Shown: piece by piece, positions 1-64,000 of the stretch
How positions within the stretch are numbered: position 1 is the first letter of the stretch
Layout of the letters: the number at the start of each line of letters is the position of its first letter
Assembly (NCBI GenBank): GCA_016202545.1
Contig: JACQON010000030.1
Coordinates: 33,599 to 97,598, forward strand
Length of the DNA: 64,000 bases
Source of the DNA: Chloroflexota bacterium
Lineage (GTDB): Bacteria; Chloroflexota; Dehalococcoidia; Dehalococcoidales; JACQON01
Reading direction: 5' to 3'
Notes under the pieces: generated by a model
The model's input: only the letters and a program-made list of their open reading frames with translations
Told to the model about the DNA's origin: nothing
Databases searched by the model: none
Translations under genes and position numbers: made by a program

Positions 1-896
1 GCGGCACGCACCAGATACCCCACGGCCAGGGACTTGTACCGGCCGAAACGGTCTGAGGCCCAGCCGCCGAAGATTGACCCCACCGCGCCAGCACCCCCCA
101 CCAGCCCCAGCGCGGTTGCCCCTTGCTGCGGTGAGAAGTTGTGCTCCAGGGCGATAGCCGGCAGGTGCCCCATGAGGAATAGCCCGGTGAAGCCACAGCC
201 GAAGTAAGTGACCATCAGCAGCCAGTAAGGCCCGGTCTTGGCTGCCTGGCGCACCTCGCTGCTGAAGATGAAGCCTTGCCTCAAACTGAGAGCCGGGTCG
301 CCTTCCCGGGCCTCGGGGGGCTCGCGCAAGAAGAACCATGATAATGGCAGCGCCGCCAGCAGCATTATGGCCGCCAGGCCGAGAAAGGCGCCCCGCCAGC
401 CCCAGTCGATAATCAAGTTTGCCGCCAGGGGGGAAAAGACCAGGGTACCCAGGGGTATGCCTGCCAGAATGTAGCCCAGGGCTCTCCCCCGCTGGTGCTT
501 AAACCAGCGGGCGACGAGGAGAGAGAATGGAGCCACGTTGAGCCCGCTGGAGGCGCCGCCTGCCAGCAGACCGTAGCCCAGCATAAGGTACCAGAAATCC
601 TGGGCCATGGCGGTGACGGCAAAGCCCAGGGACATCAGTATCACTGCCAGTATGATAGCCTTGCGCGGGCCTTTGTAGTCCATCAAAGCTCCGGTGACGG
701 GCTGCATGAGCCCCCAGATGACCATGTTCAGAGAAAAAGGCAAAATGGACTGTAAGCGGCTCAGATTGAAAGCTTCCTCCAGAGGAACAACGAAGACGCC
801 GTATGACATCCGGACGCCGTTGGCGATGAATCCCACCAGGGCGCCAATAGCCAGGATGAACCACGGGTTTATGTTTTTGCTGGCAGGCGGGTACAT
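1..896 (-). CDS. MFS transporter (oxalate/formate antiporter-like); the 3' end runs off the window
   Basis: My own minus-strand translation from the ATG at 896-894 reads MYPPASKNINPWFILAIGALVGFIANGVRMSYGVF... The frame stays open and hydrophobic to position 1. It is absent from the ORF track because it is open at the window edge. Confidence 0.7.
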   Translation of the reverse strand, partial: MYPPASKNINPWFILAIGALVGFIANGVRMSYGVFVVPLEEAFNLSRLQSILPFSLNMVIWGLMQPVTGALMDYKGPRKAIILAVILMSLGFAVTAMAQDFWYLMLGYGLLAGGASSGLNVAPFSLLVARWFKHQRGRALGYILAGIPLGTLVFSPLAANLIIDWGWRGAFLGLAAIMLLAALPLSWFFLREPPEAREGDPALSLRQGFIFSSEVRQAAKTGPYWLLMVTYFGCGFTGLFLMGHLPAIALEHNFSPQQGATALGLVGGAGAVGSIFGGWASDRFGRYKSLAVGYLVRA

Positions 897-962
897 AATG
901 GCCAATTATACACGGGCCTATCCTGCGGGTTCAACTCTAACCTACCCCGCAGCGAAGCGCGC

Positions 963-977
963 CTTTTGCGACAAAAG
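963..977. promoter_or_regulatory. Palindrome CTTTTG-cga-CAAAAG upstream of the hemerythrin cluster (candidate operator)
   Basis: Perfect 6-bp inverted repeat with a 3-nt spacer, about 85 nt upstream of the ATG at 1062, in the divergent MFS/hemerythrin intergenic region. Confidence 0.25.
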
Positions 978-1061
978 TCGTATACACCCAGTCCGGTTAT
1001 TGCTAAATTTGAAGTGTGAATCTTGGCTAAGCACGGCAAAAACCTGGAAAGGAGGACTTGA

Positions 1062-2078
1062 ATGGAGGCGGTCAAGACTATTGATGTCAAAGGACTGGGA
1101 CATGTTGAGAAGGAGGGCCTCATCTTCCCCGGCATCCAGCAGCTCACCGGCGGCCAGACACTGAGGATTATCGTCGAGTTTAACCCGCTGCCGCTGGTCT
1201 ACATGCTGAAGGCCCAGGGTGAGTGTGAGGTGTCCTATGAGAAGGAAGGGCCGGATGAGTGGATACTGAGGGTGAAAAAGGCGGCCGGCGAGGATGACAC
1301 CAAGCGGCAGTTCAGGGAAATGCTGGCGGAGTTGAAGGGCGGCCAGGTGTCCGAGGAGGCCAAGGAGAAGGCCAGGGACCTCTTGCAGTCGGTCGATGCC
1401 AAAAGCCTGGGCATCCTGGAGCAGGAGCTGATAAGGGAAGGCGTCTCCCATGAGGAAATCAGGAGCAGCCTGTGCGATATCCACCTCGATATTATGAGGG
1501 ACAGCCTGGTGGCCAAGAGGATAGAGGTGGCGGCGCCCCACCCGGTCAACACCCTGATGGAAGAGCACAAGGTCATCCTTGACCACCTGCACGAGCTTGG
1601 TGACCTGGTATGCAAGCTGCAGGAGACCGACTCTTTCGAAAGCATGGGGGAGGACCTGGACAAGCTGGAGCATATCGCCCACCACCTGATAGAGGCGGAG
1701 AGCCACCATCAGCGGGAAGAAGACGTGCTTTTCCCCCGGCTGGAGGCGCACGATATAACTGAGCCGCCATCAATCATGAAGATGGACCACGTGGAGTTCA
1801 GGAAGAGGAAGCAGGCGCTGTATCAACTGGCCCATAACGCCGGGGACTATGATTTCCAGGAGTTCAAGGCCAGGGCCGTTGAGCTTGGGGAATACCTGGC
1901 CAGAGAGCTTGACAGCCATATCTTCAAAGAGGACAATATCCTCTACCAGATTGCCCTTCAGATGTTGAGCGACGCGGAATGGGATGAAGTCAAGCGGGAG
2001 TGCGATAAAATAGGCTACTGCTGCTTCACCCCGGCGGACGTGCAGCCGAAGGAGCACCAGGCGGTCGGGGAGAAGTGA
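1062..2078 (+). CDS. DUF2249 / DUF438 / hemerythrin fusion protein with a Cys-rich C-terminus
   Basis: 338 aa. The N-terminus has a DUF2249-like pattern (LRIIVEFNPLPLVYML...WILRV). The middle is DUF438-like. Hemerythrin HHE-type motifs are present (MEEHKVI, HHQREEDVLFP, HIFKEDNILY). The tail reads CDKIGYCCF. RBS GGAAAGGAGG precedes the ATG. Confidence 0.75.
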   Translation: MEAVKTIDVKGLGHVEKEGLIFPGIQQLTGGQTLRIIVEFNPLPLVYMLKAQGECEVSYEKEGPDEWILRVKKAAGEDDTKRQFREMLAELKGGQVSEEAKEKARDLLQSVDAKSLGILEQELIREGVSHEEIRSSLCDIHLDIMRDSLVAKRIEVAAPHPVNTLMEEHKVILDHLHELGDLVCKLQETDSFESMGEDLDKLEHIAHHLIEAESHHQREEDVLFPRLEAHDITEPPSIMKMDHVEFRKRKQALYQLAHNAGDYDFQEFKARAVELGEYLARELDSHIFKEDNILYQIALQMLSDAEWDEVKRECDKIGYCCFTPADVQPKEHQAVGEK

Positions 2079-2205
2079 ACTGGGGCTGCCCCCATCAACT
2101 CAATGACTTCTGCCACAGGCTGAACAAGGGATGCCGGCCAGGAATAAAGGGCTGCATATTAAGCGGAAGCGTGGTATTCTTCAGTCCGGAAAAGGAGGAA
2201 ACGCT

Positions 2206-2436
2206 ATGGACAAGGTAGAAACCCTGGACCTGAGACAGATAATGCCCTTCGAGAGGCATGAGCGGATATTCGAGAAATGGGATGCGCTAAAGTCCGGGGA
2301 GACGTTGAAAATCATAAATGACCATGACCCCAAACCGCTGCACTACCAGTTTGAAGCCGAGTACAAAGACCACTACCAGTGGCAATACGAGCAAAGCGGG
2401 CCGAAGGACTGGATTGTAGACATTAAAAAGGTTTGA
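2206..2436 (+). CDS. DUF2249 domain protein (small SirA/TusA-like fold)
   Basis: 76 aa counted from the ATG at 2206, which is preceded by AAAGGAGG. The ORF-track start at 2131 lacks an RBS. Sequence: LDLRQIMPFERHERIFEKWDALKSGETLKIINDHDPKPLHYQFEAE...DWIVDIKK. Confidence 0.7.
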   Translation: MDKVETLDLRQIMPFERHERIFEKWDALKSGETLKIINDHDPKPLHYQFEAEYKDHYQWQYEQSGPKDWIVDIKKV

Positions 2437-2476
2437 CAGGCAACAGCTAAAAAGATACTTATCAGGAGGAACAGGC

Positions 2477-2974
2477 ATGCTTAACGGGAAAAGACCAACC
2501 GAGATACTGAAACAGGAACATAAGGATGTGCTCCAGCGCCTGGATTCCCTGGAGAAAGTCCTTGACCATCTGGACAGGAAAGAGGAGATTGCGGCTGAGC
2601 TGAAAGGACTGGCGTCCTTTTTCAATGTTGATTTCTGGGTTCACTTCGCCAAGGAGGAAGACGCCCTCTTCCCCGAGATTGAGAAGTTCATTCCCAGGAA
2701 CAGCGGCCCTACCGGTATCATGCTCAGCGAACACGAAGACTTAAGAGGAATCAACGCCGAGCTTCAGCCGGCAATCCAGACTTACCTTGTCGACTCCGGC
2801 GGTCCGGAAGCGAAGCGCACCATACAGGGCCGCGGCCATCATTTCATTGAAGTGCTCAGAGACCACATCAACAAGGAAGATAACATCCTGTTCCGCATCG
2901 CCGATATGCATCTCGACCAGGCCCAGATAGAGCGAGTTGTCGTCCTTTTTGATAAAATAGAGAAGGGGAGGTAA
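2477..2974 (+). CDS. Hemerythrin (HHE cation-binding) domain protein
   Basis: 165 aa with motifs ILKQEHKDV, HFAKEEDALFPEIE, SEHEDL and HINKEDNILF. RBS AGGAGG lies upstream. Confidence 0.8.
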   Translation: MLNGKRPTEILKQEHKDVLQRLDSLEKVLDHLDRKEEIAAELKGLASFFNVDFWVHFAKEEDALFPEIEKFIPRNSGPTGIMLSEHEDLRGINAELQPAIQTYLVDSGGPEAKRTIQGRGHHFIEVLRDHINKEDNILFRIADMHLDQAQIERVVVLFDKIEKGR

Positions 2975-2977
2975 CCA

Positions 2978-3478
2978 ATGGCTAAAACTACACTGGACCC
3001 AATCGTTGAGTTCCGGGAAGACCACCGGAAAGTGCGGGATAGCCTGCTTGACCTGGCCAGCGCCGCTGAGGCGGGGGACTTGGCCAGGGCCAGGGACATC
3101 CTGGGGAGAATAGATACTATGGTAGGGCCTCATTTCCGCTACGAGGAAGAGACCCTGTACCCTACCCTGAAGGAGTTCCTGGGCGACTACGTAGACAGCC
3201 TCATCAAGGAGCATGACGGGGCGATAGATACCGCCAGAGTCGCGGCTAAGCTGCTGTCCCAGCCTTCTCTGTCTGCGGAGGAAGGCAAAGCGGTGGCCAA
3301 AGCAGCCAGGGCGCTTCTGGTGCACGTCAGCAACTGCGACGGGCTGAACATACTGACCGAGCGGCTGTCAAAGGAGAAGCTGGCAGGGCTGGGCAAGCAC
3401 TTTGCCCGGTCTCGCGCTGAAGGCATATCCCTGCTCCGCTGGGCAGACACCATTCGAAAAGGACTAGCTGCAAGTTGA
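2978..3478 (+). CDS. Hemerythrin-like domain protein
   Basis: 166 aa with motifs FREDHRKVRD, HFRYEEETLYP and IKEHDG. It starts 4 nt after the previous stop, with GGGGAGG upstream. Confidence 0.65.
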   Translation: MAKTTLDPIVEFREDHRKVRDSLLDLASAAEAGDLARARDILGRIDTMVGPHFRYEEETLYPTLKEFLGDYVDSLIKEHDGAIDTARVAAKLLSQPSLSAEEGKAVAKAARALLVHVSNCDGLNILTERLSKEKLAGLGKHFARSRAEGISLLRWADTIRKGLAAS

Positions 3479-3903
3479 CCGCAGGAGCGTCTCCGGGAAA
3501 AGAGCGGGTGGCCGTAGTCCTTCACAGCGGCTCCTATGACCGCGCCTCTTACGCGCTGTCCATTGCCACCGTGGCCCTGGCCAGCGGCATGGAAGCGCAT
3601 ATATTGCTCACCTTCGACGGCCTGAGAAGGTTCACCAGGGGACATCTGACCGACATCGGCGAGGAGACCCCGCAAAGCCTGAGGGCCAACATCGAACGCG
3701 GGCTGAAATCAGGCGGTATTCAGTCGCTGGAGGACCAGCTAGCCGGCGCTAAGAAAATGGGACTCAAGCTCTATGCCTGTCCTAACGCCATGGCGGCGCT
3801 GAACATCGGTCTGAAAGACCTGCGTGAGGAGATAGACCAGATTATGGGGCTGGCTGCTTTCCTGGAGCTGGCCCGGACTGCCGCCATCAACTGGTACATC
3901 TGA
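3475..3903 (+). CDS. DsrE/DsrF-like (peroxiredoxin-family COG2210-like) protein
   Basis: 142 aa: VAVVLHSGSYDRASYALSIATVALASGMEAHILLTFDGL...LKLYACPNAM. The TTG start overlaps the upstream stop (TTGA). Confidence 0.65.
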   Translation: MTAGASPGKERVAVVLHSGSYDRASYALSIATVALASGMEAHILLTFDGLRRFTRGHLTDIGEETPQSLRANIERGLKSGGIQSLEDQLAGAKKMGLKLYACPNAMAALNIGLKDLREEIDQIMGLAAFLELARTAAINWYI

Positions 3904-4008
3904 TATTATGGCCCGCTACGCATCATAATAGCGCAACCTGATGGAAGGAGAGGAACCATAACTACCCTATTCGAAAGACTTGACGGCAAAAAGGCCAGAG
4001 ACCTGCGG

Positions 4009-4332
4009 GTGCTCAGCGATTTCATCGCCGTCTTTTGCCGTGAGAAGCACCAGGCTGAGTCCAGGGAAGCCTTTCCCATCAAGGACGAAAGACTGCGCCA
4101 GGCCATCGGCGATAAGGAGATGATGCTGTGCCCGGACTGCACCCGGCTATTCAGCCACGGCACCGCCAAGCTGCTTTTGTGCCCGTATGACCCCAAGCCG
4201 ATGTGCAAGAAGTGTGAGACCCACTGCTATGCGCCCGGTTACCGGGAAAAGATACGCGAAGTAATGAAATTCTCCGGCATGTACCTGATGAAACACGGCC
4301 GGATGGACCTGATGCTCCATTACTTCTTTTAA
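4009..4332 (+). CDS. Nitrous-oxide-stimulated promoter family protein (YgbA-like)
   Basis: 107 aa with a Cys pattern: FCREKH...CPDC...CPYDPKPMCKKCETHCY. The true start is uncertain, because the frame is open upstream to about 3919 without an ATG. Confidence 0.7.
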   Translation: MLSDFIAVFCREKHQAESREAFPIKDERLRQAIGDKEMMLCPDCTRLFSHGTAKLLLCPYDPKPMCKKCETHCYAPGYREKIREVMKFSGMYLMKHGRMDLMLHYFF

Positions 4333-4337
4333 AGGCG

Positions 4338-4841
4338 ATGAGTGACATTAAGACGGCGTTGATGGGGGCGATGACGGCCTACTTCAACGACGATGCCAGA
4401 AGGATAAACCACGCCCGCAGGGTGACCGGATACGCCGAGGAGCTGTTGAAGCGGGAGGGAGGCGACTATCCGGTGGTCATCGCCGCCGCCGTGCTCCATG
4501 ACATAGGCATCCACCAGGCTGAGAGGAAATACGGCAGCGCCAGCGGCCAGTACCAGGAGAAAGAGGGACCGCCCATCGCCCGGGGCATCCTGATCGGGCT
4601 GGGGTTTGAGCTGGGGCAAATCGAGGAAATCTGCAATATCATCGCCCACCACCATAGCCCGGGCAAGGTGAACACCGGGAATTTTGCCCTGCTCTACGAT
4701 GCCGACTGGCTGGTGAATCTGCAGGACGAGTATGACATCCGGGACAGGGGCAAGCTGAGCGGCATCATCGACCGGGTGTTCCTGACCGAGAGCGGCAAGG
4801 CCCTGGCCAGGCAAATCTACCTGTCAACCCCGGACGGCTAA
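4338..4841 (+). CDS. HD domain metal-dependent phosphohydrolase
   Basis: 167 aa with INHARRV...AAAVLHDIG...IIAHHH (H...HD...H pattern). Confidence 0.75.
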   Translation: MSDIKTALMGAMTAYFNDDARRINHARRVTGYAEELLKREGGDYPVVIAAAVLHDIGIHQAERKYGSASGQYQEKEGPPIARGILIGLGFELGQIEEICNIIAHHHSPGKVNTGNFALLYDADWLVNLQDEYDIRDRGKLSGIIDRVFLTESGKALARQIYLSTPDG

Positions 4842-4894
4842 TAGACCCGGCCCTTAAGCTCGCCAGGCGTCCGCTCTCTCGAGACCCACGGCGC

Positions 4895-5473
4895 TCACAA
4901 AGAAATGATTTTGCCGGCCTTGAGCAGGGTGTCGGCGATGATGAACATGTTGGATACCTCCCCCACCGCCACTTTATCGCTCAGCCCAAAACGTGCCAGG
5001 CATGTGCCGCAGGCCAGTACCGCGGCTCCCTGCTCCTCCAACTGGCGCAGCTCCCCCAGCACCGGTGAATCGCCGGTGGCCAGCTTTACTCCGTTGTTAA
5101 TCAGGAGGACGGTCTCGGGACTGGCGGCGAGGCCGCCGACGGTGTGAAGAAAGCTCTGCATGAGCAAGCTGCCCAGTTGCTGGTCATCGCCCCGCCCCAG
5201 CACATCCGAGGTGATGAATAAGACGATGCCGGTGGCAGGTGCCTTCTCCTTTGTTTGCCCGGCTTGCTGCTTCCTCAACGTCAGGTAAATGCCGTCCTGC
5301 CTGGTCTCAACGCTCACCTGGCAACCTTCGCTCTGGCCGAGCCGGGTCACGTTGTCCCGCGCCGCCTGGTTATCCACGATGGTGACGACCTCTGTGCCCT
5401 TCTCCAGGGCTTTGCGGGTAAGCATCACCGGCTGCGGGCAGGGTAAATTTCTGGCATCAACTATTGTAGCCAT
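4895..5473 (-). CDS. yedF: YedF-type protein (N-terminal SirA/TusA-like CPxP domain plus C-terminal DsrE-like domain)
   Basis: 192 aa: VDARNLPCPQPVMLTRKAL, then VLFITSDVLGRGD...ACGTCL. This architecture is typical of the selenium-metabolism protein YedF family. Confidence 0.7.
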   Translation of the reverse strand: MATIVDARNLPCPQPVMLTRKALEKGTEVVTIVDNQAARDNVTRLGQSEGCQVSVETRQDGIYLTLRKQQAGQTKEKAPATGIVLFITSDVLGRGDDQQLGSLLMQSFLHTVGGLAASPETVLLINNGVKLATGDSPVLGELRQLEEQGAAVLACGTCLARFGLSDKVAVGEVSNMFIIADTLLKAGKIISL

Positions 5474-5502
5474 TTGTATTCCTCCTTTGTTTACAGTCCC
5501 GT

Positions 5503-6924
5503 TTACAGAAAGATGATGCCCGCCAGGACACCTGCTGCGAAGACCAGGAGTCCCAGCACCAGGGCCACCCTCAGGCTCCGGAACGCACCGGCGATGACGA
5601 TAAGGCAGGGTATGCTTACCGCCGGTAGGGTCAGCAGCGCCGCCGCAGCCACGCCAGGAAGCCCCTGGCCTATCATCGTCCCCGCCACCGGGATTTCCGT
5701 CCAGGTGGGCACCATGAGCAGGGTGGCGAAGGCGGCGGTAACGGTCACGCCGGCCGCGGTGTTCCCGGAAGCTGGCATCGCCTGCACTATGTATACTGCC
5801 AGCGCCGAGCTGACGATAAAAAGGGGTATGATGACCCTGGCCAGCCTCCCCGCGGCACGCAGCCAGCTTGAGATAAGCACAGTGGGTGAATTCATGGGTA
5901 CTGAGGAGGGCAACTCAAAGTGAAACAGGCGGCTATAGGCATTAAGCGCCCTCGCCGATAGCGACAGCGCTCTGTCGTCGGGCGACGCCGGCGCTTCTGT
6001 CCCGCCTGCCCATCTGGCCGCCAGCAGAGAGACCCCGTAGGTTATGAAGACGCCCACTATGATGCCACCCAGAATCCTGAGCAGTGCAAACCTGACGGGC
6101 AGGAGGGCACTGGCCAGAATCAACGAGGTGATATTTAGCATCGGCGAGGAAACGGTGAAGGCCAGCGCCGAGCTCAAGGAGAAGCCCTTGCGGTACAGGG
6201 CCGCGCCTATGGGTGCGGCGCAGCAGGAGCAAAAAGGCTGCGGCAGGGCCATGGCCACGCCGGCCAGGTGAGAGGGAAAACCGGTGCCCTTCGGCCGGGG
6301 TATAAGCGTCCCTCCGGCGGCCAGGAAAAGACCCCCCAGCAGCAGGCCAAGCACAGTGGCGTGCCACACCACCAGAAGGTAGTTTATCCCCTCTGCCGCA
6401 GGCTGGAGCCATGCCGGAAAGGTGGCGATTGGCATTGCCCATCCCAGCCCCATCGTCCCCGGACCGGGCTTCATTTCACCGGCAACTATAATCCTCGATG
6501 CCGGGACTCCCCGGTAGGTGAACAGGTCTATGACCAGGATGGCGCCAATGGCTATCGCCAGAACTCTGGTCAGGGCGCTGAGGTCCGTCCCTCCTTCTTT
6601 GAGGCCTCGCTCCAGCCGTGCCAGATATTTATAGCTCATCCACAGGCCCAGGCCACTGACCAAAAGCAGTGGCAGGTGGAGCAGGTCAAGGTTGAGCAAC
6701 GTTGAAGGCGCTCCCACTTTGAGGTAATCGGAAAACAGGAACCCTCGCCTTATATCCACCACCGTCAACAGGAGAAGGACGAGAAAAGCGAGGAAGAGAG
6801 CAAAGCTGATATAGTAATTTGTCTTTGCCTTCGGTATTGCCTTGTTTACCATGCTATGCCAGGCTCCTTTCGGCTGTTTTGGGACAAAACAAAAAGCGAT
6901 GGTCGAAGAGCTCCTCTTCACCAT
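5503..6924 (-). CDS. Multi-pass permease (predicted-permease / ArsP_1-like family with a CSCC motif)
   Basis: 473 aa, highly hydrophobic, with the motif PQPFCSCCAAPIGAAL. The ATG at 6852 (MVNKAIPKAK...) is a plausible alternative start. The stop lies 30 nt upstream of the yedF start, so the two are probably an operon. Confidence 0.7.
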   Translation of the reverse strand: MVKRSSSTIAFCFVPKQPKGAWHSMVNKAIPKAKTNYYISFALFLAFLVLLLLTVVDIRRGFLFSDYLKVGAPSTLLNLDLLHLPLLLVSGLGLWMSYKYLARLERGLKEGGTDLSALTRVLAIAIGAILVIDLFTYRGVPASRIIVAGEMKPGPGTMGLGWAMPIATFPAWLQPAAEGINYLLVVWHATVLGLLLGGLFLAAGGTLIPRPKGTGFPSHLAGVAMALPQPFCSCCAAPIGAALYRKGFSLSSALAFTVSSPMLNITSLILASALLPVRFALLRILGGIIVGVFITYGVSLLAARWAGGTEAPASPDDRALSLSARALNAYSRLFHFELPSSVPMNSPTVLISSWLRAAGRLARVIIPLFIVSSALAVYIVQAMPASGNTAAGVTVTAAFATLLMVPTWTEIPVAGTMIGQGLPGVAAAALLTLPAVSIPCLIVIAGAFRSLRVALVLGLLVFAAGVLAGIIFL

Positions 6925-7292
6925 CGCTTTGACGTCAGGCCCAAAGCGGCTGGCGGAGCCACGCCGCTAGCCTGGCGCTTGATGACCCTTCATGGAAAAG
7001 GAGTCCTTCGAGCAGATGACTGGCGCAGTACCTGCGCCACATGCTATGGCTCAGGTTCAGGTAAAGCGTAGCGTCCAGCTCATTGCCCTCACCCCCTTTC
7101 CCTCTACTGATGCCTTTTGCCCAAGTATAGCACCAGCCGCGGTCGTCTACAAGCGGAACCACACTTGATATTGTTTGGCAATTCACCAGACAGAGCGTTT
7201 GTAAACAATCTCCTCTGTGGTACTTTCAAAAGTGCTAACTGGTACGAAAACCCGAGGGATAAAGTCAATAAATGCTCTTCTTACTCAGCGCC

Positions 7293-7321
7293 TTGCCGTA
7301 TCCCGGGTGATGGACTATAAT
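7293..7321 (+). promoter_or_regulatory. Sigma70-like promoter TTGCCG-17-TATAAT for the EF-G paralogue
   Basis: -35 at 7293-7298, a 17-nt spacer, and -10 at 7316-7321. The implied TSS near 7328 argues against the ORF-track start at 7327. Confidence 0.45.
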
Positions 7322-7356
7322 TATCCATGATAACGGCCAGAGAAAATGGGGGTGAC

Positions 7357-9417
7357 ATGGAGCGTTACGGACTGGACACTATTCGCAACGTTGTTCTGCT
7401 ATCCCATTCCGGGGCTGGCAAGACGTCTATCGGCGAAGCTATCCTGTTCACTGCCGGTGCCATTACCCGGCTGGGCAAAGTTGGCGATGGGACTACTACC
7501 TCGGACTATGACCCCGATGAAGTAAAGCGCGGCATGAGCATCAACCTGGCCCTGCTTCCCTCCCAGTGGCAGGGGACCAAGATTAACCTCATCGATACTC
7601 CCGGCTATCCCGACTTCGTCGGCGAGGTCAAGGCGGCAACGCGGGTCAGTGAAGGGGCCGTCATAGCGGTATGCGCCGCTTCGGGGGTTGAAGTTGGCAC
7701 TGAACAGGTCTGGGCATATAGCGGGGAGGCCAACCTCGCTCGCCTGGTCTTCGTCAATAAAATGGACCGCGAGAATGCTGATTTCCACCGGACTCTGGAG
7801 GCGCTCCGCTCCAGGCTTGGCCCCATGTGCATCCCGGTGCAGCTACCCGTGGGCGCTCACACCAGCTTCCAGGGGATAGTTGACCTGCTGGCCATGAAAT
7901 ATTATGCCGGCTCTCCACCCAGGGAAGCTGAGATGCCCTCGTCGCTGCAAGCCGAAGCCGGCTCCTTTCGGGAGAAACTGGTGGAGGCTGTAGCTGAGAT
8001 TGACGATAGGCTTCTGGAGAAGTACCTCGGCGGCGAAGAGCTCAGCCTTGACGAGCTTAAGGCGGGCCTGCGCCAGGGAGTAGCGACCGGGAAAGTAGTG
8101 CCGGTACTGGTTGGCTCGGCGCTGCAAAGCGCGGGGATTACGCTCCTGCTGGATATGGTGCGTGAGTATCTACCATCGCCCCGGGAGCGAGAGGTGGCCG
8201 TCGACAGCGGCTCCGGCGCGCAAGCGCTCAAGCCCGCCGAGGATGGCCCGCTGGCGGCCCTGGTGTTCAAGACCACCGCCGACCCCTATGTCGGCAAGCT
8301 CACCTATTTCAGGGTTTATAGCGGAGTTATTGACAGCAACTCTCAGGTATGGAACGCCACCAAAGGCGAGCCGGAACGCATAGGTCAGCTATTCATCATG
8401 AGGGGCAAAGCCCAGGAGCCAGTACCCCAGCTACGGGCGGGAGACATCGGGGCGGTGGCCAAATTGAATGTGACCGGGACCGGGGACACGCTGTGCAGCC
8501 GTGATAACCCGGTGAAGATAGTCCCGATGCAGTTCCCGGTTCCAGTCTTCAGTCAGGCGGTCCATCCCAGGACCAAGGTTGACGTGGACAAGATGGGGAC
8601 CGCGCTATCACGGCTGACCGAGGAAGGCCCCACCCTTTCGGTGCGCCGGGACCATGATACCAACGAGACCATCCTGTCAGGAATGGGGGAGACGCATCTC
8701 GATGTGGCGGCGGAAAAGATGCATCGAAAGTTCGGCGTGGCGGTGGAGATGAAGACCCCGCTGGTGCCGTATAAGGAGACCATTACCATAACAACCAGGG
8801 CCGAATATAAGCACAGGAAGCAAACCGGAGGGCACGGTCAATACGGGCATGTTTTCCTGGAGCTGGAGCCCCTGCCACGTAGCAGTGGCACCGAGTTTGC
8901 CGATAAGGTAGTGGGGGGCTCTGTCCCCAAAAACTACATTCCAGCCGTGGAGAAGGGGGTCAACGAAGCCTTGAGAGAGGGAGTCCTGGCCGGCTATCCG
9001 GTAGCAGATATGAGGGCAACGCTGTATGACGGCAGCTTCCACCCGGTGGACTCCTCAGAGATATGTTTCAAGATTGCCGGTGCGGGGGCGCTGAAGAAGG
9101 GTATGGCCCAGGCGCAACCGGTGCTGCTTGAGCCGATAATGAATATCAAGGTGACCGTGCCGGAGAACCTCACCGGCGATATCATCGGCGACCTCAACAC
9201 CAAGCGGGCCCGTTTGCATGGTATGAGCCCCAGCGATGGCCATAACGTCATTGAAGCTCAGGTGCCTCTGGCCGAGGTGTTGCGCTATGCCATAGACCTG
9301 CGGTCGCTGACCCAGGGGAGAGGCACCTTTACCATGGAGTTCAGCCACTATGAGGAGGCGCCGCCCCTGACCACTCAGAAGATTATCGCCGAAAAGCAGG
9401 CCGCCCAGAAGGCCTGA
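7357..9417 (+). CDS. Elongation factor G paralogue (EF-G2-like translational GTPase)
   Basis: G-domain motifs HSGAGKTS, DTPGYPDF and NKMD, plus full-length EF-G domains. The start is set at the ATG at 7357, which is preceded by GGGGGTGA. It is not in an rpsL-rpsG-fusA-tuf context. Confidence 0.85.
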   Translation: MERYGLDTIRNVVLLSHSGAGKTSIGEAILFTAGAITRLGKVGDGTTTSDYDPDEVKRGMSINLALLPSQWQGTKINLIDTPGYPDFVGEVKAATRVSEGAVIAVCAASGVEVGTEQVWAYSGEANLARLVFVNKMDRENADFHRTLEALRSRLGPMCIPVQLPVGAHTSFQGIVDLLAMKYYAGSPPREAEMPSSLQAEAGSFREKLVEAVAEIDDRLLEKYLGGEELSLDELKAGLRQGVATGKVVPVLVGSALQSAGITLLLDMVREYLPSPREREVAVDSGSGAQALKPAEDGPLAALVFKTTADPYVGKLTYFRVYSGVIDSNSQVWNATKGEPERIGQLFIMRGKAQEPVPQLRAGDIGAVAKLNVTGTGDTLCSRDNPVKIVPMQFPVPVFSQAVHPRTKVDVDKMGTALSRLTEEGPTLSVRRDHDTNETILSGMGETHLDVAAEKMHRKFGVAVEMKTPLVPYKETITITTRAEYKHRKQTGGHGQYGHVFLELEPLPRSSGTEFADKVVGGSVPKNYIPAVEKGVNEALREGVLAGYPVADMRATLYDGSFHPVDSSEICFKIAGAGALKKGMAQAQPVLLEPIMNIKVTVPENLTGDIIGDLNTKRARLHGMSPSDGHNVIEAQVPLAEVLRYAIDLRSLTQGRGTFTMEFSHYEEAPPLTTQKIIAEKQAAQKA

Positions 9418-9510
9418 GGCACTCTCGGCCTCTAGTGTCATGTCAGGTAAACAGGTGACTATTCTACTTCATCAGAAATGGTGGAAGTGCCTTGAGGGGA
9501 ACTTAGTCGA

Positions 9511-9731
9511 ACGCCCATCCCCTTCAGGGTGAACCCTTCAGAGCGAGCCTTCAGGACGAGCCTTCAGGGTGAACCCCTGTCCCCCTTCCCGATGGGAAGG
9601 GGGAGTTAAGTAGAAGAGAGGGGGCGGCAGCCCCCTCTCTATAATATCTTCCCCTTCTCCTAAAAGGAGAAGGGGATACTCGTTCCGATTATCGTCAGAG
9701 TGAATCGTCAGAGTGAAAGGGGATGAGGTCG
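9511..9731. repeat. Triple-hairpin repeat element, copy A
   Basis: Hairpins at 9581-9603 (10 bp), 9615-9640 (11 bp) and 9651-9675 (11 bp). The ends are ACGCCCATCCCC ... GGGGATGAGGTCG. It is homologous to 53555-53680. Confidence 0.75.
9522..9575. repeat. Four tandem 13-14-nt units CTTCAG(G/A)NNGA(A/G)C(C)
   Basis: CTTCAG starts at 9522, 9536, 9549 and 9562. A related pair, CGTCAGAGTGAA(T/A), starts at 9694 and 9707. Confidence 0.6.
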
Positions 9732-9786
9732 TCAGTAAGAATATGTACTGAAGCAGTAATGGGTCAGTAACTAACCTGACATTACA

Positions 9787-10713
9787 CTAGGTAGCCCTTA
9801 TCTCCTGCCTCATGAACAGTATATAGCTTGCGGCGAAGCAGATGGCGCTCAGACCTATCAGGCTGGTGAGCTGGGGCCAGATAAGCAGTATGCTCTGGCC
9901 CAGGGAGATGGGGTTGGGAATCATGAACTGCACCTGGCTCATGGTTACTATGCCCAGGCTTCTCACCTGCGGCAGCAGGAGCACCGTGGTTGCCTCTGAG
10001 AACAGCGTGTTGGGAGAAAAGCGCATTATCATTTGCTGCAGTTCGGCATTGCGGATGATGACCTCTGGTGAGGTGGCATTGGCAACCGGGACCAGGGCAT
10101 TGGCGATAGCCGGCGCCGCTATCAGGATGAAGATGCCAAAGAATAGCCAGATGGCGACCGGGGTGAGCAGAGAGGTGGCTATCTTGCGGAACAGGACGGA
10201 AAAGAGCACCGCCAGGCCCAGCCAGAAGGCCCCGTAGATTATGGTGAAGACCAGGTAGATGGAAAGCCTGACTATCTCCTCAGCCGTTGGCGGCACGCCT
10301 ATCATGACCAGGCCGTATCCAGCGACCACCATCATGGTGGCCACCACCATCACGGATAAAGTGATGATGCCGGCCAGGAATTTGCCATTGATGACGTTGT
10401 CCCGGAAGATGGGCTGAGCCAGGACACGGCTCAGGGTGCCGCTCTGGCGCTCGCTGTTTATGGCGTCAAAGCCCAGGGCGATGCCTATTATCGGGATGAG
10501 CAGGACGATAAAGGTGACCAGCGAAGGCATTGCCTCGCCTGAGGTAGTGAACAGTCTCAGAAAGACGAAACCGGATTCGCTGACCTGTCCGCGGATGTTC
10601 TGCTGGACGGCGTAAAGGGCGCCTCCGGAGGTAAGAAAGACTATCAGCATCAGTATGAACACCCTTACGCTGGTGAAATAGTCAGCAAGCTCTTTACGAA
10701 CGATTGTTGCCAT
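9787..10713 (-). CDS. ABC-2 type transporter permease
   Basis: 308 aa with about 6 TM segments. It lies immediately downstream of an ABC ATPase. Confidence 0.75.
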   Translation of the reverse strand: MATIVRKELADYFTSVRVFILMLIVFLTSGGALYAVQQNIRGQVSESGFVFLRLFTTSGEAMPSLVTFIVLLIPIIGIALGFDAINSERQSGTLSRVLAQPIFRDNVINGKFLAGIITLSVMVVATMMVVAGYGLVMIGVPPTAEEIVRLSIYLVFTIIYGAFWLGLAVLFSVLFRKIATSLLTPVAIWLFFGIFILIAAPAIANALVPVANATSPEVIIRNAELQQMIMRFSPNTLFSEATTVLLLPQVRSLGIVTMSQVQFMIPNPISLGQSILLIWPQLTSLIGLSAICFAASYILFMRQEIRAT

Positions 10714-10721
10714 CGGTTACG

Positions 10722-11657
10722 TCATCCCTCGTGAAAGTATTTCATGTATATATCGTCCAGGTTGAACTCCTGGATTTTCATCTGAATCAGAAGGAAATCG
10801 CTCTGCACCACCACTTTGGATATCTCAGCGCGCAGGTCTGAGTCAGTGATGACCATGAGCAGGTCGCCACTGGTCTTTACCTCTTTGACATCGGGAATCG
10901 CCTTGATGGTATCCACCAGGGCGGGGGTCGGCCGGCGTGTTTCAATCTCTATGCGGTAGCGGCCTCCAGCCAGTGCCTGCCTGCCCAGCTCATCTATGCT
11001 GCCCTGGACCACCAGCTTCCCTTTTGATAGTATGCCGATGCTGCTGCACACCCTCTGCACCTCATAGAGACGGTGCGAGCTCATGACTACAGTCGTCCCC
11101 ATTCCAGGCAGCTTGGCCATCAGGTCGAGTATCTGGTTGATGCCCTCGGGGTCTAGCCCGGCGGTGGGCTCGTCAAAGATGGCCAGCCTCGGCTTCTTAA
11201 CGAGCACATCGGCAATCCCCAGGCGCTGTTTCATGCCGCGGGAGAAGTTACCCACTTTTACGTCCGCCACCTGGGCGATGCCCACCCCCTCCAACACCTC
11301 ATCTATCCGGCGCCGGGCCTCGACATAGCCGATGGCGTTGAGCTCGGCGATAAAGTCCAGGTTCTCCCTGGCGGTGAGGCTCTCGTAGAAGCCGACTTTC
11401 TCCGGCATATATCCCACCTGGCGTTTTACCTCCAGGGGCTGCCTGGTGGGGTCCAACCCGCATACCCGGACGGTGCCCGCCACTGGCTCGGTCAGCCCGA
11501 GCAACATGAGGATAGTAGTCGTCTTGCCGGCGCCGTTGGGACCGAGCAGGCCAAACACTTCCCCCTCCTCAATGCTGAGGTTGAGGCTGTCCACTACAGT
11601 GGCGCTGTCGTACCTTTTGGTCAGGTTACAGGTCTCTACTACTATCTCTCTGCCCAT
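10722..11657 (-). CDS. ABC transporter ATP-binding protein
   Basis: Walker A GPNGAGKTT, signature FSRGMKQRL, and Walker B LAIFDEPTAGLD. Confidence 0.9.
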   Translation of the reverse strand: MGREIVVETCNLTKRYDSATVVDSLNLSIEEGEVFGLLGPNGAGKTTTILMLLGLTEPVAGTVRVCGLDPTRQPLEVKRQVGYMPEKVGFYESLTARENLDFIAELNAIGYVEARRRIDEVLEGVGIAQVADVKVGNFSRGMKQRLGIADVLVKKPRLAIFDEPTAGLDPEGINQILDLMAKLPGMGTTVVMSSHRLYEVQRVCSSIGILSKGKLVVQGSIDELGRQALAGGRYRIEIETRRPTPALVDTIKAIPDVKEVKTSGDLLMVITDSDLRAEISKVVVQSDFLLIQMKIQEFNLDDIYMKYFHEG

Positions 11658-11660
11658 GTT

Positions 11661-12524
11661 TTACCGTCTGCCGAACCGCCAGAAGACCACGCTCAAGCCA
11701 GCGATGACCACCAGTATGACTCCAACGCCGACCCAGCCCCAGACGGTGGGCGTCTCTACGGTCACCCTGATGTTAAGGTCGGTTGCCTGGGTCTGCTTGC
11801 CTGAAGCGGTGAGGGTGATGGAATAGTCCCCGGCGATTGTCCTTGCCGGCGGCTTGATATTCACATCCACCGTTCGAGAGTCAAGGGTCGGCAGGGAATC
11901 TACTTTATCAGGGGTGAATTTTATTATCCACCCTTCGGGCTTCTTCGATTGGAAGGAAATATCCTCAACGGCCGCCGAGCCCAGATTATCAAGCTTCAAC
12001 GAGAAGAAGTTGTCCTTGCCTGCGGCAGCCTTGGTATCATACCGCTCCGATGCGGGAGATAACCCCATCCTGTAAATGGCAACCACTACTGCGGTAAGGT
12101 CAATGCTCTGGCTAACGTCACCCGCCCTGGCTTGCAGGGTTAACTTATATTCCCCTGGCTCGGGTATAGAAAAAGAAGGCGGTGACGTTACCACTTTTAC
12201 ATCCTGGCCATAGGTCTTCAGGGGCTCAAGAACGATGCTGCGTATCCTCGTTTCACCGACGTCAGACGAGGTGATATAGGTAGTCCAGTTCTGGGGCCCG
12301 GTAACCAGCAGGTCAAAGGGGCGCACGCCAGGCCCCATGTACTTCAACTGCACCTCAAAGGTGAAGGTAAGCCCGGGGAAAGTAGCCTCTACCTTGGGAA
12401 ACTTGGGCACCAGCTCAACCGTTTCCTTGATGCCCGTTTCTTCCTGGGCCAGGGCTGGCTGATAAATTGCCATTATGCCTGTGGCTATGAGAAACAAGCA
12501 ACAGGCTACCCTTACGATTTTCAT
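11661..12524 (-). CDS. Secreted, C-terminally anchored beta-rich protein (NEW3/COG1470-like), first gene of the ABC-2 operon
   Basis: Signal peptide MKIVRVACCLFLIATGIMAIYQPALAQ, repeated beta-sandwich-like segments, and a C-terminal TM (VWGWVGVGVILVVIAGLSVVFW). Confidence 0.55.
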   Translation of the reverse strand: MKIVRVACCLFLIATGIMAIYQPALAQEETGIKETVELVPKFPKVEATFPGLTFTFEVQLKYMGPGVRPFDLLVTGPQNWTTYITSSDVGETRIRSIVLEPLKTYGQDVKVVTSPPSFSIPEPGEYKLTLQARAGDVSQSIDLTAVVVAIYRMGLSPASERYDTKAAAGKDNFFSLKLDNLGSAAVEDISFQSKKPEGWIIKFTPDKVDSLPTLDSRTVDVNIKPPARTIAGDYSITLTASGKQTQATDLNIRVTVETPTVWGWVGVGVILVVIAGLSVVFWRFGRR

Positions 12525-12566
12525 GGTTTCATCACCTCGCTAGTTAAATCATTTATCTGTTGTGTG

Positions 12567-12595
12567 ATTGTAGCAGGACTGGCCGTAAAATTCAA
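12567..12595 (-). promoter_or_regulatory. Sigma70-like promoter TTGAAT-17-TACAAT (minus strand) for the NEW3/ABC-2 operon
   Basis: On the minus strand, -35 is at 12595-12590, the spacer is 17 nt, and -10 is at 12572-12567. The RBS GAGGTGA precedes the ATG at 12524. Confidence 0.45.
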
Positions 12596-12810
12596 ACTTG
12601 TTCGTAAGAAATCGTTCAGTAACACTCTGCCATATAATTATTAAACACCCTTAAGGTTAGTGACGAGGTTTCCTTATCACATATTTCTGACCAAAATCAT
12701 AGCAGCCAAATGTTAAAATCCTGTTAAGACACCGATTAAACGGACGTCTTTGGCTGCTTTACCCCGGGAATGCAGCTTTGGTATATTCCCATAATATCAA
12801 GATTAGCGGC

Positions 12811-13809
12811 CTATTCCGACAGCAGTTGCTTGACCTTTTCCTGGAAGGCAGGCACTATCTTTTTCCAATCTCCGACCACGCCAAAGCGGGCTACCTTGAA
12901 GATGTTTGCCTCGGGGTCCTTGTTTATGGCCACGATGTTCTTGCAGCCGGAGCAGCCAGCCATGTGCTGGCTGGAGCCGGAGAGGGCAACCGCGATATAA
13001 AGGTCAGGGGCCACGATTTTCCCGGTTAGCCCTATCTGCATGACATCGGCCACCCAGCCGTTATCACAGGGGGGGCGGCTGGCGCCCACCGCTCCCTTGA
13101 GCAGTTTGGCCAGTGTCTCCAGTTGCTTGAAGCCTTCGCTGTTGCCTATGCCCCTGCCACCGGAGACCACCACCGTGGCATCCTCGAGCTTTATGCCGGT
13201 AACCTCCTCGGGAACCTTCTGTACCACCCTGGTCCTGACGGCTGAAGGGTCTATTCCAGCCTCGATGGGGATAACCTCACCCTGTCTGGAATCATCCCGC
13301 TGCGCCGCTGGCATGGCCTTGGACCTGACGGTGGCTATCTGCGGGTAGCACTCGCTGGTGAATACAGCCAGAGCATTGCCGCCGTAGACGGGCTTGGTCT
13401 GCAGTAGCTGCTTGGTGCCGGGGTCAACAGCCACCTCCACGCAGTCCGTGGCAGCGGTTGTCTTCAGCCTGAAGGCCAACCTGGGCGCCAGGTCGCGCCC
13501 CATGCTGGTCTGCCCCATAAGGACGGCGCGAGGCGCCGCCTGGGCGACCACCTTTTCCATGGCCGCGGTGTAAGAATCGGTCTGGTAGTCCTGGAGCAGC
13601 GGGGCGTCAACAACGTACACCTTGTCAGCACCCAGGGCGATGGCCTCCCCGGCCAGACCGCTTATATTGCTGCCTATCAATACGACACTAAGGCTCTCTC
13701 CCAGGTCACCGGCCAGCTTTCTGCCTCCGCCCAGTAGCTCGGCGGTGATGGCAGCTAACTTTCCGTCGGCGGCCTCGCCGCAGACCATGACCCCTTTATA
13801 TTCGGCCAT
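12811..13809 (-). CDS. etfA: Electron transfer flavoprotein subunit alpha
   Basis: 332 aa with the typical EtfA N-terminus and a C-terminal FAD-binding region (PDLYIAVALSGSSQHMAG). Confidence 0.9.
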   Translation of the reverse strand: MAEYKGVMVCGEAADGKLAAITAELLGGGRKLAGDLGESLSVVLIGSNISGLAGEAIALGADKVYVVDAPLLQDYQTDSYTAAMEKVVAQAAPRAVLMGQTSMGRDLAPRLAFRLKTTAATDCVEVAVDPGTKQLLQTKPVYGGNALAVFTSECYPQIATVRSKAMPAAQRDDSRQGEVIPIEAGIDPSAVRTRVVQKVPEEVTGIKLEDATVVVSGGRGIGNSEGFKQLETLAKLLKGAVGASRPPCDNGWVADVMQIGLTGKIVAPDLYIAVALSGSSQHMAGCSGCKNIVAINKDPEANIFKVARFGVVGDWKKIVPAFQEKVKQLLSE

Positions 13810-13897
13810 TGATGGTTATCCTCCTTAGCATGATAATCGGAATACGTTAGACCAGCGTTACAGGTTGCTCACCTGATACTCGAAATCGGCAGCCGGT

Positions 13898-14698
13898 TCA
13901 CAGTATCTTGGCCTCCCTGAGCTTCAAGGCCAGGTTGGCCGCCGCTTCCTCCGGGGTTTCTCCTTGTACGATGTCACACTTACCTTCGCGGACCGGCTGG
14001 AATAGCTTGAGCAAGTTGATGCGCCTGCCCTTAGCGCCAATCTGGGAAGGGTCGACTCCGATGTCGGCTGGCTTCCAGACGATAGGCTCCTTCTTTTTAG
14101 CCGCCATAATCCCCTTTATGGTGGCGTAGCGGGGCTCTCCAAGCTCATTGCTCACCGTGACCAGGCAGGGCAGGGGCGCTTCAATCACCTCATAGCCATC
14201 AGCCACCACCCGCTCTATCCTGACTTTGCCATCCAGCACCTCTATTTTCTTGGCCACGGTCACGCCGGGCAGGCCCAGTATCTCGGCGATGCCCGCACCT
14301 ACCTGTCCCGCATCCCAGTCGGCTGCCTGCCTACCGCAGAAGACGAGGTCATATGTGCCTATCTTCTTGATAGCCATCGCCAGCGCATAAGCCGTCGACC
14401 AGCTATCGCCATCGACAAAAGCCTCATCCTCCAGCAGGACGAGCTCGTCGGCGCCCATGGACAGCGGCTTTTTCACCACGTCACGCTGAAGGTTCGCTCC
14501 CATGCTGAGAACGGTGATTTTGCCGCCCTTGGCATCCTTAATCCTGAGCGCCGCCTCTACCGCCTGCTCATCAAAAGGGCTGATTACCGGCGGAACGTCC
14601 GGCGGCAATATCACCCTCTTGGCCGCAGGGTCAATCTTGAAGCTGGCCGGTGGTGCTTCCGGGTCAAGCACCTGCTTGACGCAGACAATCATGTTCAC
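13898..14698 (-). CDS. etfB: Electron transfer flavoprotein subunit beta
   Basis: 266 aa: MNMIVCVKQVLDPEAP...ISPFDEQAVEAALRIKD. Confidence 0.9.
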   Translation of the reverse strand: MNMIVCVKQVLDPEAPPASFKIDPAAKRVILPPDVPPVISPFDEQAVEAALRIKDAKGGKITVLSMGANLQRDVVKKPLSMGADELVLLEDEAFVDGDSWSTAYALAMAIKKIGTYDLVFCGRQAADWDAGQVGAGIAEILGLPGVTVAKKIEVLDGKVRIERVVADGYEVIEAPLPCLVTVSNELGEPRYATIKGIMAAKKKEPIVWKPADIGVDPSQIGAKGRRINLLKLFQPVREGKCDIVQGETPEEAAANLALKLREAKIL

Positions 14699-14863
14699 TA
14701 TCCCTGTTCCTCCTTCTATACTGCTTCCGATAACTCACCCGGGCGATGCGAAACCCAAAATAATTTAGCATCTGGACGGTGACGTGTCAAGCTGGCACAC
14801 TGTCAGGTAGTGGGTCAATTTGAAATAGGTCAAATGAGGGTTACCTTTTATGACAATACTTGG

Positions 14864-14892
14864 TTGCAGGGTATTGACTTAGGTGCTATAAT
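14864..14892 (+). promoter_or_regulatory. Sigma70-like promoter TTGCAG-17-TATAAT for the Panacea-domain gene
   Basis: -35 at 14864-14869 and -10 at 14887-14892. The RBS GGGAGGTGA precedes the ATG at 14922. Upstream are direct GGTCAA(T/A) half-sites at about 14813 and 14828. Confidence 0.45.
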
Positions 14893-14921
14893 CAAACTAA
14901 ATTGAATAGGGAGGTGACCTA

Positions 14922-15380
14922 ATGGCTTCACCTCAGAAAAGACCCTCAGCTTCTGACGTGGCAGTTTACTTTCTCTCTCTTGTGGATGAAGATGAGGGTG
15001 ATTTTATTTCTAACCTAAAGTTACAGAAGCTACTCTACTACGCTCAAGGTTTTCATCTGGCCATGTTTGACGAACCACTGTTTGATGAAACTATTGAGGC
15101 TTGGGCACATGGACCAGTAGTCCGCAGGGTGTACTCGGAATATGCTGACTTCGGTGCCAATCCCATTCCGAGGCCTGCCAACTTGGAACCTTTGGGCAAG
15201 GATACTGAAGATTTCCTAAACGAAATTTATGGCGTGTTCGGTCAGTATTCAGCATGGAAACTTCGTGAAATGACCCATGACGAACCACCGTGGAAAGACT
15301 CCTATAGAGTGGGCAAGAGCAGGATAATCTCACATGCTGCAATGAAAACATACTTTAGCCAGTTTGTGGAGTCAAAGTAA
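14922..15380 (+). CDS. Panacea / SocA (DUF4065) domain protein, candidate PanA-type antitoxin
   Basis: 152 aa: SNLKLQKLLYYAQGFHLAMFDEPLFDETIEAWAHGPVVRRVY matches the DUF4065 core pattern by eye. Confidence 0.75.
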   Translation: MASPQKRPSASDVAVYFLSLVDEDEGDFISNLKLQKLLYYAQGFHLAMFDEPLFDETIEAWAHGPVVRRVYSEYADFGANPIPRPANLEPLGKDTEDFLNEIYGVFGQYSAWKLREMTHDEPPWKDSYRVGKSRIISHAAMKTYFSQFVESK

Positions 15381-15399
15381 TCGCTGCCACAAATTGCCT

Positions 15400-15819
15400 A
15401 TGGTTAAGCGCATCCGGCATGTCCAAACAGCACGAAGCCAACGTATAAACTACCGCGTTACGACCAATACCCCTTCAATAGCTGAGTATCCTATATTCTC
15501 GCTCTTTTACTTGCAAGATAAGTATTGCATTTCTAAATGTACCCTGCAAGAAAAGGCTAGCTTTGCAGGCAAATTGCGTACACTCAGCAAAATGACTTGG
15601 AATCAAATATGGTCTGCACCACACAAAGGTCTTGGGTGCGAGAAGATACATACCAAGCAGATAACGGGCGCTCCCATACCTGAGATTATCTCTCCAGACG
15701 TGACGTTTTTGGCTATACGTTTTGACGGGAAAAAGCCGATGGTTGGTTTTCGTGTGGACAATGTTTTCAATATAGTATGGTTCGACAGGGACTTTACCCT
15801 ATATGACCATGGCAGTTAG
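15400..15819 (+). CDS. Hypothetical protein, candidate toxin partner of the Panacea-domain gene
   Basis: 139 aa from the ATG at 15400; the ORF-track TTG at 15364 would overlap the upstream gene by 17 nt. I recognised no family. The C-terminus FLAIRFDGKKPMVGFRVDNVFNIVWFDRDFTLYDHG has a RelE/HigB-like strand pattern, but that is a weak inference. Confidence 0.5.
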   Translation: MVKRIRHVQTARSQRINYRVTTNTPSIAEYPIFSLFYLQDKYCISKCTLQEKASFAGKLRTLSKMTWNQIWSAPHKGLGCEKIHTKQITGAPIPEIISPDVTFLAIRFDGKKPMVGFRVDNVFNIVWFDRDFTLYDHGS

Positions 15820-15821
15820 GT

Positions 15822-16063
15822 CTAAGTCATAATTCTCACAATTTCTTCGACTGTCCAAATTTGATTCGCTATCCCCGCTGCCATCGCCGGTGTTCTCGGA
15901 TATGGATTAGCCAGCGTCTTATGTGGTCTGGCAAAGTCGTAGTATATGAAATGCAGGGCTGCATGATATTCTGGTGCTCAACCTTCTTTGAAAAACCATT
16001 GGTTAATCGGATAAACCGCCTCATGCACATTCGCATAGTAAGATTCTGACGCTTTCTGTCTGT
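15822..16063 (-). pseudogene. 5'-truncated, frameshifted DDE transposase C-terminal remnant (IS1-family-like tail)
   Basis: My own minus-strand translation: frame 1 reads DRKRQNLTMRMCMRRFIRLTNGFSKKVEHQNI, and after a 1-nt shift near 15965-15976 it reads HAALHFIYYDFARPHKTLANPYPRTPAMAAGIANQIWTVEEIVRIMT*. Only about 80 codons remain. Confidence 0.6.
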
Positions 16064-16098
16064 TGCAAGCGCGTGTCCTCTCCCAAATGCCAGGGAAC

Positions 16099-17637
16099 TC
16101 AGTGGGTTTCCCAGACTACCTCGCCGCCAATGATGGCCATTTCCACCTTGATATCCTTTATCCTCTGCGGAGGCGACGTGGTCGGGTCATCGCTCAGCAC
16201 CACCATATCGGCCAGCTTGCCCGGGGTGATGGAGCCCTTTATCCCTTCTTCACAGGAGGCGTGGGCGGCATTTATGGTGTACATGGCCAGCGCCTGAGCC
16301 GGCGAGACGGCTTCCCGGGACAGGACTTCTTCCCCGGACTCAGCCTTTCTGGTGACGGCGGCATATATGCCCACCAGGGGATTGGCGGGCGCTATCGGGG
16401 AATCTGAGCTGCCGGCGACAACCAGGCCGGCATCGAATAAGGACCTGATGCGGTATAGCCACGGCAACCGGGCGGGCGACACCGTGGCCAGATACCTCTG
16501 GCCGCTGTAGAAAAGGAAAGGCGGCTGGGTGACGACCACCGGCTGAAGCTGGCTCAACCGCTCAAGCAGCCGGGGTGGACATTGTGAGCAGTGCTCGATG
16601 CGGTGGCGCCGCCTGGCTCGCGGCAGCCGGCTGCGAGCGTACTCCAGGGCAGTGATGGCCGCCTCCAGGGCGCTCTGCTCAATGGCGTGTATGGCTACCT
16701 GAAATCCGGCCCGATGGGCCTGGAGCACCTGCCGGTCCAATTCCGGCTGTGGCGGGTACAATTGACCGGTGGCCTCCTCCAGGACTATCTTCACCCCGCC
16801 CAGACGCAACTGGCTGTCGCCTGAGCCTGAAGCCAGCCCCGCCTCCTGAAAGCGGCCCAGGGACTCCATGCCGAACATCATGGATATCCGGCTCTTCAGC
16901 TTGCCAGCCTCCTTGACCCGGCGCAGGGTCTGCCAGCGGCCCGGGTCATTGCTGATGGTGGCGTCCTGAAGTGAGGTGATGCCCTGCGACAGATAATGCT
17001 CGTTGGCCATGGCCATGCCCCGGGCCAGTTCGTCTTCGGTCAGCGGCGGCATCACCTTCTCCCTGATGTAGCCCAGCATCTCAAACAGCAGCCCGGTCGG
17101 TTCTCCGGTGTCGAGGTCCCGGTCAATGAGACCGCCTGGCGGGTCGGGCGTTTCCGCGGTGATGCCGGCCAGGGACAGCGCCAGGCTATTTAGCACGCAG
17201 GCATGCAGGGAGCGATGGGTCAGCACCACCGGATGGCGGGGCGCCGCTTCATCTATATCCCGGCGAGTGGGGTGGCGCTTCTCAGCGAGGTAGAACTCGT
17301 TATAGCCGGTGCCGCTGAGCCACTGTCCGGGTGGGGTATTCCGCGCCCGGCGGCTGATGGCCGCCTTTATATCGCTGATGGAGTTGAGCGACGGAGGCCC
17401 TAGGTCAAGGCTGGACTGCTTCCTGATGAAGGAGAACAGGTGGCAATGGGCATCGTTAAAGCCGGGGACGACTGTCTTACCCCGGCAGTCAATCACCCTG
17501 GTGCCGGTAACCAGTTCCTGGTTGCCAGCGACGAGCGAAATCCGGTCCCCCTTGATGGCCACCAGCCCGGCATAAGGCTGCCTGGGGTCCATGGTTATCA
17601 CGTTGGCCCGCTTGAGAACAAGGTCGGCGTCTGGCAT
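16099..17637 (-). CDS. Amidohydrolase family protein (YtcJ-like metal-dependent hydrolase)
   Basis: [16 protein letters not shown] and SSDSP motifs are present. The start is set at the ATG at 17637 ([17 protein letters not shown]); the ORF-track TTG at 17736 is less likely. Confidence 0.8.
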
Positions 17638-17879
17638 GTTGCTCTTCACTGTCGCTTGGGTGGCTAAATATATAGTATACCGCCGGTGCTGCCAGGCTAC
17701 AATGCGGCCCGCATAGTTTGAGAGCGTCTTTGACAAAAGGTCAGGCCTCCTGAGTGTGGAAGGGGCAGGCTGTTGAACACGCCGGTGAAAAAGGATTTGT
17801 TAGCCAGCTTAAGTTGTGTTAAAATTTAATGGTTGTTATGCTATAATTATAAGTTAAATGCAGAGAGTGAGGGTATAAC

Positions 17880-18143
17880 TTGGAGAAAGCAAAGAAAGCG
17901 GAAATCACAAGCAAGTTCGGGGAGCGCGAAGGGAACACCGGCTCAACTGAAGTACAGGTAGCGCTGTTGACCGAGAGGATAAGCGAGCTGACCCAGCATA
18001 TGGCGGCCAATCGCCATGACTATCACTCGCAGCGCGGGCTGCTCAAGCTGGTTGGACATAGGCGGAGGCTGCTGGCTTATTTGAGCAAGCAGGATGCCAG
18101 CCGATATCGCAAGCTCATCGCTGAACTCGGGCTGCGCAAGTAA
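17880..18143 (+). CDS. rpsO: 30S ribosomal protein S15
   Basis: 87 aa: [48 protein letters not shown]. Confidence 0.95.
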
Positions 18144-18158
18144 AAGGGGGAAGTTTAG

Positions 18159-20333
18159 TTGGAAATAGGTCAGGTTTTTGAACGTGAAATTGCAGGTAGA
18201 CGGTTGTCTATTGAAACAGGCAAGCTGGCCAGGCAGGCCGATGGCGCGGTAACAGTCCGCTATGGAGACACTGTGGTCCTGGTTACCGTCTGCGTCAGCG
18301 AGGAGCAGCGAGAAGGCACCGACTTTCTGCCGCTTACCGTTGACTACGAAGAAAGGTTATACGCCGCCGGCAAGATTCCGGGCGGGTTCATCAGAAGGGA
18401 AGGCCGCCCCAGCGAAGAGGCAACCCTGGCCAGCCGGCTCACTGACCGGTCAATACGTCCGCTGCTGCCTAAAGCGTGGCGCAATGATATTCAGGTCATA
18501 ATCACCGTACTTTCCGCCGACCAGGAAAACGACCCTGATATTCTGGCAGTTATCGGCGCTTCCGCCGCCCTGTCGATATCGGAAGTTCCTTTTTACGGCC
18601 CGGTGGGTGCGGTCCATGTCGGCTATATCAACGACGAGCTAGTGTTGAATCCAATATTGCCCGAGCTTGAGCACAGCCTGTTCGACCTTGTCGTCGTCAG
18701 CACCAGCCAGGTGGTGGTCATGGTGGAGGCCGGCGCCAAGGAAGTCCCGGTGGAGCTTATCACCAGGGCGATGAGGTTCGGCCATGAGGCAAACCAGGAA
18801 ATCATCAGGCTCCAGGAGCAGCTTCAGAAGGAATGCGGCAAGGCCAAGGTGGAAGCCCCGGTGGTCAATGTGGACCTGGAAATAGCTTCGGCGGTATCAT
18901 CAATCATCGGTGGCAGGCTGGTCCAGGCCTTGAGCCAGACGGGGAAAGCGCAGCGTGAACAGGCGCTGTCCGGCCTGAAAAAGGAGGTCGTGGACGGCCT
19001 CAAGGAATTGCCCGAGGCTGACGTCGTTGCCGCCTTTGACGCCAGGGTCAAAGAGGAGCTGAGACGCAGCATTCTTGACACGGGCAGGCGCATTGACGGG
19101 CGTGGCCTGGGCGAGGTCAGGCCGATTAGCTGCGAGGTAGGGCTTCTGCCCCGCACTCATGGCTCGGCCATGTTCACCCGGGGTGAGACCCAGGTGTTGA
19201 CCATCACCACCCTGGGCTCTGTCGGGGCGGAGCAGCGCCTCAACGGACTGGGAATAGAGGAGAGCAAGCGGTTCATGCATCACTACAACTTTCCCCCCTT
19301 TTCCACCGGCGAGGTGAAGCGCGTGGGCACGCCCGGCCGCCGCGAAATCGGACATGGAGCTCTAGCTGAACGGGCGTTGCTGCCGACCCTGCCCACCGAT
19401 GAGGACTTCTCGTACACCATCCGCCTGGTCTCTGAGGTGCTGGGCTCCAATGGCAGCACTTCTATGGCCAGTACCTGTGCCGGCAGCCTGTCCCTGATGG
19501 ATGCCGGGATACCGGTGAAAAGGCCGGTAGCCGGCGCAGCCATGGGCCTGGTCACCGGCGAGGACGGCAGATATGCTATCCTCACCGATATCGATGGGCT
19601 GGAGGACGCCTATGGCGACATGGACTTCAAGGTGGCCGGTACTGATGTGGGTATTACGGCGCTTCAGCTTGATACCAAGCTTAAGGGCATAAGCATAGAG
19701 GTCCTGGACGAGGCGCTACGCCAGGCCGGGGAAGCCTACCGTTTCATCCTGGACAAGATGCGGCAGACCATCAGCTCCAACCGCCCCCAGCTAAGTCCCT
19801 ATGCGCCGCGAATGTTCAAGATGATGATTGACCCGGACAAAATCGGCGCCGTGATAGGCACCGGCGGCAAGACCATTCGCTCCATCATCGAGGAGACCAA
19901 GACCACCATTGACATCAACAATGACGGTACAGTGATAATTGGCTCACCTGATGAGGCGGCCGCCCACAAGGCCATGAAGATAATCGAGGGCCTGGTCAGA
20001 GAGGTGGAGGTAGGCGCCGTTTATACCGGCAAGGTAACCCGCGTGCTGAACTTCGGGGCCATGGTGGAAATCCTCCCCGGCAAGGAGGGCCTGGTGCATA
20101 TCAGCCAGCTGGCTGATTACCGCGTCGCCAGGGTTGAAGATGTGGTCAAGGTAGGCGATGAGATTACAGTCAAGGTGATTGAGATTGATAACCTGGGCAG
20201 GATAAACCTATCACGGCGCGCTATGTTGCCGGGAGCCCAGGCTGATGAGGCAGCGGCCCCGATGCCAACGGAGGGGCCGCGAGGCGGGCGTCCGCCACAG
20301 CGACCCTATCACTCCACGGGTAGAAAGGCATGA
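18159..20333 (+). CDS. pnp: Polyribonucleotide nucleotidyltransferase (PNPase)
   Basis: 724 aa with two RNase PH domains, a KH domain (IGAVIGTGGKTIRSI) and an S1 domain (YTGKVTRVLNFGAMVEI). Confidence 0.95.
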   Translation: MEIGQVFEREIAGRRLSIETGKLARQADGAVTVRYGDTVVLVTVCVSEEQREGTDFLPLTVDYEERLYAAGKIPGGFIRREGRPSEEATLASRLTDRSIRPLLPKAWRNDIQVIITVLSADQENDPDILAVIGASAALSISEVPFYGPVGAVHVGYINDELVLNPILPELEHSLFDLVVVSTSQVVVMVEAGAKEVPVELITRAMRFGHEANQEIIRLQEQLQKECGKAKVEAPVVNVDLEIASAVSSIIGGRLVQALSQTGKAQREQALSGLKKEVVDGLKELPEADVVAAFDARVKEELRRSILDTGRRIDGRGLGEVRPISCEVGLLPRTHGSAMFTRGETQVLTITTLGSVGAEQRLNGLGIEESKRFMHHYNFPPFSTGEVKRVGTPGRREIGHGALAERALLPTLPTDEDFSYTIRLVSEVLGSNGSTSMASTCAGSLSLMDAGIPVKRPVAGAAMGLVTGEDGRYAILTDIDGLEDAYGDMDFKVAGTDVGITALQLDTKLKGISIEVLDEALRQAGEAYRFILDKMRQTISSNRPQLSPYAPRMFKMMIDPDKIGAVIGTGGKTIRSIIEETKTTIDINNDGTVIIGSPDEAAAHKAMKIIEGLVREVEVGAVYTGKVTRVLNFGAMVEILPGKEGLVHISQLADYRVARVEDVVKVGDEITVKVIEIDNLGRINLSRRAMLPGAQADEAAAPMPTEGPRGGRPPQRPYHSTGRKA

Positions 20334-21145
20334 GCAACGGGGAGATGAAACCGATTAAGGTGGTAGTCTACGGCGCACTGGGCAGGATGGGCCAGGAGGT
20401 GGTCAACGCCCTGTGCCGTGAGCCAGAAATGCAGGTGACGGGAGCGGTGGAATTAAAGTCAAGCCAGGACCATCTGCCCCTGCCCGGCGGCTCTGGAGCG
20501 GTCCCCCTTTCCGCCGACCTGGACTACATACTGACCACCTGCCAGCCGGATGTCCTGGTGGACTTCACGGTTGCCCGGGCGACCGTGTCGGCTGCGCGCG
20601 TCGCCACCAAAAGGGGAGTTAACCTGGTCATTGGCACCACCGGGCTGACCACTGATGACGTCGAGGAGATAGGTCGCCTGGCCACCGCCCATAAGGTTGG
20701 GGCAGTGGTGGCACCGAATTTCGCCCTGGGAGCGGTGCTGATGGTGCACCTGGCCAGGATAGCCGCCAGATACCTTGACTACGCTGAAATCATAGAGCTG
20801 CATCACCATCAGAAAGCAGACGCCCCCTCAGGGACTGCCCTGGCTACGGCCAGGGCCATGGTACAGGCCAGAGGCAAGCCCTTTGAGCGCACGCCGGGAC
20901 AGGACAAGCCCAGCCGGGGAGAACAGGTTGACGGCGTCAGCATTCACAGCGTGCGTATGCCTGGCCTCCTGGCGCATCAGGAGGTGCTCCTGGGAGCGCC
21001 GGGACAGACGCTCAGCATCCGGCATGATACCATCAGCCGGGAGTGCTTTATGCCCGGCGTTATCCTGGCCGTCAGGGAAGTGGTCAAACGCAAAGGGTTA
21101 GTTTACGGCCTGGATGCTTTGCTCAATCTACAGGAGGAGCGATGA
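20330..21145 (+). CDS. dapB: 4-hydroxy-tetrahydrodipicolinate reductase
   Basis: 271 aa: KVVVYGALGRMGQEV...ELHHHQKADAPSGTA. Confidence 0.9.
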   Translation: MSNGEMKPIKVVVYGALGRMGQEVVNALCREPEMQVTGAVELKSSQDHLPLPGGSGAVPLSADLDYILTTCQPDVLVDFTVARATVSAARVATKRGVNLVIGTTGLTTDDVEEIGRLATAHKVGAVVAPNFALGAVLMVHLARIAARYLDYAEIIELHHHQKADAPSGTALATARAMVQARGKPFERTPGQDKPSRGEQVDGVSIHSVRMPGLLAHQEVLLGAPGQTLSIRHDTISRECFMPGVILAVREVVKRKGLVYGLDALLNLQEER

Positions 21146-22224
21146 GCGAGTATAGAGTGGCTATCGTTGGCGCTACCGGCCTGGTGGGCCAGGAGTTCGT
21201 CAAGGTGCTGACACAGCGCAGCTTCCCGATGACGTCCGTCCGTCTTCTAGCTTCGGACCGTTCAGCGGGCAGTAAAATGTTTGTCAACCACGAGCAGATT
21301 GAAGTCGAAGAGGCCAGCCCTGATTCCTTCAAAGGGATAGATATTGCCCTGTTTTCGGCCGGCACTGAGGTCAGCCGTTACCTCTCGCCCATAGCGGCGC
21401 AGTCAGGGGCGGTTGTCATTGATAATAGCGCTGCTTTCAGGATGGTGCCTGAGGTGCCACTGGTAGTGCCCGAGATAAACCCTGATGACATCGGGCGGCA
21501 CCAGGGAATCATAGCCAATCCCAACTGCTCCACTATTCAAATGGTGATGGCCCTGTATCCCTTACACAAGGTCAATCCCATCAAGCGCGTTGTCGTCAGC
21601 ACCTACCAGTCGGTATCAGGCACCGGGGCGGCGGCTATGGAAGAGCTGACCACGCAGTCCAGGCAGGTGCTGGATGGACAGAACACCGCTCCCCACGTCT
21701 ACCCCCACCAGATAGCCTTTAACCTGCTGCCGGAGATAGATGTCTTCCTGGATAACGGCTATACCAAAGAAGAGTGGAAGATGGTGGAGGAGACCAAAAA
21801 GATAATGCACGCCGATGAGATAGCCATCTCGGCTACCTGCGTGCGTGTGCCGGTGTTTATCGCCCACAGCGAGGCAATTCACATCGAGTTCTCACGTCCC
21901 ATGTCTCCCGAGGAAGCGGTGCAGGTCCTCGCCCAGTCTCCGGGAGTCAAGGTGTTAAATGACCCCACTATCAGCCTTTATCCCCATCCCTGGGCGGCAG
22001 CGAACACCGACGATGTCTATGTGGGTCGCATCAGGAGAGATGCGTCTCATCCCAATGGCCTGGCCATGTGGGTGGTAGCCGATAATCTGCGCAAGGGAGC
22101 GGCGCTTAACGCAGTCCAGATTGCCGAGGAGATGACCAAACGGGGCTGGCTGCATACCGCCAAGGAGGTAACCCATGAAAAAACCTGGGCGGCTGTTGAC
22201 GGCGATGGTAACCCCGTTCGATGA
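21142..22224 (+). CDS. asd: Aspartate-semialdehyde dehydrogenase
   Basis: The start is the ATG at 21142, which overlaps the dapB stop as ATGA (MSEYRVAIVGATGLVGQEF). The active-site motif NPNCSTIQM is present. About 20 aa of C-terminal tail overlaps dapA by 50 nt. Confidence 0.9.
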   Translation: MSEYRVAIVGATGLVGQEFVKVLTQRSFPMTSVRLLASDRSAGSKMFVNHEQIEVEEASPDSFKGIDIALFSAGTEVSRYLSPIAAQSGAVVIDNSAAFRMVPEVPLVVPEINPDDIGRHQGIIANPNCSTIQMVMALYPLHKVNPIKRVVVSTYQSVSGTGAAAMEELTTQSRQVLDGQNTAPHVYPHQIAFNLLPEIDVFLDNGYTKEEWKMVEETKKIMHADEIAISATCVRVPVFIAHSEAIHIEFSRPMSPEEAVQVLAQSPGVKVLNDPTISLYPHPWAAANTDDVYVGRIRRDASHPNGLAMWVVADNLRKGAALNAVQIAEEMTKRGWLHTAKEVTHEKTWAAVDGDGNPVR

Positions 22225-23065
22225 GCGGGGAGAAGTTGACTACGAGCAGACTAAAAAGCTGGCCGTGGCCCTGCTTGATTCCGGGAGCGATGGGGTGGTG
22301 GTGGCGGGCACAACAGGGGAATCGGCGACTGTCACCTGGGATGAGGAGCAGCGGCTGTTCGCCGATGTGAAAGCGGCCATAGGAACACGCGGGACGCTGG
22401 TGGCCGGCACCGGCAGCAACAGCACCGCCGAGGCCGTAGAGGCGACCAGGAACGCCGAGCGCATCGGGGTGGATGCTTGCCTGCTGGTAGTACCCTACTA
22501 CAATAAGCCCACCCAGGATGGCCTGTACCAGCACTTCAAAGCCATCGCCGGGAGCACCAGCTTACCCTGCATCCTCTATAACGTGCCGTCACGCACGGTG
22601 ACTAACCTGGCGGCGGATACGGTCATCAGGCTGAGCCAGATTGATAACATCATCGGGGTAAAGGAGGCCAGCGGCAACCTGGAGCAGATTGCCACCATTA
22701 TCAGCGGCGCCAGGGATGGCTTCCTGGTCTGGAGCGGCAATGATGCCGATACCCTGCCCATACTTGCCCTGGGCGGCTACGGTGTCATCAGCGTTGCCTC
22801 TCACCTGGTGGGAAAGCAAATTAAGGACATGATTGACTGTGCTGTCAAGGGGGAAACGGGCAAAGCCGCCGCCATACACCGGCGCTTGCTGCCGCTGTTC
22901 AATGCCATGTTTGTCGTCTCCAACCCGATTCCGGTAAAATACGCCCTCAACCAGGTCGGCTTCCGCGCTGGCAAGCCGCGCCTGCCTCTCGTTGAGGCCG
23001 ATGAAAAATCGGCCGCGGTTATCAAAAACACCCTGAAGAAATACCAGATTGACCTGCCGGTGTAA
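22175..23065 (+). CDS. dapA: 4-hydroxy-tetrahydrodipicolinate synthase
   Basis: 296 aa: TAMVTPFDERGEVDY...VVAGTTGESAT...YYNKPTQ. A strong RBS, AAGGAGGT, precedes it. Confidence 0.9.
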   Translation: MKKPGRLLTAMVTPFDERGEVDYEQTKKLAVALLDSGSDGVVVAGTTGESATVTWDEEQRLFADVKAAIGTRGTLVAGTGSNSTAEAVEATRNAERIGVDACLLVVPYYNKPTQDGLYQHFKAIAGSTSLPCILYNVPSRTVTNLAADTVIRLSQIDNIIGVKEASGNLEQIATIISGARDGFLVWSGNDADTLPILALGGYGVISVASHLVGKQIKDMIDCAVKGETGKAAAIHRRLLPLFNAMFVVSNPIPVKYALNQVGFRAGKPRLPLVEADEKSAAVIKNTLKKYQIDLPV

Positions 23066-23294
23066 AAGTAGGGGGATATTTTCGATAATAGAGGTTCGCT
23101 TGACAAGATGGGTCATCCCTCTTCAATTCTCCCCAGGGCAAAGTAGACTTCCCGATGTCTATTCATGTGCCGCCTCCAACAACCTGAAACAGCAACCTGG
23201 CAAGAGCTTTTCAAAATCACGCCTGGCGCGGCCCCCGGCCAGTTTTGCTGATATGCGGAGGAATTGGTAGAATGGAGCCAAGTTAAGAGCTGTT

Positions 23295-24044
23295 ATGTTG
23301 ATTTGGGCTACTCGCGCACTGGCCTTTTTGTTAGCGGTTGTTTTGGGGCTTGGCTACCGTCGTGTGAATATTCCGCGCCAGGTAAGCCGTGAAGGTATAG
23401 AAAATGGCGAGGCAGTCCAGGCCTACAACCGTATCAGCCGGTGGCCCCAGTTTGGTCTCCTCCGGCGCATGATTTTAAGTGAAATAAGAGCCTGCGAGCC
23501 TGAGGGAACTATAGTAGATGTGGGCTGCGGTCCCGGCTACCTGGTTGCCGCCGTGGCGAAATCCTTTCCACGGCTGCATATCATCGGGGTAGACATCTCA
23601 GAAGAGATGATTCAACAGGCAGCTCGCAACGTATCCTCGCTGGGACTTGGCGAGCGCGTGGAATTCCGACAGAGGGATGTTAAGCAGATGCCATTTGAAG
23701 ATAACTCCGTGGATTTCGTGGTGAGCACGCTATCGCTGCATCACTGGTCGGAATCGAAAGAGTCCCTGGAGGAAATTCACAGAGTCCTGAAACCCGAAGG
23801 ACAGTTTCTCATCTTCGACCTGAGGCGGGATGCCAGGCAACTGTTTTACTGGCTGCTTCACTTCGCCCAGAGATTTGTGGTGCCGGCCGAGCTCCGGAGC
23901 GTCAACGAACCCACCGGCTCAGCCCGGTCGAGCTACACGCCGGCAGAGGTGGAAGCCATCATTCTGGAGACGCCGTTTCAACAATATAAGATTAAGCCGG
24001 GATTTGGCTGGATGTTCATCTGGGGACGCAAAAGCCGGTGGTGA
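23295..24044 (+). CDS. Class I SAM-dependent methyltransferase with an N-terminal TM segment
   Basis: The VDVGCGPGYL motif is followed by LKPEGQFLIFD. Confidence 0.8.
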   Translation: MLIWATRALAFLLAVVLGLGYRRVNIPRQVSREGIENGEAVQAYNRISRWPQFGLLRRMILSEIRACEPEGTIVDVGCGPGYLVAAVAKSFPRLHIIGVDISEEMIQQAARNVSSLGLGERVEFRQRDVKQMPFEDNSVDFVVSTLSLHHWSESKESLEEIHRVLKPEGQFLIFDLRRDARQLFYWLLHFAQRFVVPAELRSVNEPTGSARSSYTPAEVEAIILETPFQQYKIKPGFGWMFIWGRKSRW

Positions 24045-24073
24045 CTTTAAGTTCCACAGTCGCAGGGTGTTCG

Positions 24074-24093
24074 AGGGGGACTTCAGTCCCCCT
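24074..24093. terminator. GC hairpin AGGGGGAC-ttca-GTCCCCCT between convergent genes
   Basis: An 8-bp perfect stem, followed by TTCAAAT on the plus strand. The T-tract is weak. Confidence 0.3.
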
Positions 24094-24141
24094 TTCAAAT
24101 CTGTCGCCGCTCCTCCTTTTAGTGAAAATGTGAGCGAAGGT

Positions 24142-25761
24142 TCATAATGCTCCCTTTACGTTGACCGGCGTGAGCTTGAGCGCCATCTCTCCTCCCTGCC
24201 GGCGAATCTCAACCGTCTTCAGCCAGCGCTGGTCATCCTCTTCGGGATAATCGCTGCGATAGTGAGCTCCCCGGCTCTCGGTCCTGGTCAGGGCGGCCAG
24301 GCAGATAATATCGGCCACGGACAGCATGTTGGCAAGCTTGGCCGTTTGATATTGCTGGTGATGCTCGGTTACGGTTATTCTTTTCAGTTGCTCTCGCAGC
24401 GCCGATAGCTCCTTTTGGGCAGCCTCAATACCCTTCCTGTCTCTGAGTACACCCGCCCCATCCCACATGACCTGCTGGAGCGAAAGCTGAAGCCGCTCCG
24501 GGCTTTCCCCGTCCCTGCCTGCGGCCAGACCGTTCAGCCTCTCCATCTCAGCCGCTACCTCGCTCCGGGGAACCGGTGTCAGGCTGGATTTTGATGCCCT
24601 GGCGGCCGCCCTGTCTCCAGCGATGGTGCCGAAGACGAGTATCTCGGTGATGGCATTGGAGGTAAGTCGGTTGGCGCCGTGAATTCCGCCACATACTTCA
24701 CCGGCAGCATACAGGCCGTTTATGCCGACCTCCACATCATGGCTCATCTTTACCCCCCCCATGAAGAAATGGACAGCGGGAGAGGCCGAGAAACTTTCCG
24801 GTGGGAGGGTGTTTCCGGGATAGCCCCGGCGCTCTTTCTCCGGCACGCGCTTCAGGTCACAGATAACCCCGCCCTCAACCCCTCTGCCTTCGGCAATCTC
24901 CTTCATCATCATCCTGGCCAGCATGTCCCTGGTCGGTGACGGTTCGCCATATTTCTCCAGGATATCGTCGCCGGCGGAGTTCCTGAAGACCGCCCCTTTG
25001 GTTATGAACTCCTCATAGAAGAATATCTTGCTGCCATTCTTGCCCCGGCAGGTGGGGTAAAACTGTATGAACTCCATGTCTCGCAGCGTTGCCCCCGCCT
25101 GGTAGGCCAGGGCATAGCCATCCCCGGTCATACTCAGGGAGTTGGTCGTCCTGAGATAGAGATGCCCGGCGCCACCCGTGGCCAGTACCGTGGACCTGGC
25201 GTTGGCGATGAACGCCTGGCCCTTTTCATCTATGAGCAGCCCGCCCACCACGGCGTTCTCAGCCTGCAGCAGCCTGGTCACCAGGACTCCTTCCATAAAC
25301 CGGACGCCCAGGCTCGCCGCATGCTGCCGCATGGGTACGGTCAGGTGGATACCTCTTTCCTGGTCAAAGCTCATGGTCCGGGGGTAGCTATGGCCGGGTA
25401 TCGCCATTGACCTGTACTTCTCGTCGAACTTACTGACTCCGAAGCTCCTCAAATCATGATACTGCTGCGCTGCGGCACGGGCCATGGTCTCAACCATGTT
25501 ACGGTCATTGAGGAAGCGGCCAGCGATGATGGTATCCCGAAGATGCGCTTCAGGGGAGTCGCCGGTTTCCGGGTAGATGCCGGCGGCGGCGAAGCCAGCC
25601 CCGGAAATAGCCGTATTATTTTTGAAGCCAACCGGCGATTCGGATACAAGCAGCACGTCCTGGCCATGTTTCCTGGCCTCGATAGCGGCCCTCAGGCCGG
25701 CGCCTCCGCCGCCAACCACCAGCACATCGGCCTTTATCGTCTGAGCTATCTCCAGTTTCAT
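24142..25761 (-). CDS. FAD-binding oxidoreductase of the succinate dehydrogenase / fumarate reductase flavoprotein family (L-aspartate oxidase-like)
   Basis: 539 aa: DVLVVGGGGAGLRAA...RTESRGAHYRSDYPEEDD. There is no adjacent Fe-S or membrane subunit. Confidence 0.7.
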   Translation of the reverse strand: MKLEIAQTIKADVLVVGGGGAGLRAAIEARKHGQDVLLVSESPVGFKNNTAISGAGFAAAGIYPETGDSPEAHLRDTIIAGRFLNDRNMVETMARAAAQQYHDLRSFGVSKFDEKYRSMAIPGHSYPRTMSFDQERGIHLTVPMRQHAASLGVRFMEGVLVTRLLQAENAVVGGLLIDEKGQAFIANARSTVLATGGAGHLYLRTTNSLSMTGDGYALAYQAGATLRDMEFIQFYPTCRGKNGSKIFFYEEFITKGAVFRNSAGDDILEKYGEPSPTRDMLARMMMKEIAEGRGVEGGVICDLKRVPEKERRGYPGNTLPPESFSASPAVHFFMGGVKMSHDVEVGINGLYAAGEVCGGIHGANRLTSNAITEILVFGTIAGDRAAARASKSSLTPVPRSEVAAEMERLNGLAAGRDGESPERLQLSLQQVMWDGAGVLRDRKGIEAAQKELSALREQLKRITVTEHHQQYQTAKLANMLSVADIICLAALTRTESRGAHYRSDYPEEDDQRWLKTVEIRRQGGEMALKLTPVNVKGAL

Positions 25762-25783
25762 CTCTTACCTCCGCGCGCAGGCG

Positions 25784-27067
25784 TTAGAAGATGCTGCCTG
25801 TGGTGATGGTCTGCTCCCGCGCCGGTCCCACTGAAATGAGCTTGACCGGGCAGGATATGAACTCTTCCAGGCGGCTTATATACCGGCGGGCTTCCGCCGG
25901 TAACTGCTGATACTGGCGAATATGGCTGATGGGAGTTTGCCACCCTGTCATCTCCTCGTAAATGGGCTGACATCTCTCCAAGGCGAAGGTGTTGCTGGGG
26001 AAAGAGTCTATCTCCTTTCCGTTCAGCCTGTAACCAACGCATATCTTCAAGCTGGCAAAGGCATCAAGCACGTCAAGGCGGGTGATGGCTGCGGCGGTAA
26101 AGCCATTGACCAACGTGCTCAGGCGGGAGGCAACGGCATCGAACCAGCCGCAGCGCCGGGGCCTGCCGGTGGTGGTGCCAAACTCGCTCCCTCTCTCCCG
26201 CAACAGTTCCCCGGTTTCGTCCTTCGCCTCGGCTGGCATGGGACCGCCGCCAACCCTGGTACAGTAGGCCTTGAACACACCCAGAACGCCGCTCAACCGG
26301 GTAGGGCTCAGACCGGCGCCCAGGCAGCTTCCCCCAGCCACCGAAGACGAAGATGTGGTATAGGGATAGGTGCCGAAATCGGGGTCGAGCAGAGTCCCCT
26401 GCGCCCCCTCCAGGAGTACCAGCTCTCCCTTGGCCAGGGCCTGTTCCAGCACCGGCAATGGCTCGCCGATATAAGGCGCCAGCCGTTCTCCATAGCGGCA
26501 GTACTGGGCGTATATCTCATCCAGTGATAGCGGACTGGCCCCATAGACCCTGGTCAATAGCATATTCTTATGGTCAAGCACGTGACGCAGCCGCTCCAGC
26601 AATACTCCCTGGTCCAGAAGGTCGCCGGCCCTGATGCCCAGCCTGGCGGCTTTATCAGCGAAGGCAGGGCCGATGCCCTTGCGCGTGGTGCCCAGCGCCT
26701 TGGCGCCGCGCGCTTCCTCTTCCAGGCCATCGAGGAGGATGTGGTATGGCATGACCAGATGGGCACGGTCGCTGATGAGCAGCCTGGAGATGTCCACGCC
26801 GTGCTGGCTGAGGCCGTCCATCTCGCCAATCAGCATGGCGGGGTTGACCACCACGCCGTTGCCGATAACGCAGATGGCGGACGGGGAGAAGATGCCCGAT
26901 GGGATAAGGTGCAATTTGAACTGGCCCCGGGGGTTGACCACGGTGTGCCCGGCGTTGTCACCTCCGCCGAAGCGGACTATTACCCTGGCCTGCTGGGCCA
27001 GCAGGTCGACTATCTTCCCTTTCCCCTCGTCTCCCCACTGCGCTCCGATGATAGCAATCGCTGGCAT
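25784..27067 (-). CDS. purA: Adenylosuccinate synthase
   Basis: 427 aa: GAQWGDEGKGKIVD...GGDNAGHTV. Confidence 0.95.
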   Translation of the reverse strand: MPAIAIIGAQWGDEGKGKIVDLLAQQARVIVRFGGGDNAGHTVVNPRGQFKLHLIPSGIFSPSAICVIGNGVVVNPAMLIGEMDGLSQHGVDISRLLISDRAHLVMPYHILLDGLEEEARGAKALGTTRKGIGPAFADKAARLGIRAGDLLDQGVLLERLRHVLDHKNMLLTRVYGASPLSLDEIYAQYCRYGERLAPYIGEPLPVLEQALAKGELVLLEGAQGTLLDPDFGTYPYTTSSSSVAGGSCLGAGLSPTRLSGVLGVFKAYCTRVGGGPMPAEAKDETGELLRERGSEFGTTTGRPRRCGWFDAVASRLSTLVNGFTAAAITRLDVLDAFASLKICVGYRLNGKEIDSFPSNTFALERCQPIYEEMTGWQTPISHIRQYQQLPAEARRYISRLEEFISCPVKLISVGPAREQTITTGSIF

Positions 27068-27078
27068 TATTCCCTTCC

Positions 27079-27693
27079 CTATCCTTCTTTAATAGCTACG
27101 TGCCTTGTCTGTTTCCAGACATGGAATAGCCTCTGACCGACGGTAATAAAGCTGAAAACGGCGATGACCACCAGGGCAATAACCAGGGCATGGTCAATCT
27201 GGCTGAGCAGCAGGCCCAGCGCCAGCACCACGACCCTTTCCGCCCGGGTAAATAGCCCCGTCTGGCACTCCAGGCCCAGCGCCTCCGCCCTGGCCCTTGT
27301 GTAGCTTACCAGCAATGAGCCAACTAATGCAAGGCCGGCCAGCAAGACACCACCGGTTGACTGCTCCCTGGCGTATACCGCCATGATGCCCAGCAGCAAC
27401 GCTGCCTCGGCCAGGCGGTCAAGCGTAGAGTCAAGGACGGCGCCAAAGGGGCCGGTCTTTTTGAGGTGGCGGGCCAGGGCTCCGTCCAGCATGTCGAAAA
27501 AACTGGCCACCAGTATGGCGATGCCAGCGGCAACGGGGTAACCGGCGACGACAAGCGCCGCCGCGCCCAGGGCCAGCAGGAAGCCAAACCAGGTCAGCGC
27601 GTCAGGTGTTACCGGTGTTCTTGCCAGCAGCCGCACTATCGGTTGCGCCAGGTGATACGCTGCATCTTTGCGGAATGTTGTTAGCCTTATCAT
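27079..27693 (-). CDS. CDP-alcohol phosphatidyltransferase family protein (candidate phosphatidylinositol-phosphate synthase)
   Basis: 204 aa, multi-TM, with the motif DMLDGALARHLKKTGPFGAVLDSTLDRLAE (D-x2-DG-x2-AR...D-x3-D). Confidence 0.75.
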   Translation of the reverse strand: MIRLTTFRKDAAYHLAQPIVRLLARTPVTPDALTWFGFLLALGAAALVVAGYPVAAGIAILVASFFDMLDGALARHLKKTGPFGAVLDSTLDRLAEAALLLGIMAVYAREQSTGGVLLAGLALVGSLLVSYTRARAEALGLECQTGLFTRAERVVVLALGLLLSQIDHALVIALVVIAVFSFITVGQRLFHVWKQTRHVAIKEG

Positions 27694-27701
27694 CAGCCGT
27701 T

Positions 27702-28895
27702 TTACAGGAGCAATAGCTTCTCTTCGGCCGGGGCCAGGGAGGCCTCGGTTTGTGACAGTCGCTCACTTCCTCGCCGCTCGCTGAGCACTCTCTGGTAGCA
27801 GCCCACTACTTTTCGAGCGATGCGCTCCCAGCTATACTCCGCCGCTTTAAGCCTACCTCTCTCTCCCATCTGCTGCTGGAGTCGGCTGTCTTTGAGGAGC
27901 GCTATGAGAGCCCGGGCCAGGGCCTGTTCGTCCTTCGGTGGCACCAGCAGCCCCTCAACGCCATGGGTGAGCACGGTGGCGTAGCCATCTATATTGGAGG
28001 CGACCACCGGTTTGCCGGCGGCCATAGCCTCAAGCAAGACAATGCCGAAGCTTTCCTGGCCGGTAGCCGAAAAACAACAGACATCGGCCGTCTTATAGTA
28101 TCTGGGCAAGTCATCGTAAGACACCTGGCCGACAAAGGCCACGTCGCTCAGGTCGTTCTTCCTGACCCATTTCTCGTACTTTTTGCGCAGCCTGGTGCCG
28201 GGGCCGACGATGATGAGCCGGGAGTCGGGGATTTCACTTTTGACCTGCTGGTAAGCCCGGAGCAGGTAGTTCACGCCCTTCCGTTTCTCAAGGCGGCCGA
28301 CAAACAGGATGTTGCGTTTTCCATCGCGGAAGCTGTCAACGGGCGCTACATCACGGGAGAAACGCTCCTGGTCAATGCCATTGGGGATGATGTCATAGTG
28401 CCCGTTCACGTGTTTGCTGGCGAACTCCAGGGCCACCCTTGACACCGCTATCTTGGCGTGAAGCTTGCGGGCCCGCCTTTTCAGCATGAAGGTGCTGATT
28501 GGCCTGCCGAAGCCATAACCAGGCTTGCCCTGGCAGGCGTGAAAGGTCCCGATATTGACGGTATCGGAAAAGCGGAGCACGGCGCTGCACAGCATCGGCA
28601 TGAACGGCTCATGGAGGTGGATGATGTCGAACTTCTCCCTGGCCAGCACCTTCTTTATACTGGAAGCCAGCCTGAGTGATATGGTAATGCGGCTGATGGA
28701 GCCGCTGGCCGGAATGGGACGGGGCTTACCAATGGGGATGAAACGGTCGCCAAGCTCATTGACCACACTGGATGCGGGGGCGATGACCTTGACCTCGTGG
28801 CCCATCCTGGTCAACTGGCGCTCCAGTTCGCGGACGTGGTAGGCAACGCCGCCGGGATGACAAAAATCATAGGGACAGACTAAAGCGACCTTCAT
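27702..28895 (-). CDS. Glycosyltransferase family 4 (PimA-like)
   Basis: 397 aa with a GT-B fold pattern: MKVALVCPYDF...GGVAYHV, then ESFGIVLLEAMAAGKPVVAS. Confidence 0.8.
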   Translation of the reverse strand: MKVALVCPYDFCHPGGVAYHVRELERQLTRMGHEVKVIAPASSVVNELGDRFIPIGKPRPIPASGSISRITISLRLASSIKKVLAREKFDIIHLHEPFMPMLCSAVLRFSDTVNIGTFHACQGKPGYGFGRPISTFMLKRRARKLHAKIAVSRVALEFASKHVNGHYDIIPNGIDQERFSRDVAPVDSFRDGKRNILFVGRLEKRKGVNYLLRAYQQVKSEIPDSRLIIVGPGTRLRKKYEKWVRKNDLSDVAFVGQVSYDDLPRYYKTADVCCFSATGQESFGIVLLEAMAAGKPVVASNIDGYATVLTHGVEGLLVPPKDEQALARALIALLKDSRLQQQMGERGRLKAAEYSWERIARKVVGCYQRVLSERRGSERLSQTEASLAPAEEKLLLL

Positions 28896-28932
28896 GGCTA
28901 CCTAAGCCTCAGCGCTGACCTGATTGGCCTTT

Positions 28933-30030
28933 TTATGCCGGAGCGCCCGGCTCACCGCCCTTGCCGGCGGCGATGAACTCTTCCACCATGCAGCGAGCTT
29001 CGTCATCAGTATACTGAACCGGCGGCGATTTCATGAAGTAGGCTGAAGGGCCTGTCAGCGCCCCCTTCAGCCCCCGGTCCAGGGCGAGTTTACAGCACCT
29101 TATGGCATCAATGACTACCCCGGCTGAGTTCGGGCTATCCCACACCTCCAGCTTCAGCTCCAGGTTCAACGGGACATCGCCAAAGGTCCGTCCCTCCATC
29201 CTGATGTGGCAGAACTTGCGGTCAAGAAGCCAGGGGACATAGTCACTGGGGCCAACATGAATATCATCCGGGTCCAACTCGTAGTCCAGTTGAGAGGTGA
29301 CGGCGTTGGTCTTGGATATCTTCTTAGACTCCAGGCGCTCCCGCTCCAGCATGTTGTAGAAGTCGGTGTTGCCGCCGAAGTTCAACTGGTAGGTCCGCTC
29401 CAGCTTCACGCCGCGGTCCCGGAACAGCCTGGTCAGGACGCGGTGTACGATGGTAGCTCCCACCTGGGACTTTATGTCATCGCCGATGACGGGCAGCCCT
29501 CTGTCGGTGAAGCGCCTCTGCCAGTATTTTTCCCTGGCGATAAAGACCGGTATGCAGTTGACAAAGCCGCAGCCGGCGTCCAGCACCTGCTCAATGTACC
29601 ATTTGGTGGCCTCTTCGCTGCCAACCGGCAGGTAGTTAAGCACGACATCGGTCTTGGTATCTCTGAGGATGCTGACTATATCCGCCGTTTGCCCCGGCGC
29701 CTTTTGTATTATCTTGGACAGGTATTTCCCCAGGCCATCATGGGTCATGCCCCGCTCCACCTTGACTCCGGCAGAGGGAACGTCACAAAATTTAAAGGTG
29801 TTATTGGGCTTGGTAAAGATGGCCTTGGACAGGTCCCGGCCGACCTTATTCTTATCAATGTCGAAGGCGGCCACGAACTTGATGTCGCTTATGTGGTAGC
29901 CGCCCAGGTTGATATGCATCAGGCCGGGCACGATTTCAGTCTCCTTGGCGTTCCTGTAGTAGTGGACTCCCTGGACCAGTGACGAGGCGCAATTACCCAC
30001 CCCTATTATGGCTACGTTGATATTACCCAA
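28933..30030 (-). CDS. ino1: Inositol-3-phosphate synthase (myo-inositol-1-phosphate synthase)
   Basis: 365 aa: [17 protein letters not shown]...FGGNTDF...SKKISKT. Confidence 0.85.
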
Positions 30031-30163
30031 ATCAGGTACTCCTTTTCTCTCTCAGACAGGCTGCGAAGAGGGTAGCCCCTCATTGCTCACCGTGCAAGCC
30101 CCCTGGCTTTCACAATGTTGCACTATACTCCATTATACGCAAGCTGTCAAGGTTTTGGGTTTC

Positions 30164-30193
30164 TTGACAGAAAGTAATGCCCTCATGTAATAT
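30164..30193 (+). promoter_or_regulatory. Sigma70-like promoter TTGACA-18-TAATAT upstream of rsmD-coaD
   Basis: -35 at 30164-30169 and -10 at 30188-30193. Confidence 0.4.
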
Positions 30194-30242
30194 CGTGATG
30201 GTGACCGCAAAAACAGGAGTGGTTTCGGGAGGCTCTGCAGGG

Positions 30243-30797
30243 ATGCGAATTATTGCCGGCGAGGCGAGAGGACATCGGCTCAAGTCACCTCCGCGAAGCA
30301 CCACGCGTCCGGCGACGGACCTGGTGCGCGGGGCCATTTTTTCCATGCTGGAGACCGTTGCCAGCGACTGGACACGGGTGCTTGACCTGTTCTCTGGAAG
30401 CGGCGCCCTGGGCATTGAAGCGTTGAGCCGTGGCGCTGGCTGGGTTGACTTTGTCGAGCAGTCGCCCCAGTGCTGCGAGGTAATCAAGCAAAACCTGGAA
30501 AAGACGAAATTCTCCGCTCAGGCCCATATCTACTGCCGTGAAGTAAGCAAGACGCTTTCCTTTCTGGACCAGGAATACGGTATAATATTGATGGACCCTC
30601 CCTATGCCGATACCTCCATCGGCAGGCTGGTGGCGCGGCTGGCGACCTCTAAGCTGGTAGGGGCAAAAACAATCGTGGTGGTGACCCACTCTCCACGCCT
30701 GGTGCTGAGTCCTGGTTATCCTCCATTGAGCTTGATTAAGGAGCGCCGTCATGGCGATAGCTGTATCGCACTATACAGAAAGGAGCCAAACAATTGA
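30243..30797 (+). CDS. rsmD: 16S rRNA (guanine966-N2)-methyltransferase
   Basis: The start is at the ATG at 30243 (MRIIAGEARGHRLKSPP). Motifs: DLFSGSGALGIEALSRGA...DPPY. Confidence 0.85.
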   Translation: MRIIAGEARGHRLKSPPRSTTRPATDLVRGAIFSMLETVASDWTRVLDLFSGSGALGIEALSRGAGWVDFVEQSPQCCEVIKQNLEKTKFSAQAHIYCREVSKTLSFLDQEYGIILMDPPYADTSIGRLVARLATSKLVGAKTIVVVTHSPRLVLSPGYPPLSLIKERRHGDSCIALYRKEPNN

Positions 30798-31315
30798 CTG
30801 TTGCCATCTACCCGGGCAGCTTCGACCCGATAACCAACGGCCATTTGGACGTCATTCGCAGAGCGGCCAAGCTTTTTGAGAAGCTAATCATTGGCGTTTA
30901 TGACCGACCTAATAAGCTCCTCACCTTCACTACCGAGGAGCGGGTGAAGCTGGTAAGGCGAGCGGTGGCTGACCTGCCCAATGTTGAAGCCAGGTCTTAC
31001 GTTGGGCTGACCGTTGATTTTGCCCGTCAGGTAAATGCCCATGCCATGGTACGGGGTCTGAGGATAAGCGCCGATTTTGAGAGGGAATTTGACCTGGCGA
31101 TGATGAACCGGAGGCTGAATCCTGGCCTGGAGCTAGTGTGCCTGATGGCAAGCCCCGAGTATCAGTTCCTCAGCTCCAGCTTGCTCAAGGAGGCAGCCAG
31201 CCTGGGCGGCAATATTGATGACCTGGTCCCCCGGCACGTGAGCCAAGCTTTAAAAAAGAAGGTGGGTGGTGGTAATGTAACTAACGTAGCAACCGCTGAA
31301 GGGCCGTTCCTATAA
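30794..31315 (+). CDS. coaD: Pantetheine-phosphate adenylyltransferase
   Basis: AIYPGSFDPITNGHLDVIRRA. The TTG start overlaps the rsmD stop. Confidence 0.9.
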   Translation: MTVAIYPGSFDPITNGHLDVIRRAAKLFEKLIIGVYDRPNKLLTFTTEERVKLVRRAVADLPNVEARSYVGLTVDFARQVNAHAMVRGLRISADFEREFDLAMMNRRLNPGLELVCLMASPEYQFLSSSLLKEAASLGGNIDDLVPRHVSQALKKKVGGGNVTNVATAEGPFL

Positions 31316-31606
<291 letters not shown>

Positions 31607-31667
31607 ATCTCCCTTAAGCAAGATAGTTACGGAAACTCCGATTCGCTGCACCCTGCCGCTAGTTGAT

Positions 31668-31700
31668 ATCGGCTAGTAAGCCTCAGGCTTACTAGCCGAT
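31668..31700. terminator. 14-bp perfect hairpin between convergent ferredoxin and cvpA genes
   Basis: ATCGGCTAGTAAGC-ctcag-GCTTACTAGCCGAT. There is no clear T-tract on either strand. Confidence 0.4.
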
Positions 31701-31776
31701 TGTCGTGACAATAGAGGTTCTATGTGATGGCTGGCGTCGAGCCAGCGTCGGTGGCCGTGGAGCAAGGGCGCTATTT

Positions 31777-32265
31777 CTATTGGAAGAAGGAGCGGACGGA
31801 GTCGAACTCTTCCGGGAGCAGCGCCAGCAGCACGGGCAAGCGTTCCAGGAGCAAGCGGGCCAGGGCCGATTCAGCGATAGTATTGCCTATGCCCAGGTAC
31901 TTGGCCCAGATGGTCAGCAGGGCAGCGCAGAAAAAGCCTCCCAGCACCAGGCCGAGGGCAGCTCCGCCGAGGTGGTCAACCCAGCTCAGCGGTACTATTG
32001 AGGTGGCCATCTTCAGCAATTTGGACAGCAGTTGGGCAATTACTATCACCCCGACCAGTATAATGGCGAAGGCAACTATTTTGGCTATGTTGTCCTGGGG
32101 AATGAAGGTCAGCCGCTCGGCGAGGGCGGCATAGTAGCGTCCGGCCAGGGTAACGCCGACGACTATCCCCGCCAGGGACAGGGTCACCTTTATCAGACCG
32201 CTCCTCAAACCGTAGAAGGCGGCGGCAGCTAGAACTATGGCGATAACTATATCGAGCCAGTTCAT
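31777..32265 (-). CDS. cvpA: CvpA family membrane protein
   Basis: 162 aa with 4 TM segments: MNWLDIVIAIVLAAAAFYGLRSGLIK. Confidence 0.7.
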   Translation of the reverse strand: MNWLDIVIAIVLAAAAFYGLRSGLIKVTLSLAGIVVGVTLAGRYYAALAERLTFIPQDNIAKIVAFAIILVGVIVIAQLLSKLLKMATSIVPLSWVDHLGGAALGLVLGGFFCAALLTIWAKYLGIGNTIAESALARLLLERLPVLLALLPEEFDSVRSFFQ

Positions 32266-32282
32266 CGTTAGCTCCTACTTTA

Positions 32283-33533
32283 TCATCCGTAGCGCAGGGC
32301 GTCAATAGGGTTCAGCCGGGATGCCCTTATTGCCGGGTACATGCCGGAGACAAGGCCGATGAAGACCGACACCGAAATGGCCAGGACCACGGTATCCGGC
32401 GATATCACGGCAACCAGCCTCTGGCCGCCAATCTCTATCCGGGAAATCAAGGTCGCCAGCAGCCAGCCTCCGATTATGCCAATGCCGCCTCCGCTAAGGC
32501 TCAACATGGCTGCCTCAAACAGGAATTGAAGCAGGACGTCTCTCCTTTTGGCTCCCACCGCCTTGCGGATGCCTATCTCCCTGGTCCGCTCGGTTACTGA
32601 GACCAGCATTATGTTCATGATGCCTATGCCGCCAACCAGGAGTGAGATGCCGGCGATGAGAGAAAGGAACATGGTAAATACGCCGGTGACCTGCTGTATC
32701 ATGCCCAGCACCTGCTCCTGGGTGACTATCATGAAGTCATCCCTATCATCTTCGGCCAGCCGGTGGCGCTGTCTCAAAATGGCTGAAATCTCGTCGATTA
32801 CCTCATCTTTGACCTCGGCGCTGGTGAGCTGGATGGCGATGGACTGGATGCCCTCTGTCACGCTGGCGGAGCGTTGGGCGAATAGCCTGGCCTGATAGGT
32901 GGTGATGGGGACTACTACTATGTTGTCCATGCTGAAGCCCAGGAAGCTGCCTCCTTTGGGTTCCAGCACGCCGGTCACGGTGAACCGCTGTCCTTTGATT
33001 TTGACCCGCTGTCCCACGGCCTCGCTCGGGCCAAACAGCTCCTCGGCTGCTTTGCCGCCCAACACCACCACCCTGGCCCTCGAAGATACGTTGTTATCGG
33101 TGAGAAATTGACCTGAGGCCATCGAGTGGCCAAATGCCTGCTGATAAGCGGGAGTGGTGCCATGGATTATGGCGGCTACACTTTCGCTGCCGGCTGTCAC
33201 CTCAACGAAGTTCTCATTGGTGGGGGCTACTCCGATTACATTGGGGATGGCGGCCAGCGCTGCGGCGTCTTCCAGGGTGAGAGTGGGCAGGGCAAACACG
33301 GGTGAGAACCTGGCCATTCCCGGCGCCTCTGGGTTGGTCGGCTGCACGTACACCACGTTAGTGCCCAACTCTTGAAAAAGGGAGGTGACCGAAGCCTGTG
33401 CTCCCGCCCCGGCCGCGGTCAGGGTTATAACGGCGCCGACCCCGATGATGATACCCAACATGGTCAGGACGGAGCGCAACTTGTTGGCCAGTAGTGACCT
33501 TACGGCGATAATGAAAAACTGGATGAGCTTCAC
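32283..33533 (-). CDS. ABC transporter permease (MacB/FtsX-like)
   Basis: 416 aa with a MacB_PCD-like periplasmic domain and a C-terminal FtsX domain (TREIGIRKAVGAKRRDV). Confidence 0.85.
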   Translation of the reverse strand: MKLIQFFIIAVRSLLANKLRSVLTMLGIIIGVGAVITLTAAGAGAQASVTSLFQELGTNVVYVQPTNPEAPGMARFSPVFALPTLTLEDAAALAAIPNVIGVAPTNENFVEVTAGSESVAAIIHGTTPAYQQAFGHSMASGQFLTDNNVSSRARVVVLGGKAAEELFGPSEAVGQRVKIKGQRFTVTGVLEPKGGSFLGFSMDNIVVVPITTYQARLFAQRSASVTEGIQSIAIQLTSAEVKDEVIDEISAILRQRHRLAEDDRDDFMIVTQEQVLGMIQQVTGVFTMFLSLIAGISLLVGGIGIMNIMLVSVTERTREIGIRKAVGAKRRDVLLQFLFEAAMLSLSGGGIGIIGGWLLATLISRIEIGGQRLVAVISPDTVVLAISVSVFIGLVSGMYPAIRASRLNPIDALRYG

Positions 33534-34195
33534 TGGCTGACAATCCTACCATCGCGAAGGGTTATAATTCGCTCGGCCTGAGCGCCTATCTCGGCCTCAT
33601 GGGTAACCATAACCACGGTGATGCCGTCCCGGTGGAGCTGGTGAAAGATGGACAGGATTTCAGAAGTAGAAGCGCTGTCGAGGTTGCCGGTAGGCTCGTC
33701 GGCCAGGAGGATAGCCGGATTATTGACCAGCGCCCGTGCGATGGCCACCCGCTGCTGCTCACCGCCGGACAGCTCGCTGGGCTTGTGCCGGGCCCTGTGC
33801 TTCAGGCCCACCCTCTCCAGGGCATCGAGGGCGTGCTGGCGCCTGCGGCCGCCGCCTCCGTAAACGATGGGAAGCTCAACGTTGGCCAGGGCATTGGCCC
33901 GCGGCAAGAGGTTGAACTCCTGAAAGACGAAGCCCAGCTCCTTGCTCCTCATCTCGGCCAGCCTGTTGTCGCTGAGCCGGCTGATGTCAGCCCCGTTGAA
34001 GACGTACCTGCCCGAGGTGGGCTTGTCCAGGCAGCCGATGATGTGCATCAGCGTGGACTTGCCCGAGCCTGATGGCCCCATGATGGCTACCATCTCCCCT
34101 TCCCGGATGGAAAGGGATACCCCGTTAAGGGCATATACGCCCAGCTTGCCCATCCGGTAGACCTTGGTGACGTTTTCTAGCTCAACCATGCCCAT
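33530..34195 (-). CDS. ABC transporter ATP-binding protein (MacB/LolD-like)
   Basis: [24 protein letters not shown] and [12 protein letters not shown]. Confidence 0.9.
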
Positions 34196-34225
34196 AGTCT
34201 GAAATAGTGAAGCTCACGCTGGCTT

Positions 34226-35668
34226 CTACTGGGAGAAGAAGCTCGAGCTGGCTGTCCTGGCTCTTCTCTCCACTAACACCTTCTCCCCCTCGCGAAGCCC
34301 GCTTATGATTTCAGTGTAAGTGTCATCGCTGATGCCGGCCGCCACCGGTCTGGCCACGGTCTGCTCCCCCACCACCTCGACGAAGGTATTGCCCTGGCTG
34401 TCCCGTTTGACCGTCCGGCTGGGTACCAGCAGCACGTTTTGGCGCTCATCGGTCACGATATCGGCGGTGGCCCTCATACCTGGTCTGATGCCTTCGGAAA
34501 TGGCGAGGCTGACCTTTACTTGATAGAAGACCAGCCCGGACTCTTCCCTGCCCAGCGGGGGGATGAAGCTGACCCTGCCCTCAAGCTCGGTGCCGGGCAG
34601 GGCGTCCACGCTGATGATGGCCTTCTGGTTTAGTTTCACGTTTGGCATGTCTATTTCATCTATATCCACCACCAGTTGCATGGTGGTGAGGTCAACCAGG
34701 TGGATAATAGTCTTTGCGGCAGCGACGGTGTCGCCCTCATCGGCGGTGATGCTGGCGATAGTTCCGGCAAACGGCGCCGTGATGACGGCGTCATCAAGCT
34801 GACTCCGGGCATATTCCAGGGACTTCCTGGCCGCCTCCGCCTGCGTCTCTCTCAACTCTACCTCGTCTTTATCCGGCGTTTTGGCATCGTCGAGCCGCAC
34901 CAGGGCGTGTTCCAGTGACTTTTGAGCTTGCTCCACGGACTGCTCAGCCCCCTTTAACTGGAGCTTTTTTAGCGTCAGCTCATCCGGTATCAACCCGGCG
35001 TACTCTGACTCCGCCAGGAGGTCGGCCAGGTCCTGTCCGGCCTCGGCGAGCTTTAGCTGGGCCTGGAGGAATTCGCCCCGCCAGTAGGCGATTTCATAAT
35101 TGTCCCCTCTCTGGGTGGCCTCTTTCAGCATCGCCTCGGCAGCTTTCACCTCAAGCTCGGCGTCGGTTACGTCATCCTTGGCCTCGGCCACGTCTTCCAT
35201 CCTGTTCAGGCTCAGCCTGGACGCTTCCAGAGCTACCTCCGCCTGTGCCAGGGCCATTCTCGCTTGGGCCACTGCCAGCTCCAGGGAGCTGATTTCAACT
35301 GAGGAGTACCGGTTTCTGGCTTTAACGAGGTTGTATTCCGCCGCCTTTAACGCTGTCTCTGCCTGGGTCGCTGCCAGCTCTAAAGCCCGGCTGTCAAGCC
35401 TGGCCAGCTCCTGGCCTTTGCTGACCTCGTCCCCCTCTTCGACGTATATTTTGTCTATCTTTCCGCCAACGCCGAAGGCCAGCTTCGACTCTCCGGCCAC
35501 CTCGATATTGCCACTGCCACTTACGCTGACAGTCAGGTCGCCACGGCTGACCTCGGCTATTTGCTGGGTGACTTCATTTTGCCCTCCCGTGTCAAAGGGG
35601 TTGCACGCCGCAGTGACGAGCACTGCCGGGAGCAGTAGCGATATCGCTGCTATCTTCCGGGCGTTCAT
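34226..35668 (-). CDS. Efflux transporter periplasmic adaptor (HlyD/MacA family) lipoprotein
   Basis: 480 aa with the lipobox LVTAAC, a long coiled-coil hairpin and C-terminal beta-barrel regions. Confidence 0.8.
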   Translation of the reverse strand: MNARKIAAISLLLPAVLVTAACNPFDTGGQNEVTQQIAEVSRGDLTVSVSGSGNIEVAGESKLAFGVGGKIDKIYVEEGDEVSKGQELARLDSRALELAATQAETALKAAEYNLVKARNRYSSVEISSLELAVAQARMALAQAEVALEASRLSLNRMEDVAEAKDDVTDAELEVKAAEAMLKEATQRGDNYEIAYWRGEFLQAQLKLAEAGQDLADLLAESEYAGLIPDELTLKKLQLKGAEQSVEQAQKSLEHALVRLDDAKTPDKDEVELRETQAEAARKSLEYARSQLDDAVITAPFAGTIASITADEGDTVAAAKTIIHLVDLTTMQLVVDIDEIDMPNVKLNQKAIISVDALPGTELEGRVSFIPPLGREESGLVFYQVKVSLAISEGIRPGMRATADIVTDERQNVLLVPSRTVKRDSQGNTFVEVVGEQTVARPVAAGISDDTYTEIISGLREGEKVLVERRARTASSSFFSQ

Positions 35669-35673
35669 TAAAA

Positions 35674-36489
35674 TTAGTCTCCTGACCCTCCCAGCTTTCT
35701 GGCTTTGTCGTGGGCGGCAATGACTGCCTGTTTCACCAGCCCGGAAAAGTCGCCCTTCTCCAGTCGCAGCAAGGCCTCGGCGGTGGTGCCGCCGGGAGAA
35801 GTGACCATCTTTCTTAGCTCAGCGAGAGGCTTGCCTGATTTCCCGGCGAAGCGGGCTGAGCCGATTACGGTCTGCATTACCATTTCCCGGGCCATATCGC
35901 GGGGAAGGCCGATATGCACCGCAGCTTCAACTAGCGACTCCATGAAGAGGAAGACATAGGCTGGCCCGCTGCCGCTCACCGCCGTGGCCATGTCAATATA
36001 TTTCTCATCATCAACGAATACCTCTCGCCCCATGGCGCCCAGGATAGAGGCCACCTGCTCTTTTTGACCCGGAGCTACTTCAGAAGCGGCTGTCCACACG
36101 CTCATTCCTTCGCCAATCTGGGCGGGGGTATTGGGCATGACCCGGACCACAGCGCCATGGTCCAGACCGGCGCATAAAGTAGCCAGCCTGGCCCCGGCGA
36201 TGATGGACAGCACCAACTGGCGGGGCTTGAGCTGACCATTAAGCTCGGCCATTACGTCAGCCAGGTTCTGCGGCTTGATGGCCAGCACCACTACGTCGGC
36301 CCCATGTACGGCCTGCCGGTTGCTATCGGTTGTGGCCACGCCGTATCTCTGCTGGATAAGCTCTCGTCTGGCCTGATTCACATCGCTGACGCAGATAGCT
36401 TCCCGGCTGGCCAAACCCTTATCCAGTACGGCCAGGAGCATGGCCTCTCCCATGTTGCCACCGCCGATAAAGGCTATCTTCATATTCAT
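35674..36489 (-). CDS. proC: Pyrroline-5-carboxylate reductase
   Basis: 271 aa: KIAFIGGGNMGEAM...SPGGTTAEAL. Confidence 0.9.
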   Translation of the reverse strand: MNMKIAFIGGGNMGEAMLLAVLDKGLASREAICVSDVNQARRELIQQRYGVATTDSNRQAVHGADVVVLAIKPQNLADVMAELNGQLKPRQLVLSIIAGARLATLCAGLDHGAVVRVMPNTPAQIGEGMSVWTAASEVAPGQKEQVASILGAMGREVFVDDEKYIDMATAVSGSGPAYVFLFMESLVEAAVHIGLPRDMAREMVMQTVIGSARFAGKSGKPLAELRKMVTSPGGTTAEALLRLEKGDFSGLVKQAVIAAHDKARKLGGSGD

Positions 36490-38939
36490 TTAACCACTAT
36501 ATTCACCAATCTTCCTGGTACGTATATTGTCTTTAAGGCCTCTTTGCCCTGGAGGTAGGGCTTTACCCGCGTCGACTCCGCAGCCAGTTGCCTGGCTTCA
36601 ACCTCGGTGATTGACGCCGGGACGGCAATCCGGTCGCGCAGCTTGCCGTTGACCTGAATCACCAGCGTAATCTCCTCATCTTCGGCCAGCGTTTCATCCC
36701 ATTCCGGCCAACGCTGGTTATGAATGCTGTACTCGTGACCGGTGCGCATCCATAGCTCTTCGGCCAGATGCGGGACGCTGGGCGCCAGGAGCAGAAGCAG
36801 CGCATCTATGGCCTCTTTCCAGGCTGATGCGGCTAAACCCCCGCTTTCCTTCACCTTGGCCAGATGATTGGTGAACTCCATGAGGGCGGCGACCATGGTA
36901 TTAAAGCGCAGCCTTTCCATATCCTCGGTGACTTTTCTGATGGTCTGGTGGGTCGCGCGCTGCAAGTCCCCGCGGACTTTGTTATCTCCCGTGACAGCCT
37001 CTGGTTTCATTTGATATTCTTCTACTACCAGGCCGCATACCCGGTTGAGCCAGCGGCTGATGCCGCTGATGCCGCTATCGTTCCACTCCCCGCCCTGCTC
37101 CCAGGGGCCGATGAACATGAGATAGACGCGCACTGTATCCGCTCCCAGCTCGGAAACATAGCCATCGGGGGTGACGACATTGCCCCGTGACTTGCTCATC
37201 TTGTGCTTCTGGGCAATGATGGTCCCCTGGTTGAACAGGCGGGTGAAAGGTTCGTCGAAGTCGACCAGGCCCATATCCCGGATGGCCTTGATGAAAAAGC
37301 GTGCGTAGAGCAGGTGCATAACGGCATGCTCGGCGCCGCCGGTGTAGAGGTCAACCGGCAGCCAGTATTTCAACCTGCGGTCAAACGGGGCCGAGTGGCA
37401 GCCGGGGCTGGCGTAGCGCAGGAAATACCACGACGAGCACATGAAGGTGTCCATGGTATCGGTCTCGCGCCTGGCCGGGGCTGAGCACTGCGGGCAGGTG
37501 GTATTGACAAATTGCCGGTTATATTTCAGGGGCGACTCGCCGGTGGGCTTGAACTCGGCGTCTTCAGGCAGCAACACCGGCAGGTCTTTTTCCGTGACCG
37601 GCACGATGCCGCAGCTATCGCAGTAGATAATGGGGATTGGCGCTCCCCAGTAGCGCTGGCGCGAGATAAGCCAGTCGCGTAGCCGGTAGGTGATGGTCCG
37701 TTTCCCCCAGCCTTTCTCTTCCAGGAAATCGGAGATGGCGTCCATACCCTGCTGGCTGGGCAGCCCGGTGAACTGCGCCGAGTTCACCATGATGCCTGGC
37801 TCGGTATAGGCTTCCTCAAGCTCTTCCCCCTGCCAGCCGGCCGGGGCGATTACCACCTTTATGGGCAGGTTATATTTACTGGCGAAGTCGAAGTCACGGG
37901 TGTCATGGGCGGGCACCGCCATGACCGCCCCGGTGCCGTAGCCCATCAGCACGTAGTCGGCAATCCAGATGGACACGCGCTCGCCGTTGAGGCGGTTTAT
38001 GGCGTAGGCGCCGGTGAATACCCCGTCCCTTTCCCTCTCCGTAGACAGCCGTTCAATATCGTTCTGCTGTCTCGACCGGGCCACGTACTCCTCGACTGCC
38101 GCCCTTCTGTCCGGCGAGACAAGCCTGGTCACCAGCGGGTGCTCCGGGGCCAGCACCATGAAGGTGACGCCGAAGGCGGTGTCAGGGCGGGTGGTGAATA
38201 CCCTGATTTCCTTTTCTTCGACTCCCGGGTGGTCAAGGGCGAAGGAGAGCTCGGTGCCGGTGCTCCGTCCTATCCAGTTGCGCTGCATGGTCTTTATCCG
38301 CTCCGGCCAGTCAATGCTGCGGTGCTCCATAAGCTCATCGGCATACCTGGTGATGCGGAAGAACCACTGCTCCAGGTCCCGGCGGGTAACGGCTGTCCCG
38401 CACCGCTCGCAGACGCCGCTCCCTACCACCTGCTCGTTTGCCAGCACCGTCTGGCAATGGGGACACCAGTTGACCGGGGCCTTGGCCCGATAGGCCAGCC
38501 CGGCATGGTACAGCTTGAGGAAGAACCATTGCGTCCATTGGTAGTACTCAGGCAGGCAGGTGACCGCCTCCCGGCTCCAATCGTAGATAGCGCCGATGCT
38601 CTTAAGCTGGCAGCGCATGTTCTCAATGTTCTTCATCGTCCAGGTGAAGGGGTGAATGCCACGCTTGATGGCGGCATTCTCGGCGGGGAGTCCGAAAGCG
38701 TCAAAGCCCATGGGGTGGAGCACGTTGTAGCCCCGCATCCTTTTGAACCTGGCGTGGACATCGGAAGGGGCCATGGCATACCAGTGGCCGATATGGAGGT
38801 CGCCGGAGGTATACGGGAACATGGTCAGGGCGTACCACTTGGGCCGGGGGTCATCCTCGCTGACCTGATATAGCTTATCCTCCGCCCACCTTTGCTGCCA
38901 CTTCCCGTCTATTTCCTGGGGATTATATCTGTCTGACAT
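36486..38939 (-). CDS. leuS: Leucine--tRNA ligase
   Basis: 817 aa with the HIGH-type motif (YTSGDLHIGHWY) and KMSKS. Confidence 0.95.
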   Translation of the reverse strand: MSDRYNPQEIDGKWQQRWAEDKLYQVSEDDPRPKWYALTMFPYTSGDLHIGHWYAMAPSDVHARFKRMRGYNVLHPMGFDAFGLPAENAAIKRGIHPFTWTMKNIENMRCQLKSIGAIYDWSREAVTCLPEYYQWTQWFFLKLYHAGLAYRAKAPVNWCPHCQTVLANEQVVGSGVCERCGTAVTRRDLEQWFFRITRYADELMEHRSIDWPERIKTMQRNWIGRSTGTELSFALDHPGVEEKEIRVFTTRPDTAFGVTFMVLAPEHPLVTRLVSPDRRAAVEEYVARSRQQNDIERLSTERERDGVFTGAYAINRLNGERVSIWIADYVLMGYGTGAVMAVPAHDTRDFDFASKYNLPIKVVIAPAGWQGEELEEAYTEPGIMVNSAQFTGLPSQQGMDAISDFLEEKGWGKRTITYRLRDWLISRQRYWGAPIPIIYCDSCGIVPVTEKDLPVLLPEDAEFKPTGESPLKYNRQFVNTTCPQCSAPARRETDTMDTFMCSSWYFLRYASPGCHSAPFDRRLKYWLPVDLYTGGAEHAVMHLLYARFFIKAIRDMGLVDFDEPFTRLFNQGTIIAQKHKMSKSRGNVVTPDGYVSELGADTVRVYLMFIGPWEQGGEWNDSGISGISRWLNRVCGLVVEEYQMKPEAVTGDNKVRGDLQRATHQTIRKVTEDMERLRFNTMVAALMEFTNHLAKVKESGGLAASAWKEAIDALLLLLAPSVPHLAEELWMRTGHEYSIHNQRWPEWDETLAEDEEITLVIQVNGKLRDRIAVPASITEVEARQLAAESTRVKPYLQGKEALKTIYVPGRLVNIVVK

Positions 38940-38961
38940 TTGCCTTTCTCGAATTCAGAAC

Positions 38962-39402
38962 CTACGCTAACGCATCATCGATAAATTGCCAACGGTCTAG
39001 ATACTTCTGTGTATCCTCTTCACGCTCAATCACGAACCAGCTACCGACTCGATACTCTTGTAGCAAGGGGGGACTCACCTTATCTGATGGCACTATGAAT
39101 ACATCTGGCGTCTGTGAGGAATCACCCTTTAAGTCCACAAATGTAAACAGAAAAGCCTTCTGAGGTCGTCGAGATACGCTTACTGGCCATTTCCACCAAG
39201 ACTCCGCCTCGCTTCCATACAATGCTTTCCGTCCTGTCTTGGTCTGTATTGTTACAGACTTCCCTGTTTCAGGGTTAGCGACAATTAAGTCAACGGATGT
39301 TGTGCCACGGGGAGTTATCCCGACAGCGTAGCCTCTTGCGGCAAGTCGGAAAGCAACATAATATTGCCCCGCAACTCCTATTAAATTCTTATCCTCTGTC
39401 AT
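38962..39402 (-). CDS. Hypothetical protein with a PD-(D/E)xK nuclease-like N-terminal pattern
   Basis: 146 aa: GVAGQYYVAFRLAARGYAV...SVDLIV...VTIQTKT (D38 ... Q53-x-K55). It is visibly less GC-rich than leuS and lies 22 nt upstream of the leuS start. Confidence 0.45.
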   Translation of the reverse strand: MTEDKNLIGVAGQYYVAFRLAARGYAVGITPRGTTSVDLIVANPETGKSVTIQTKTGRKALYGSEAESWWKWPVSVSRRPQKAFLFTFVDLKGDSSQTPDVFIVPSDKVSPPLLQEYRVGSWFVIEREEDTQKYLDRWQFIDDALA

Positions 39403-39438
39403 GATGCTGCCCCCTTAGTGGTGATTTAACCAAAGGTA

Positions 39439-39467
39439 ATTGTAGCAAGATTGAAACTGCGGTGCAA
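39439..39467 (-). promoter_or_regulatory. Sigma70-like promoter TTGCAC-17-TACAAT (minus strand) for the nuclease-like gene and probably leuS
   Basis: On the minus strand, -35 is at 39467-39462 and -10 at 39444-39439. Confidence 0.45.
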
Positions 39468-39516
39468 TCTCTGAAGCGAGGTTGTTTACCAATATTTCAG
39501 ACAGAAGCCTCATCGT

Positions 39517-39600
39517 GTCATTGCGAGCGTAGCGAAGCAATCTCTGAATCGGCACACAGTGTCGGTTGAGATTGCTTCGGGCTTCCGCCCTCGCAATGAC
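39517..39600. repeat. Nested palindromic element (outer GTCATTGCGAG/CTCGCAATGAC, inner GAAGCAATCTC/GAGATTGCTTC)
   Basis: Two perfect 11-bp stems separated by asymmetric internal loops, 84 nt in total. Related copies lie at 44563-44773 and, as a half copy in reverse orientation, at 41951-41979. Confidence 0.75.
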
Positions 39601-39686
39601 CAGTGTTCGTAAACAATCTCGGCCTGGCAGGCGAACATGCGGATAGGTCTTATCCCATGAGTTTGCGTGTCCGGAAATATGCCGGT

Positions 39687-40661
39687 CTATACCAGAGTGG
39701 AGAGGTGCTTGAGCCTCTTCAGCATATTGGGATGGGTGGTCAGCATCTCCACCATCTTGGCCCCCCCGCTGAGCTTCACCTGCTTCTGGCGCAGGTCCAT
39801 CAGCTCGTTATGGTCGATGGTGCCGGAGAGGTCTCTATCTACCTCTTTGAGGTCTCTGACCTCGTAGTAGGCGCGGGAGATGTCATTGAGGAAGAAGGCT
39901 TTCACCCCCTGCACCCGCTTCAGTTCTTCAGCCGCCCGCGGGTCTCTCTGAAGCTGGGCGGTGCCATAAACGAGCTTGTAAAGGGCGGTGGCCAGATGGT
40001 GGGCGGGGTTTCCTATCCTGACGCTGCCTCTATCGGCATAATACTCCCGGATGCGGGAGCCATACAGCACCAGGAGGTTGGTTATGAAATAGAGGAGCAT
40101 GGCGCCCAGGCCAATCAGGGCGGCATAGCTGCCACCTTCTCTCCGGCCGCCGAGCGCGCCCCGCCACATCATGCTCCAGGCAATCCAGTACAGGACCAGC
40201 GGTATCACCGAAAGCAGAGTAATAAAGAGCATATCTCGATTCTTGAGATGGGTAATTTCATGGCCCAGGACTGCTTTAAGCTCATCCTTGCTGAGCAACT
40301 GCCTGATGCCCTGGGTAACGCATACCCTGCCGTCCTTCAGGGAGCGACCAAAGGCGAAAGCGTTGGGGACCGCTAGCTGTGCCACGCCCACCCTGGGCTT
40401 GGGGATTCCAGCCCGCTCTGCCAATTCTTGCACCATCTGGTGAAGCTCCGGCTCGTCCTTCTCTGAAACCCACTTCACCCTCATCATCATGGAGACCATG
40501 GCGGGGCCAACCAGGTACTGGATACCCAAAAAGACCACGGCCAGAATCAGGTAAGGTATGGCGCTGCCAGCGCCCATCCAGGTGCCCACCCCCACGATTA
40601 CCCCATATAGAATGGCGAACATTGCCGCTACCAGCAGCCACATTCTAGTTTGAAGTCCCAT
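39687..40661 (-). CDS. htpX: Zinc metalloprotease HtpX (M48 family)
   Basis: 324 aa with the HEITHLKNRD motif and 4 TM segments. Confidence 0.9.
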   Translation of the reverse strand: MGLQTRMWLLVAAMFAILYGVIVGVGTWMGAGSAIPYLILAVVFLGIQYLVGPAMVSMMMRVKWVSEKDEPELHQMVQELAERAGIPKPRVGVAQLAVPNAFAFGRSLKDGRVCVTQGIRQLLSKDELKAVLGHEITHLKNRDMLFITLLSVIPLVLYWIAWSMMWRGALGGRREGGSYAALIGLGAMLLYFITNLLVLYGSRIREYYADRGSVRIGNPAHHLATALYKLVYGTAQLQRDPRAAEELKRVQGVKAFFLNDISRAYYEVRDLKEVDRDLSGTIDHNELMDLRQKQVKLSGGAKMVEMLTTHPNMLKRLKHLSTLV

Positions 40662-40758
40662 GCCTTGCCCCTCCGAGTCGGGATTTGCCTGTATCTATCA
40701 GAATAATACCATAGACTGGTAAAACAGTTAAAGCCGGGTTAGTGATACTGCTTAGAAA

Positions 40759-40835
40759 CCCATCCCCCTGGCCCTCTTCCCTTAACCCCAAGGGAGGGGG
40801 GCAAATTTTTTAAGAGGGGCGAAAGCCCCTCTTAA
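40759..40835. repeat. Two-hairpin repeat element, copy C
   Basis: Hairpin 40772-40801 has 12 bp including two G.U pairs on the plus strand. Hairpin 40810-40835 has an 11-bp stem and a GAAA loop. Confidence 0.65.
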
Positions 40836-40873
40836 GCTCTCTATTTACTTAATTGCTCTTATGTTAAAAAGAC

Positions 40874-40902
40874 TTGACAAACTAAACAATAAGTCTTATA
40901 AT
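40874..40902 (+). promoter_or_regulatory. Perfect consensus sigma70 promoter TTGACA-17-TATAAT
   Basis: -35 at 40874-40879, an exactly 17-nt spacer, and -10 at 40897-40902. It lies inside the ORF-track ORF that starts at 40861, so the real start is the ATG at 40936 (RBS GGAGG). Confidence 0.7.
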
Positions 40903-40935
40903 AGAAATAACCTTACTAACATATGGAGGCCTAAG

Positions 40936-41400
40936 ATGAAAAAGGGATTTATGAAACACGCAGCAACTATACTTGTCCCAGAATTTCCTGGAGAAACGTC
41001 ACTGTGGTATGCGAAGGCCTTTCTGAATGAAGCAGGAGAAGACGGAAGCGATTCAAAAACCAAAGAACAGTCCCTTGCAAACACGCTAAACAAGCAGGTT
41101 AAAGAGGGGCGGGAACGGCGAATTTGGAGGAAGAAACTTAATGATGCTAAATACCACTATTTCCCTGTCTCGATATCACCCACTTCAGAGTCCGATGAAG
41201 AAACTGTTGTCCAGCTTTCTTTATCTGCGCAAGAATTGAAAGACATTGATAATCTTGTTGATGTGGGCAAGTTTAACACAAGAAGTAATGCCATTAGGTG
41301 GTTGCTAACGGAAGGCATCAAAGCCAACCGCACTTACCTAGATAAAGTAGCGGATACGATTAGCCAAATAGAGCAGTTAAAAAAAGAAGTAGTGACATAG
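40936..41400 (+). CDS. Putative DNA-binding protein: winged-helix-like N-terminus plus a ribbon-helix-helix (CopG/Arc-like) C-terminus
   Basis: 154 aa. The C-terminal VVQLSLSAQELKDIDNLVDVGKFNTRSNAIRWLLTEGIKAN fits a strand-helix-helix pattern. The N-terminal HARE-HTH-like reading is tentative. Confidence 0.55.
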   Translation: MKKGFMKHAATILVPEFPGETSLWYAKAFLNEAGEDGSDSKTKEQSLANTLNKQVKEGRERRIWRKKLNDAKYHYFPVSISPTSESDEETVVQLSLSAQELKDIDNLVDVGKFNTRSNAIRWLLTEGIKANRTYLDKVADTISQIEQLKKEVVT

Positions 41401-41410
41401 GTGAATAGAA

Positions 41411-41599
41411 ATGAACAAGAGGCAAGAGCGACGGGAGGAGATACGAAGAAAAATTAGAGAATTGGAGAGGGAATTAACCGACATAGACCTTCAAGATAAA
41501 CCGCTCGGTGATTGGAATACCAAAAGGGAAGAACAACTACAAAAAGAAATAAAGGGTCTTCGGTTAGAATTAGACAAGCTAAACACAAACCAAGATTGA
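41411..41599 (+). CDS. Small, highly charged coiled-coil protein
   Basis: 62 aa: MNKRQERREEIRRKIRELERELTD...LQKEIKGLRLELDKL. I recognised no family. Confidence 0.45.
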   Translation: MNKRQERREEIRRKIRELERELTDIDLQDKPLGDWNTKREEQLQKEIKGLRLELDKLNTNQD

Positions 41600-41621
41600 G
41601 ACGAATACATGGAGGAAAGCA

Positions 41622-41810
41622 ATGAAGCATAAGAAAAGCATTGGACTAAGAGTAATCCTGGCTATAGCGGCGATTGCCTTGGGCTTGGCCGTTCAGGTTG
41701 CTGGCTCTGGTCTCAGCAAAGTCATTGGTGTAGCAGCATTAGAGTATATTATAGGACTCCTAGGTTTTGTAGTAATGGGCTACCTCATATATAAATGGTC
41801 AATAAAATGA
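41622..41810 (+). CDS. Small two-TM membrane protein (holin-like size and topology)
   Basis: 62 aa with a basic N-terminus (MKHKKS), two hydrophobic helices and a basic C-terminus (YKWSIK). RBS GGAGG precedes it. Confidence 0.5.
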   Translation: MKHKKSIGLRVILAIAAIALGLAVQVAGSGLSKVIGVAALEYIIGLLGFVVMGYLIYKWSIK

Positions 41811-41854
41811 GAATATGGGTAATGAAGCGATACCTCATGGCACGTGGGCGTCTA

Positions 41855-41882
41855 AGAGGGGCGGAAGCCCCTCTGTCTTTTT
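41855..41882 (+). terminator. Rho-independent terminator of the cassette (hairpin-2 type repeat, copy D)
   Basis: AGAGGGGC-ggaa-GCCCCTCT, followed by GTCTTTTT. Confidence 0.65.
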
Positions 41883-41910
41883 CCTCCCCCTTTTGAAAAT
41901 CTCTCTCTGT

Positions 41911-41979
41911 CTCCCTTTACCAAAGGGGGAACTAAGGGGGATTTAATAATGAGAGATTCTTCGCTTTGCTCAGAATGAC
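41911..41979. repeat. Composite of two repeat families: a CCCTTT-acc-AAAGGG hairpin with a ...AACTAAGGGGGATTT tail, plus a reversed half copy of the GTCATTSYGAG...GAAGMAATCTC element
   Basis: 41911-41944 is the reverse complement of the element at 63969-64000. 41951-41979 (GAGAGATTCTTCGCTTTGCTCAGAATGAC) is the reverse complement of a 39517-type arm. Confidence 0.6.
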
Positions 41980-42048
41980 AGGAGGGGCGGGCTCGCAATG
42001 GCAACTAAATCAACCATTATCGAACAGCCCCCTTCAGGCCTGGCGGGG

Positions 42049-44325
42049 CTAGCCAAGCATGACCCGGGCATCAACCACCACATAGCCTTTGTCCAGGGCT
42101 TTCACCGGGTTGAGGTCAAGCTCGGCTATCTGCGGCAGGTCCTCCACCATGGCCGACACCCTGAGCAGTAGCTCCTCCAGCGCCTTTACATCACAGGGTT
42201 TGGCCCCGCGCCAGCCTTCCAGGAGCTGGTAGGCCTTCACCGAGCGCACCATCTCATGGGCATCCACATCGGTCAGGGGGTGAATGCGGAAGGTGACGTC
42301 CTTGAACAGTTCGGCGTAAATCCCGCCCAGGCCGAACATCATGAGCGGGCCGAAGGAGGGGTCCTGGGCCACGCCGACAATGGCCTCGACGCCGCCGGAT
42401 ATCATTTGCTGGACGGTGACCCCCTGCATCTCGTCGGCTTTCCCTATAGCGGCCATGCGCTCTCTGATTTTCAGAAAGGCTAGCTCCGCTTCTTCCCGCG
42501 AGCGGATATCGAGGATGACGCCGCCCACCTCGGTCTTGTGGACAATAGTCGGAGCGGCTAGCTTTATCGCCACCGGGAAGCCGACCTCACCGGCTGCCAT
42601 CACTGCTTCATCGGCCGTCCTGGCCTCCTTCGACCGCACCGTGCGGATGCCATAAGCGCCGAGGAGGTCAGCTACGGCGGCGCTGTCAAGCCATAAAGGT
42701 CGGGTTCTGCTGCGCTCCGTGGCCGATTTGACTGTCCGCTCACCCTTGCTCCGGTCAATGCCCTCCAGCGCCGGTATTGTCCCCTTTGGCCTTTTCCGCC
42801 ACTCGTTGTACTCGCAGGCGCTGGCCAGGGCGGCGGCGGTATCTTCGGGGAAGGCAAAGGAAGGGACGCAGCAATTTTCCCTTGAGCCGAGCTCGATAGA
42901 TGCCCCGCGCGAGCCCATAAAGGAGGCTATCAGCGTTTTACCCCGCTGGCGGAACTGCGGCGCCACTCCGCGGATGGCGGAGGCCACTGTCTCGGCGTTG
43001 GTCACTACCGGCGGGACGAAGATGACGATTACGATGTCCACCTTTTTATCTTCCGCCAGAAGCTTCATCGCCTGGCTGTAGTGCTCGGCAGCGGCTTCGG
43101 CGGTCATATCAACAGGGTTGGTCAGGCTGGCCCGGGGCAGCAAAAAAGCCCCCAGGCCAGAAACGGTGGCCTCAGAAAGGGAGGGCAATTCAAGGCCCCT
43201 GGCGGCACAGGCATCGGCGGTGAGAATTCCGGGGCCGCCACCGTTGGTGAGTATGGCTACCCTTCTTCCGGCGGGCACGGGCTGATGGACCAGAAGATTG
43301 GCCACATCGAACAGTTGCTCCAGGGTATCCACCCGGATTATGCCCGCCTGGGTGAAGAGAGCCTCGGAGGCAATCTCGGCGGTGGCCAGGGCTCCGGTGT
43401 GCGATGCTGCCGCCCTTGAACCGGCCGCGGTGCGCCCGCTTTTCACCGCCACCACCGGCTTGAACGGCGTTATGCCGCGGGCAATGCGGGCGAACCTTTT
43501 CGGGTTGCCGAAGGACTCCAGGTATAGCAATATCAGGCCGGTGGCCGGGTCGGCCGCCCAGTATTGCAGCAGGTCGTTGCTGGATACATCGGCCCGGTTG
43601 CCTATGCTGACGAAGGTGGACAGCCCGATATTGAGGTTCCTGGCATATTCCAGGATGGCCAGGCCGAGTGCGCCGCTTTGTGTGCCGAAAGCGATGTTGC
43701 CGGCGGGTGGGAAAAGAGGGGAAAACGTGGCGTTCATCTCCCCCTGGGGGCTGGTGTTGATTATCCCCATGCAGTTGGGGCCGATGAGGCGCATGCCGTA
43801 GTTGCGGATAGTCTCGAGCAGCTTTTGTTCCTTTTCTTTTCCCTCCGGGCCGCTTTCGGCAAAGCCGGCGGAGATGACCACCACGCCCCGCACCCCCTTC
43901 TGTCCGCACTCTTCCACCACGTGCTGGACTGTTTCCGCGGGGACGATGACTATGGCCAGGTCGACATCGCCCGGAACGTCAAGCACGGATGGATATGCCT
44001 TTACCGAGGCTATCACCTCAGCGCCGGGATTCACCGGATAGACAACGCCCTTAAAGCCGTGGAGCAGCAGGCTGCGGAACAGCATGTGGCCAATTGTGCC
44101 CGGCCTGCGGGAGGCCCCGATAACTGCTATGGAGCGGGCTTCAAAGAATGCTTTAAGCGAGGCTACGGTGGCAGCCGCCTCCGGCTCGGCCAGTATCTCG
44201 TCGACTCCGGCGGCCGGGGAGATGCCGCGGGCCATCCGGGGGCCATCATGCTTTCCCTCTTCAGCGGGTGGGGGATGACTATCAGCGAAGTCGCTCATCG
44301 GTCCGTCACCGGGCATGGCATTCAT
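42049..44325 (-). CDS. Acetate--CoA ligase (ADP-forming), fused alpha/beta subunits (CoA-binding, CoA-ligase and ATP-grasp domains)
   Basis: 758 aa: SIAVIGASRRPGTIGH..., with a C-terminal ATP-grasp region. The exact start is uncertain, because several Met residues occur in the first 40 codons. Confidence 0.8.
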   Translation of the reverse strand: MNAMPGDGPMSDFADSHPPPAEEGKHDGPRMARGISPAAGVDEILAEPEAAATVASLKAFFEARSIAVIGASRRPGTIGHMLFRSLLLHGFKGVVYPVNPGAEVIASVKAYPSVLDVPGDVDLAIVIVPAETVQHVVEECGQKGVRGVVVISAGFAESGPEGKEKEQKLLETIRNYGMRLIGPNCMGIINTSPQGEMNATFSPLFPPAGNIAFGTQSGALGLAILEYARNLNIGLSTFVSIGNRADVSSNDLLQYWAADPATGLILLYLESFGNPKRFARIARGITPFKPVVAVKSGRTAAGSRAAASHTGALATAEIASEALFTQAGIIRVDTLEQLFDVANLLVHQPVPAGRRVAILTNGGGPGILTADACAARGLELPSLSEATVSGLGAFLLPRASLTNPVDMTAEAAAEHYSQAMKLLAEDKKVDIVIVIFVPPVVTNAETVASAIRGVAPQFRQRGKTLIASFMGSRGASIELGSRENCCVPSFAFPEDTAAALASACEYNEWRKRPKGTIPALEGIDRSKGERTVKSATERSRTRPLWLDSAAVADLLGAYGIRTVRSKEARTADEAVMAAGEVGFPVAIKLAAPTIVHKTEVGGVILDIRSREEAELAFLKIRERMAAIGKADEMQGVTVQQMISGGVEAIVGVAQDPSFGPLMMFGLGGIYAELFKDVTFRIHPLTDVDAHEMVRSVKAYQLLEGWRGAKPCDVKALEELLLRVSAMVEDLPQIAELDLNPVKALDKGYVVVDARVMLG

Positions 44326-44416
44326 TTTCTTTATTATATTTATTATATCAGGTTGTGGCGACGTGTCTATCCCACCTGAGCCGGAACCTCGTTGCGTAAA
44401 AGAGTGTTATCATAAT

Positions 44417-44477
44417 CCCGCTCGCCCTGAGCCTGTCGAAGAGCGAGCCGATGGTTCGACAAGCTCACCATGAACGG
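44417..44477. repeat. Repeat of the widespread family whose minus-strand pseudo-translation reads PFMVSLSNH...FDRLRASG
   Basis: CCCGCTCGCCCTGAGCCTGTCGAAGAGCGAGCCGATGGTTCGACAAGCTCACCATGAACGG. The arm GGTTCGACAAGCTCAC has an inverted partner, GTGAGCTCAGTCGAAC, at 44681-44696. Confidence 0.6.
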
Positions 44478-44562
44478 CGGTATTGTAATGCTTATTGCTG
44501 CAACTAAGTACTAGCTTATGCGGGGTGAGCCTCACCATTAGCCAGCCAAATGAAGTCCAAAT

Positions 44563-44773
44563 GTCATTGCGAGGGCGACCTGCTCGCCGAACAGGTTTTC
44601 TGTCAGGCGAGAGCGACGAAGCAATCTCAACGATTGACCTTCATCTGTTCCCTGAGATTGCTTGGCCCTCGGGACTTCGGCGTGAGCTCAGTCGAACGCT
44701 GAACTCGGGCCTCGGACTGAAGCTCGGCCTGAAGGCTGAAGCCTCCGCCTGCGGCGGATGGTCTGGCAATGAC
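44563..44773. repeat. Expanded copy of the nested palindromic element
   Basis: GTCATTGCGAG at 44563, GAAGCAATCTC at 44618, GAGATTGCTT at 44654 and GGCAATGAC at 44765, with extra hairpin-rich insertions between the arms. Confidence 0.6.
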
Positions 44774-44830
44774 ACCTTTGAGGTGGCTTTTTGGGAGTCG
44801 GGCTCACGGATTACGGCTCATAACCTCATA

Positions 44831-44859
44831 TTGACACTGAGGTTAGTGTGGGGTAAAAT
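44831..44859 (+). promoter_or_regulatory. Sigma70-like promoter TTGACA-17-TAAAAT for the bifunctional-nuclease-family gene
   Basis: -35 at 44831-44836 and -10 at 44854-44859. The RBS GAGGAGG precedes the ATG at 44896. Confidence 0.55.
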
Positions 44860-44895
44860 TGTGATAGTTTGGCCGACAGTGCGAGGAGGTGCGGT

Positions 44896-45438
44896 ATGGT
44901 AGAGATGACCATTGACAGCATCAGGGTGAGCTTGATGAATTACCAGCGAGTTGTCATCTTGAAGGAGAAGATGGCGGAGCGTTACTTACCTATCTGGATC
45001 GGCCCGTCTGAGGCAGATGCTATCGCGGTAAAATTGCAGGACGTTACCGTACCCAGGCCGCTAACCCATGACTTGCTAGGCTCGGTCATTGATGTCCTGG
45101 GCGCTTCGGTTAATGCCATCATCGTCAGCGACCTCAAGAATGACACCTTCTATGCCAAGATTATGCTGGCCGTAAATGGCGGTGAGCTGGAAGTTGACTC
45201 CCGCCCCAGCGATGCTCTGGCCCTGGCGGTGAGGGTGCATGCTCCTATCTATGCCGAAGAGGTGGTTTTGGACAGGGCCAGCATAATGCTGGACAAGGAG
45301 ACGGGTAAACCCATCTTCGAAGGGGAAGCTGATGGCACTGACCGCAGCGTTAGCGACAAGGATATGAAGCGGATGTCCGCCTTCTACGACTTCATCAACA
45401 CCCTTGACCTGGAGGATTTTGACAAGCATAAGTCTTGA
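44896..45438 (+). CDS. Bifunctional nuclease (BFN/DUF151) family protein
   Basis: 180 aa from the ATG at 44896: RVVILKEKMAERYLPIWIGPSEADAIAVKLQ...RPLTHDLL...DSRPSDALALAVR. Confidence 0.75.
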   Translation: MVEMTIDSIRVSLMNYQRVVILKEKMAERYLPIWIGPSEADAIAVKLQDVTVPRPLTHDLLGSVIDVLGASVNAIIVSDLKNDTFYAKIMLAVNGGELEVDSRPSDALALAVRVHAPIYAEEVVLDRASIMLDKETGKPIFEGEADGTDRSVSDKDMKRMSAFYDFINTLDLEDFDKHKS

Positions 45439-45561
45439 TTTGAGGTTCGGGCGAGAGCCGGGAAGTGTCTCACTGGTAAAGCCAGCAGGGGTTGAAGAGG
45501 CGGGAACCGGAATATTGCCGCAAGTACTGGAATGTTTTAAGCAGCGAGCTGGTAGCTTAAG

Positions 45562-45590
45562 CCCTAGAGCCGATTGGTCTAGGGTTTTTT
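45562..45590 (+). terminator. Rho-independent terminator
   Basis: CCCTAGA-gccgattgg-TCTAGGG followed by TTTTTT. Confidence 0.7.
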
Positions 45591-45664
45591 GATGAGCGGC
45601 GCCGACTCAAGCCATGATGGCCGAGTTGAAGTGAGACCCATGACATGGCAGCCCAGAGTTCGGT

Positions 45665-45889
45665 ATGAGCAAGTGGGAAGCAGCGCTGAGGCTGGTGGGC
45701 GTGGGGTTTTTCATCGGCGGCTCTATTATAATGGGAGTGCTTGCCGGCCTGTGGCTTGATAGCCGGCTGAACACTACCCCGGTCCTGTTAATACTTGGCT
45801 TGCTAATAGGAGTGGTGGTAGCTTTTTATGGAGTTTATCGAATGCTGCTGCCTCTTCTGAATAACAAACGTGACAAGGAGAGCGGCTAG
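45665..45889 (+). CDS. AtpZ/AtpI-like small membrane protein (ATP synthase operon gene 1)
   Basis: 74 aa with 2 TM segments: VGVGFFIGGSIIMGVLAGLWLDSRL. Confidence 0.7.
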   Translation: MSKWEAALRLVGVGFFIGGSIIMGVLAGLWLDSRLNTTPVLLILGLLIGVVVAFYGVYRMLLPLLNNKRDKESG

Positions 45890-46851
45890 TGCCCAAGCGG
45901 CGCGTACTGGGTTGTTCATTCCCCCTGCTGGCGGTGATAGCGGCAGCCTTGCTGGGGCTATTCCTGGTCAGCTTTCTCAGCGGCGCCCTGGGACGCAGCC
46001 TGATTGGGGACGTGGGATTACCCGGCTGGCTCAGCGTTCCTGCACCCGACCCCAAGCTCCCCCCGGAAGCAGTCTTTCACCTGCTTGGCTTTCCCGTCAC
46101 CAACAGCATCATCAGCGCCTGGCTCACTATCGCCGTACTGGTAGGGGTATCCTACGTGGTTACCCGCCGGCTTAAGCTCGTACCCAATAGGTTACAGGCG
46201 CTGCTGGAATCAGCCATAGGCTGGCTCTATGACCTGTGCCGGGAGGTGGCCGGCGAGAAAAATGGGCGTCGGTTCTTCCCCGTGGTGGCCACCATCTTCT
46301 TCTTTGTGCTGATGAATGCCTGGCTGAGCCTGCTCCCCATCTTTGGCTCAATAAACATCACCACCGCAGGGGGGGAGCACGTTCACCTGTTCCGGGGCGC
46401 TAATACTGATATTAACCTGCCGCTGGCGCTGGCCCTGGTGTCCTTCATATTCGTGGAATACCACGGCATAAGGCTGGTGGGCGCCCGTCACTACATTGCC
46501 AAGTTCATCAATGCGGGCAGGTTTTTTGGAGGCCTGGGCCAGCTATTCAGAGGCAGTCTCCGCGCCGGGCTGGTCGGCGTGCTGACCGGGGGCATCGACA
46601 TTTTTGTCGGCCTGCTGGAGGCGCTGAGTGAGTTCATCCGCATCATCAGCTTTACCTTCCGTCTTTTCGGCAACATGACAGCCGGTGAGATATTGCTGCT
46701 ACTGGTAACATTCCTTGTCCCGTGGTTGGCCGTCATACCGTTCTACGGGCTTGAGTTGCTGGTTGGCCTGGTACAGGCGCTCATCTTCAGCGGGCTGACT
46801 CTGGTGTTTGCCACCATGGCGGTTACCCATCATAAGGAGGAGACTGCTTAA
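45889..46851 (+). CDS. atpB: F0F1 ATP synthase subunit a
   Basis: 320 aa: FTFRLFGNMTAGEILL (conserved Arg region). The GTG start overlaps the previous stop. The N-terminal extension makes the exact start uncertain. Confidence 0.85.
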   Translation: MPKRRVLGCSFPLLAVIAAALLGLFLVSFLSGALGRSLIGDVGLPGWLSVPAPDPKLPPEAVFHLLGFPVTNSIISAWLTIAVLVGVSYVVTRRLKLVPNRLQALLESAIGWLYDLCREVAGEKNGRRFFPVVATIFFFVLMNAWLSLLPIFGSINITTAGGEHVHLFRGANTDINLPLALALVSFIFVEYHGIRLVGARHYIAKFINAGRFFGGLGQLFRGSLRAGLVGVLTGGIDIFVGLLEALSEFIRIISFTFRLFGNMTAGEILLLLVTFLVPWLAVIPFYGLELLVGLVQALIFSGLTLVFATMAVTHHKEETA

Positions 46852-46918
46852 AGAATGACGTCTTACTACGCATGCGCCAGCCATTGTTAATAAAGCATAT
46901 AAAGTGTAAGGAGGATAA

Positions 46919-47152
<234 letters not shown>

Positions 47153-47171
47153 TCCGTAGGGAGGAGCTATT

Positions 47172-47672
47172 GTGGAAAGGTTAGGACTCAGTCTGCCGTC
47201 GCTGGTGGCGCAGGTCATAAACTTCGCCGTCCTGCTGGTGCTTCTATATATAGTTGCCTATAAACCCATCATGCGGATGCTCGATGAGCGCTCGGCAAGG
47301 ATTAAGGCAAGCATGGAGCAGGCCGAATCCATCCGGGAGCAGGCAGCCCGCGCCGAGGATGAGGTCAAGAAGCAGCTTGAAGCTGCTAAAAAGGTGGGGC
47401 AGGAGATAATAGGCCGGGCTACGCAGGCCGGGGAAGGGATGAAGCGTGAGGCGCAGCAGGAGGCCAAGCATGAGGCTGAGACGCTCATCAGCAGGGCGCG
47501 CCTGGAGATTCAGCGGGAGCGAAACGAGGCCGTCGGGGAGCTGCGACGGGAATTTGCCGACCTGACTGTGCTGACGGCGGAGAAGGTAATCGAGCGCTCT
47601 CTGGACAAGGAAGCGCACCGCCAGCTTATAGAGAAGGTACTGGAGGAGAGCCAGTCCCTGAAAAAGGGCTAG
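47172..47672 (+). CDS. atpF: F0F1 ATP synthase subunit b
   Basis: 166 aa with an N-terminal TM segment and a long charged helix. Confidence 0.85.
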   Translation: MERLGLSLPSLVAQVINFAVLLVLLYIVAYKPIMRMLDERSARIKASMEQAESIREQAARAEDEVKKQLEAAKKVGQEIIGRATQAGEGMKREAQQEAKHEAETLISRARLEIQRERNEAVGELRREFADLTVLTAEKVIERSLDKEAHRQLIEKVLEESQSLKKG

Positions 47673-47692
47673 GCGCTCACTAGGAGGTAGCC

Positions 47693-48229
47693 ATGGCGAG
47701 ACGGGCCTATGCCCGGCGCTATGCACAGGCAGCTTTTGCCATCGCCCTGGAGGCCAACGAGCTGGACAAATGGCAGTCTGACCTGATGCGCCTGGCCAGC
47801 CTGGCGGAGGACGCGGCACTGGTGGCCTGGCTGGAGAACCCCAAGGTCCGCTTTGAGGACAAGGCCAGGCCCCTGTCCGGGCAGATGGGAGATATACATC
47901 CCCTTGTCCTGAACCTGGCTTATCTTCTGGTAGCCAAGGGCAGGTTCGGCATGATGACCGAGATTACCGCTGAGTACCGGCGATTGCTGGATAGCCATCA
48001 TGGTATAGAGCAGGCTGAGGTTGTCACTACCGTCCCTCTTGATGATGCCGATAAATTGAGATTAGGCGAGCGCCTCAGCGCGCTGGTCGACAAGAAGGTG
48101 GTGGTCAAGGCTAAAGTAGACCCTCAACTGATTGGCGGGCTTGTGGTCAAGGTCGGTGGTAAGCTGCTGGACGGCAGCACCCGCAGCAAGCTGGCAGCTT
48201 TAAGGAAAGAGATGGCCGGGTCGGGATAA
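47693..48229 (+). CDS. atpH: F0F1 ATP synthase subunit delta
   Basis: 178 aa with an OSCP-like pattern (...IGGLVVKVGGKLLDGS). Confidence 0.85.
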   Translation: MARRAYARRYAQAAFAIALEANELDKWQSDLMRLASLAEDAALVAWLENPKVRFEDKARPLSGQMGDIHPLVLNLAYLLVAKGRFGMMTEITAEYRRLLDSHHGIEQAEVVTTVPLDDADKLRLGERLSALVDKKVVVKAKVDPQLIGGLVVKVGGKLLDGSTRSKLAALRKEMAGSG

Positions 48230-48250
48230 TAGAAGGCGAGGTAAAGCAAA

Positions 48251-49762
48251 ATGGCAGCTAGAGGGCAAGATATCGTTTCAATCATAAAGCAGCAAATCGA
48301 GCAATTTGGCACAACAATGACCATGGTAGATGTGGGCACCATTATCGAGGTCGGAGATGGCATTGCCAGGGTCCACGGTCTGGCTGCGGCCAGATATAAC
48401 GAATTGCTCCAGTTCCCCGGTGATACTATGGGCATTGCCCTCAACCTGGAGGAGGACAGCGTATCCGCTATCATACTCGGCGACTACGCGCATATCAAAG
48501 AGGGGGATGAGGTACGGTGCACCGGCCGGATTGCCGAGGTGCCCGTCGGTAAGGGGCTTATCAGCAGGGTGGTTGACCCCCTGGGCCGCCCTCTGGATGG
48601 CAAGGGAACGATACCGTCCAGCAAGGCCCGCCCTCTGGAGCGCGTCGCTCCCAGCGTTACCCTGCGTAAGCCGGTGGACACGCCGGTGCAAACCGGCATC
48701 AAAGCCATAGATAGCTTGATTCCTATTGGCCGTGGACAGAGGGAGCTTATCATCGGTGACCGCTCAACAGGCAAAACGGCCATCGCCATTGACACCATCA
48801 TAAACCAGAAGGGCGGCGATTTAACCTGCATCTATGTCGCCATCGGTCAGAAGGCGTCCAAGGTGGCCCGCATGGTGGCTACTCTGGATAGCTACGGGGC
48901 CATGGAGCATACCATCGTAGTCGCTGCCAACGCCTCCGACTCGGTAGCCCTGCAGTACCTTGCGCCCTACGCTGGCAGCGCCATCGGCGAGGAGTTTATG
49001 GAGCAGGGGAAGGATGCTCTGGTGGTCTATGACGACCTCTCCAAGCACGCCTGGGCTTATCGCCAGCTTTCGCTGCTTTTACGCCGTCCACCGGGGCGGG
49101 AGGCCTATCCCGGCGATGTCTTTTACCTGCACAGCCGCCTTCTGGAGAGGGCAGCCAAGTACGCCCCCGAATACGGCGGTGGTTCCCTTACCGCGCTGCC
49201 CATCATTGAGACGCAGGCTGGCGATGTTTCCGCTTACGTTCCTACCAATGTCATTTCCATCACCGACGGGCAGATTTACCTGGAGGCAGACCTGTTTAAC
49301 GCCGGCATCAGGCCGGCGCTGAACGTCGGCCTGTCAGTGTCCCGGGTGGGGAGCGCCGCCCAGACCAGGGCGATGAAGCGGGTGGCCGGCAAGCTCAGGC
49401 TAGAGCTGGCCCAGTACCGGGAGCTGGCCGATTTCGCCCAGTTCGGCACCGCTGAGTTGGACAAGGCTACCAGGTCCCAGCTTGAGCGTGGGCAAAGGAT
49501 TACCGAAGTCCTGAAGCAGCCTCAGTACGTCCCGGTGCCGGTGGAGAAGCAGGTCATGGTTCTTTACGCCGCCATCAACGGCTATCTCGATGACGTACCC
49601 CTGGACAAGATAGGCGCTTTCGAGGAGAACTTGCACAGGTTTATGACCGCCAACCACCCGGCGATAAGGGATAGTATTGCCGGGGAAAAGGATATTAAAC
49701 CTGAGATAGAAGAGGCGCTTAAGGCAGCCATCCTGGAATTTAAGCATGGTTTTTTAGTGTAG
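48251..49762 (+). CDS. atpA: F0F1 ATP synthase subunit alpha
   Basis: 503 aa with the P-loop GDRSTGKT. Confidence 0.95.
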
Positions 49763-49789
49763 ACCCAAGAGGCAGAAAAGGCGGAGAGA

Positions 49790-50173
49790 ATGAGTTGGCT
49801 TCAAGGGCATCTTAACTGGACTGCGGGATTAAGTATATTTGTCGGCCTGCTTTTTATTGCCGCTGGTGATATTAAAATAGCTGTCGAAAGTATACCTTTC
49901 TTTAGTTTTACTCGCTTAATTATGGAATTGGGAGAAGACCTATCTGCAGGCGTGATTTATCCGCAATGGTTGTTATTTTCAATGATTGGAGTGGCAATAC
50001 CTTTATCTGTATCAGGCTGGGTGCTTAAACGGAAGGACAGGTCCTTATGGTGGATTCTCATACCTTTTGCGCCCTTTGGATGGATTGTCTTTTTTATGCT
50101 AATAAGAGAGAGAAAAGTTCTCGATATCAAAGAGGGCAAACTCGTAACAAGGCGCAGAGACAAAAAAGATTAA
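49790..50173 (+). CDS. Low-GC membrane protein inserted between atpA and atpG
   Basis: 127 aa with 3-4 TM segments. The C-terminal KRKDRSLWWILIPFAPFGWIVFFMLIRER resembles the PLDc_N-type short membrane motif. Hand-counted GC is about 33-42% in two 60-nt lines. Confidence 0.55.
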   Translation: MSWLQGHLNWTAGLSIFVGLLFIAAGDIKIAVESIPFFSFTRLIMELGEDLSAGVIYPQWLLFSMIGVAIPLSVSGWVLKRKDRSLWWILIPFAPFGWIVFFMLIRERKVLDIKEGKLVTRRRDKKD

Positions 50174-50192
50174 AGAGGGGTGAGACAGAAGA

Positions 50193-51047
50193 TTGGCTGA
50201 AATTCGCTTAATCCGCCGCCGGATACGCGGTGTCCGCAGTACGGCCAAGGTCACCCGGGCCATGGAGATGATAGCCGCCTCAAGGATGAAGCGGTCGCAG
50301 GAGCGTGGCCTGGCCGGGCGGCCATATTCCGAGAAGATTCACCAGGTGCTGGCTGACCTGGCCGCTTTGCCTTACGATGAAGTGGCTCACCCGCTGTTGC
50401 AGCGGCGCCCGGTGAGAAGGGTCGCCGTGGTGCATATCACCCCTGACCGCGGCCTGTGCGGCGGGCTTAATGCCAACCTCAACCGCAAGACGGCCGGCTT
50501 CATACTGGAGCAGACCGCCCCGGTCACAGTCGTCTGCGTTGGCCGCCGCGGCTTTGATTTTATGAGGCGCAGCGGCCAGGAAGTCTGCGCCGAATTCAGC
50601 CGGCTGGGTGACCGTCCCGACCTGATTGATATCCTGCCCATATCCCGGATTATCATCGATGATTACTCCGCTGGCTTTGTGGATATGGTTTATCTGGCGT
50701 ATGCCCGGTTTGTTTCGACGATGGTGCAGAAGCCGGCTCTGGAGCAAATACTGCCCGTTGAGCCAGCAGCCTTGCCCCCTGGGCAAAGCCTGGACTGCAT
50801 ATTTGAGCCCAAGGCCGAGGCGGTGCTGGGCGCGCTCTTACCCCGATTCGTTGAGATGCAGGTATATCACGCCGTACTGGAGTCCATTGCCAGCGAGCAA
50901 TCAGCCAGGATGGTGGCGATGCGAAATGCTACCGAAAATGCCAACGAGCTTCTTCAGCATCTGACCTTGCTGTACAACAAGGCGCGCCAGGAAGCGATTA
51001 CCGAAGAACTGCTTGACATTACCGGTGGGACACAGGCTGTAACGTAA
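50193..51047 (+). CDS. atpG: F0F1 ATP synthase subunit gamma
   Basis: 284 aa, TTG start: IRRRIRGVRSTAKVTRAMEMIAASRM. Confidence 0.9.
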   Translation: MAEIRLIRRRIRGVRSTAKVTRAMEMIAASRMKRSQERGLAGRPYSEKIHQVLADLAALPYDEVAHPLLQRRPVRRVAVVHITPDRGLCGGLNANLNRKTAGFILEQTAPVTVVCVGRRGFDFMRRSGQEVCAEFSRLGDRPDLIDILPISRIIIDDYSAGFVDMVYLAYARFVSTMVQKPALEQILPVEPAALPPGQSLDCIFEPKAEAVLGALLPRFVEMQVYHAVLESIASEQSARMVAMRNATENANELLQHLTLLYNKARQEAITEELLDITGGTQAVT

Positions 51048-52453
<1,406 letters not shown>

Positions 52454-52454
<1 letters not shown>

Positions 52455-52873
52455 TGGCGACTCTCAGGCTTGATATTGTCACTGCCGAAGGTACGGCTTT
52501 CTCAGAGGACGTGGACGTGGTTGTTGCTCCGGGCACGAACGGCGAGCTGGGGATTCTGCCGCACCATGCCTCGTTGATGACCATGCTACAGCCGGGCGAG
52601 ATAATGGTGAGGAAGGATGGGGAGGAGATTTACCTTGTCGTTTCCGGCGGCTTCCTCGAGGTCCGGCCTGACCGCGTCATCGTCCTGGCCGATACCGCGG
52701 AAAGGGCGGAGGAAATTGACCTGGCCCGGGCTGAAGCGGCCAGACGCCGGGCTGAAGAGCGGCTAAAGCATCCCATTGCGGGTACGGACATCCCCCGGGC
52801 TGAAGCGGCGCTGCGCCGCTCGCTGGTCCGCCTCAAGGCAGCCGAGAGGCTAAGAAAAAAGCCCAGAATCTAG
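52454..52873 (+). CDS. atpC: F0F1 ATP synthase subunit epsilon
   Basis: 139 aa; the ATG overlaps the atpD stop. Confidence 0.9.
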
Positions 52874-52874
52874 A

Positions 52875-52891
52875 AAGCCCCTTGAGGGCTT
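52875..52891 (+). terminator. Short hairpin AAGCCC-cttga-GGGCTT directly after atpC
   Basis: A 6-bp stem, 2 nt after the stop, with a weak T-tract. Confidence 0.3.
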
Positions 52892-52907
52892 GATTATCCG
52901 TCACTGG

Positions 52908-53135
52908 TTACAAAATCTCAAGGCTGGCCTTGGTGCCTTGTTTGGCGGCCTTTACCATAATCAAGGTGCGCATGGCCCTGGCTATCCGCCCCTGTTTACC
53001 GATGACCCTGCCCTTATCCTCGTCAGCGACCTGCAGCTTAAGGAGAATGCCGTTCTCGTTAGTTTCCTCGGTAACCACCACGTCCGCCGGTGAGTTGACG
53101 ATTGATTTAGCGATGTACTCTATGAGTTCTTTCAT
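52908..53135 (-). CDS. KH domain RNA-binding protein (YlqC/UPF0109)
   Basis: 75 aa: [19 protein letters not shown]. Confidence 0.85.
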
Positions 53136-53404
53136 GTTTTCTCCTTGTCGGCGTTTCTGAATTTCTCCATGACGCTGGTCTTCAGTAGCAGCCTGGCGAC
53201 GATAGCCGTAGGCTGAGCACCCTTTTTCAGCCAGCTCAGTGCCTTTTCCTCGTCAATGACTACCGTCTCAGGGTCAGTGAGAGGGTTGTAGTGTCCGATA
53301 ATGGCAAGAAATGCGCCGTCTCTCGGTGACCGTGAGTCGGCTACTACCAGCCGGTAACTTGGTTTGCTTTTAGCTCCTGTGCGTCGTAATCTGATTTTTA
53401 CCAC
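53132..53404 (-). CDS. rpsP: 30S ribosomal protein S16
   Basis: 90 aa: [30 protein letters not shown]. Confidence 0.95.
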
Positions 53405-53428
53405 TTCTACCTACCTTCTTTAGAGGCT

Positions 53429-53458
53429 ATTATGCACCATAAGCCGGTGTTCTGTCAA
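53429..53458 (-). promoter_or_regulatory. Sigma70-like promoter TTGACA-18-CATAAT (minus strand) for rpsP
   Basis: On the minus strand, -35 is at 53458-53453 and -10 at 53434-53429, with a TG just upstream of the -10. Confidence 0.5.
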
Positions 53459-53554
53459 CAATGGCTTCATAGTGGCCGCTTATGAATACACCCCGTCATT
53501 GCTATGAAAATAGAGGCTACGTATGCTTGGATATTATCGGTTGACTTCAGGCGG

Positions 53555-53680
53555 ACGCCCATCTCCCTACCCTCTTCCCCGTGGGAAGAGGGAGTTAAGT
53601 AAAAGAGAGGGGCGGAGCCCCTCTCTAAATCTCTTCCCCCTCTCCTTGGCAAGGAGAGGGGGATACAGGGGGTGAGGTCG
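53555..53680. repeat. Triple-hairpin repeat element, copy B
   Basis: Hairpins at 53570-53592, 53604-53626 and 53636-53662. The ends are ACGCCCATCTCCC ... GGGGGTGAGGTCG, in the same order and spacing as copy A. Confidence 0.75.
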
Positions 53681-53718
53681 ACGCGAATGTATCAAAACTG
53701 CCTTTCCATTGCTTGTGG

Positions 53719-53734
53719 TGCAATTGAAATTGCA
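53719..53734. promoter_or_regulatory. Palindrome TGCAATT-ga-AATTGCA upstream of the nuo promoter (candidate operator)
   Basis: Perfect 7-bp inverted repeat, 37 nt upstream of the putative -35. Confidence 0.3.
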
Positions 53735-53770
53735 TGACGGATTGTTACCAAGCGACCGCGATTATCCCCC

Positions 53771-53799
53771 TTGCCCCAGGTGGTGGTATGTGCTATAAT
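53771..53799 (+). promoter_or_regulatory. Sigma70-like promoter TTGCCC-17-TATAAT for the nuo operon
   Basis: -35 at 53771-53776 and -10 at 53794-53799. The RBS AAGGAGG precedes the TTG start at 53834. Confidence 0.5.
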
Positions 53800-53833
53800 G
53801 TCTCACGGCCTAGCGAAATAAGGAGGCCGAGAG

Positions 53834-54205
53834 TTGCTGGTAAATTATGGCCATATCGCTTTGTTCTTAGCCGTGGCCATACTGTTCACCCTTACTACCC
53901 TCCTCCTGCCCGTTACCCTCCGCCTCCTCAAAGTCATCCCCGATAAGCCTAATCCCGCCAAGCAGTCCACCTTTGAATGCGGCATGGAGACCATCGGCAA
54001 GACGTGGGTCCAGTTCAATTTCCGCTACTATGCCTACGCCCTGGTCTTTCTGGCGCTCGATGTCCTGGTGGTTTTCCTCTACCCGTGGGCGGTCAACCTC
54101 AGGGAGCTGGGCTATTACGGCCTCATCGGCGCGCTCATCCTGATTTCCATCGTCGTCGTCGGCTACCTCTACGCCTGGAAGAAGAAGGCACTGGAATGGA
54201 AATAG
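53834..54205 (+). CDS. nuoA: NADH-quinone oxidoreductase subunit A
   Basis: 123 aa: FECGMETIG...[11 protein letters not shown]-type pattern. Confidence 0.9.
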
Positions 54206-54807
54206 AGAACATAGACATCAGATACCCCCTTCCCGGCAGGGAGTTGGAAATAGCCGAAGCGCACGAAATTGAAGCGCTCAAAGAGCGCAGCCAGCAGCCC
54301 ATCCCCGACCCCGATGAGTGGCTCGACGAAGAGCTGCGCCGTAATATCGTCCTGACCTCGGTGGACGCTGTAATCAACTGGGCGCAGCGCTCTTCCCTGT
54401 GGCCGGTGATTTGCTTCCCGGCCTGCTGCGCCTTTGAGCTGATTGCCTCGCAGGCGTCCCGCTTCGACCTCTCCCGCTTCGGCATGGAAATCCTGCGCGC
54501 CTCACCGCGCCAGGCTGACCTGATGATAACCGCCGGCACCCTGGTATGGAAGATGGCACCCCAGGTAAAGCGCGTCTATGACCAGATGGCTGAGCCGAAG
54601 TGGGTCATCGCCATGGGGTCCTGCGGCATCACCGGCGGCATTTTCCGCTCCTCCTATAACGTGGTGCCGGGATATAATCGCATCGTGCCGGTCGATGTCT
54701 ATGTGCCTGGATGCCCCCCACGCCCGGAGGCATTGCTGTACGGCATAATGACGCTGCACAAAAAGATTTCGAAAAGAAGCATCACTGAAATGGATAGCAA
54801 GAGATGA
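54196..54807 (+). CDS. nuoB: NADH-quinone oxidoreductase subunit B
   Basis: The start is set at the ATG at 54196, overlapping the nuoA stop. Motifs: CCAFE...GSCGITGG...GCPPRPE. There is a charged N-terminal extension of about 45 aa. Confidence 0.9.
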
Positions 54808-55244
54808 CATTGGCCCTTAGCGGCGATGAGATAGCTGCCACACTGGGAGGGCATTTTCCCGGCAGCGTTATCGAAGCTAGCAAAAGCCACCTGCTGGTCA
54901 AAAGCGAATCTCTATTTGATATAGCATCGTACCTCAAGACGGCGCCCGGCCTTGATTTTGACTTCCTGTGCAATATTACCGCCGTAGACTGCTTCGACTA
55001 CTTCGAGATAGTCTATCAGTTCACCTCCCTCAAGCATAACCATGGCCTGGTGGTGAAGGCCCGCTGCCATGACCGGAGCAATCCCGTGCTGCCCTCGCTG
55101 GTCAGCTTATGGCGTGGGGCCGACCTTCAAGAGCGGGAAATCTATGACCTCATGGGCATCACTTTCCAGGGACATCCCAACTTGAAGCGCATCTTTCTCT
55201 GGGAGGACTTTGACGGCCACCCGCTGCGCAAGGACTATTTGTGA
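54804..55244 (+). CDS. nuoC: NADH-quinone oxidoreductase subunit C
   Basis: 146 aa: [29 protein letters not shown]. Confidence 0.9.
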
Positions 55245-56347
55245 TGGCGCTTAAGACTGAATCATTTGCTCTGAATATCGGCCCGCTCCACCCGAGCACC
55301 CACGGGGTGTTCCGGATGAGGGCGGTACTGGATGGAGAAGTCATCGCCAACATGGAGCCGGTCTTCGGCTATCTGCACCGCGGAATCGAGAAGCTGGCCG
55401 AGGAGCGGACCTACACCGGGGTTATCCCCCTGACCGACCGCCTGGACTATTTGGCCTCGATGAGCAATAACCTGGCCTATGTGCTGGCGGTGGAAAAGCT
55501 GGCGGAAATAAGCGCTCCGGAGCGGGCTACCTACCTGCGGGTTATCCTGGCTGAACTGCAGCGCATCGCCAGCCACCTGATAGCCGTGGGCGCTTTCGTC
55601 AATGACTGCGGCGCCTTCTTTACTCCCTTCCTGTATATGTTCCGGGAGCGGGAGAAAATCCTGGACCTGTTTGAAATGCTGAGCGGGCAGCGGCTGCTCT
55701 ACAACTATATGCGGATTGGCGGGTTCAATCAGGATATTCCCGATGAGTTTTTGCCGGCACTGCAGAAGTTTGTCAGCCAGATGCCCGGCTTTATCGATGA
55801 ATATGACCGCCTCCTTGCCGAGAATGAGATACTGCTGGCCAGGACCAAGGGGGTTGGCATCCTGCCCCAAGACCTGGCCGTCAATATTTCTGCCAGCGGC
55901 CCGGTGCTCCGTGCCAGCGGAGTCAAATGGGACATCCGCAAGGCAGACCCCTACTGCGGGTACGACCGCTTTGAATTTGACATCCCCACCGGCACCGCCG
56001 GTGATTGCTATGACCGCTACCGGGTGCGGATTGAGGAGATGCGGCAGAGCCTGCGCATCATCGAGCAAGCGATGAAGCAGTTGCCATCGGGAGCGGTGAA
56101 AAGCACGGTGCCCTACCTGGTACGCCCGCCGGCGGGAGAGGCCTACGCCCATATCGAGGCCCCCAAGGGCGAGCTCGGCTTTTACCTGGTCTCGGACAAC
56201 TCCATCGCCCCGTACCGCTGTCACATCCGGGCGCCGAGCCTGATAAACCTGACCGCCCTCCGCGATATGACGGTGGGATGGAAAGTGGCCGACCTCATCG
56301 TTATCTTCGGCAGCATTGACATTACCATGGGTGAGGTGGATAGATAG
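55241..56347 (+). CDS. nuoD: NADH-quinone oxidoreductase subunit D
   Basis: 368 aa: NIGPLHPSTHGVFR...YLHRGIEKL. Confidence 0.95.
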   Translation: MMALKTESFALNIGPLHPSTHGVFRMRAVLDGEVIANMEPVFGYLHRGIEKLAEERTYTGVIPLTDRLDYLASMSNNLAYVLAVEKLAEISAPERATYLRVILAELQRIASHLIAVGAFVNDCGAFFTPFLYMFREREKILDLFEMLSGQRLLYNYMRIGGFNQDIPDEFLPALQKFVSQMPGFIDEYDRLLAENEILLARTKGVGILPQDLAVNISASGPVLRASGVKWDIRKADPYCGYDRFEFDIPTGTAGDCYDRYRVRIEEMRQSLRIIEQAMKQLPSGAVKSTVPYLVRPPAGEAYAHIEAPKGELGFYLVSDNSIAPYRCHIRAPSLINLTALRDMTVGWKVADLIVIFGSIDITMGEVDR

Positions 56348-56372
56348 CTTGGTGTTAAATCCTGGTCTCGGC

Positions 56373-57467
56373 ATGGAATACCACTGGCAGGCCCTGCCGC
56401 CGGACTGGCCGGGGAACTTCTGGTGGCACTGGCTGGCGTTCTCCGTCATTATCCTGGCCTTCGTCCTGGGTCTGGTCATGGGATTCATCTGGCTGGAGCG
56501 GCGGGGCATCGGCAGGTTCCAGATACGCCTCGGCCCCAACCGCACCGGCCCCTTCGGCCTGCTTCAGCCGATAGCGGATGCGGTCAAAGTGCTCCTCAAA
56601 GAGAACATCGTGCCCGCCGCCGCTGATAAGATAGTCCACTGGCTGGCGCCGCTGGTTGCCTTTGTCCCCACGCTGATGATTTTTGCCGTCGTCCCCTTCC
56701 AGGACGGAGCGCTTTTGGCCGACCTGAACGTCGGCGTCCTGTATATCGTGGCTATAAGCTCGATTTCAACGGTGGGGATATTCATGGCCGGCTGGAGTTC
56801 AAGCAACAAGTACTCTCTCCTGGCCGCCATGCGCGATGTAGCCACGGTGGTGAGCTATGAAATTCCGGTGGTGCTATCGCTCGCCGGCGTGGTGCTGCTG
56901 GCCGGTTCGCTGTCTCTGAACCAGATTGTGATGGCCCAGGACATCCCCTTCATCCTGCTGCAGCCCCTGGCCTTCCTCCTCTTCTTTATCGCAGCTTCCG
57001 CCGAAATCAACCGCACCCCCTTTGACCTCCTGGAGGCTGACTCTGAGCTAGTGGCCGGCTTTCATATCGAATACTCAGGCATGAAATTCGCCCTGTTTTA
57101 TCTCACGGAGTATGCTGAAGCCCTGGCTGTCTCGGCCATAATTGCCACCCTGTTCCTCGGCGGCTGGAGAGGGCCGGTGCTGCCGCCATGGCTGTGGTTT
57201 GTGGGCAAGGTGGTGGCGGTGTTCTCGGTCATGTTCTGGATACGGAGCACACTGCCCAGGGTCAGGATTGACCAGTTGATGGCCCTCGCCTGGAAGTTCC
57301 TCCTGCCTCTGGCGCTCATCAACCTGGTCGTCACCGCCGTACAGGTGCTGGCCTGGCCGGAAGCCTCGCTGTGGGCCATGGTGCCGGTCAACGTCGCCAT
57401 AATGGCGGCGCTGGTGGTAACATGGTCAAGACTATTGAAACTGGGAGGGGGCAGAGTTGAAGTTTGA
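56373..57467 (+). CDS. nuoH: NADH-quinone oxidoreductase subunit H
   Basis: The start is at the ATG at 56373. Motifs: ERRGIGRFQIRLGPNRTGPFGLLQPIADAVK...EINRTPFDL. Confidence 0.9.
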   Translation: MEYHWQALPPDWPGNFWWHWLAFSVIILAFVLGLVMGFIWLERRGIGRFQIRLGPNRTGPFGLLQPIADAVKVLLKENIVPAAADKIVHWLAPLVAFVPTLMIFAVVPFQDGALLADLNVGVLYIVAISSISTVGIFMAGWSSSNKYSLLAAMRDVATVVSYEIPVVLSLAGVVLLAGSLSLNQIVMAQDIPFILLQPLAFLLFFIAASAEINRTPFDLLEADSELVAGFHIEYSGMKFALFYLTEYAEALAVSAIIATLFLGGWRGPVLPPWLWFVGKVVAVFSVMFWIRSTLPRVRIDQLMALAWKFLLPLALINLVVTAVQVLAWPEASLWAMVPVNVAIMAALVVTWSRLLKLGGGRVEV

Positions 57468-57954
57468 ACACTTCGGCACAGGTATAATCAAAGGCCTGGC
57501 GGTGACCCTGAGGCACCTGTTCCGCAAGCCGATTACCACGCAATATCCGGAGCAGAAGCTTACCACTTCACGCCGGGCCAGGGGTAACGAGCTTGTCTGG
57601 GACATAACCAAGTGTACCGCTTGCGGTACCTGCGCCAAGGCTTGTCCCCAGGGCGTCATCCGGATTGTGACCTCCGCCAAGCCAGTTGAAAACAGGTATG
57701 TCGTGGAAAAGTTTGAGGTGGACACCGGCTACTGTATCTTCTGCGGCCTGTGCGTTGAGGCCTGCCCCTTTCAATCGCTGCTTATGGGCTACTCTTATGA
57801 ACGGGCAAAATACCGTCGCCATGAGGTGGTGCATACCAATGAAATGCTGCTGCCGTCAGCCAAGAGGCCTGCCAGCGGCTACATGTACCCCAAGCTGGCC
57901 AAAGCCCTGCCCCCTCAGACGCTGCTCATTGAAAGGGACGAGGTGAAAGGCTGA
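57457..57954 (+). CDS. nuoI: NADH-quinone oxidoreductase subunit I
   Basis: 165 aa with two 4Fe-4S motifs, CTACGTCAKACP and CIFCGLCVEACP. Confidence 0.9.
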   Translation: MKFEHFGTGIIKGLAVTLRHLFRKPITTQYPEQKLTTSRRARGNELVWDITKCTACGTCAKACPQGVIRIVTSAKPVENRYVVEKFEVDTGYCIFCGLCVEACPFQSLLMGYSYERAKYRRHEVVHTNEMLLPSAKRPASGYMYPKLAKALPPQTLLIERDEVKG

Positions 57955-58442
57955 TGGGCCTGGGGATTGCTTTCTGGGCGCTGGCCGTTATCAGCGTAGG
58001 GGCCGCCCTGACCGTGGTTTTCCTCCGCGACGTCTTCCGGGCCGCCCTGGCGCTGGTGCTGTGTTTCCTGACCGTGGCCGGAATTTTCATCACCCTCAGC
58101 GCTGACTTCCTGGCGGCGGCACAGGTCCTCATCTACGTGGGCGCCATATCAATATTAATCATCATGACCATCATGTTAACCAGGGGAGTGCGGCAGGGCA
58201 GCCCCTCCGGCAAACTGCGAGTCCCGGCCCTTTTTACCGCCCTGTTATTTTTTGCGGCGGCGGCCTTTGCCGTGCTCAACACCCCGTGGCAGATAGCCGG
58301 AGCGCCGCCCCAGGAGCCTACCACTGCCGCCCTGGCCGGGAGGCTTTTCGGCGAAGGCGGCTTCATTCTGGCTGTAGAGATTGCTGCCGTCCTTTTGCTG
58401 GCGATAATTTTGGGAGCTATCGTTCTGGTCAGGGAGAAATAG
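57954..58442 (+). CDS. nuoJ: NADH-quinone oxidoreductase subunit J
   Basis: 162 aa: AAQVLIYVGAISILI. Confidence 0.85.
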   Translation: MGLGIAFWALAVISVGAALTVVFLRDVFRAALALVLCFLTVAGIFITLSADFLAAAQVLIYVGAISILIIMTIMLTRGVRQGSPSGKLRVPALFTALLFFAAAAFAVLNTPWQIAGAPPQEPTTAALAGRLFGEGGFILAVEIAAVLLLAIILGAIVLVREK

Positions 58443-58445
58443 GCC

Positions 58446-58757
58446 GTGCCTGTAGGTTTGAACCATTATCTGGTATTATCAGCCATCCTCTTCTCCATCG
58501 GGCTGTACGGGGCACTATCTAAACGCAACGCCGTAGTTATCCTGATGTCCATTGAAATCATGCTCAACGCGGTAAATATCGCCATGGTGGCCTTCTCCCG
58601 GTTCATCGTGCCCGCGCTGCTGACGGGACAGGTGTTCGCCATCTTCATCATGGTGGTAGCGGCAGCCGAGGTAACTATAGGCCTGGCCATTATCATAGCC
58701 GTCTACCGCGGCCGTGAGACCATAGACGTCACCAATATCAATCTGATGAAATGGTAA
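58446..58757 (+). CDS. nuoK: NADH-quinone oxidoreductase subunit K
   Basis: 103 aa: LMSIEIMLNAVNIA...AAAEVTIGLAI. Confidence 0.9.
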   Translation: MPVGLNHYLVLSAILFSIGLYGALSKRNAVVILMSIEIMLNAVNIAMVAFSRFIVPALLTGQVFAIFIMVVAAAEVTIGLAIIIAVYRGRETIDVTNINLMKW

Positions 58758-58769
58758 ACTAGCGCTCAT

Positions 58770-58790
58770 CGGGGGGCTTTTTGCCCCCCG
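58770..58790 (+). other. 8-bp all-GC hairpin CGGGGGGC-ttttt-GCCCCCCG inside the nuo operon
   Basis: It lies between the nuoK stop (58757) and the small ORF at 58806. No T-tract follows; GAAGGGGA follows and could serve as the RBS. Confidence 0.5.
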
Positions 58791-58805
58791 GAAGGGGAAA
58801 TCCGG

Positions 58806-59000
58806 ATGTGGGTTGAAATCAAAAGGGCCAGCAACCTGATGCTGGCTGAGATGTGGAAGGAGCTCTTCGAAGGCGAGGGGATACCCGCCCACATCCTGCC
58901 CGTTTCCGGCGAAGCACCCGGCCGCGAGCTGGTCGCCTATCGGGTGCTCGTTCCCGAAGATAAAAAGCATATCGTAGACGAGGTGTTGAAGAGATTATAA
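58806..59000 (+). CDS. DUF2007-like small soluble protein encoded between nuoK and nuoL
   Basis: 64 aa: MWVEIKRASNLMLAEMWKELFEGEGIPAHILP...YRVLVPEDKKHIVDEVLKRL. The stop overlaps the nuoL ATG (TAATG). Confidence 0.55.
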   Translation: MWVEIKRASNLMLAEMWKELFEGEGIPAHILPVSGEAPGRELVAYRVLVPEDKKHIVDEVLKRL

Positions 59001-60895
59001 TGGCGCCTGAGCTAATCTGGCTGATATTCTTTCTCCCGCTCGCCTCATTTGTGGTGATATCCTTCGTGTTCAAGCCATTCCTGAAGGATAAGCCACGGAT
59101 AAGCGGTTACAGCACCATTGCCGCTATCTCGGGCTCCCTTGTCCTGTCCGTCCTGGTGCTGCTGTCAGTCATAGCCGCCCCGGAACATGAACTGCTCATG
59201 CCCGACATCAACTGGGTGATTGTCGACGGGGTTGTTATCCACCTGGGGCTGATGGTGGACTCACTGACCGCGGTGATGCTGCTGGTGATTACCGTGGTCA
59301 GCCTGATGGTGCAGGTCTATTCCCAGGGCTACATGCACGGTGACCCCGGCTATCACCGCTACTTCGCCTGGATGTCCCTGTTCACCGCCTCAATGCTGGG
59401 CCTGGTCCTGGCCGACAACCTCATCCTGACGTTCGTCTTCTGGGAGCTGGTAGGATTATGCTCCTATCTGCTCATCGGCTTCTGGTTCCACCGGAAGTCG
59501 GCGGCTGACGCCGCCAAGAAGGCGTTCATCGTTACCCGGCTGGGCGACTTCGGCTTCCTGGTGGCCATCCTGGCCCTGTACGCCAGCACCGGTACCTTTG
59601 ACATCGCCGAGCTGCATCGGCTGGCCATAACCGGTGCCCTGGCTGGCACCACCCTCGCCTGGGCGGCCATCGGCATCTTCGCCGGCGCCGCCGGCAAGTC
59701 AGCCCAGTTTCCCCTCCATGTCTGGTTGCCTGATGCCATGGAAGGCCCGACGCCGGTCAGCGCTTTAATCCACGCCGCCACCATGGTCGCCGCCGGAGTC
59801 TTCCTGGTGGCCAGGATGTTCCCCCTCTTTGAGAACTCGCCGGAGGCGCTGACCACGGTAGCCGTTGTCGGCGGCGTGACCGCCATCTTCGCCGCCTCCA
59901 TGGGCCTGGTTATGAACGATATCAAGCGGGTAATAGCCTACTCCACCATCAGCCAGCTTGGCTACATGATGCTCGGCCTGGGCACCGGCGGCGTGGCCAT
60001 AGGCATCTTCCACCTGTTCAACCACGCCTTCTTCAAGGCGCTGCTCTTCCTCGGCGCCGGCAGCGTGAATCACGCCACCGGGACCTTCGATATGCGGCAG
60101 ATGGGAGGGCTGCGCCGGGCGATGCCGTGGACGTATGCCACCTTCGTTATCGGCGCGCTCAGCCTGGCCGGCATCTGGCCCCTGTCCGGCTTCTGGAGCA
60201 AGGACGAAATTTTAGCCTCGTCCCTGGCAGCCCAGCCAGCGCTGTTCTACCTGGCGCTGGCAACCGTGCTTATGACCGCCTTCTACATCTTCCGGGCGGC
60301 ATTCATGACCTTCGGCGGGGAATACCGCGGCGGCAATGGGCAGCCCCACGCCACTCATCCTCACGAATCGTCGCCGGTAATGGTGGCGCCCATGGTGGTC
60401 CTGAGCGTCCTGGCAGTGGTCTCCGGGATGGCTAACGTCACCGGGGGCTTCGCCCGGCTTCTGGGCCATGGTGAGGGACACGGCTTCATCGAGGGCTTCT
60501 TCGGCATCCTGGCCCATCCGTTGCCCTGGCTCTCGCTGGCGCTGGCCGGCCTGGGCATTTTCCTGGCCTACGCCATCTACGGCGCAAAGTGGCTGTCAGC
60601 GGAGCGCATCGGCAGGATGTTTTCTCCGCTATATACCATGCTCTACCAAAAATACTGGCTCGATGAACTCTACGAAAACGTTATCGTGCGAAAGATATTG
60701 CTCAAAGGGATTTTCGCCGGCCTGGAGAGACTCGATAATAAGGGCGTGGACGGGGTGGTAAACGGGGTAGCCAGTGGGACGATAGCCGCCGGCAGGGGCA
60801 TCAGGCGCGCGCAGACCGGACAGCTCCAGCTTTACGGCCTGGTCATCGGCATCGGTATACTGGCCATCGTTCTCTCCCTTTATCTCGCCAGATGA
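59000..60895 (+). CDS. nuoL: NADH-quinone oxidoreductase subunit L
   Basis: 631 aa: FWELVGLCSYLLIGFW...SAQFPLHVWLPDAMEGPTPVSALIHAATMV. Confidence 0.95.
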   Translation: MAPELIWLIFFLPLASFVVISFVFKPFLKDKPRISGYSTIAAISGSLVLSVLVLLSVIAAPEHELLMPDINWVIVDGVVIHLGLMVDSLTAVMLLVITVVSLMVQVYSQGYMHGDPGYHRYFAWMSLFTASMLGLVLADNLILTFVFWELVGLCSYLLIGFWFHRKSAADAAKKAFIVTRLGDFGFLVAILALYASTGTFDIAELHRLAITGALAGTTLAWAAIGIFAGAAGKSAQFPLHVWLPDAMEGPTPVSALIHAATMVAAGVFLVARMFPLFENSPEALTTVAVVGGVTAIFAASMGLVMNDIKRVIAYSTISQLGYMMLGLGTGGVAIGIFHLFNHAFFKALLFLGAGSVNHATGTFDMRQMGGLRRAMPWTYATFVIGALSLAGIWPLSGFWSKDEILASSLAAQPALFYLALATVLMTAFYIFRAAFMTFGGEYRGGNGQPHATHPHESSPVMVAPMVVLSVLAVVSGMANVTGGFARLLGHGEGHGFIEGFFGILAHPLPWLSLALAGLGIFLAYAIYGAKWLSAERIGRMFSPLYTMLYQKYWLDELYENVIVRKILLKGIFAGLERLDNKGVDGVVNGVASGTIAAGRGIRRAQTGQLQLYGLVIGIGILAIVLSLYLAR

Positions 60896-60911
60896 CAAGG
60901 AGTCAAAATAG

Positions 60912-62405
60912 TTGGACTTTAACTATCTGACCGCCATAACCTTTCTGCCAGTGATAGGGGCAGTCCTCATCGCCTTTATTCCCGGCCTGTCACCGCGGGG
61001 AGTAAGGCGCATGGCTGCCGTGTTCACCCTCATCCCCCTGGCGCTGGCAATCATCATCTTCGTCAGCTTCGACAGGTCTGCAGCGGCGGCCGGAGTAATC
61101 CAGTTTGAAGAAAAGATGCGCTGGATTGCAGCGCTTAACGCTCACTATCACCTCGGCGTGGACGGGCTGAATTTGCCCTTCGCGCTGCTGACCGCCTTCC
61201 TGGGCTTCCTGGCCGTCCTTATCTCGTGGAAGATAGACCTCAGGGTGCGGGAGTACTTCGGCTGGCTGCTGCTCCTGGAAACAAGCATCCTGGGAGTATT
61301 CCTGTCCCTTGACCTGCTGCTGTTCTTTGTCTTCTGGGAGATAGAGGTCATCCCCATGTACTTCCTTATCTCGATATGGGGGTCTGGCAGAAAGGAATAC
61401 TCGGCGATAAAGTACGTTGTTTACACCCTGTTCGGCAGCGCCTTCATGCTGGCTGGCATACTCAGCCTGTACTTTACTACTGGTACTCTGGACATGATAG
61501 AGCTATCGCAGAAGGGGCTGGCCATGGTGCAGTCGATTATGCCGGCCAGTGCCATCTTCTTCTTCATCCTGACCGCGTTTGCCGTCAAGCTCCCGGTCGT
61601 CCCGCTCCATACCTGGCTGCCTGACGCCCATACTGACGCGCCCACCGCCGCCAGCGTAATCCTGGCCGGCGTGCTCATCAAGATGGGCGGCTACGGGATG
61701 ATACGCCTCAATGTGAGCATGTTCCCCGAGGTAGCGCGGCATTACAGCCTCCTCCTGGTAATACTGGCCGTGGTCGGCGTGCTCTACGGCGCCGCGCTAA
61801 CCATGAGGCAAAACGATTTCAAGCGGATGATAGCCTACAGCAGCATCAGCCATATGGGCTATGTGCTGCTGGGCGTCTTCGCCCTGGGCCAGGTGAGCCT
61901 GGCGGGAGCCGCCTTGCAGATGGTCAGCCACGGCCTGGTCACCGGCCTCCTGTTTGCCATGGTGGGCCTGGTGATGCACAACGCCCACGAGCGCGACCTG
62001 CGCAAGCTGGGCGGCCTGGCGCGGCAGGTGCCGATTATCGCCGTCGTCTTCTCCATCGCCGGGCTGGCCTCCCTGGGGCTGCCCACCACCAGCGGCTTCG
62101 CTGCCGAGTTCCTGGTCTTCGTGGGCAGCTTTACCTCCGGCATCGTCCCCGGAATCAAGGTGTACACCATCCTGGGCGTGTTGGGGGTAGTCGTCACCGC
62201 CGGCTACATACTGTGGATGCTGCAGCGGGCCTTCTACGGGCCGGTGCTGGAGCGGTTCGACGGCACGCCTGACGCCGACGCCCGCGAGCGGGTATATATG
62301 TTCGCCATGGTTGCCGGCATCATGCTGGTAGGCATCTACCCGGCGGTGGTAACCGATGTCCTCAAGCTGGGCATTTCACCAATAGCAGGCATGCTGGGCG
62401 GATAA
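60912..62405 (+). CDS. nuoM: NADH-quinone oxidoreductase subunit M
   Basis: 497 aa: FVFWEIEVIPMYFLI...PLHTWLPDAHTDAPTAASVILAGVLIKMGGYG. Confidence 0.95.
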   Translation: MDFNYLTAITFLPVIGAVLIAFIPGLSPRGVRRMAAVFTLIPLALAIIIFVSFDRSAAAAGVIQFEEKMRWIAALNAHYHLGVDGLNLPFALLTAFLGFLAVLISWKIDLRVREYFGWLLLLETSILGVFLSLDLLLFFVFWEIEVIPMYFLISIWGSGRKEYSAIKYVVYTLFGSAFMLAGILSLYFTTGTLDMIELSQKGLAMVQSIMPASAIFFFILTAFAVKLPVVPLHTWLPDAHTDAPTAASVILAGVLIKMGGYGMIRLNVSMFPEVARHYSLLLVILAVVGVLYGAALTMRQNDFKRMIAYSSISHMGYVLLGVFALGQVSLAGAALQMVSHGLVTGLLFAMVGLVMHNAHERDLRKLGGLARQVPIIAVVFSIAGLASLGLPTTSGFAAEFLVFVGSFTSGIVPGIKVYTILGVLGVVVTAGYILWMLQRAFYGPVLERFDGTPDADARERVYMFAMVAGIMLVGIYPAVVTDVLKLGISPIAGMLGG

Positions 62406-62470
62406 ATCATGAATAGTGACAGTCAAATCAACCACTGCCGGGGAGAATCCGAACCACAAGGGGGCGGACT

Positions 62471-63961
62471 GTGCAGCTTGAGCTACTAGCGCCGGAATTG
62501 ACCTTGGCCGGGACTGCCATAGCGGTTATCCTGGTCGACCTTTTCGTTGCCCGAAAGTGGCTGCTCGAAGGAGTGAGCATCGCTGGGCTGCTCATCGCCG
62601 CCGACTTCACCATAGCCATGTGGGGAGGCAGCTACGCGCCCCTGTTCAACAACATGCTGGCGGTGGACAGCTTCGCCCTGGGCTTCAAGCTGCTGTTCCT
62701 GGGCATTGCCATCCTGGTCATCCTGGCCTCGATAGACTATGCCGCCAGGTTCTCCCCCTTCCGCGGTGAATACTATGCCTTGGTGCTGCTGTCTACCATG
62801 GGCATGATGCTGCTGGCGGGCACCGCCGAGCTGGTTTCCATCTATATCGCCCTGGAGATGACCAGCCTCTCTATGTGCGCCCTGGTCTGCTTCCTCAAGG
62901 ACGCCAGGTCCGGCGAGGCCGCGCTTAAATATGTGCTGCTGAGCGCCATCGCCTCGGCGGTGCTGCTCTTCGGCATGGCGCTGGTATTCGGCTTCACCGG
63001 CGAGACGCGCCTCGGCGGGATTGCCCTGGTCATCCAGTCCATGTCCACGCAGACCCTCCTGGCCAGCCCCGCCCTCACCCTGGGCATGGCGCTGCTCATC
63101 GCCGGCTTCGGCTTCAAAATCGCCGCCGTCCCCTTCCACATGTGGACGCCTGATGTCTACGAGGGCGCGCCCACGCCGGTAACCGCCTTCCTCTCCGTGG
63201 GCAGCAAAGCGGCCGGCTTCGCCATCATCCTGCGGGTGTTCCACTCCGCCTTCGGGCTTCCCAACTGGCTGAGCCTGGAGTGGGGGCTGGTCTTCGCCGT
63301 GCTGGCCGCCATCGGCATGACGCTGGGCAATGTCGCCGCCATCCCCCAGGCCAATATCAAGCGCATGCTGGGCTACTCCAGCATCGCCCAGGCCGGCTAC
63401 CTCATGGTAGGGCTGGCCACCACGGGACTGTCCCCGGCTTCCGATGTCCTGGGCCGCAGCGGCCTCATCTTCTTCCTGGCCAGCTATGCCCTGACCAACC
63501 TGGGGGCATTCACCGCCGTCATCGCCATCTCCAACCGGATTGATAGCGACCTCATTGACGATTATTCCGGCATGGGCAAGCGGGCGCCGCTACTGTCCCT
63601 GGGGCTGACCCTGTGCCTGGTCTCCCTCATCGGCATACCCCCGGCGGCTGGGTTCATGGCCAAGTTCTATATCTTCAGCGGGGCGGTGCAAAACGGCCTG
63701 CTGTGGCTGGTGGTCATCGCCGTAATTAACAGCGTCATCTCCGCCTACTATTACCTGAGGGTGGTCAAGATGATGTGGCTTGGCAAGCCCGCCGTCGCCG
63801 AGGCTAAGGCGGGCAAGCCGGCCTCGGAGGCAAGGGTGACCACCCCCGCCACGCTGAGGGTGGCCCTGGCCGTCTCCTGCGCCGGCGTCCTCGTGCTTGG
63901 CATTGCCCCCGGCTACGTGCTCAGGCTGGCGGAGATGGCCGCCAGCATGTTCATCTTCTAA
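62471..63961 (+). CDS. nuoN: NADH-quinone oxidoreductase subunit N
   Basis: 496 aa: PFHMWTPDVYEGAPTPVTAFLSVGSKAAGF. Confidence 0.95.
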   Translation: MQLELLAPELTLAGTAIAVILVDLFVARKWLLEGVSIAGLLIAADFTIAMWGGSYAPLFNNMLAVDSFALGFKLLFLGIAILVILASIDYAARFSPFRGEYYALVLLSTMGMMLLAGTAELVSIYIALEMTSLSMCALVCFLKDARSGEAALKYVLLSAIASAVLLFGMALVFGFTGETRLGGIALVIQSMSTQTLLASPALTLGMALLIAGFGFKIAAVPFHMWTPDVYEGAPTPVTAFLSVGSKAAGFAIILRVFHSAFGLPNWLSLEWGLVFAVLAAIGMTLGNVAAIPQANIKRMLGYSSIAQAGYLMVGLATTGLSPASDVLGRSGLIFFLASYALTNLGAFTAVIAISNRIDSDLIDDYSGMGKRAPLLSLGLTLCLVSLIGIPPAAGFMAKFYIFSGAVQNGLLWLVVIAVINSVISAYYYLRVVKMMWLGKPAVAEAKAGKPASEARVTTPATLRVALAVSCAGVLVLGIAPGYVLRLAEMAASMFIF

Positions 63962-63968
63962 GTGGTTC

Positions 63969-64000
63969 AAATCCCCCTTAGTCCCCCTTTTCCAAAGGGG
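63969..64000. repeat. Partial copy (cut by the window end) of the AAATCCCCCTTAGT-CCCCCTTTnnnAAAGGGG hairpin repeat
   Basis: AAATCCCCCTTAGTCCCCCTTTTCCAAAGGGG matches the reverse complement of 41911-41944. Confidence 0.55.

Follow-up and report, generated by a model that had tools for sequence, protein, structure and literature searches.

The locus at 1062-4841 raises the question of what seven plus-strand genes encoding hemerythrin, DUF2249, DsrE, YgbA and HD domains do together, and whether the adjoining YedF (g8) and permease (g9) genes share in it. The genes lie in a 64-kb stretch of DNA from an uncultured Chloroflexi bacterium, referred to here as the window. A preliminary description had proposed that the locus couples O2/NO sensing or detoxification to persulfide or selenide handling, for example in Fe-S repair. 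Comparison with related loci leads us to favor, with somewhat better than even confidence, a reading in which the seven genes constitute a single stress-regulon operon, similar to RIC, that would serve under NO/O2 stress or Fe-S damage.

All nine open reading frames were found where they had been described, and the domains assigned to them exceeded curated HMM cut-offs, with every assignment above its Pfam gathering score (Table 1). Scores against NCBIfam models were 95.7 for g6 (NF007714, cut-off 88) and 188.3 for g8 (TIGR03527, YedF, cut-off 110). The tight packing noted for the seven genes was confirmed at junctions of 3-5 nt, namely a 3-nt gap at g3/g4, a 4-nt overlap at g4/g5 and a 5-nt gap at g6/g7. 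The CSCC motif reported for the permease was read in the translation of g9 (PFCSCCAAP). YedF and the permease had been called divergent in the title of the preliminary description and convergent in its body; the latter is correct, as both are convergent with the cluster. Several start sites were reassigned. Translation of g2 most likely begins at ATG 2206, which is preceded by AAGGAGG, rather than at 2131. For g6, the most likely start is a non-canonical ATA at 3958, 51 nt upstream of the listed GTG and behind GGAAGGAGAGG; the upstream frame and Shine-Dalgarno sequence were read directly, and 17 N-terminal residues of g6 homologs match the extension. Because homologs of g9 are about 450 amino acids long, its start is probably Met24.

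Table 1. Positions of the genes and promoter elements, with Pfam scores in bits
Feature	Position	Strand	Description
Operator	967-982	+	TGCGACAAAAGTCGTA, 16-bp palindrome, read directly; predicted CRP/FNR-family activator site
Extended -10 element	1001-1009	+	TGcTAAATT, 18 nt downstream of operator
g1	1062-2078	+	DUF2249 53.0, DUF438 53.7, Hemerythrin 65.3
g2	2131/2206-2436	+	DUF2249 95.8
g3	2477-2974	+	Hemerythrin 74.7
g4	2978-3478	+	Hemerythrin 48.6
g5	3475-3903	+	DrsE_2 (PF13686) 53.6, DsrE 29.0
g6	4009-4332 as listed (likely 3958-4332)	+	YgbA_NO 59.6
g7	4338-4841	+	HD 35.7
g8	4895-5473	-	TusA 51.1, DsrE 26.5
g9	5503-6924	-	ArsP_1 66.6

Conservation was assessed across 57 related genomic loci and 77 metagenomic loci retrieved by promoter pattern, with counts referring to 53 loci for g1 plus g2, to 36 loci with enough flank, or to 16 or 14 Chloroflexi loci. 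The core of the module is g1. As judged from alignment, g1 and g2 are one protein of the form DUF2249-DUF438-hemerythrin-DUF2249 that is split here; the counterpart is fused in most relatives (about 405 amino acids), and g2, a stand-alone DUF2249 of 76 amino acids, equals the C-terminal domain of the fused homologs. Both parts were present in 44 of 53 loci, with g2 either fused or adjacent. Identity of the core protein is 60-73% over about 20 phyla and archaea, and the best 120 of 869 g1 homologs share 64-74% identity, the window's own entry aside. Residues H14, C138, H169, H215/H216, E219/E220, H243, H286, E290, C320 and C321 of g1 are invariant, as is a GYCCF motif, and the hemerythrin bundle has a pLDDT of about 90 in an AF2 model of a fused g1 homolog.

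The preliminary model would have DUF2249, DsrE, YedF and the CSCC permease form a relay in which O2/NO sensing is linked to the traffic of persulfide or selenide, DUF2249 carrying the sulfur or selenium. Consistent with this, the fold predicted for DUF2249 is TusA-like. However, g2 contains no cysteine, the single Cys in the N-terminal DUF2249 of g1 is not conserved among homologs, and the position of the TusA CPxP cysteine is lost, which argues that these domains are not persulfide carriers. The residues they conserve without exception are His, Asp and Asn. With the TusA Cys replaced by His, metal- or ligand-handling or docking domains appear more likely than sulfur carriers.

The accessory genes vary more among relatives. 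All three hemerythrin domains (g1, g3 and g4) keep the H/HxxxE/H/HxxxE(D) pattern. The single-domain hemerythrin-like di-iron protein g3, found downstream of g1-g2 in 14 of 16 Chloroflexi loci, is the most RIC/YtfE-like of the three; among solved structures it is closest to YtfE (E 6e-5), whose ligand motifs align with the HxxxE, H and HxxxE of g3. The hemerythrin-like g4 carries the invariant motif ARALLVHVSNCDGL and is 61-81% identical across phyla. Of the 36 loci with enough flank, 8 have g4, in every case with g5 (8/8) and usually next to it; both are present in 6 of 14 Chloroflexi loci. DsrE-like g5 (DrsE_2) has invariant HS..Y.R and YAC motifs, the latter holding an invariant Cys; among solved structures, 2qs7 and 3pnx (putative sulfurtransferase DsrE) come nearest to it. 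Since only g5 keeps an invariant Cys, a sulfur link of the cluster would now be confined to this protein. The Cys/His-rich g6 belongs to the YgbA family (nitrous-oxide-stimulated promoter family), with the pattern C..H, LCxxC, C, CxxCxxHC. In enterobacteria the NsrR regulon includes YgbA (PMC2884951, PMC1274295); for Salmonella and E. coli, this regulon is NO responsive (PMC2884951, PMC5320621). The small HD-domain metal-dependent hydrolase g7 (nearest solved structure 2pq7, a predicted HD hydrolase) always pairs with g6, and the two are found in 9 of 14 Chloroflexi loci. In one locus (L044), an HD homolog is fused to a Cys-rich N-terminal domain otherwise borne by the operon's first hemerythrin.

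The seven-gene module of the preliminary description is thus conserved at least in parts among related loci, with g4-g5 (Hr+DsrE) and g6-g7 (YgbA+HD) moving as pairs. The whole of g3-g7 was present in 5 of 14 Chloroflexi loci, and the full set is confined to Chloroflexi. NifU, a SufT-like DUF59 protein and ferredoxins recur as neighbors in the operons of relatives. The joint module with g8 and g9 did not withstand the comparison: none of the 36 loci with enough flank had either gene at a distance of 10 kb or less from the cluster, cluster and permease lie on separate contigs in one MAG, six permease homologs have no adjoining YedF, and no operator is found upstream of g9. By gene neighborhood, YedF and the permease are shown to be unrelated neighbors of the cluster. 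Points on the side of the relay are the invariant Cys of g5, the genuine YedF identity of g8 with its CPQP motif, a related locus (L067) in which TusA, DrsE_2 and a gene of the cysteine desulfurase type lie a few kilobases off, and a DsrE gene that precedes one permease homolog. For YedF, the permease and DUF2249, sequence comparison largely refutes the relay, and we regard the model as a whole as very unlikely.

The operator lies in a divergent intergenic region, with 80 nt separating its end from the g1 ATG downstream. It matches CGACAAWAGTCG exactly, for which about 0.26 chance occurrences are expected in a window even when one mismatch is allowed. The predicted transcription start at about 1016 places its center at about -41.5, where class II CRP/FNR activators bind. 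The same arrangement is common to 29 other promoters that head homologous operons and adjoin a CRP/FNR-family regulator gene, and a TNCGAC-AAAA-GTCGTA site precedes homologous operons in 15 Chloroflexi loci. All 29 sites have the same orientation relative to the downstream gene, and each (29/29) is followed at an equal distance by a -10-like hexamer, TAnnnT or close to it; where present, the extended TGn begins 18-19 nt past the operator, and most take the form TGnTAnnnT. The gene arrangement of the cluster goes beyond chance: it recurs in related loci, and it carries a promoter and operator common to these 29 other sites. A metagenome scan with the combined operator and -10 pattern returned 80 sites, at least 40 of which head genes of this module; a cysteine synthase, a class-V aminotransferase-like ORF (by eye) and a thioredoxin-like gene each appeared once behind the pattern. 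A second operator copy precedes a ferredoxin operon. No regulator gene was found inside the 64-kb window, and an activator of the CRP/FNR family encoded outside it is predicted to bind the palindrome (the TNCGACAAAAGTCGTA site). The similarity of the CRP-family regulator to HcpR or DNR is not diagnostic beyond the family level. In phyla other than Chloroflexi, the regulator's role falls to an Rrf2 repressor that has three Cys, and a palindrome of its own, AATGATAC-N7-GTATCATT, overlaps the promoter.

The signal is most likely NO, with O2 also possible; NO, O2 and CO look alike from sequence. Against NO, the presence of MTHFR and CooS in the regulon points to C1/CO metabolism. CooA, a CRP-family class II activator, offers a precedent for a reading in which a CooA-like sensor would respond to CO or one-carbon (Wood-Ljungdahl) status, and the di-iron proteins would serve the protection or maturation of CO-handling and other oxygen-labile metalloenzymes. 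A CooS-type CO dehydrogenase is within the operon in L066 and L067 and close by in L044, and in about six loci MTHFR genes lie downstream of the shared operator and -10 element. Yet CooS and MTHFR are near the cluster in a minority of loci and absent from the window, and YgbA, RIC-like hemerythrins, NifU and the Rrf2 replacement elsewhere fit Fe-S/NO stress better. Moreover, the CGAC-N4-GTCG half-site follows FNR/HcpR1 spacing (PMC1274295). We consider a CO or one-carbon signal unlikely. Hcp was rejected as the identity of the Prismane-family neighbor seen in three loci, which scores 657 bits against TIGR01702 (cut-off 478) and is a CooS-type CO dehydrogenase. In a non-exhaustive search, hcp, norB/norVW, hmp and flavodiiron genes were not recurrent among the neighbors or promoter targets examined.

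The stress and Fe-S context of the preliminary proposal stood, in contrast to its relay: CRP/FNR or Rrf2 regulators, NifU/SufT-like neighbors, YgbA and the alignment of g3 with YtfE all fit NO/O2 stress or Fe-S repair. From these we infer the function of the cluster, which most likely protects or repairs metal centers after nitric oxide or oxygen stress. A CRP/FNR-family activator, sensing a diatomic gas or the ensuing damage, would bind the palindrome near -41.5 and start transcription from a class II promoter. From sequence, the products are a four-domain di-iron protein (g1+g2), the di-iron proteins g3 and g4, DsrE-like g5 as the cysteine-bearing partner of g4, and the g6-g7 pair. Like RIC/YtfE, the hemerythrin-like proteins may use the di-iron site to bind or convert NO, nitrite or O2, and may give up iron for the rebuilding of damaged Fe-S and other metal centers, possibly with NifU or SufT-type scaffolds, which share the operon in relatives; g5 may supply sulfur. 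A simpler account, in which the hemerythrins store or scavenge iron and O2, with neither repair nor NO chemistry, and the accessory genes are passengers, seems improbable. Hemerythrin domains do bind O2 and iron, FBXL5, an iron/O2 sensor, comes second to 3cax among the fold matches of the hemerythrin domain in g1, and g4 weakly matches the DcrH hemerythrin in the PDB. However, the recurrence of the g4-g5 and g6-g7 pairs and of NifU/SufT-like genes argues for a coordinated pathway, and two Fe-S/gas-type regulator families control the core.

Four known systems bear comparison with this putative stress operon. The sole solved structure significantly similar to g1 in sequence (E 1.5e-16 over residues 155-331) and in fold (Foldseek E 7e-6) is 3cax, a structural-genomics entry for PF0695 of Pyrococcus furiosus, which is a DUF438-type hemerythrin-PAS protein. 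Unlike g1, it has a C-terminal PAS-like domain, no DUF2249, and GYYKV in place of GYCCF, so that the cysteines are missing. DUF2249 proteins are induced in, or needed for, nitrate respiration and denitrification (PMC6282519, PMC11218638). Among them, Thermus thermophilus DrpA/DrpB and haloarchaeal proteins share with the cluster a DUF2249 with conserved histidines and a link, by genome context or expression, to the metabolism of nitrogen oxides (PMC6282519, PMC11218638); they are stand-alone or DUF1858-DUF2249x2 proteins in nar/nir/nor clusters of denitrifiers, whereas here DUF2249 flanks a DUF438-hemerythrin core in MAGs of non-denitrifying anaerobes.

In the HcpR regulon of anaerobes, a CRP/FNR-family regulator controls hcp and a ferredoxin gene, and hemerythrin genes are among the members (Rodionov et al. 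2005, PMC1274295). Both systems have such a regulator, without the FNR Cys cluster and divergent from its target, and a small ferredoxin operon as second target. The 5-N4-5 spacing and GAC/GTC core of the operator resemble the HcpR1 consensus TTGACnnnnGTCAA (PMC1274295); TTGAC-N4-GTCAA and CGAC-N4-GTCG are close, differing at half-site position 2. No hcp was found among the cluster targets, whose Prismane-family member is CooS.

RIC proteins (RIC/YtfE/ScdA/DnrN) donate iron to IscU and are NO responsive (PMC9268430, PMC8117158). Like the cluster proteins, they have a four-helix bundle with aligning HxxxE, H and HxxxE ligand motifs and an adjacent Cys-Cys outside the bundle (DfCCgG in RIC, GYCCF in g1; PMC9268430), and both systems are under Rrf2 or CRP/FNR-family control and tied to Fe-S assembly (PMC9268430, PMC8117158). 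In contrast to RIC, g1 and g3 lack ScdA_N, with DUF438 and two TusA-fold DUF2249 domains on g1 instead, and they reach just 17-34 bits where the RIC equivalog cut-offs are 204-254. The CC motif precedes the bundle in RIC and follows it in g1, and the operon described here has three distinct hemerythrin proteins together with DsrE-like, YgbA and HD partners.

The gene cluster near the start of the window proved real: seven plus-strand ORFs (g1 to g7) and two minus-strand ORFs (g8 and g9) were recovered, all Pfam matches exceeded their gathering scores, and g6 and g8 also passed NCBIfam equivalog cut-offs. The preliminary description had called g8 and g9 both convergent with and divergent from the cluster; only the former holds. 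Tight junctions within the cluster include gaps of 3 and 5 nt and an overlap of 4 nt. The products of g5, g6, and g8 are members of the DrsE_2, YgbA, and YedF families, respectively. The g5 protein scored 53.6 bits against DrsE_2 (PF13686; gathering score, 25), and the Cys of its YAC motif is invariant in nine of nine sequences; with 27 bits against a cut-off of 210, it falls short of being a DsrE2 equivalog. The g6 protein, which carries a conserved Cys/His pattern, scored 95.7 with NF007714 (cut-off, 88) and 59.6 with Pfam YgbA (cut-off, 25), and g8, containing LPCPQPV, scored 188.3 bits with TIGR03527 (YedF; cut-off, 110). A protein identical to g1 had already been recorded on a 116.5-kb contig of a Chloroflexi MAG.

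Features of the cluster region and CooS genes of related loci
Locus	Feature	Position (nt)	Strand	Assignment
Window	MFS transporter	1-905	-	Oxalate/formate or monocarboxylate type
Window	Operator	967-982		Predicted site
Window	-10 element	1001-1009		
Window	g1	1062-2078	+	DUF2249 + DUF438 + hemerythrin (Pfam)
Window	g2	2206-2436 (ORF from 2131)	+	DUF2249 (Pfam)
Window	g3	2477-2974	+	Hemerythrin (Pfam)
Window	g4	2978-3478	+	Hemerythrin (Pfam)
Window	g5	3475-3903	+	DrsE_2/DsrE (Pfam)
Window	g6	4009-4332	+	YgbA_NO (Pfam)
Window	g7	4338-4841	+	HD (Pfam)
Window	g8	4895-5473	-	YedF
Window	g9	5503-6924	-	ArsP_1 permease with CSCC
Window	EF-G-family GTPase	7327-9417		Presumed EF-G paralogue
L066	CooS	8048-10027		TIGR01702
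L067	CooS	7260-9224		TIGR01702
L044	CooS	about 12786-14663		TIGR01702

The annotated starts of g2, g6, and g9 need small corrections. Homologues of g9 have a length of about 450 aa, so its translation probably begins at Met24 (about position 6855). For g6, the in-frame upstream residues TTLFERLDGKKARDLRVL match homologue N termini, and ATG, GTG, and TTG are all absent there; a non-canonical ATA at 3958, lying 4 nt past the strong Shine-Dalgarno sequence GGAAGGAGAGG (region 3943-4011), appears to be the start, as a rarely used initiation codon or as an ATG miscalled as ATA. Beyond g9 the genes are of housekeeping type: ABC transporter genes, ETF, PNPase, and, adjoining the permease, a gene for a 696-aa EF-G-family GTPase that is, from its context, presumably an EF-G paralogue. 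On the other flank, an MFS transporter gene divergent from g1 shares with it the operator-bearing intergenic region. Homologues of this transporter occur within a few kilobases of the cluster in two related loci (L003 and L012), and the gene may or may not be coregulated with the g1 operon.

Alignment of g1 with its relatives redefined the core of the cluster. Most g1 homologues are about 405 aa long, and their additional C-terminal 75 residues align with g2; therefore, g1 and g2 together correspond to one DUF2249-DUF438-hemerythrin-DUF2249 protein. The two parts, separated here by a 127-nt spacer (2079-2205), are fused into a single protein in most relatives. Split forms recur in several Chloroflexi loci, and the split is no sequencing artefact; in one of these loci (L001), an additional DUF2249 copy lies between the separated genes. 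Across the alignment, the hemerythrin ligand pattern of g1 is invariant (H169; H215/H216 with E219/E220; H243; H286xxxE290), as are C138 in DUF438, a GYCCF motif immediately past the bundle, and, in the two DUF2249 domains, H14 and R345/H346 with N366-D-H-D369. The AlphaFold model of a fused homologue (mean pLDDT, 76.6) contains a confident four-helix bundle and two beta-alpha-beta-alpha-beta-beta domains, together with a four-helix DUF438 that is modelled less confidently and a GYCCF loop that is disordered. With the whole fused protein, Foldseek matched the structural-genomics protein PF0695 (3cax), and a literature search on PF0695 or DUF438 returned nothing relevant. Searches of PDB sequences with the DUF2249 of g2 gave chance matches only.

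The preliminary description had termed the DUF2249 domains SirA/TusA-like and had placed them in a persulfide or selenide pathway. The fold part of that statement stands: both domains adopt the two-layer beta-alpha-beta-alpha-beta-beta fold of TusA/SirA in the AlphaFold model, and Foldseek matched them to TusA (3lvj_C; TM score, 0.67), HP1264 (0.71), and YeeD. The carrier part does not, as TusA and SirA have a conserved catalytic Cys in a CPxP motif where helix 1 begins, whereas g2 has no Cys and the Cys of the g1 DUF2249 is not conserved. Because that Cys is absent, the DUF2249 domains are not TusA-type carriers. The only CPxP-type motif among these proteins is the CPQP of YedF (g8).

To define which genes travel together, we compared 57 g1-homologue loci found in a scan of one genome per species. 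These loci fall in about 20 phyla and include archaea (Hadarchaeota, Undinarchaeales, Thermoplasmata/Thermoplasmatota, and Nanohaloarchaea). Identity to g1 is 59 to 74% in 48 of them and 38 to 57% in a few remoter relatives, and in a library clustered at 50% identity, the full N-terminal architecture occupies only about four clusters. By this measure the family is unusually tight for its taxonomic spread, which implies strong constraint, horizontal transfer, or both. Co-occurrence of the remaining genes was counted on loci with enough flank, so that denominators differ by feature.

Co-occurrence of cluster genes with g1 homologues
Feature	Chloroflexi	Other bacteria	All
g2 fused or adjacent	19/19	22/28	44/53
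g3	14/16	1/26	15/47
g4 and g5	6/14	2/18	8/36
g6 and g7	9/14	0/18	9/36
All of g3 to g7	5/14	0/18	5/36
g8 or g9	0/14	0/18	0/36

Two pairs stood out within the cluster. Each of the eight g4-bearing loci also carries g5, with g5 occurring once without g4 (L022; g5 alone counted, 9/36), and all nine g6-bearing Chloroflexi loci carry g7. Outside Chloroflexi, g6 is found without g7 in two loci (L036 and L041) and g7 without g6 in several. The pairs themselves appear in swapped order in some loci (L005 and L047).

YedF and the permease, which the preliminary description had counted in the module, were rejected both as module members and as a conserved pair. Neither gene occurs at any of the 36 related loci with enough flank, none of six permease homologues with annotated neighbours has YedF beside it, and in MAG GCA_016190825, the hemerythrin cluster and the permease are on separate contigs; therefore, g8 and g9 are positional neighbours only. 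In the window, YedF is paired (4895-6924, minus strand) with an ArsP_1-family CSCC permease rather than with its usual partner YedE. Elsewhere, a small DsrE gene overlaps the start of one permease homologue (L059), and selB and selA lie 3 to 5 kb from another (L063). Overall, we consider it very likely that g1 to g7 form a coregulated, conserved unit from which g8 and g9 are excluded.

Other genes recur around the core in relatives. The commonest partner is an FmdE-like protein of about 217 aa, with a weak FmdE match (24 bits) and the motif GHSCPTVAGAY, encoded immediately upstream of the g1 homologue in 26 of 49 loci from bacteria and archaea, where its gene mostly touches or overlaps that of the g1 homologue. 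Also recurrent are NifU, DUF488, a DUF59/SufT-like protein, a fusion of nitroreductase with ferredoxin, and a 72-aa ferredoxin whose gene precedes those of two Cys-rich proteins that Pfam does not match; a Zn-ribbon-hemerythrin recurs as the first gene of the operon. Three related loci (see table) carry a CooS-type CO dehydrogenase catalytic subunit (TIGR01702, 657 bits) in or adjoining the hemerythrin operon; hcp was rejected as an identity for these Prismane-family genes, which scored 28 to 31 bits with hydroxylamine reductase models. None of these recurrent neighbours, from FmdE-like and NifU to the Cys-rich proteins and CooS, is encoded in the 64-kb window. A Cys-rich domain of about 80 aa (CPGS...CPxC...CPxC...C..WC...C) forms the N terminus of the first hemerythrin of Chloroflexi operons (L081/L066), and a 54% identical copy forms the N terminus of a g7-homologous HD protein in Omnitrophota (L044, 11232-11957); it is a mobile, putatively metal-binding module common to hemerythrin and HD partners.

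A predicted operator, TGCGACAAAAGTCGTA, precedes g1. Fifteen Chloroflexi loci together contain 24 copies of the underlying TNCGAC-AAAA-GTCGTA palindrome, against about 1 expected by chance in our own estimate from base composition. The palindrome always lies upstream of module genes or of a ferredoxin operon, typically in a divergent region adjoining a CRP/FNR-family gene, and the fractions for this regulator co-occurrence are lower bounds, as greedy longest-ORF calling missed several CRP genes. In 29 of 29 operator sites the A-tract faces the downstream gene, and a -10-like hexamer follows each at equal distance, mostly as an extended TGnTAnnnT starting 18 to 19 nt past the site (TGcTAAATT in the window). 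With this spacing, the operator is centred near -41.5, as in class II CRP/FNR-dependent promoters. A second copy of the operator core in the window (GGACAATAGTCG, one mismatch, 42540-42551) lies inside a 758-aa minus-strand ORF (42049-44325) and is probably due to chance.

When metagenomes were scanned for the operator followed by the -10 element, 80 sites matched, of which at least 40 stand before module genes: Zn-ribbon-hemerythrin (25), FmdE-like (4), g1 (3), NifU (3), g2 (2), and g3, YgbA, and Fer4 (1 each). Single targets were cysteine synthase, a class-V aminotransferase-like ORF (assigned by eye), a thioredoxin-like protein, a DUF362-ferredoxin, and a second hemerythrin protein whose Cys-containing N-terminal region has no Pfam match. 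MTHFR was a further recurrent target, standing behind the operator in about six loci (five plus L067). The presence of CooS and MTHFR among neighbours and targets hints at a link of the regulon to CO or one-carbon metabolism and keeps alive the alternative that it serves CO/C1 metabolism. NO, O2, and CO are indistinguishable as the signal from sequence.

In other phyla, the first gene of the operon encodes an Rrf2-type repressor containing three cysteines, and the control element is a different one, as conserved as that of Chloroflexi. Its promoter combines TTGACA with a 23-bp palindrome, AATGATAC-N7-GTATCATT, overlapping the -10 region, as seen in L018, L020, L023, L025, L032, L044, L052, L014, L026, and others. 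Among relatives of the cluster outside Chloroflexi, 15 contain TGATAC-N7-GTATCA (13 from the 57-locus scan plus L064/L065), at times directly before g1 with no Rrf2 gene near; L142 has one match with one mismatch, and the palindrome was not found in the window. Thus, two unrelated regulator families would control the same core. Both CRP/FNR and Rrf2 proteins are classical sensors of NO, O2, or Fe-S status.

Together, these data describe, by sequence comparison, a conserved operon whose promoter and operator are defined. For g1 to g7, we lean slightly toward a stress and repair function resembling that of RIC proteins. A gas or Fe-S-damage signal would switch the regulon on, and the di-iron proteins would then act like RIC proteins together with scaffold proteins of the same operons; g5 may be a sulfur partner of g4, and g6 and g7 may work as a two-part unit. 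The suggestion of O2/NO sensing and Fe-S repair in the preliminary description is accordingly reasonable, while its coupling to sulfur or selenium is unsupported. DUF2249 proteins have been linked to nitrate respiration and denitrification (PMC6282519, PMC11218638). Among recurrent neighbours and promoter targets, no hcp, nor, or hmp was found.

A bolder proposal, which we regard as doubtful, is that g1 plus g2 represents the founding member of a novel class, either of di-iron enzymes or of iron donors. Its His-for-Cys TusA-fold domains would act on iron or a small N- or O-ligand; the protein would be unusually strongly constrained and, by horizontal transfer, would have reached about 20 phyla of bacteria and archaea from anoxic habitats. 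In Chloroflexi, an undescribed gas-sensing CRP/FNR regulon (TNCGAC-AAAA-GTCGTA) would have this protein as its chief target and would control CooS and MTHFR as well. If so, the regulon would couple one-carbon metabolism to stress of the nitrosative, oxidative, or CO kind.

Dehalococcoidia and many uncultured subsurface anaerobes rely on Fe-S, Ni-Fe-S, and corrinoid enzymes labile to O2 and NO, and must survive redox and nitrosative pulses. The analysis offers testable predictions: a regulon with operator, promoter geometry, and candidate regulator family, a very conserved four-domain di-iron protein, and two fixed protein pairs (Hr with DsrE-like and YgbA with HD). The orphan families DUF2249, DUF438, and YgbA also gain a common context. 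Should RIC-like repair be correct, the biology of "repair of iron centres" would widen from pathogens to environmental anaerobes and archaea; should this be merely another stress operon of known type, the gain would be better annotation only. In our literature searches, no paper described the operator, the fused protein, or this set of genes together, and nothing appeared on hemerythrin in Dehalococcoidia.

RIC proteins bind NO, reduce nitrite or NO at a slow rate, and serve as iron donors for IscU/IscS (PMC9268430, PMC8117158, PMC9052748). In YtfE, the di-iron ligands are H84, H129, E133, H160, H204, and E208. The cluster resembles them in the hemerythrin-like bundles of g1, g3, and g4, whose His/Glu motifs are predicted di-iron ligands: g3 aligned to YtfE at HxxxE, H, and HxxxE, g1 and g4 carry the same pattern, and the motifs are intact in all three domains, with an additional invariant HVSNCDG in g4. 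RIC proteins, however, begin with ScdA_N and its DfCCgG motif, whereas g1 has DUF2249 and DUF438 instead and carries its CC motif C-terminal to the bundle; a DUF438 profile found no match in the PDB, YtfE included, and so revealed no link of DUF438 to ScdA_N. The RIC equivalog models TIGR03652 and NF008221 gave 17.3 and 25.8 bits for g1 and 32 and 34 bits for g3 (cut-offs, 204.7 and 254). With no ScdA_N and scores this far below the cut-offs, the cluster lies outside the RIC family.

On the regulatory side, the relatives resemble HcpR systems in having a CRP/FNR gene adjoining the target and an FNR-like palindrome at a class II position, and the half-site spacing of the Chloroflexi operator resembles the HcpR1 consensus TTGAC-N4-GTCAA of Rodionov et al. 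(PMC1274295). The window itself has the operator and -10 element of this arrangement but no regulator gene, neither CRP nor Rrf2, within 64 kb. In PDB and NCBIfam searches the CRP-family regulator gave generic CRP/FNR matches only (DNR, 1e-17), none diagnostic. HcpR regulons have hcp as a core target, whereas the window has no Prismane homologue; because hcp is missing, the regulon is not demonstrably HcpR. The ygbA gene belongs to the NsrR regulon in Escherichia coli and Salmonella (PMC2884951, PMC5320621); in the window, g6 stands behind a CRP-type promoter. Overall, we conclude that the cluster is genuine and conserved, that it is an as yet undescribed form of a known type of system, and that its mode of working may be likened to that of the nitrosative or oxidative stress regulons of the RIC, HcpR, and NsrR type.

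Follow-up and report, generated by a model that had tools for sequence, protein, structure and literature searches.

The DNA considered here, hereafter the window, is a stretch of 64,000 nt (64 kb) from a Chloroflexota bacterium, in which two copies of an intergenic triple-hairpin core are found (Table 1). Copy A (9511-9731) lies next to the gene of an ABC-2 permease, which is carried by the minus strand and converges on the gene of EF-G, and copy B (53555-53680) occupies the spacer of rpsP and nuoA, which are read from the minus and the plus strand, respectively, and lies upstream of the predicted divergent promoters of both genes. A check of the sequence agrees with the initial annotation in that the two copies share their ends, i.e., a start in ACGCCCATC and a finish in GGGG(A/G)TGAGGTCG, and hold three hairpins each; these hairpins are perfect, 10-13 bp long and accompanied in both copies by a closing stem. 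The order of the arms is pyrimidine first in H1, purine first in H2 and again pyrimidine first in H3. In all three hairpins, the arms differ between the two copies in exactly the compensated manner previously described, namely CCCCCTTCCC/GGGAAGGGGG in A versus CCCTCTTCCC/GGGAAGAGGG in B for H1, a stem of 11 bp in A versus 10 bp in B for H2, and CCCCTTCTCCT/AGGAGAAGGGG in A versus CCCCCTCTCCTT/AAGGAGAGGGGG in B for H3.

The triple-hairpin arrangement is real and non-random. A scripted scan returns six perfect hairpins for A and B together, with stems of 10-13 bp and loops of 3-4 nt, and no other perfect hairpin with homopurine/homopyrimidine arms and a stem of at least 8 bp is present in the 64-kb window. 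Relative to dinucleotide shuffles, the folding z-scores are -9.1 for A and -6.0 for B, and in the predicted fold the ends of the core pair with one another, closing a four-helix junction. With a covariance model of 14 copies, the scores are 119.5 bits for B (E = 1.6e-28) and 99 bits for A (E = 3e-23). The core of A is the longer of the two because it contains two 13-nt tandem arrays (9520-9569 and 9691-9717); the unit of the first array occurs once in L025, twice in L005 and is absent from most copies. While the core coordinates first given for copy A are right, they delimit the core only, the full element extending over 9433-9789, and the statement that the element is present twice is an undercount, since the window also holds degenerate relatives at about 40759-40835, 41846-41943 and 63969-64000.

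Table 1. Coordinates of copy A, copy B and related features in the window (H1 to H3, hairpins; P1, closing stem)
Feature	Position	Strand	Observation
Left end of copy A: duplicated TA (9433-9434) and left TIR TAGTGTCATGTCAGGTAAA	9433..9451	+	0 mismatches to family TIR pattern
Left arm, poorly conserved	9452..9510	+	Homologous to other type-1 left arms, mean pairwise identity 0.62
P1, 5' half GCCCATCCCC	9513..9522	+	Helices 1-2 98% paired across 21 copies
13-nt tandem array CCCTTCAGGGCGA, 3.8 copies, inside core	9520..9569	+	Expansion specific to some copies
H1, TCCCCCTTCCC GAT GGGAAGGGGGA	9580..9604	+	Pyrimidine arm first
Linker 1 GTTAAGTAGA, consensus AGTTAAGTAAA	9605..9614	+	Conserved; served as search pattern
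H2, AGAGAGGGGGC GGCA GCCCCCTCTCT	9615..9640	+	Purine arm first
H3, TCCCCTTCTCCT AAA AGGAGAAGGGGA	9650..9676	+	
Second 13-nt tandem array ATCGTCAGAGTGA, 2.1 copies	9691..9717	+	
P1, 3' half GGGGATGAGGT	9719..9729	+	
Right arm	9730..9770	+	Mean pairwise identity 0.72 among 12 copies
Right TIR TAGTGTAATGTCAGGTTAG (minus strand) and duplicated TA (9788-9789)	9771..9789	-	
ABC-2 permease gene	9787..10713	-	
Partial core relative	about 40754..40914		Found with covariance model
Weak core relative	about 41825..41947		Found with covariance model
Candidate decayed left TIR of copy B GGTGTTCTGTCAACAATGG	53446..53464	+	By-eye alignment, weak assignment
Left flank of copy B CCGTCATTGYTRTGAAAAYAGAG...	53493..53554	+	Common to subfamily-2 copies L005, L018
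Core of copy B	53555..53681	+	119.5 bits; P1 halves 53557-53566, 53668-53678
H1 of copy B	53570..53592	+	
H2 of copy B	53604..53626	+	
H3 of copy B	53635..53663	+	
Right flank of copy B ...CATTG..TTGTGGTGC	53682..53721	+	Common to L005, L018
Core relative cut off by window end	63969..64000		

Copy A as an inserted element

The full element of copy A measures 357 nt (9433-9789) and is bounded by 19-nt terminal inverted repeats (TIRs) with a duplicated TA. The core, of about 125 nt, is composed of the closing stem and the three perfect hairpins and sits between two poorly conserved arms; no ORF of at least 60 aa was found inside copy A. The family TIR, TAGTGTCNNGTCAGGTAAA, is 17-19 bp long and inverted at both ends of the element, and for the pair of copy A, i.e., 9433-9451 (+) and 9771-9789 (-), 0.04 matches are expected by chance. 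What had been described as imperfect inverted ends corresponds to the internal closing stem, the true TIRs being situated 60-80 nt further out. Respective to the consensus of linker 1, its first A is paired within the 11-bp H1 of copy A.

The same TIR also flanks the cores of L001, L003, L007, L009, L010 and L021, the TIR-to-TIR length of other copies is about 260-290 nt, and the TIR-like matches in the element-bearing loci are all found 100-170 nt from a core. Among the copies compared, TA is present at 7 of 8 left ends and at 10 of 12 right ends. Syntenic loci, located via the closest homologues of the ABC-2 permease of the window, exhibit the gene order ETF, ETF, NPCBM-associated, ABC ATPase (ABC_tran) and ABC-2 permease, the last converging on EF-G. 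In these six loci (L028-L033), which are without the element, the stop codons of the permease and EF-G genes are 1-23 nt apart, versus 369 nt in the window, and the permease ends with the same C-terminus (...EIRAT*) in the window and in the syntenic relatives. In the window, the TAG stop codon of the permease gene is made of the duplicated TA and the terminal G of the TIR, and the reconstructed pre-insertion site reads C-TA-G, where TA is that of the permease stop codon. A second empty-site case is provided by L023, where the element stands between the stop codon of atpG and the ribosome-binding site of atpD and adjoins a TAA stop; atpG and atpD are separated by 12 nt in the window. The comparison with orthologous loci shows that the element has been inserted, with duplication of TA.

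Insertions often hit a stop codon at its TA. TA followed by G terminates ORFs of 124-362 codons in L001, L003, L007, L009, L010 and at copy A of the window, the left-end junction being the one with the rebuilt stop in L001, L003, L007, L009 and L010, and the observed target is Y-TA-G. As the outermost base of the TIR is a G on each strand, TA and this G remake TAG, and the gene that is hit is left intact.

The initial annotation had envisaged a MITE-type origin as a secondary possibility, and the TIRs, the TA duplication and the empty sites now argue for it. The element is small (below about 500 bp), non-coding, bounded by TIRs, flanked by a target-site duplication and multicopy with empty sites. 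We consider it probable that it represents a new family of TA-duplicating MITEs in which the hairpin core is under constraint, the mobilisation being probably of the IS630/Tc1-mariner type. The 40 window ORFs scanned (64 kb of genome) are all housekeeping genes and include no transposase of any type, and no extra TIR pair that would betray an autonomous partner was found in the fetched DNA. As no partner transposase was found, the IS630-type assignment is drawn from the TA duplication and the Y-TA-G target only, the target preference of IS630 being CTAG. Mobilisation would take place in trans, through a DDE transposase that duplicates TA, belongs to the IS630/Tc1-mariner type and recognises the TIRs. 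In these compact genomes, copies would survive when they land on a stop-codon TA or in a short spacer, presumably because the TIR rebuilds the stop.

Copies, variants and a second arm subfamily

Further copies were retrieved via an exact match to the 19 specified bases of a 20-nt pattern of the core, corresponding to the linker between H1 and H2. In other MAGs, this search yielded two full copies, i.e., in JAUYHA010000054 (Dehalococcoidales) and JAZDIY010000044 (Chloroflexota), and in metagenomes it yielded 23 stretches, 19 of which are true copies. The fetched DNA contains 21 strong covariance-model matches, scoring 83-152 bits and distributed over about 20 contigs, plus diverged variants. 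The strong copies adjoin unrelated housekeeping genes. As such, the copies are present at many unrelated loci in several genomes, and the hosts of the family are uncultured Chloroflexota of the Dehalococcoidia type. No covariance-model match was found in 60,885 bp from relatives (66-84% protein identity), and hairpins with homopurine/homopyrimidine arms number 58 in the element-bearing DNA versus 0 in these relatives. Matches on viral contigs were rejected as copies, as the two obtained, one with the pattern of the core and one with that of the TIR, are chance matches inside phage coding sequence. An Rfam scan of the whole window at the gathering score returned 0 matches, and Rfam E-value scans of both copies returned only generic hairpin/miRNA models, far below the cut-offs. 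In the literature searched, no paper joins Dehalococcoid* with MITE, and the papers on REPs do not describe the element.

The family is not uniform. Variants with five hairpins are found in L004, L021 and L022, forms with two hairpins and head-to-head partial cores without recognisable arms in L008 and L009, and truncated copies in L011, L017 and L024. Given such arm-less hairpin modules, the core may have a separate history or move by a route of its own.

Judged from its flanking sequence, copy B is a member of a second arm subfamily, since its flanks resemble those of L005 and L018 and their likeness to the type-1 arms is close to that of shuffled sequence (51% identity, versus 48-49% when shuffled); its core is 81% identical to type-1 cores. 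As the same arms occur in L005 and L018, the arms of copy B were inherited from a master copy of the subfamily, and the idea that their decay in place demonstrates selection on the core at the level of the host was consequently discarded. No convincing TIRs and no target duplication are seen at copy B itself, and its candidate decayed left TIR overlaps the -35 box predicted for the promoter of rpsP. Copy B is not orthologous to L005 and L018, as tblastn finds neither rpsP nor nuoA there. The relatives compared for copy B are without the element according to the covariance model; they were nonetheless rejected as orthologous empty sites, the synteny upstream of nuoA not being kept in L034-L036, the spacers of which do not align with that of copy B beyond the promoter and the ribosome-binding site.

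Constraint on the core and its possible causes

In the model-fitted alignment of 21 copies, 97.9% of 850 cells are standard pairs, versus 58-68.5% paired in controls where the partners were slid. Double, i.e., compensated, changes affect 6 of 43 pairs (11 cells); shuffling gives about 2, and the observed values were reached in 0 of 500 shuffles. With a MAFFT alignment, which is not structure-fitted, the result is similar, namely 96.7% of cells paired, double changes in 4 pairs (7 cells) and a covariation score of 0.101 versus 0.078 in shuffles (0 of 500), although the number of double-change pairs taken alone is unexceptional in that alignment (29 of 500 shuffles). The compensated differences first noticed between A and B thus recur family-wide. 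The claim attached to them, i.e., selection on the fold rather than on the sequence, is overstated, in that most pairs are invariant: 19 of the 33 hairpin pairs, and 24 of all 43 when those departing only by unpaired cells are counted. Moreover, 95.6% of the stem cells match the consensus across the 21 copies. Stem sequence and fold are conserved together, which is different from pure structural covariation.

The conservation is unevenly distributed along the element. The match to the consensus is 70% at unpaired positions outside the search pattern, about 82% in linker 2, which is unpaired, and 37-55% in the hairpin loops, i.e., near random. Between matched copies, the pairwise identity of the core is 0.85-0.89, that of the left and right arms being 0.62 and 0.72, respectively, and the core is more similar than the arms in 16 of 16 matched pairs. 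Because the copies were retrieved by an exact match in the core, the conservation of linker 1 and of part of H2 is inflated; linker 1 is therefore uninformative in this respect, and the comparison of the remaining core with the arms is a fair one. The core and the TIRs are conserved while the arms and the hairpin loops drift.

The stems would be kept by purifying selection, for which several causes can be considered. The core may be kept since only the copies with a compact folded centre stay competent for propagation, i.e., an element-level selection for hairpins or cruciforms in the DNA, and we give this cause a little less than an even chance. Selection may instead act through a role of the core as a barrier or processing site in transcripts, making insertions after genes or inside operons tolerable or useful, which is a serious prospect though one we would not bet on. 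Some other cause is rather unlikely.

In a stronger form, the transcript-based explanation sees the core as an RNA that serves the host and is transcribed together with the upstream gene, where the RNA function conserves the core and the MITE is only a vehicle. The possible roles of such an RNA, which are those envisaged for REP, ERIC and Correia sequences, include a barrier to 3'-to-5' exonucleases, a processing site or an orientation-dependent terminator. We hold this for possible but doubtful. In 11 of 14 verified cases, the element and its upstream gene have the same orientation (two-sided p about 0.06) and, between co-directional genes, 6 copies are sense versus 1 antisense (p about 0.13), including the insertion in the atp operon, but these orientation statistics are weak. 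The closing stem also points to RNA: its transition-type departures from Watson-Crick pairing are of the plus-strand G.U kind only, with 31 G.U (G.T) cells versus 0 A.C, and U.G intermediates are observed at three pairs that shifted from C-G to U-A. In the hairpins, on the contrary, the mismatches are without strand bias (11 G.T versus 10 C.A cells) and both strands fold equally well, the full element giving -167.6 versus -161.1 kcal/mol for the two strands; together with loops of mostly 3 nt, this symmetry favours DNA. GNRA and UUCG tetraloops were tried as a strand test and set aside, the apparent UUCG being C-UUC-G triloops and only two GNRA loops being present. On the minus strand, H2 bears a T-rich tail and is terminator-like, as in copy B, where it reads AGAGAGGGGC TCC GCCCCTCTCT followed by TTTACTTAAC; this tail could make antisense insertions in operons harmful and could thereby explain their avoidance. 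No intrinsic terminator was found on the plus strand of A or B. Besides, transcription of copy B from the two predicted divergent promoters is improbable, as it lies upstream of both, and many copies are truncated or decayed, so that not every copy is maintained in place. Regarding strand and medium, the evidence is mixed and none of it is decisive.

Tentatively, and with no more confidence than that, the core may be viewed as a sequence- and structure-constrained module with a function of its own, which would have been spread and shuffled among MITE shells and mosaic arrays in genome-streamlined Dehalococcoidia, with a shell that would have evolved towards landing on stop codons and remaking them. 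Such an arrangement would amount to a REP-like system on a cut-and-paste chassis, not one based on RAYT, and the function of the module could be either strand-specific, as a barrier at transcript 3' ends, a processing platform or an insulator, or that of a DNA hairpin platform for transposition.

The compensated changes could also be a mutational by-product, i.e., the product of quasipalindrome correction, where a perfect DNA palindrome repairs itself through a template switch within the strand, so that a change is either undone or transferred to the other arm. The near-perfect stems, the hypervariable loops and the minimal 3-nt centres of the hairpins are what such a process would leave, as are the strand-symmetric mismatches and the low number of double changes (11 of 850 cells). 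Acting alone, however, this process predicts paired drift at the neutral rate, and the stems match the consensus at 95.6%, while the arms of the copies are only 62-72% identical to one another; the unpaired linker 2 is conserved as well, at about 82%. Quasipalindrome correction could generate the compensated changes, but it cannot explain why the stems change less than the arms, and the low rate of paired change speaks against it as the sole explanation; we judge it unlikely that the compensated changes are its by-product instead of the result of selection.

Relation to known repeat systems

The initial annotation had suggested that the element could be REP/BIME-like. In a rival reading of this kind, the hairpins would be recognised as single-stranded DNA and spread by a RAYT, i.e., an HUH tyrosine transposase related to those of IS200/IS605, and the outer repeats would be incidental. 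The hairpins are indeed short, GC-rich and extragenic, in units of 23-29 nt with conserved stems and free loops, they occur in mosaic clusters of variable number, some of them head-to-head, and their strand-symmetric mismatches and minimal 3-nt loops are those expected of DNA hairpins. Against this stand the TIRs, the TA duplication and the clean empty sites of the element, whereas mobilisation by HUH/RAYT enzymes (IS200/IS605) generates no target duplication. In addition, the hairpin arms are homopyrimidine or homopurine, without a conserved GTAG-type head, and the search for a RAYT, run on the 40 window ORFs, found neither a RAYT nor any other transposase. A REP/BIME-type repeat is thus improbable. 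The likeness itself is nonetheless genuine, as REPs and BIMEs are hairpins of 20-40 nt that are rich in GC, lie outside genes, combine conserved stems with variable loops and form mosaic clusters of variable composition (PMC2817692), and the present hairpins share these traits. REPs differ in that they exhibit neither TIRs nor target duplication, possess a conserved tetranucleotide head and are tied to RAYTs, while the present element has TIRs and a TA duplication and lacks such a head. As for an artefact of chance or low complexity in purine/pyrimidine-rich stretches, the arms are low-complexity homopurine/homopyrimidine runs, but E-values of 1e-23 to 1e-28, z-scores of -6 to -9 and about 21 further full copies leave this explanation next to no credit.

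As a TA-duplicating MITE, the present family finds counterparts among several repeats of other bacteria. Correia elements also duplicate TA. Their processed helix is formed from the TIRs themselves and they contain an internal IHF-binding site, unlike the present element, where the conserved structure consists of three internal homopurine/homopyrimidine hairpins. Also called NEMIS, they are intergenic TIR-bearing MITEs of Neisseria, the transcript stem-loops of which are proposed to be cleaved by RNase III, affecting the neighbouring mRNAs, and together with ERIC they are the analogues for effects at the transcript level (PMC2229807). RUP of Streptococcus pneumoniae is a non-coding MITE of 107 bp with TIRs, inserted at TA, intergenic and present in many copies, for which no internal structure or function motif is reported (PMC2229807). 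RUP, which is mobilised by IS630-Spn1, is the closest mechanistic analogue, RUP and the present element both having TIRs, a TA target and no coding capacity. The two differ in that the TIRs of RUP match a known IS, whereas no partner IS was found for the present element in the window ORFs and fetched DNA, and in that the present element is about 260-360 bp long and has a conserved four-helix centre.

BOX/SPRITE of S. pneumoniae and ERIC/IRU of enterobacteria are modular: the number of their internal sub-units varies, stable RNA folds are predicted for them, terminator-like modules occur and the stability of mRNAs is affected (PMC2229807, PMC10969869). BOX/SPRITE is the analogue for modularity (PMC10969869), to be compared here with the 13-nt unit present in 0, 1, 2 or 4 copies and with the variants of two, three and five hairpins. 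There is no sequence relationship with BOX, SPRITE or ERIC, and BOX is without the TA-duplicating shell of TIRs that the present family has.

What is new is the anatomy and the covariance model of a repeat family in MAGs of uncultured Dehalococcoidia/Chloroflexota, for which no prior description was found in Rfam or in the literature searched. Two features are worth following up, namely the ends that rebuild stop codons and a core better conserved than the TIR-proximal arms. The first provides a geometry by which a TA-targeting element can colonise genomes with a gene spacing of 1-23 nt, the genes being spared. The second, i.e., a core conserved far above the arms and loops, offers a test case as to whether the structure of a MITE is kept for propagation or for an effect on host transcripts. 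In practical terms, such repeats break assemblies, as with L027, and can be mistaken for regulatory RNAs. L027 is a Logan contig that ends inside the TIR.

Degenerate relatives and copy-rich contigs

Two degenerate relatives of the core and a further family member in opposite orientation lie in the window (Table). In the relative beside the M48 peptidase gene, a P1-like sequence, CCCATCCCCCTG, is present, H1 is broken and an H2-type hairpin (TTAAGAGGGGC GAAA GCCCCTCTTAA) is intact, while the relative between convergent genes finds its match in the 3' half of the five-hairpin variants carried by three of the outside loci (L004, L021 and L022). The oppositely oriented member sits directly 3' of the nuoN stop codon and is incomplete, the window ending there. 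As for the perfect 15-bp palindrome in a short intergenic spacer at 31668-31700 (ATCGGCTAGTAAGCC TCA GGCTTACTAGCCGAT), it was ruled out as a member of the hairpin family because its arms are of mixed composition.

Outside the window, some contigs are very dense in copies, with four in 12 kb for L008, where two partial cores, i.e., 3850-3966 on the minus strand and 3970-4070 on the plus strand, form a head-to-head pair resembling a BIME arrangement.

Coordinates of family relatives, tandem-unit sites and copies on dense contigs
Feature	Sequence	Position	Description
Degenerate core relative	window	40759-40835	between divergent M48 peptidase gene and small ORF; 20-30 bits with the covariance model
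Second degenerate relative	window	41846-41943	between convergent genes; GGGCGTC TAAGAGGGGC GGAA GCCCCTCT ... CCCTTT ACC AAAGGG ... CTAAGGGGGATTT
Further family member	window	63969-64000	minus strand; AAATCCCCCTTAGTCCCCCTTTTCCAAAGGGG, reverse complement of 41913-41944 motif
Tandem-unit sites	window	9520-9569, 9691-9717	
Tandem-unit site	L005	4741-4770	
Tandem-unit site	L025		
Dense-contig copies	L008	601-783, 3850-4070, 11592-11721	
Dense-contig copies	L009	882-1124, 3365-3494	

Short tandem units within the core

Between the closing stem and H1, a unit of 13-15 nt, TTCAGGGTGAACCC, occurs 0, 1, 2 or about 4 times per copy, and copy A has a related unit, ATCGTCAGAGTGA, twice in a row on its 3' side. 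The resemblance of both units to the core/arm junction sequences suggests an origin by local slippage.

Elements and their neighbouring genes

In L023, an outside locus, an element (1403-1685) is inserted in sense orientation within the operon for ATP synthase, where it follows the stop codon of atpG and precedes the ribosome-binding site of atpD, and the plus-strand form must therefore permit read-through. Respective to copy B, the predicted -35 box of the rpsP promoter (TTGACA at 53453-53458, minus strand; 11/12 match together with CATAAT) overlaps a candidate decayed TIR, so that the repeat may have supplied part of this promoter. Across copy B also runs a 61-aa ORF with a TTG start (53467-53652, minus strand), probably a spurious call in which the purine/pyrimidine arms are read as coding sequence.

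The only other contig with a permease gene identical to the one adjoining copy A, namely L027 (Logan SRR12113385), has the right TIR of the element at 1759-1777 and stops about 40 nt past it, i.e., the type of assembly break expected where a dispersed repeat sits.
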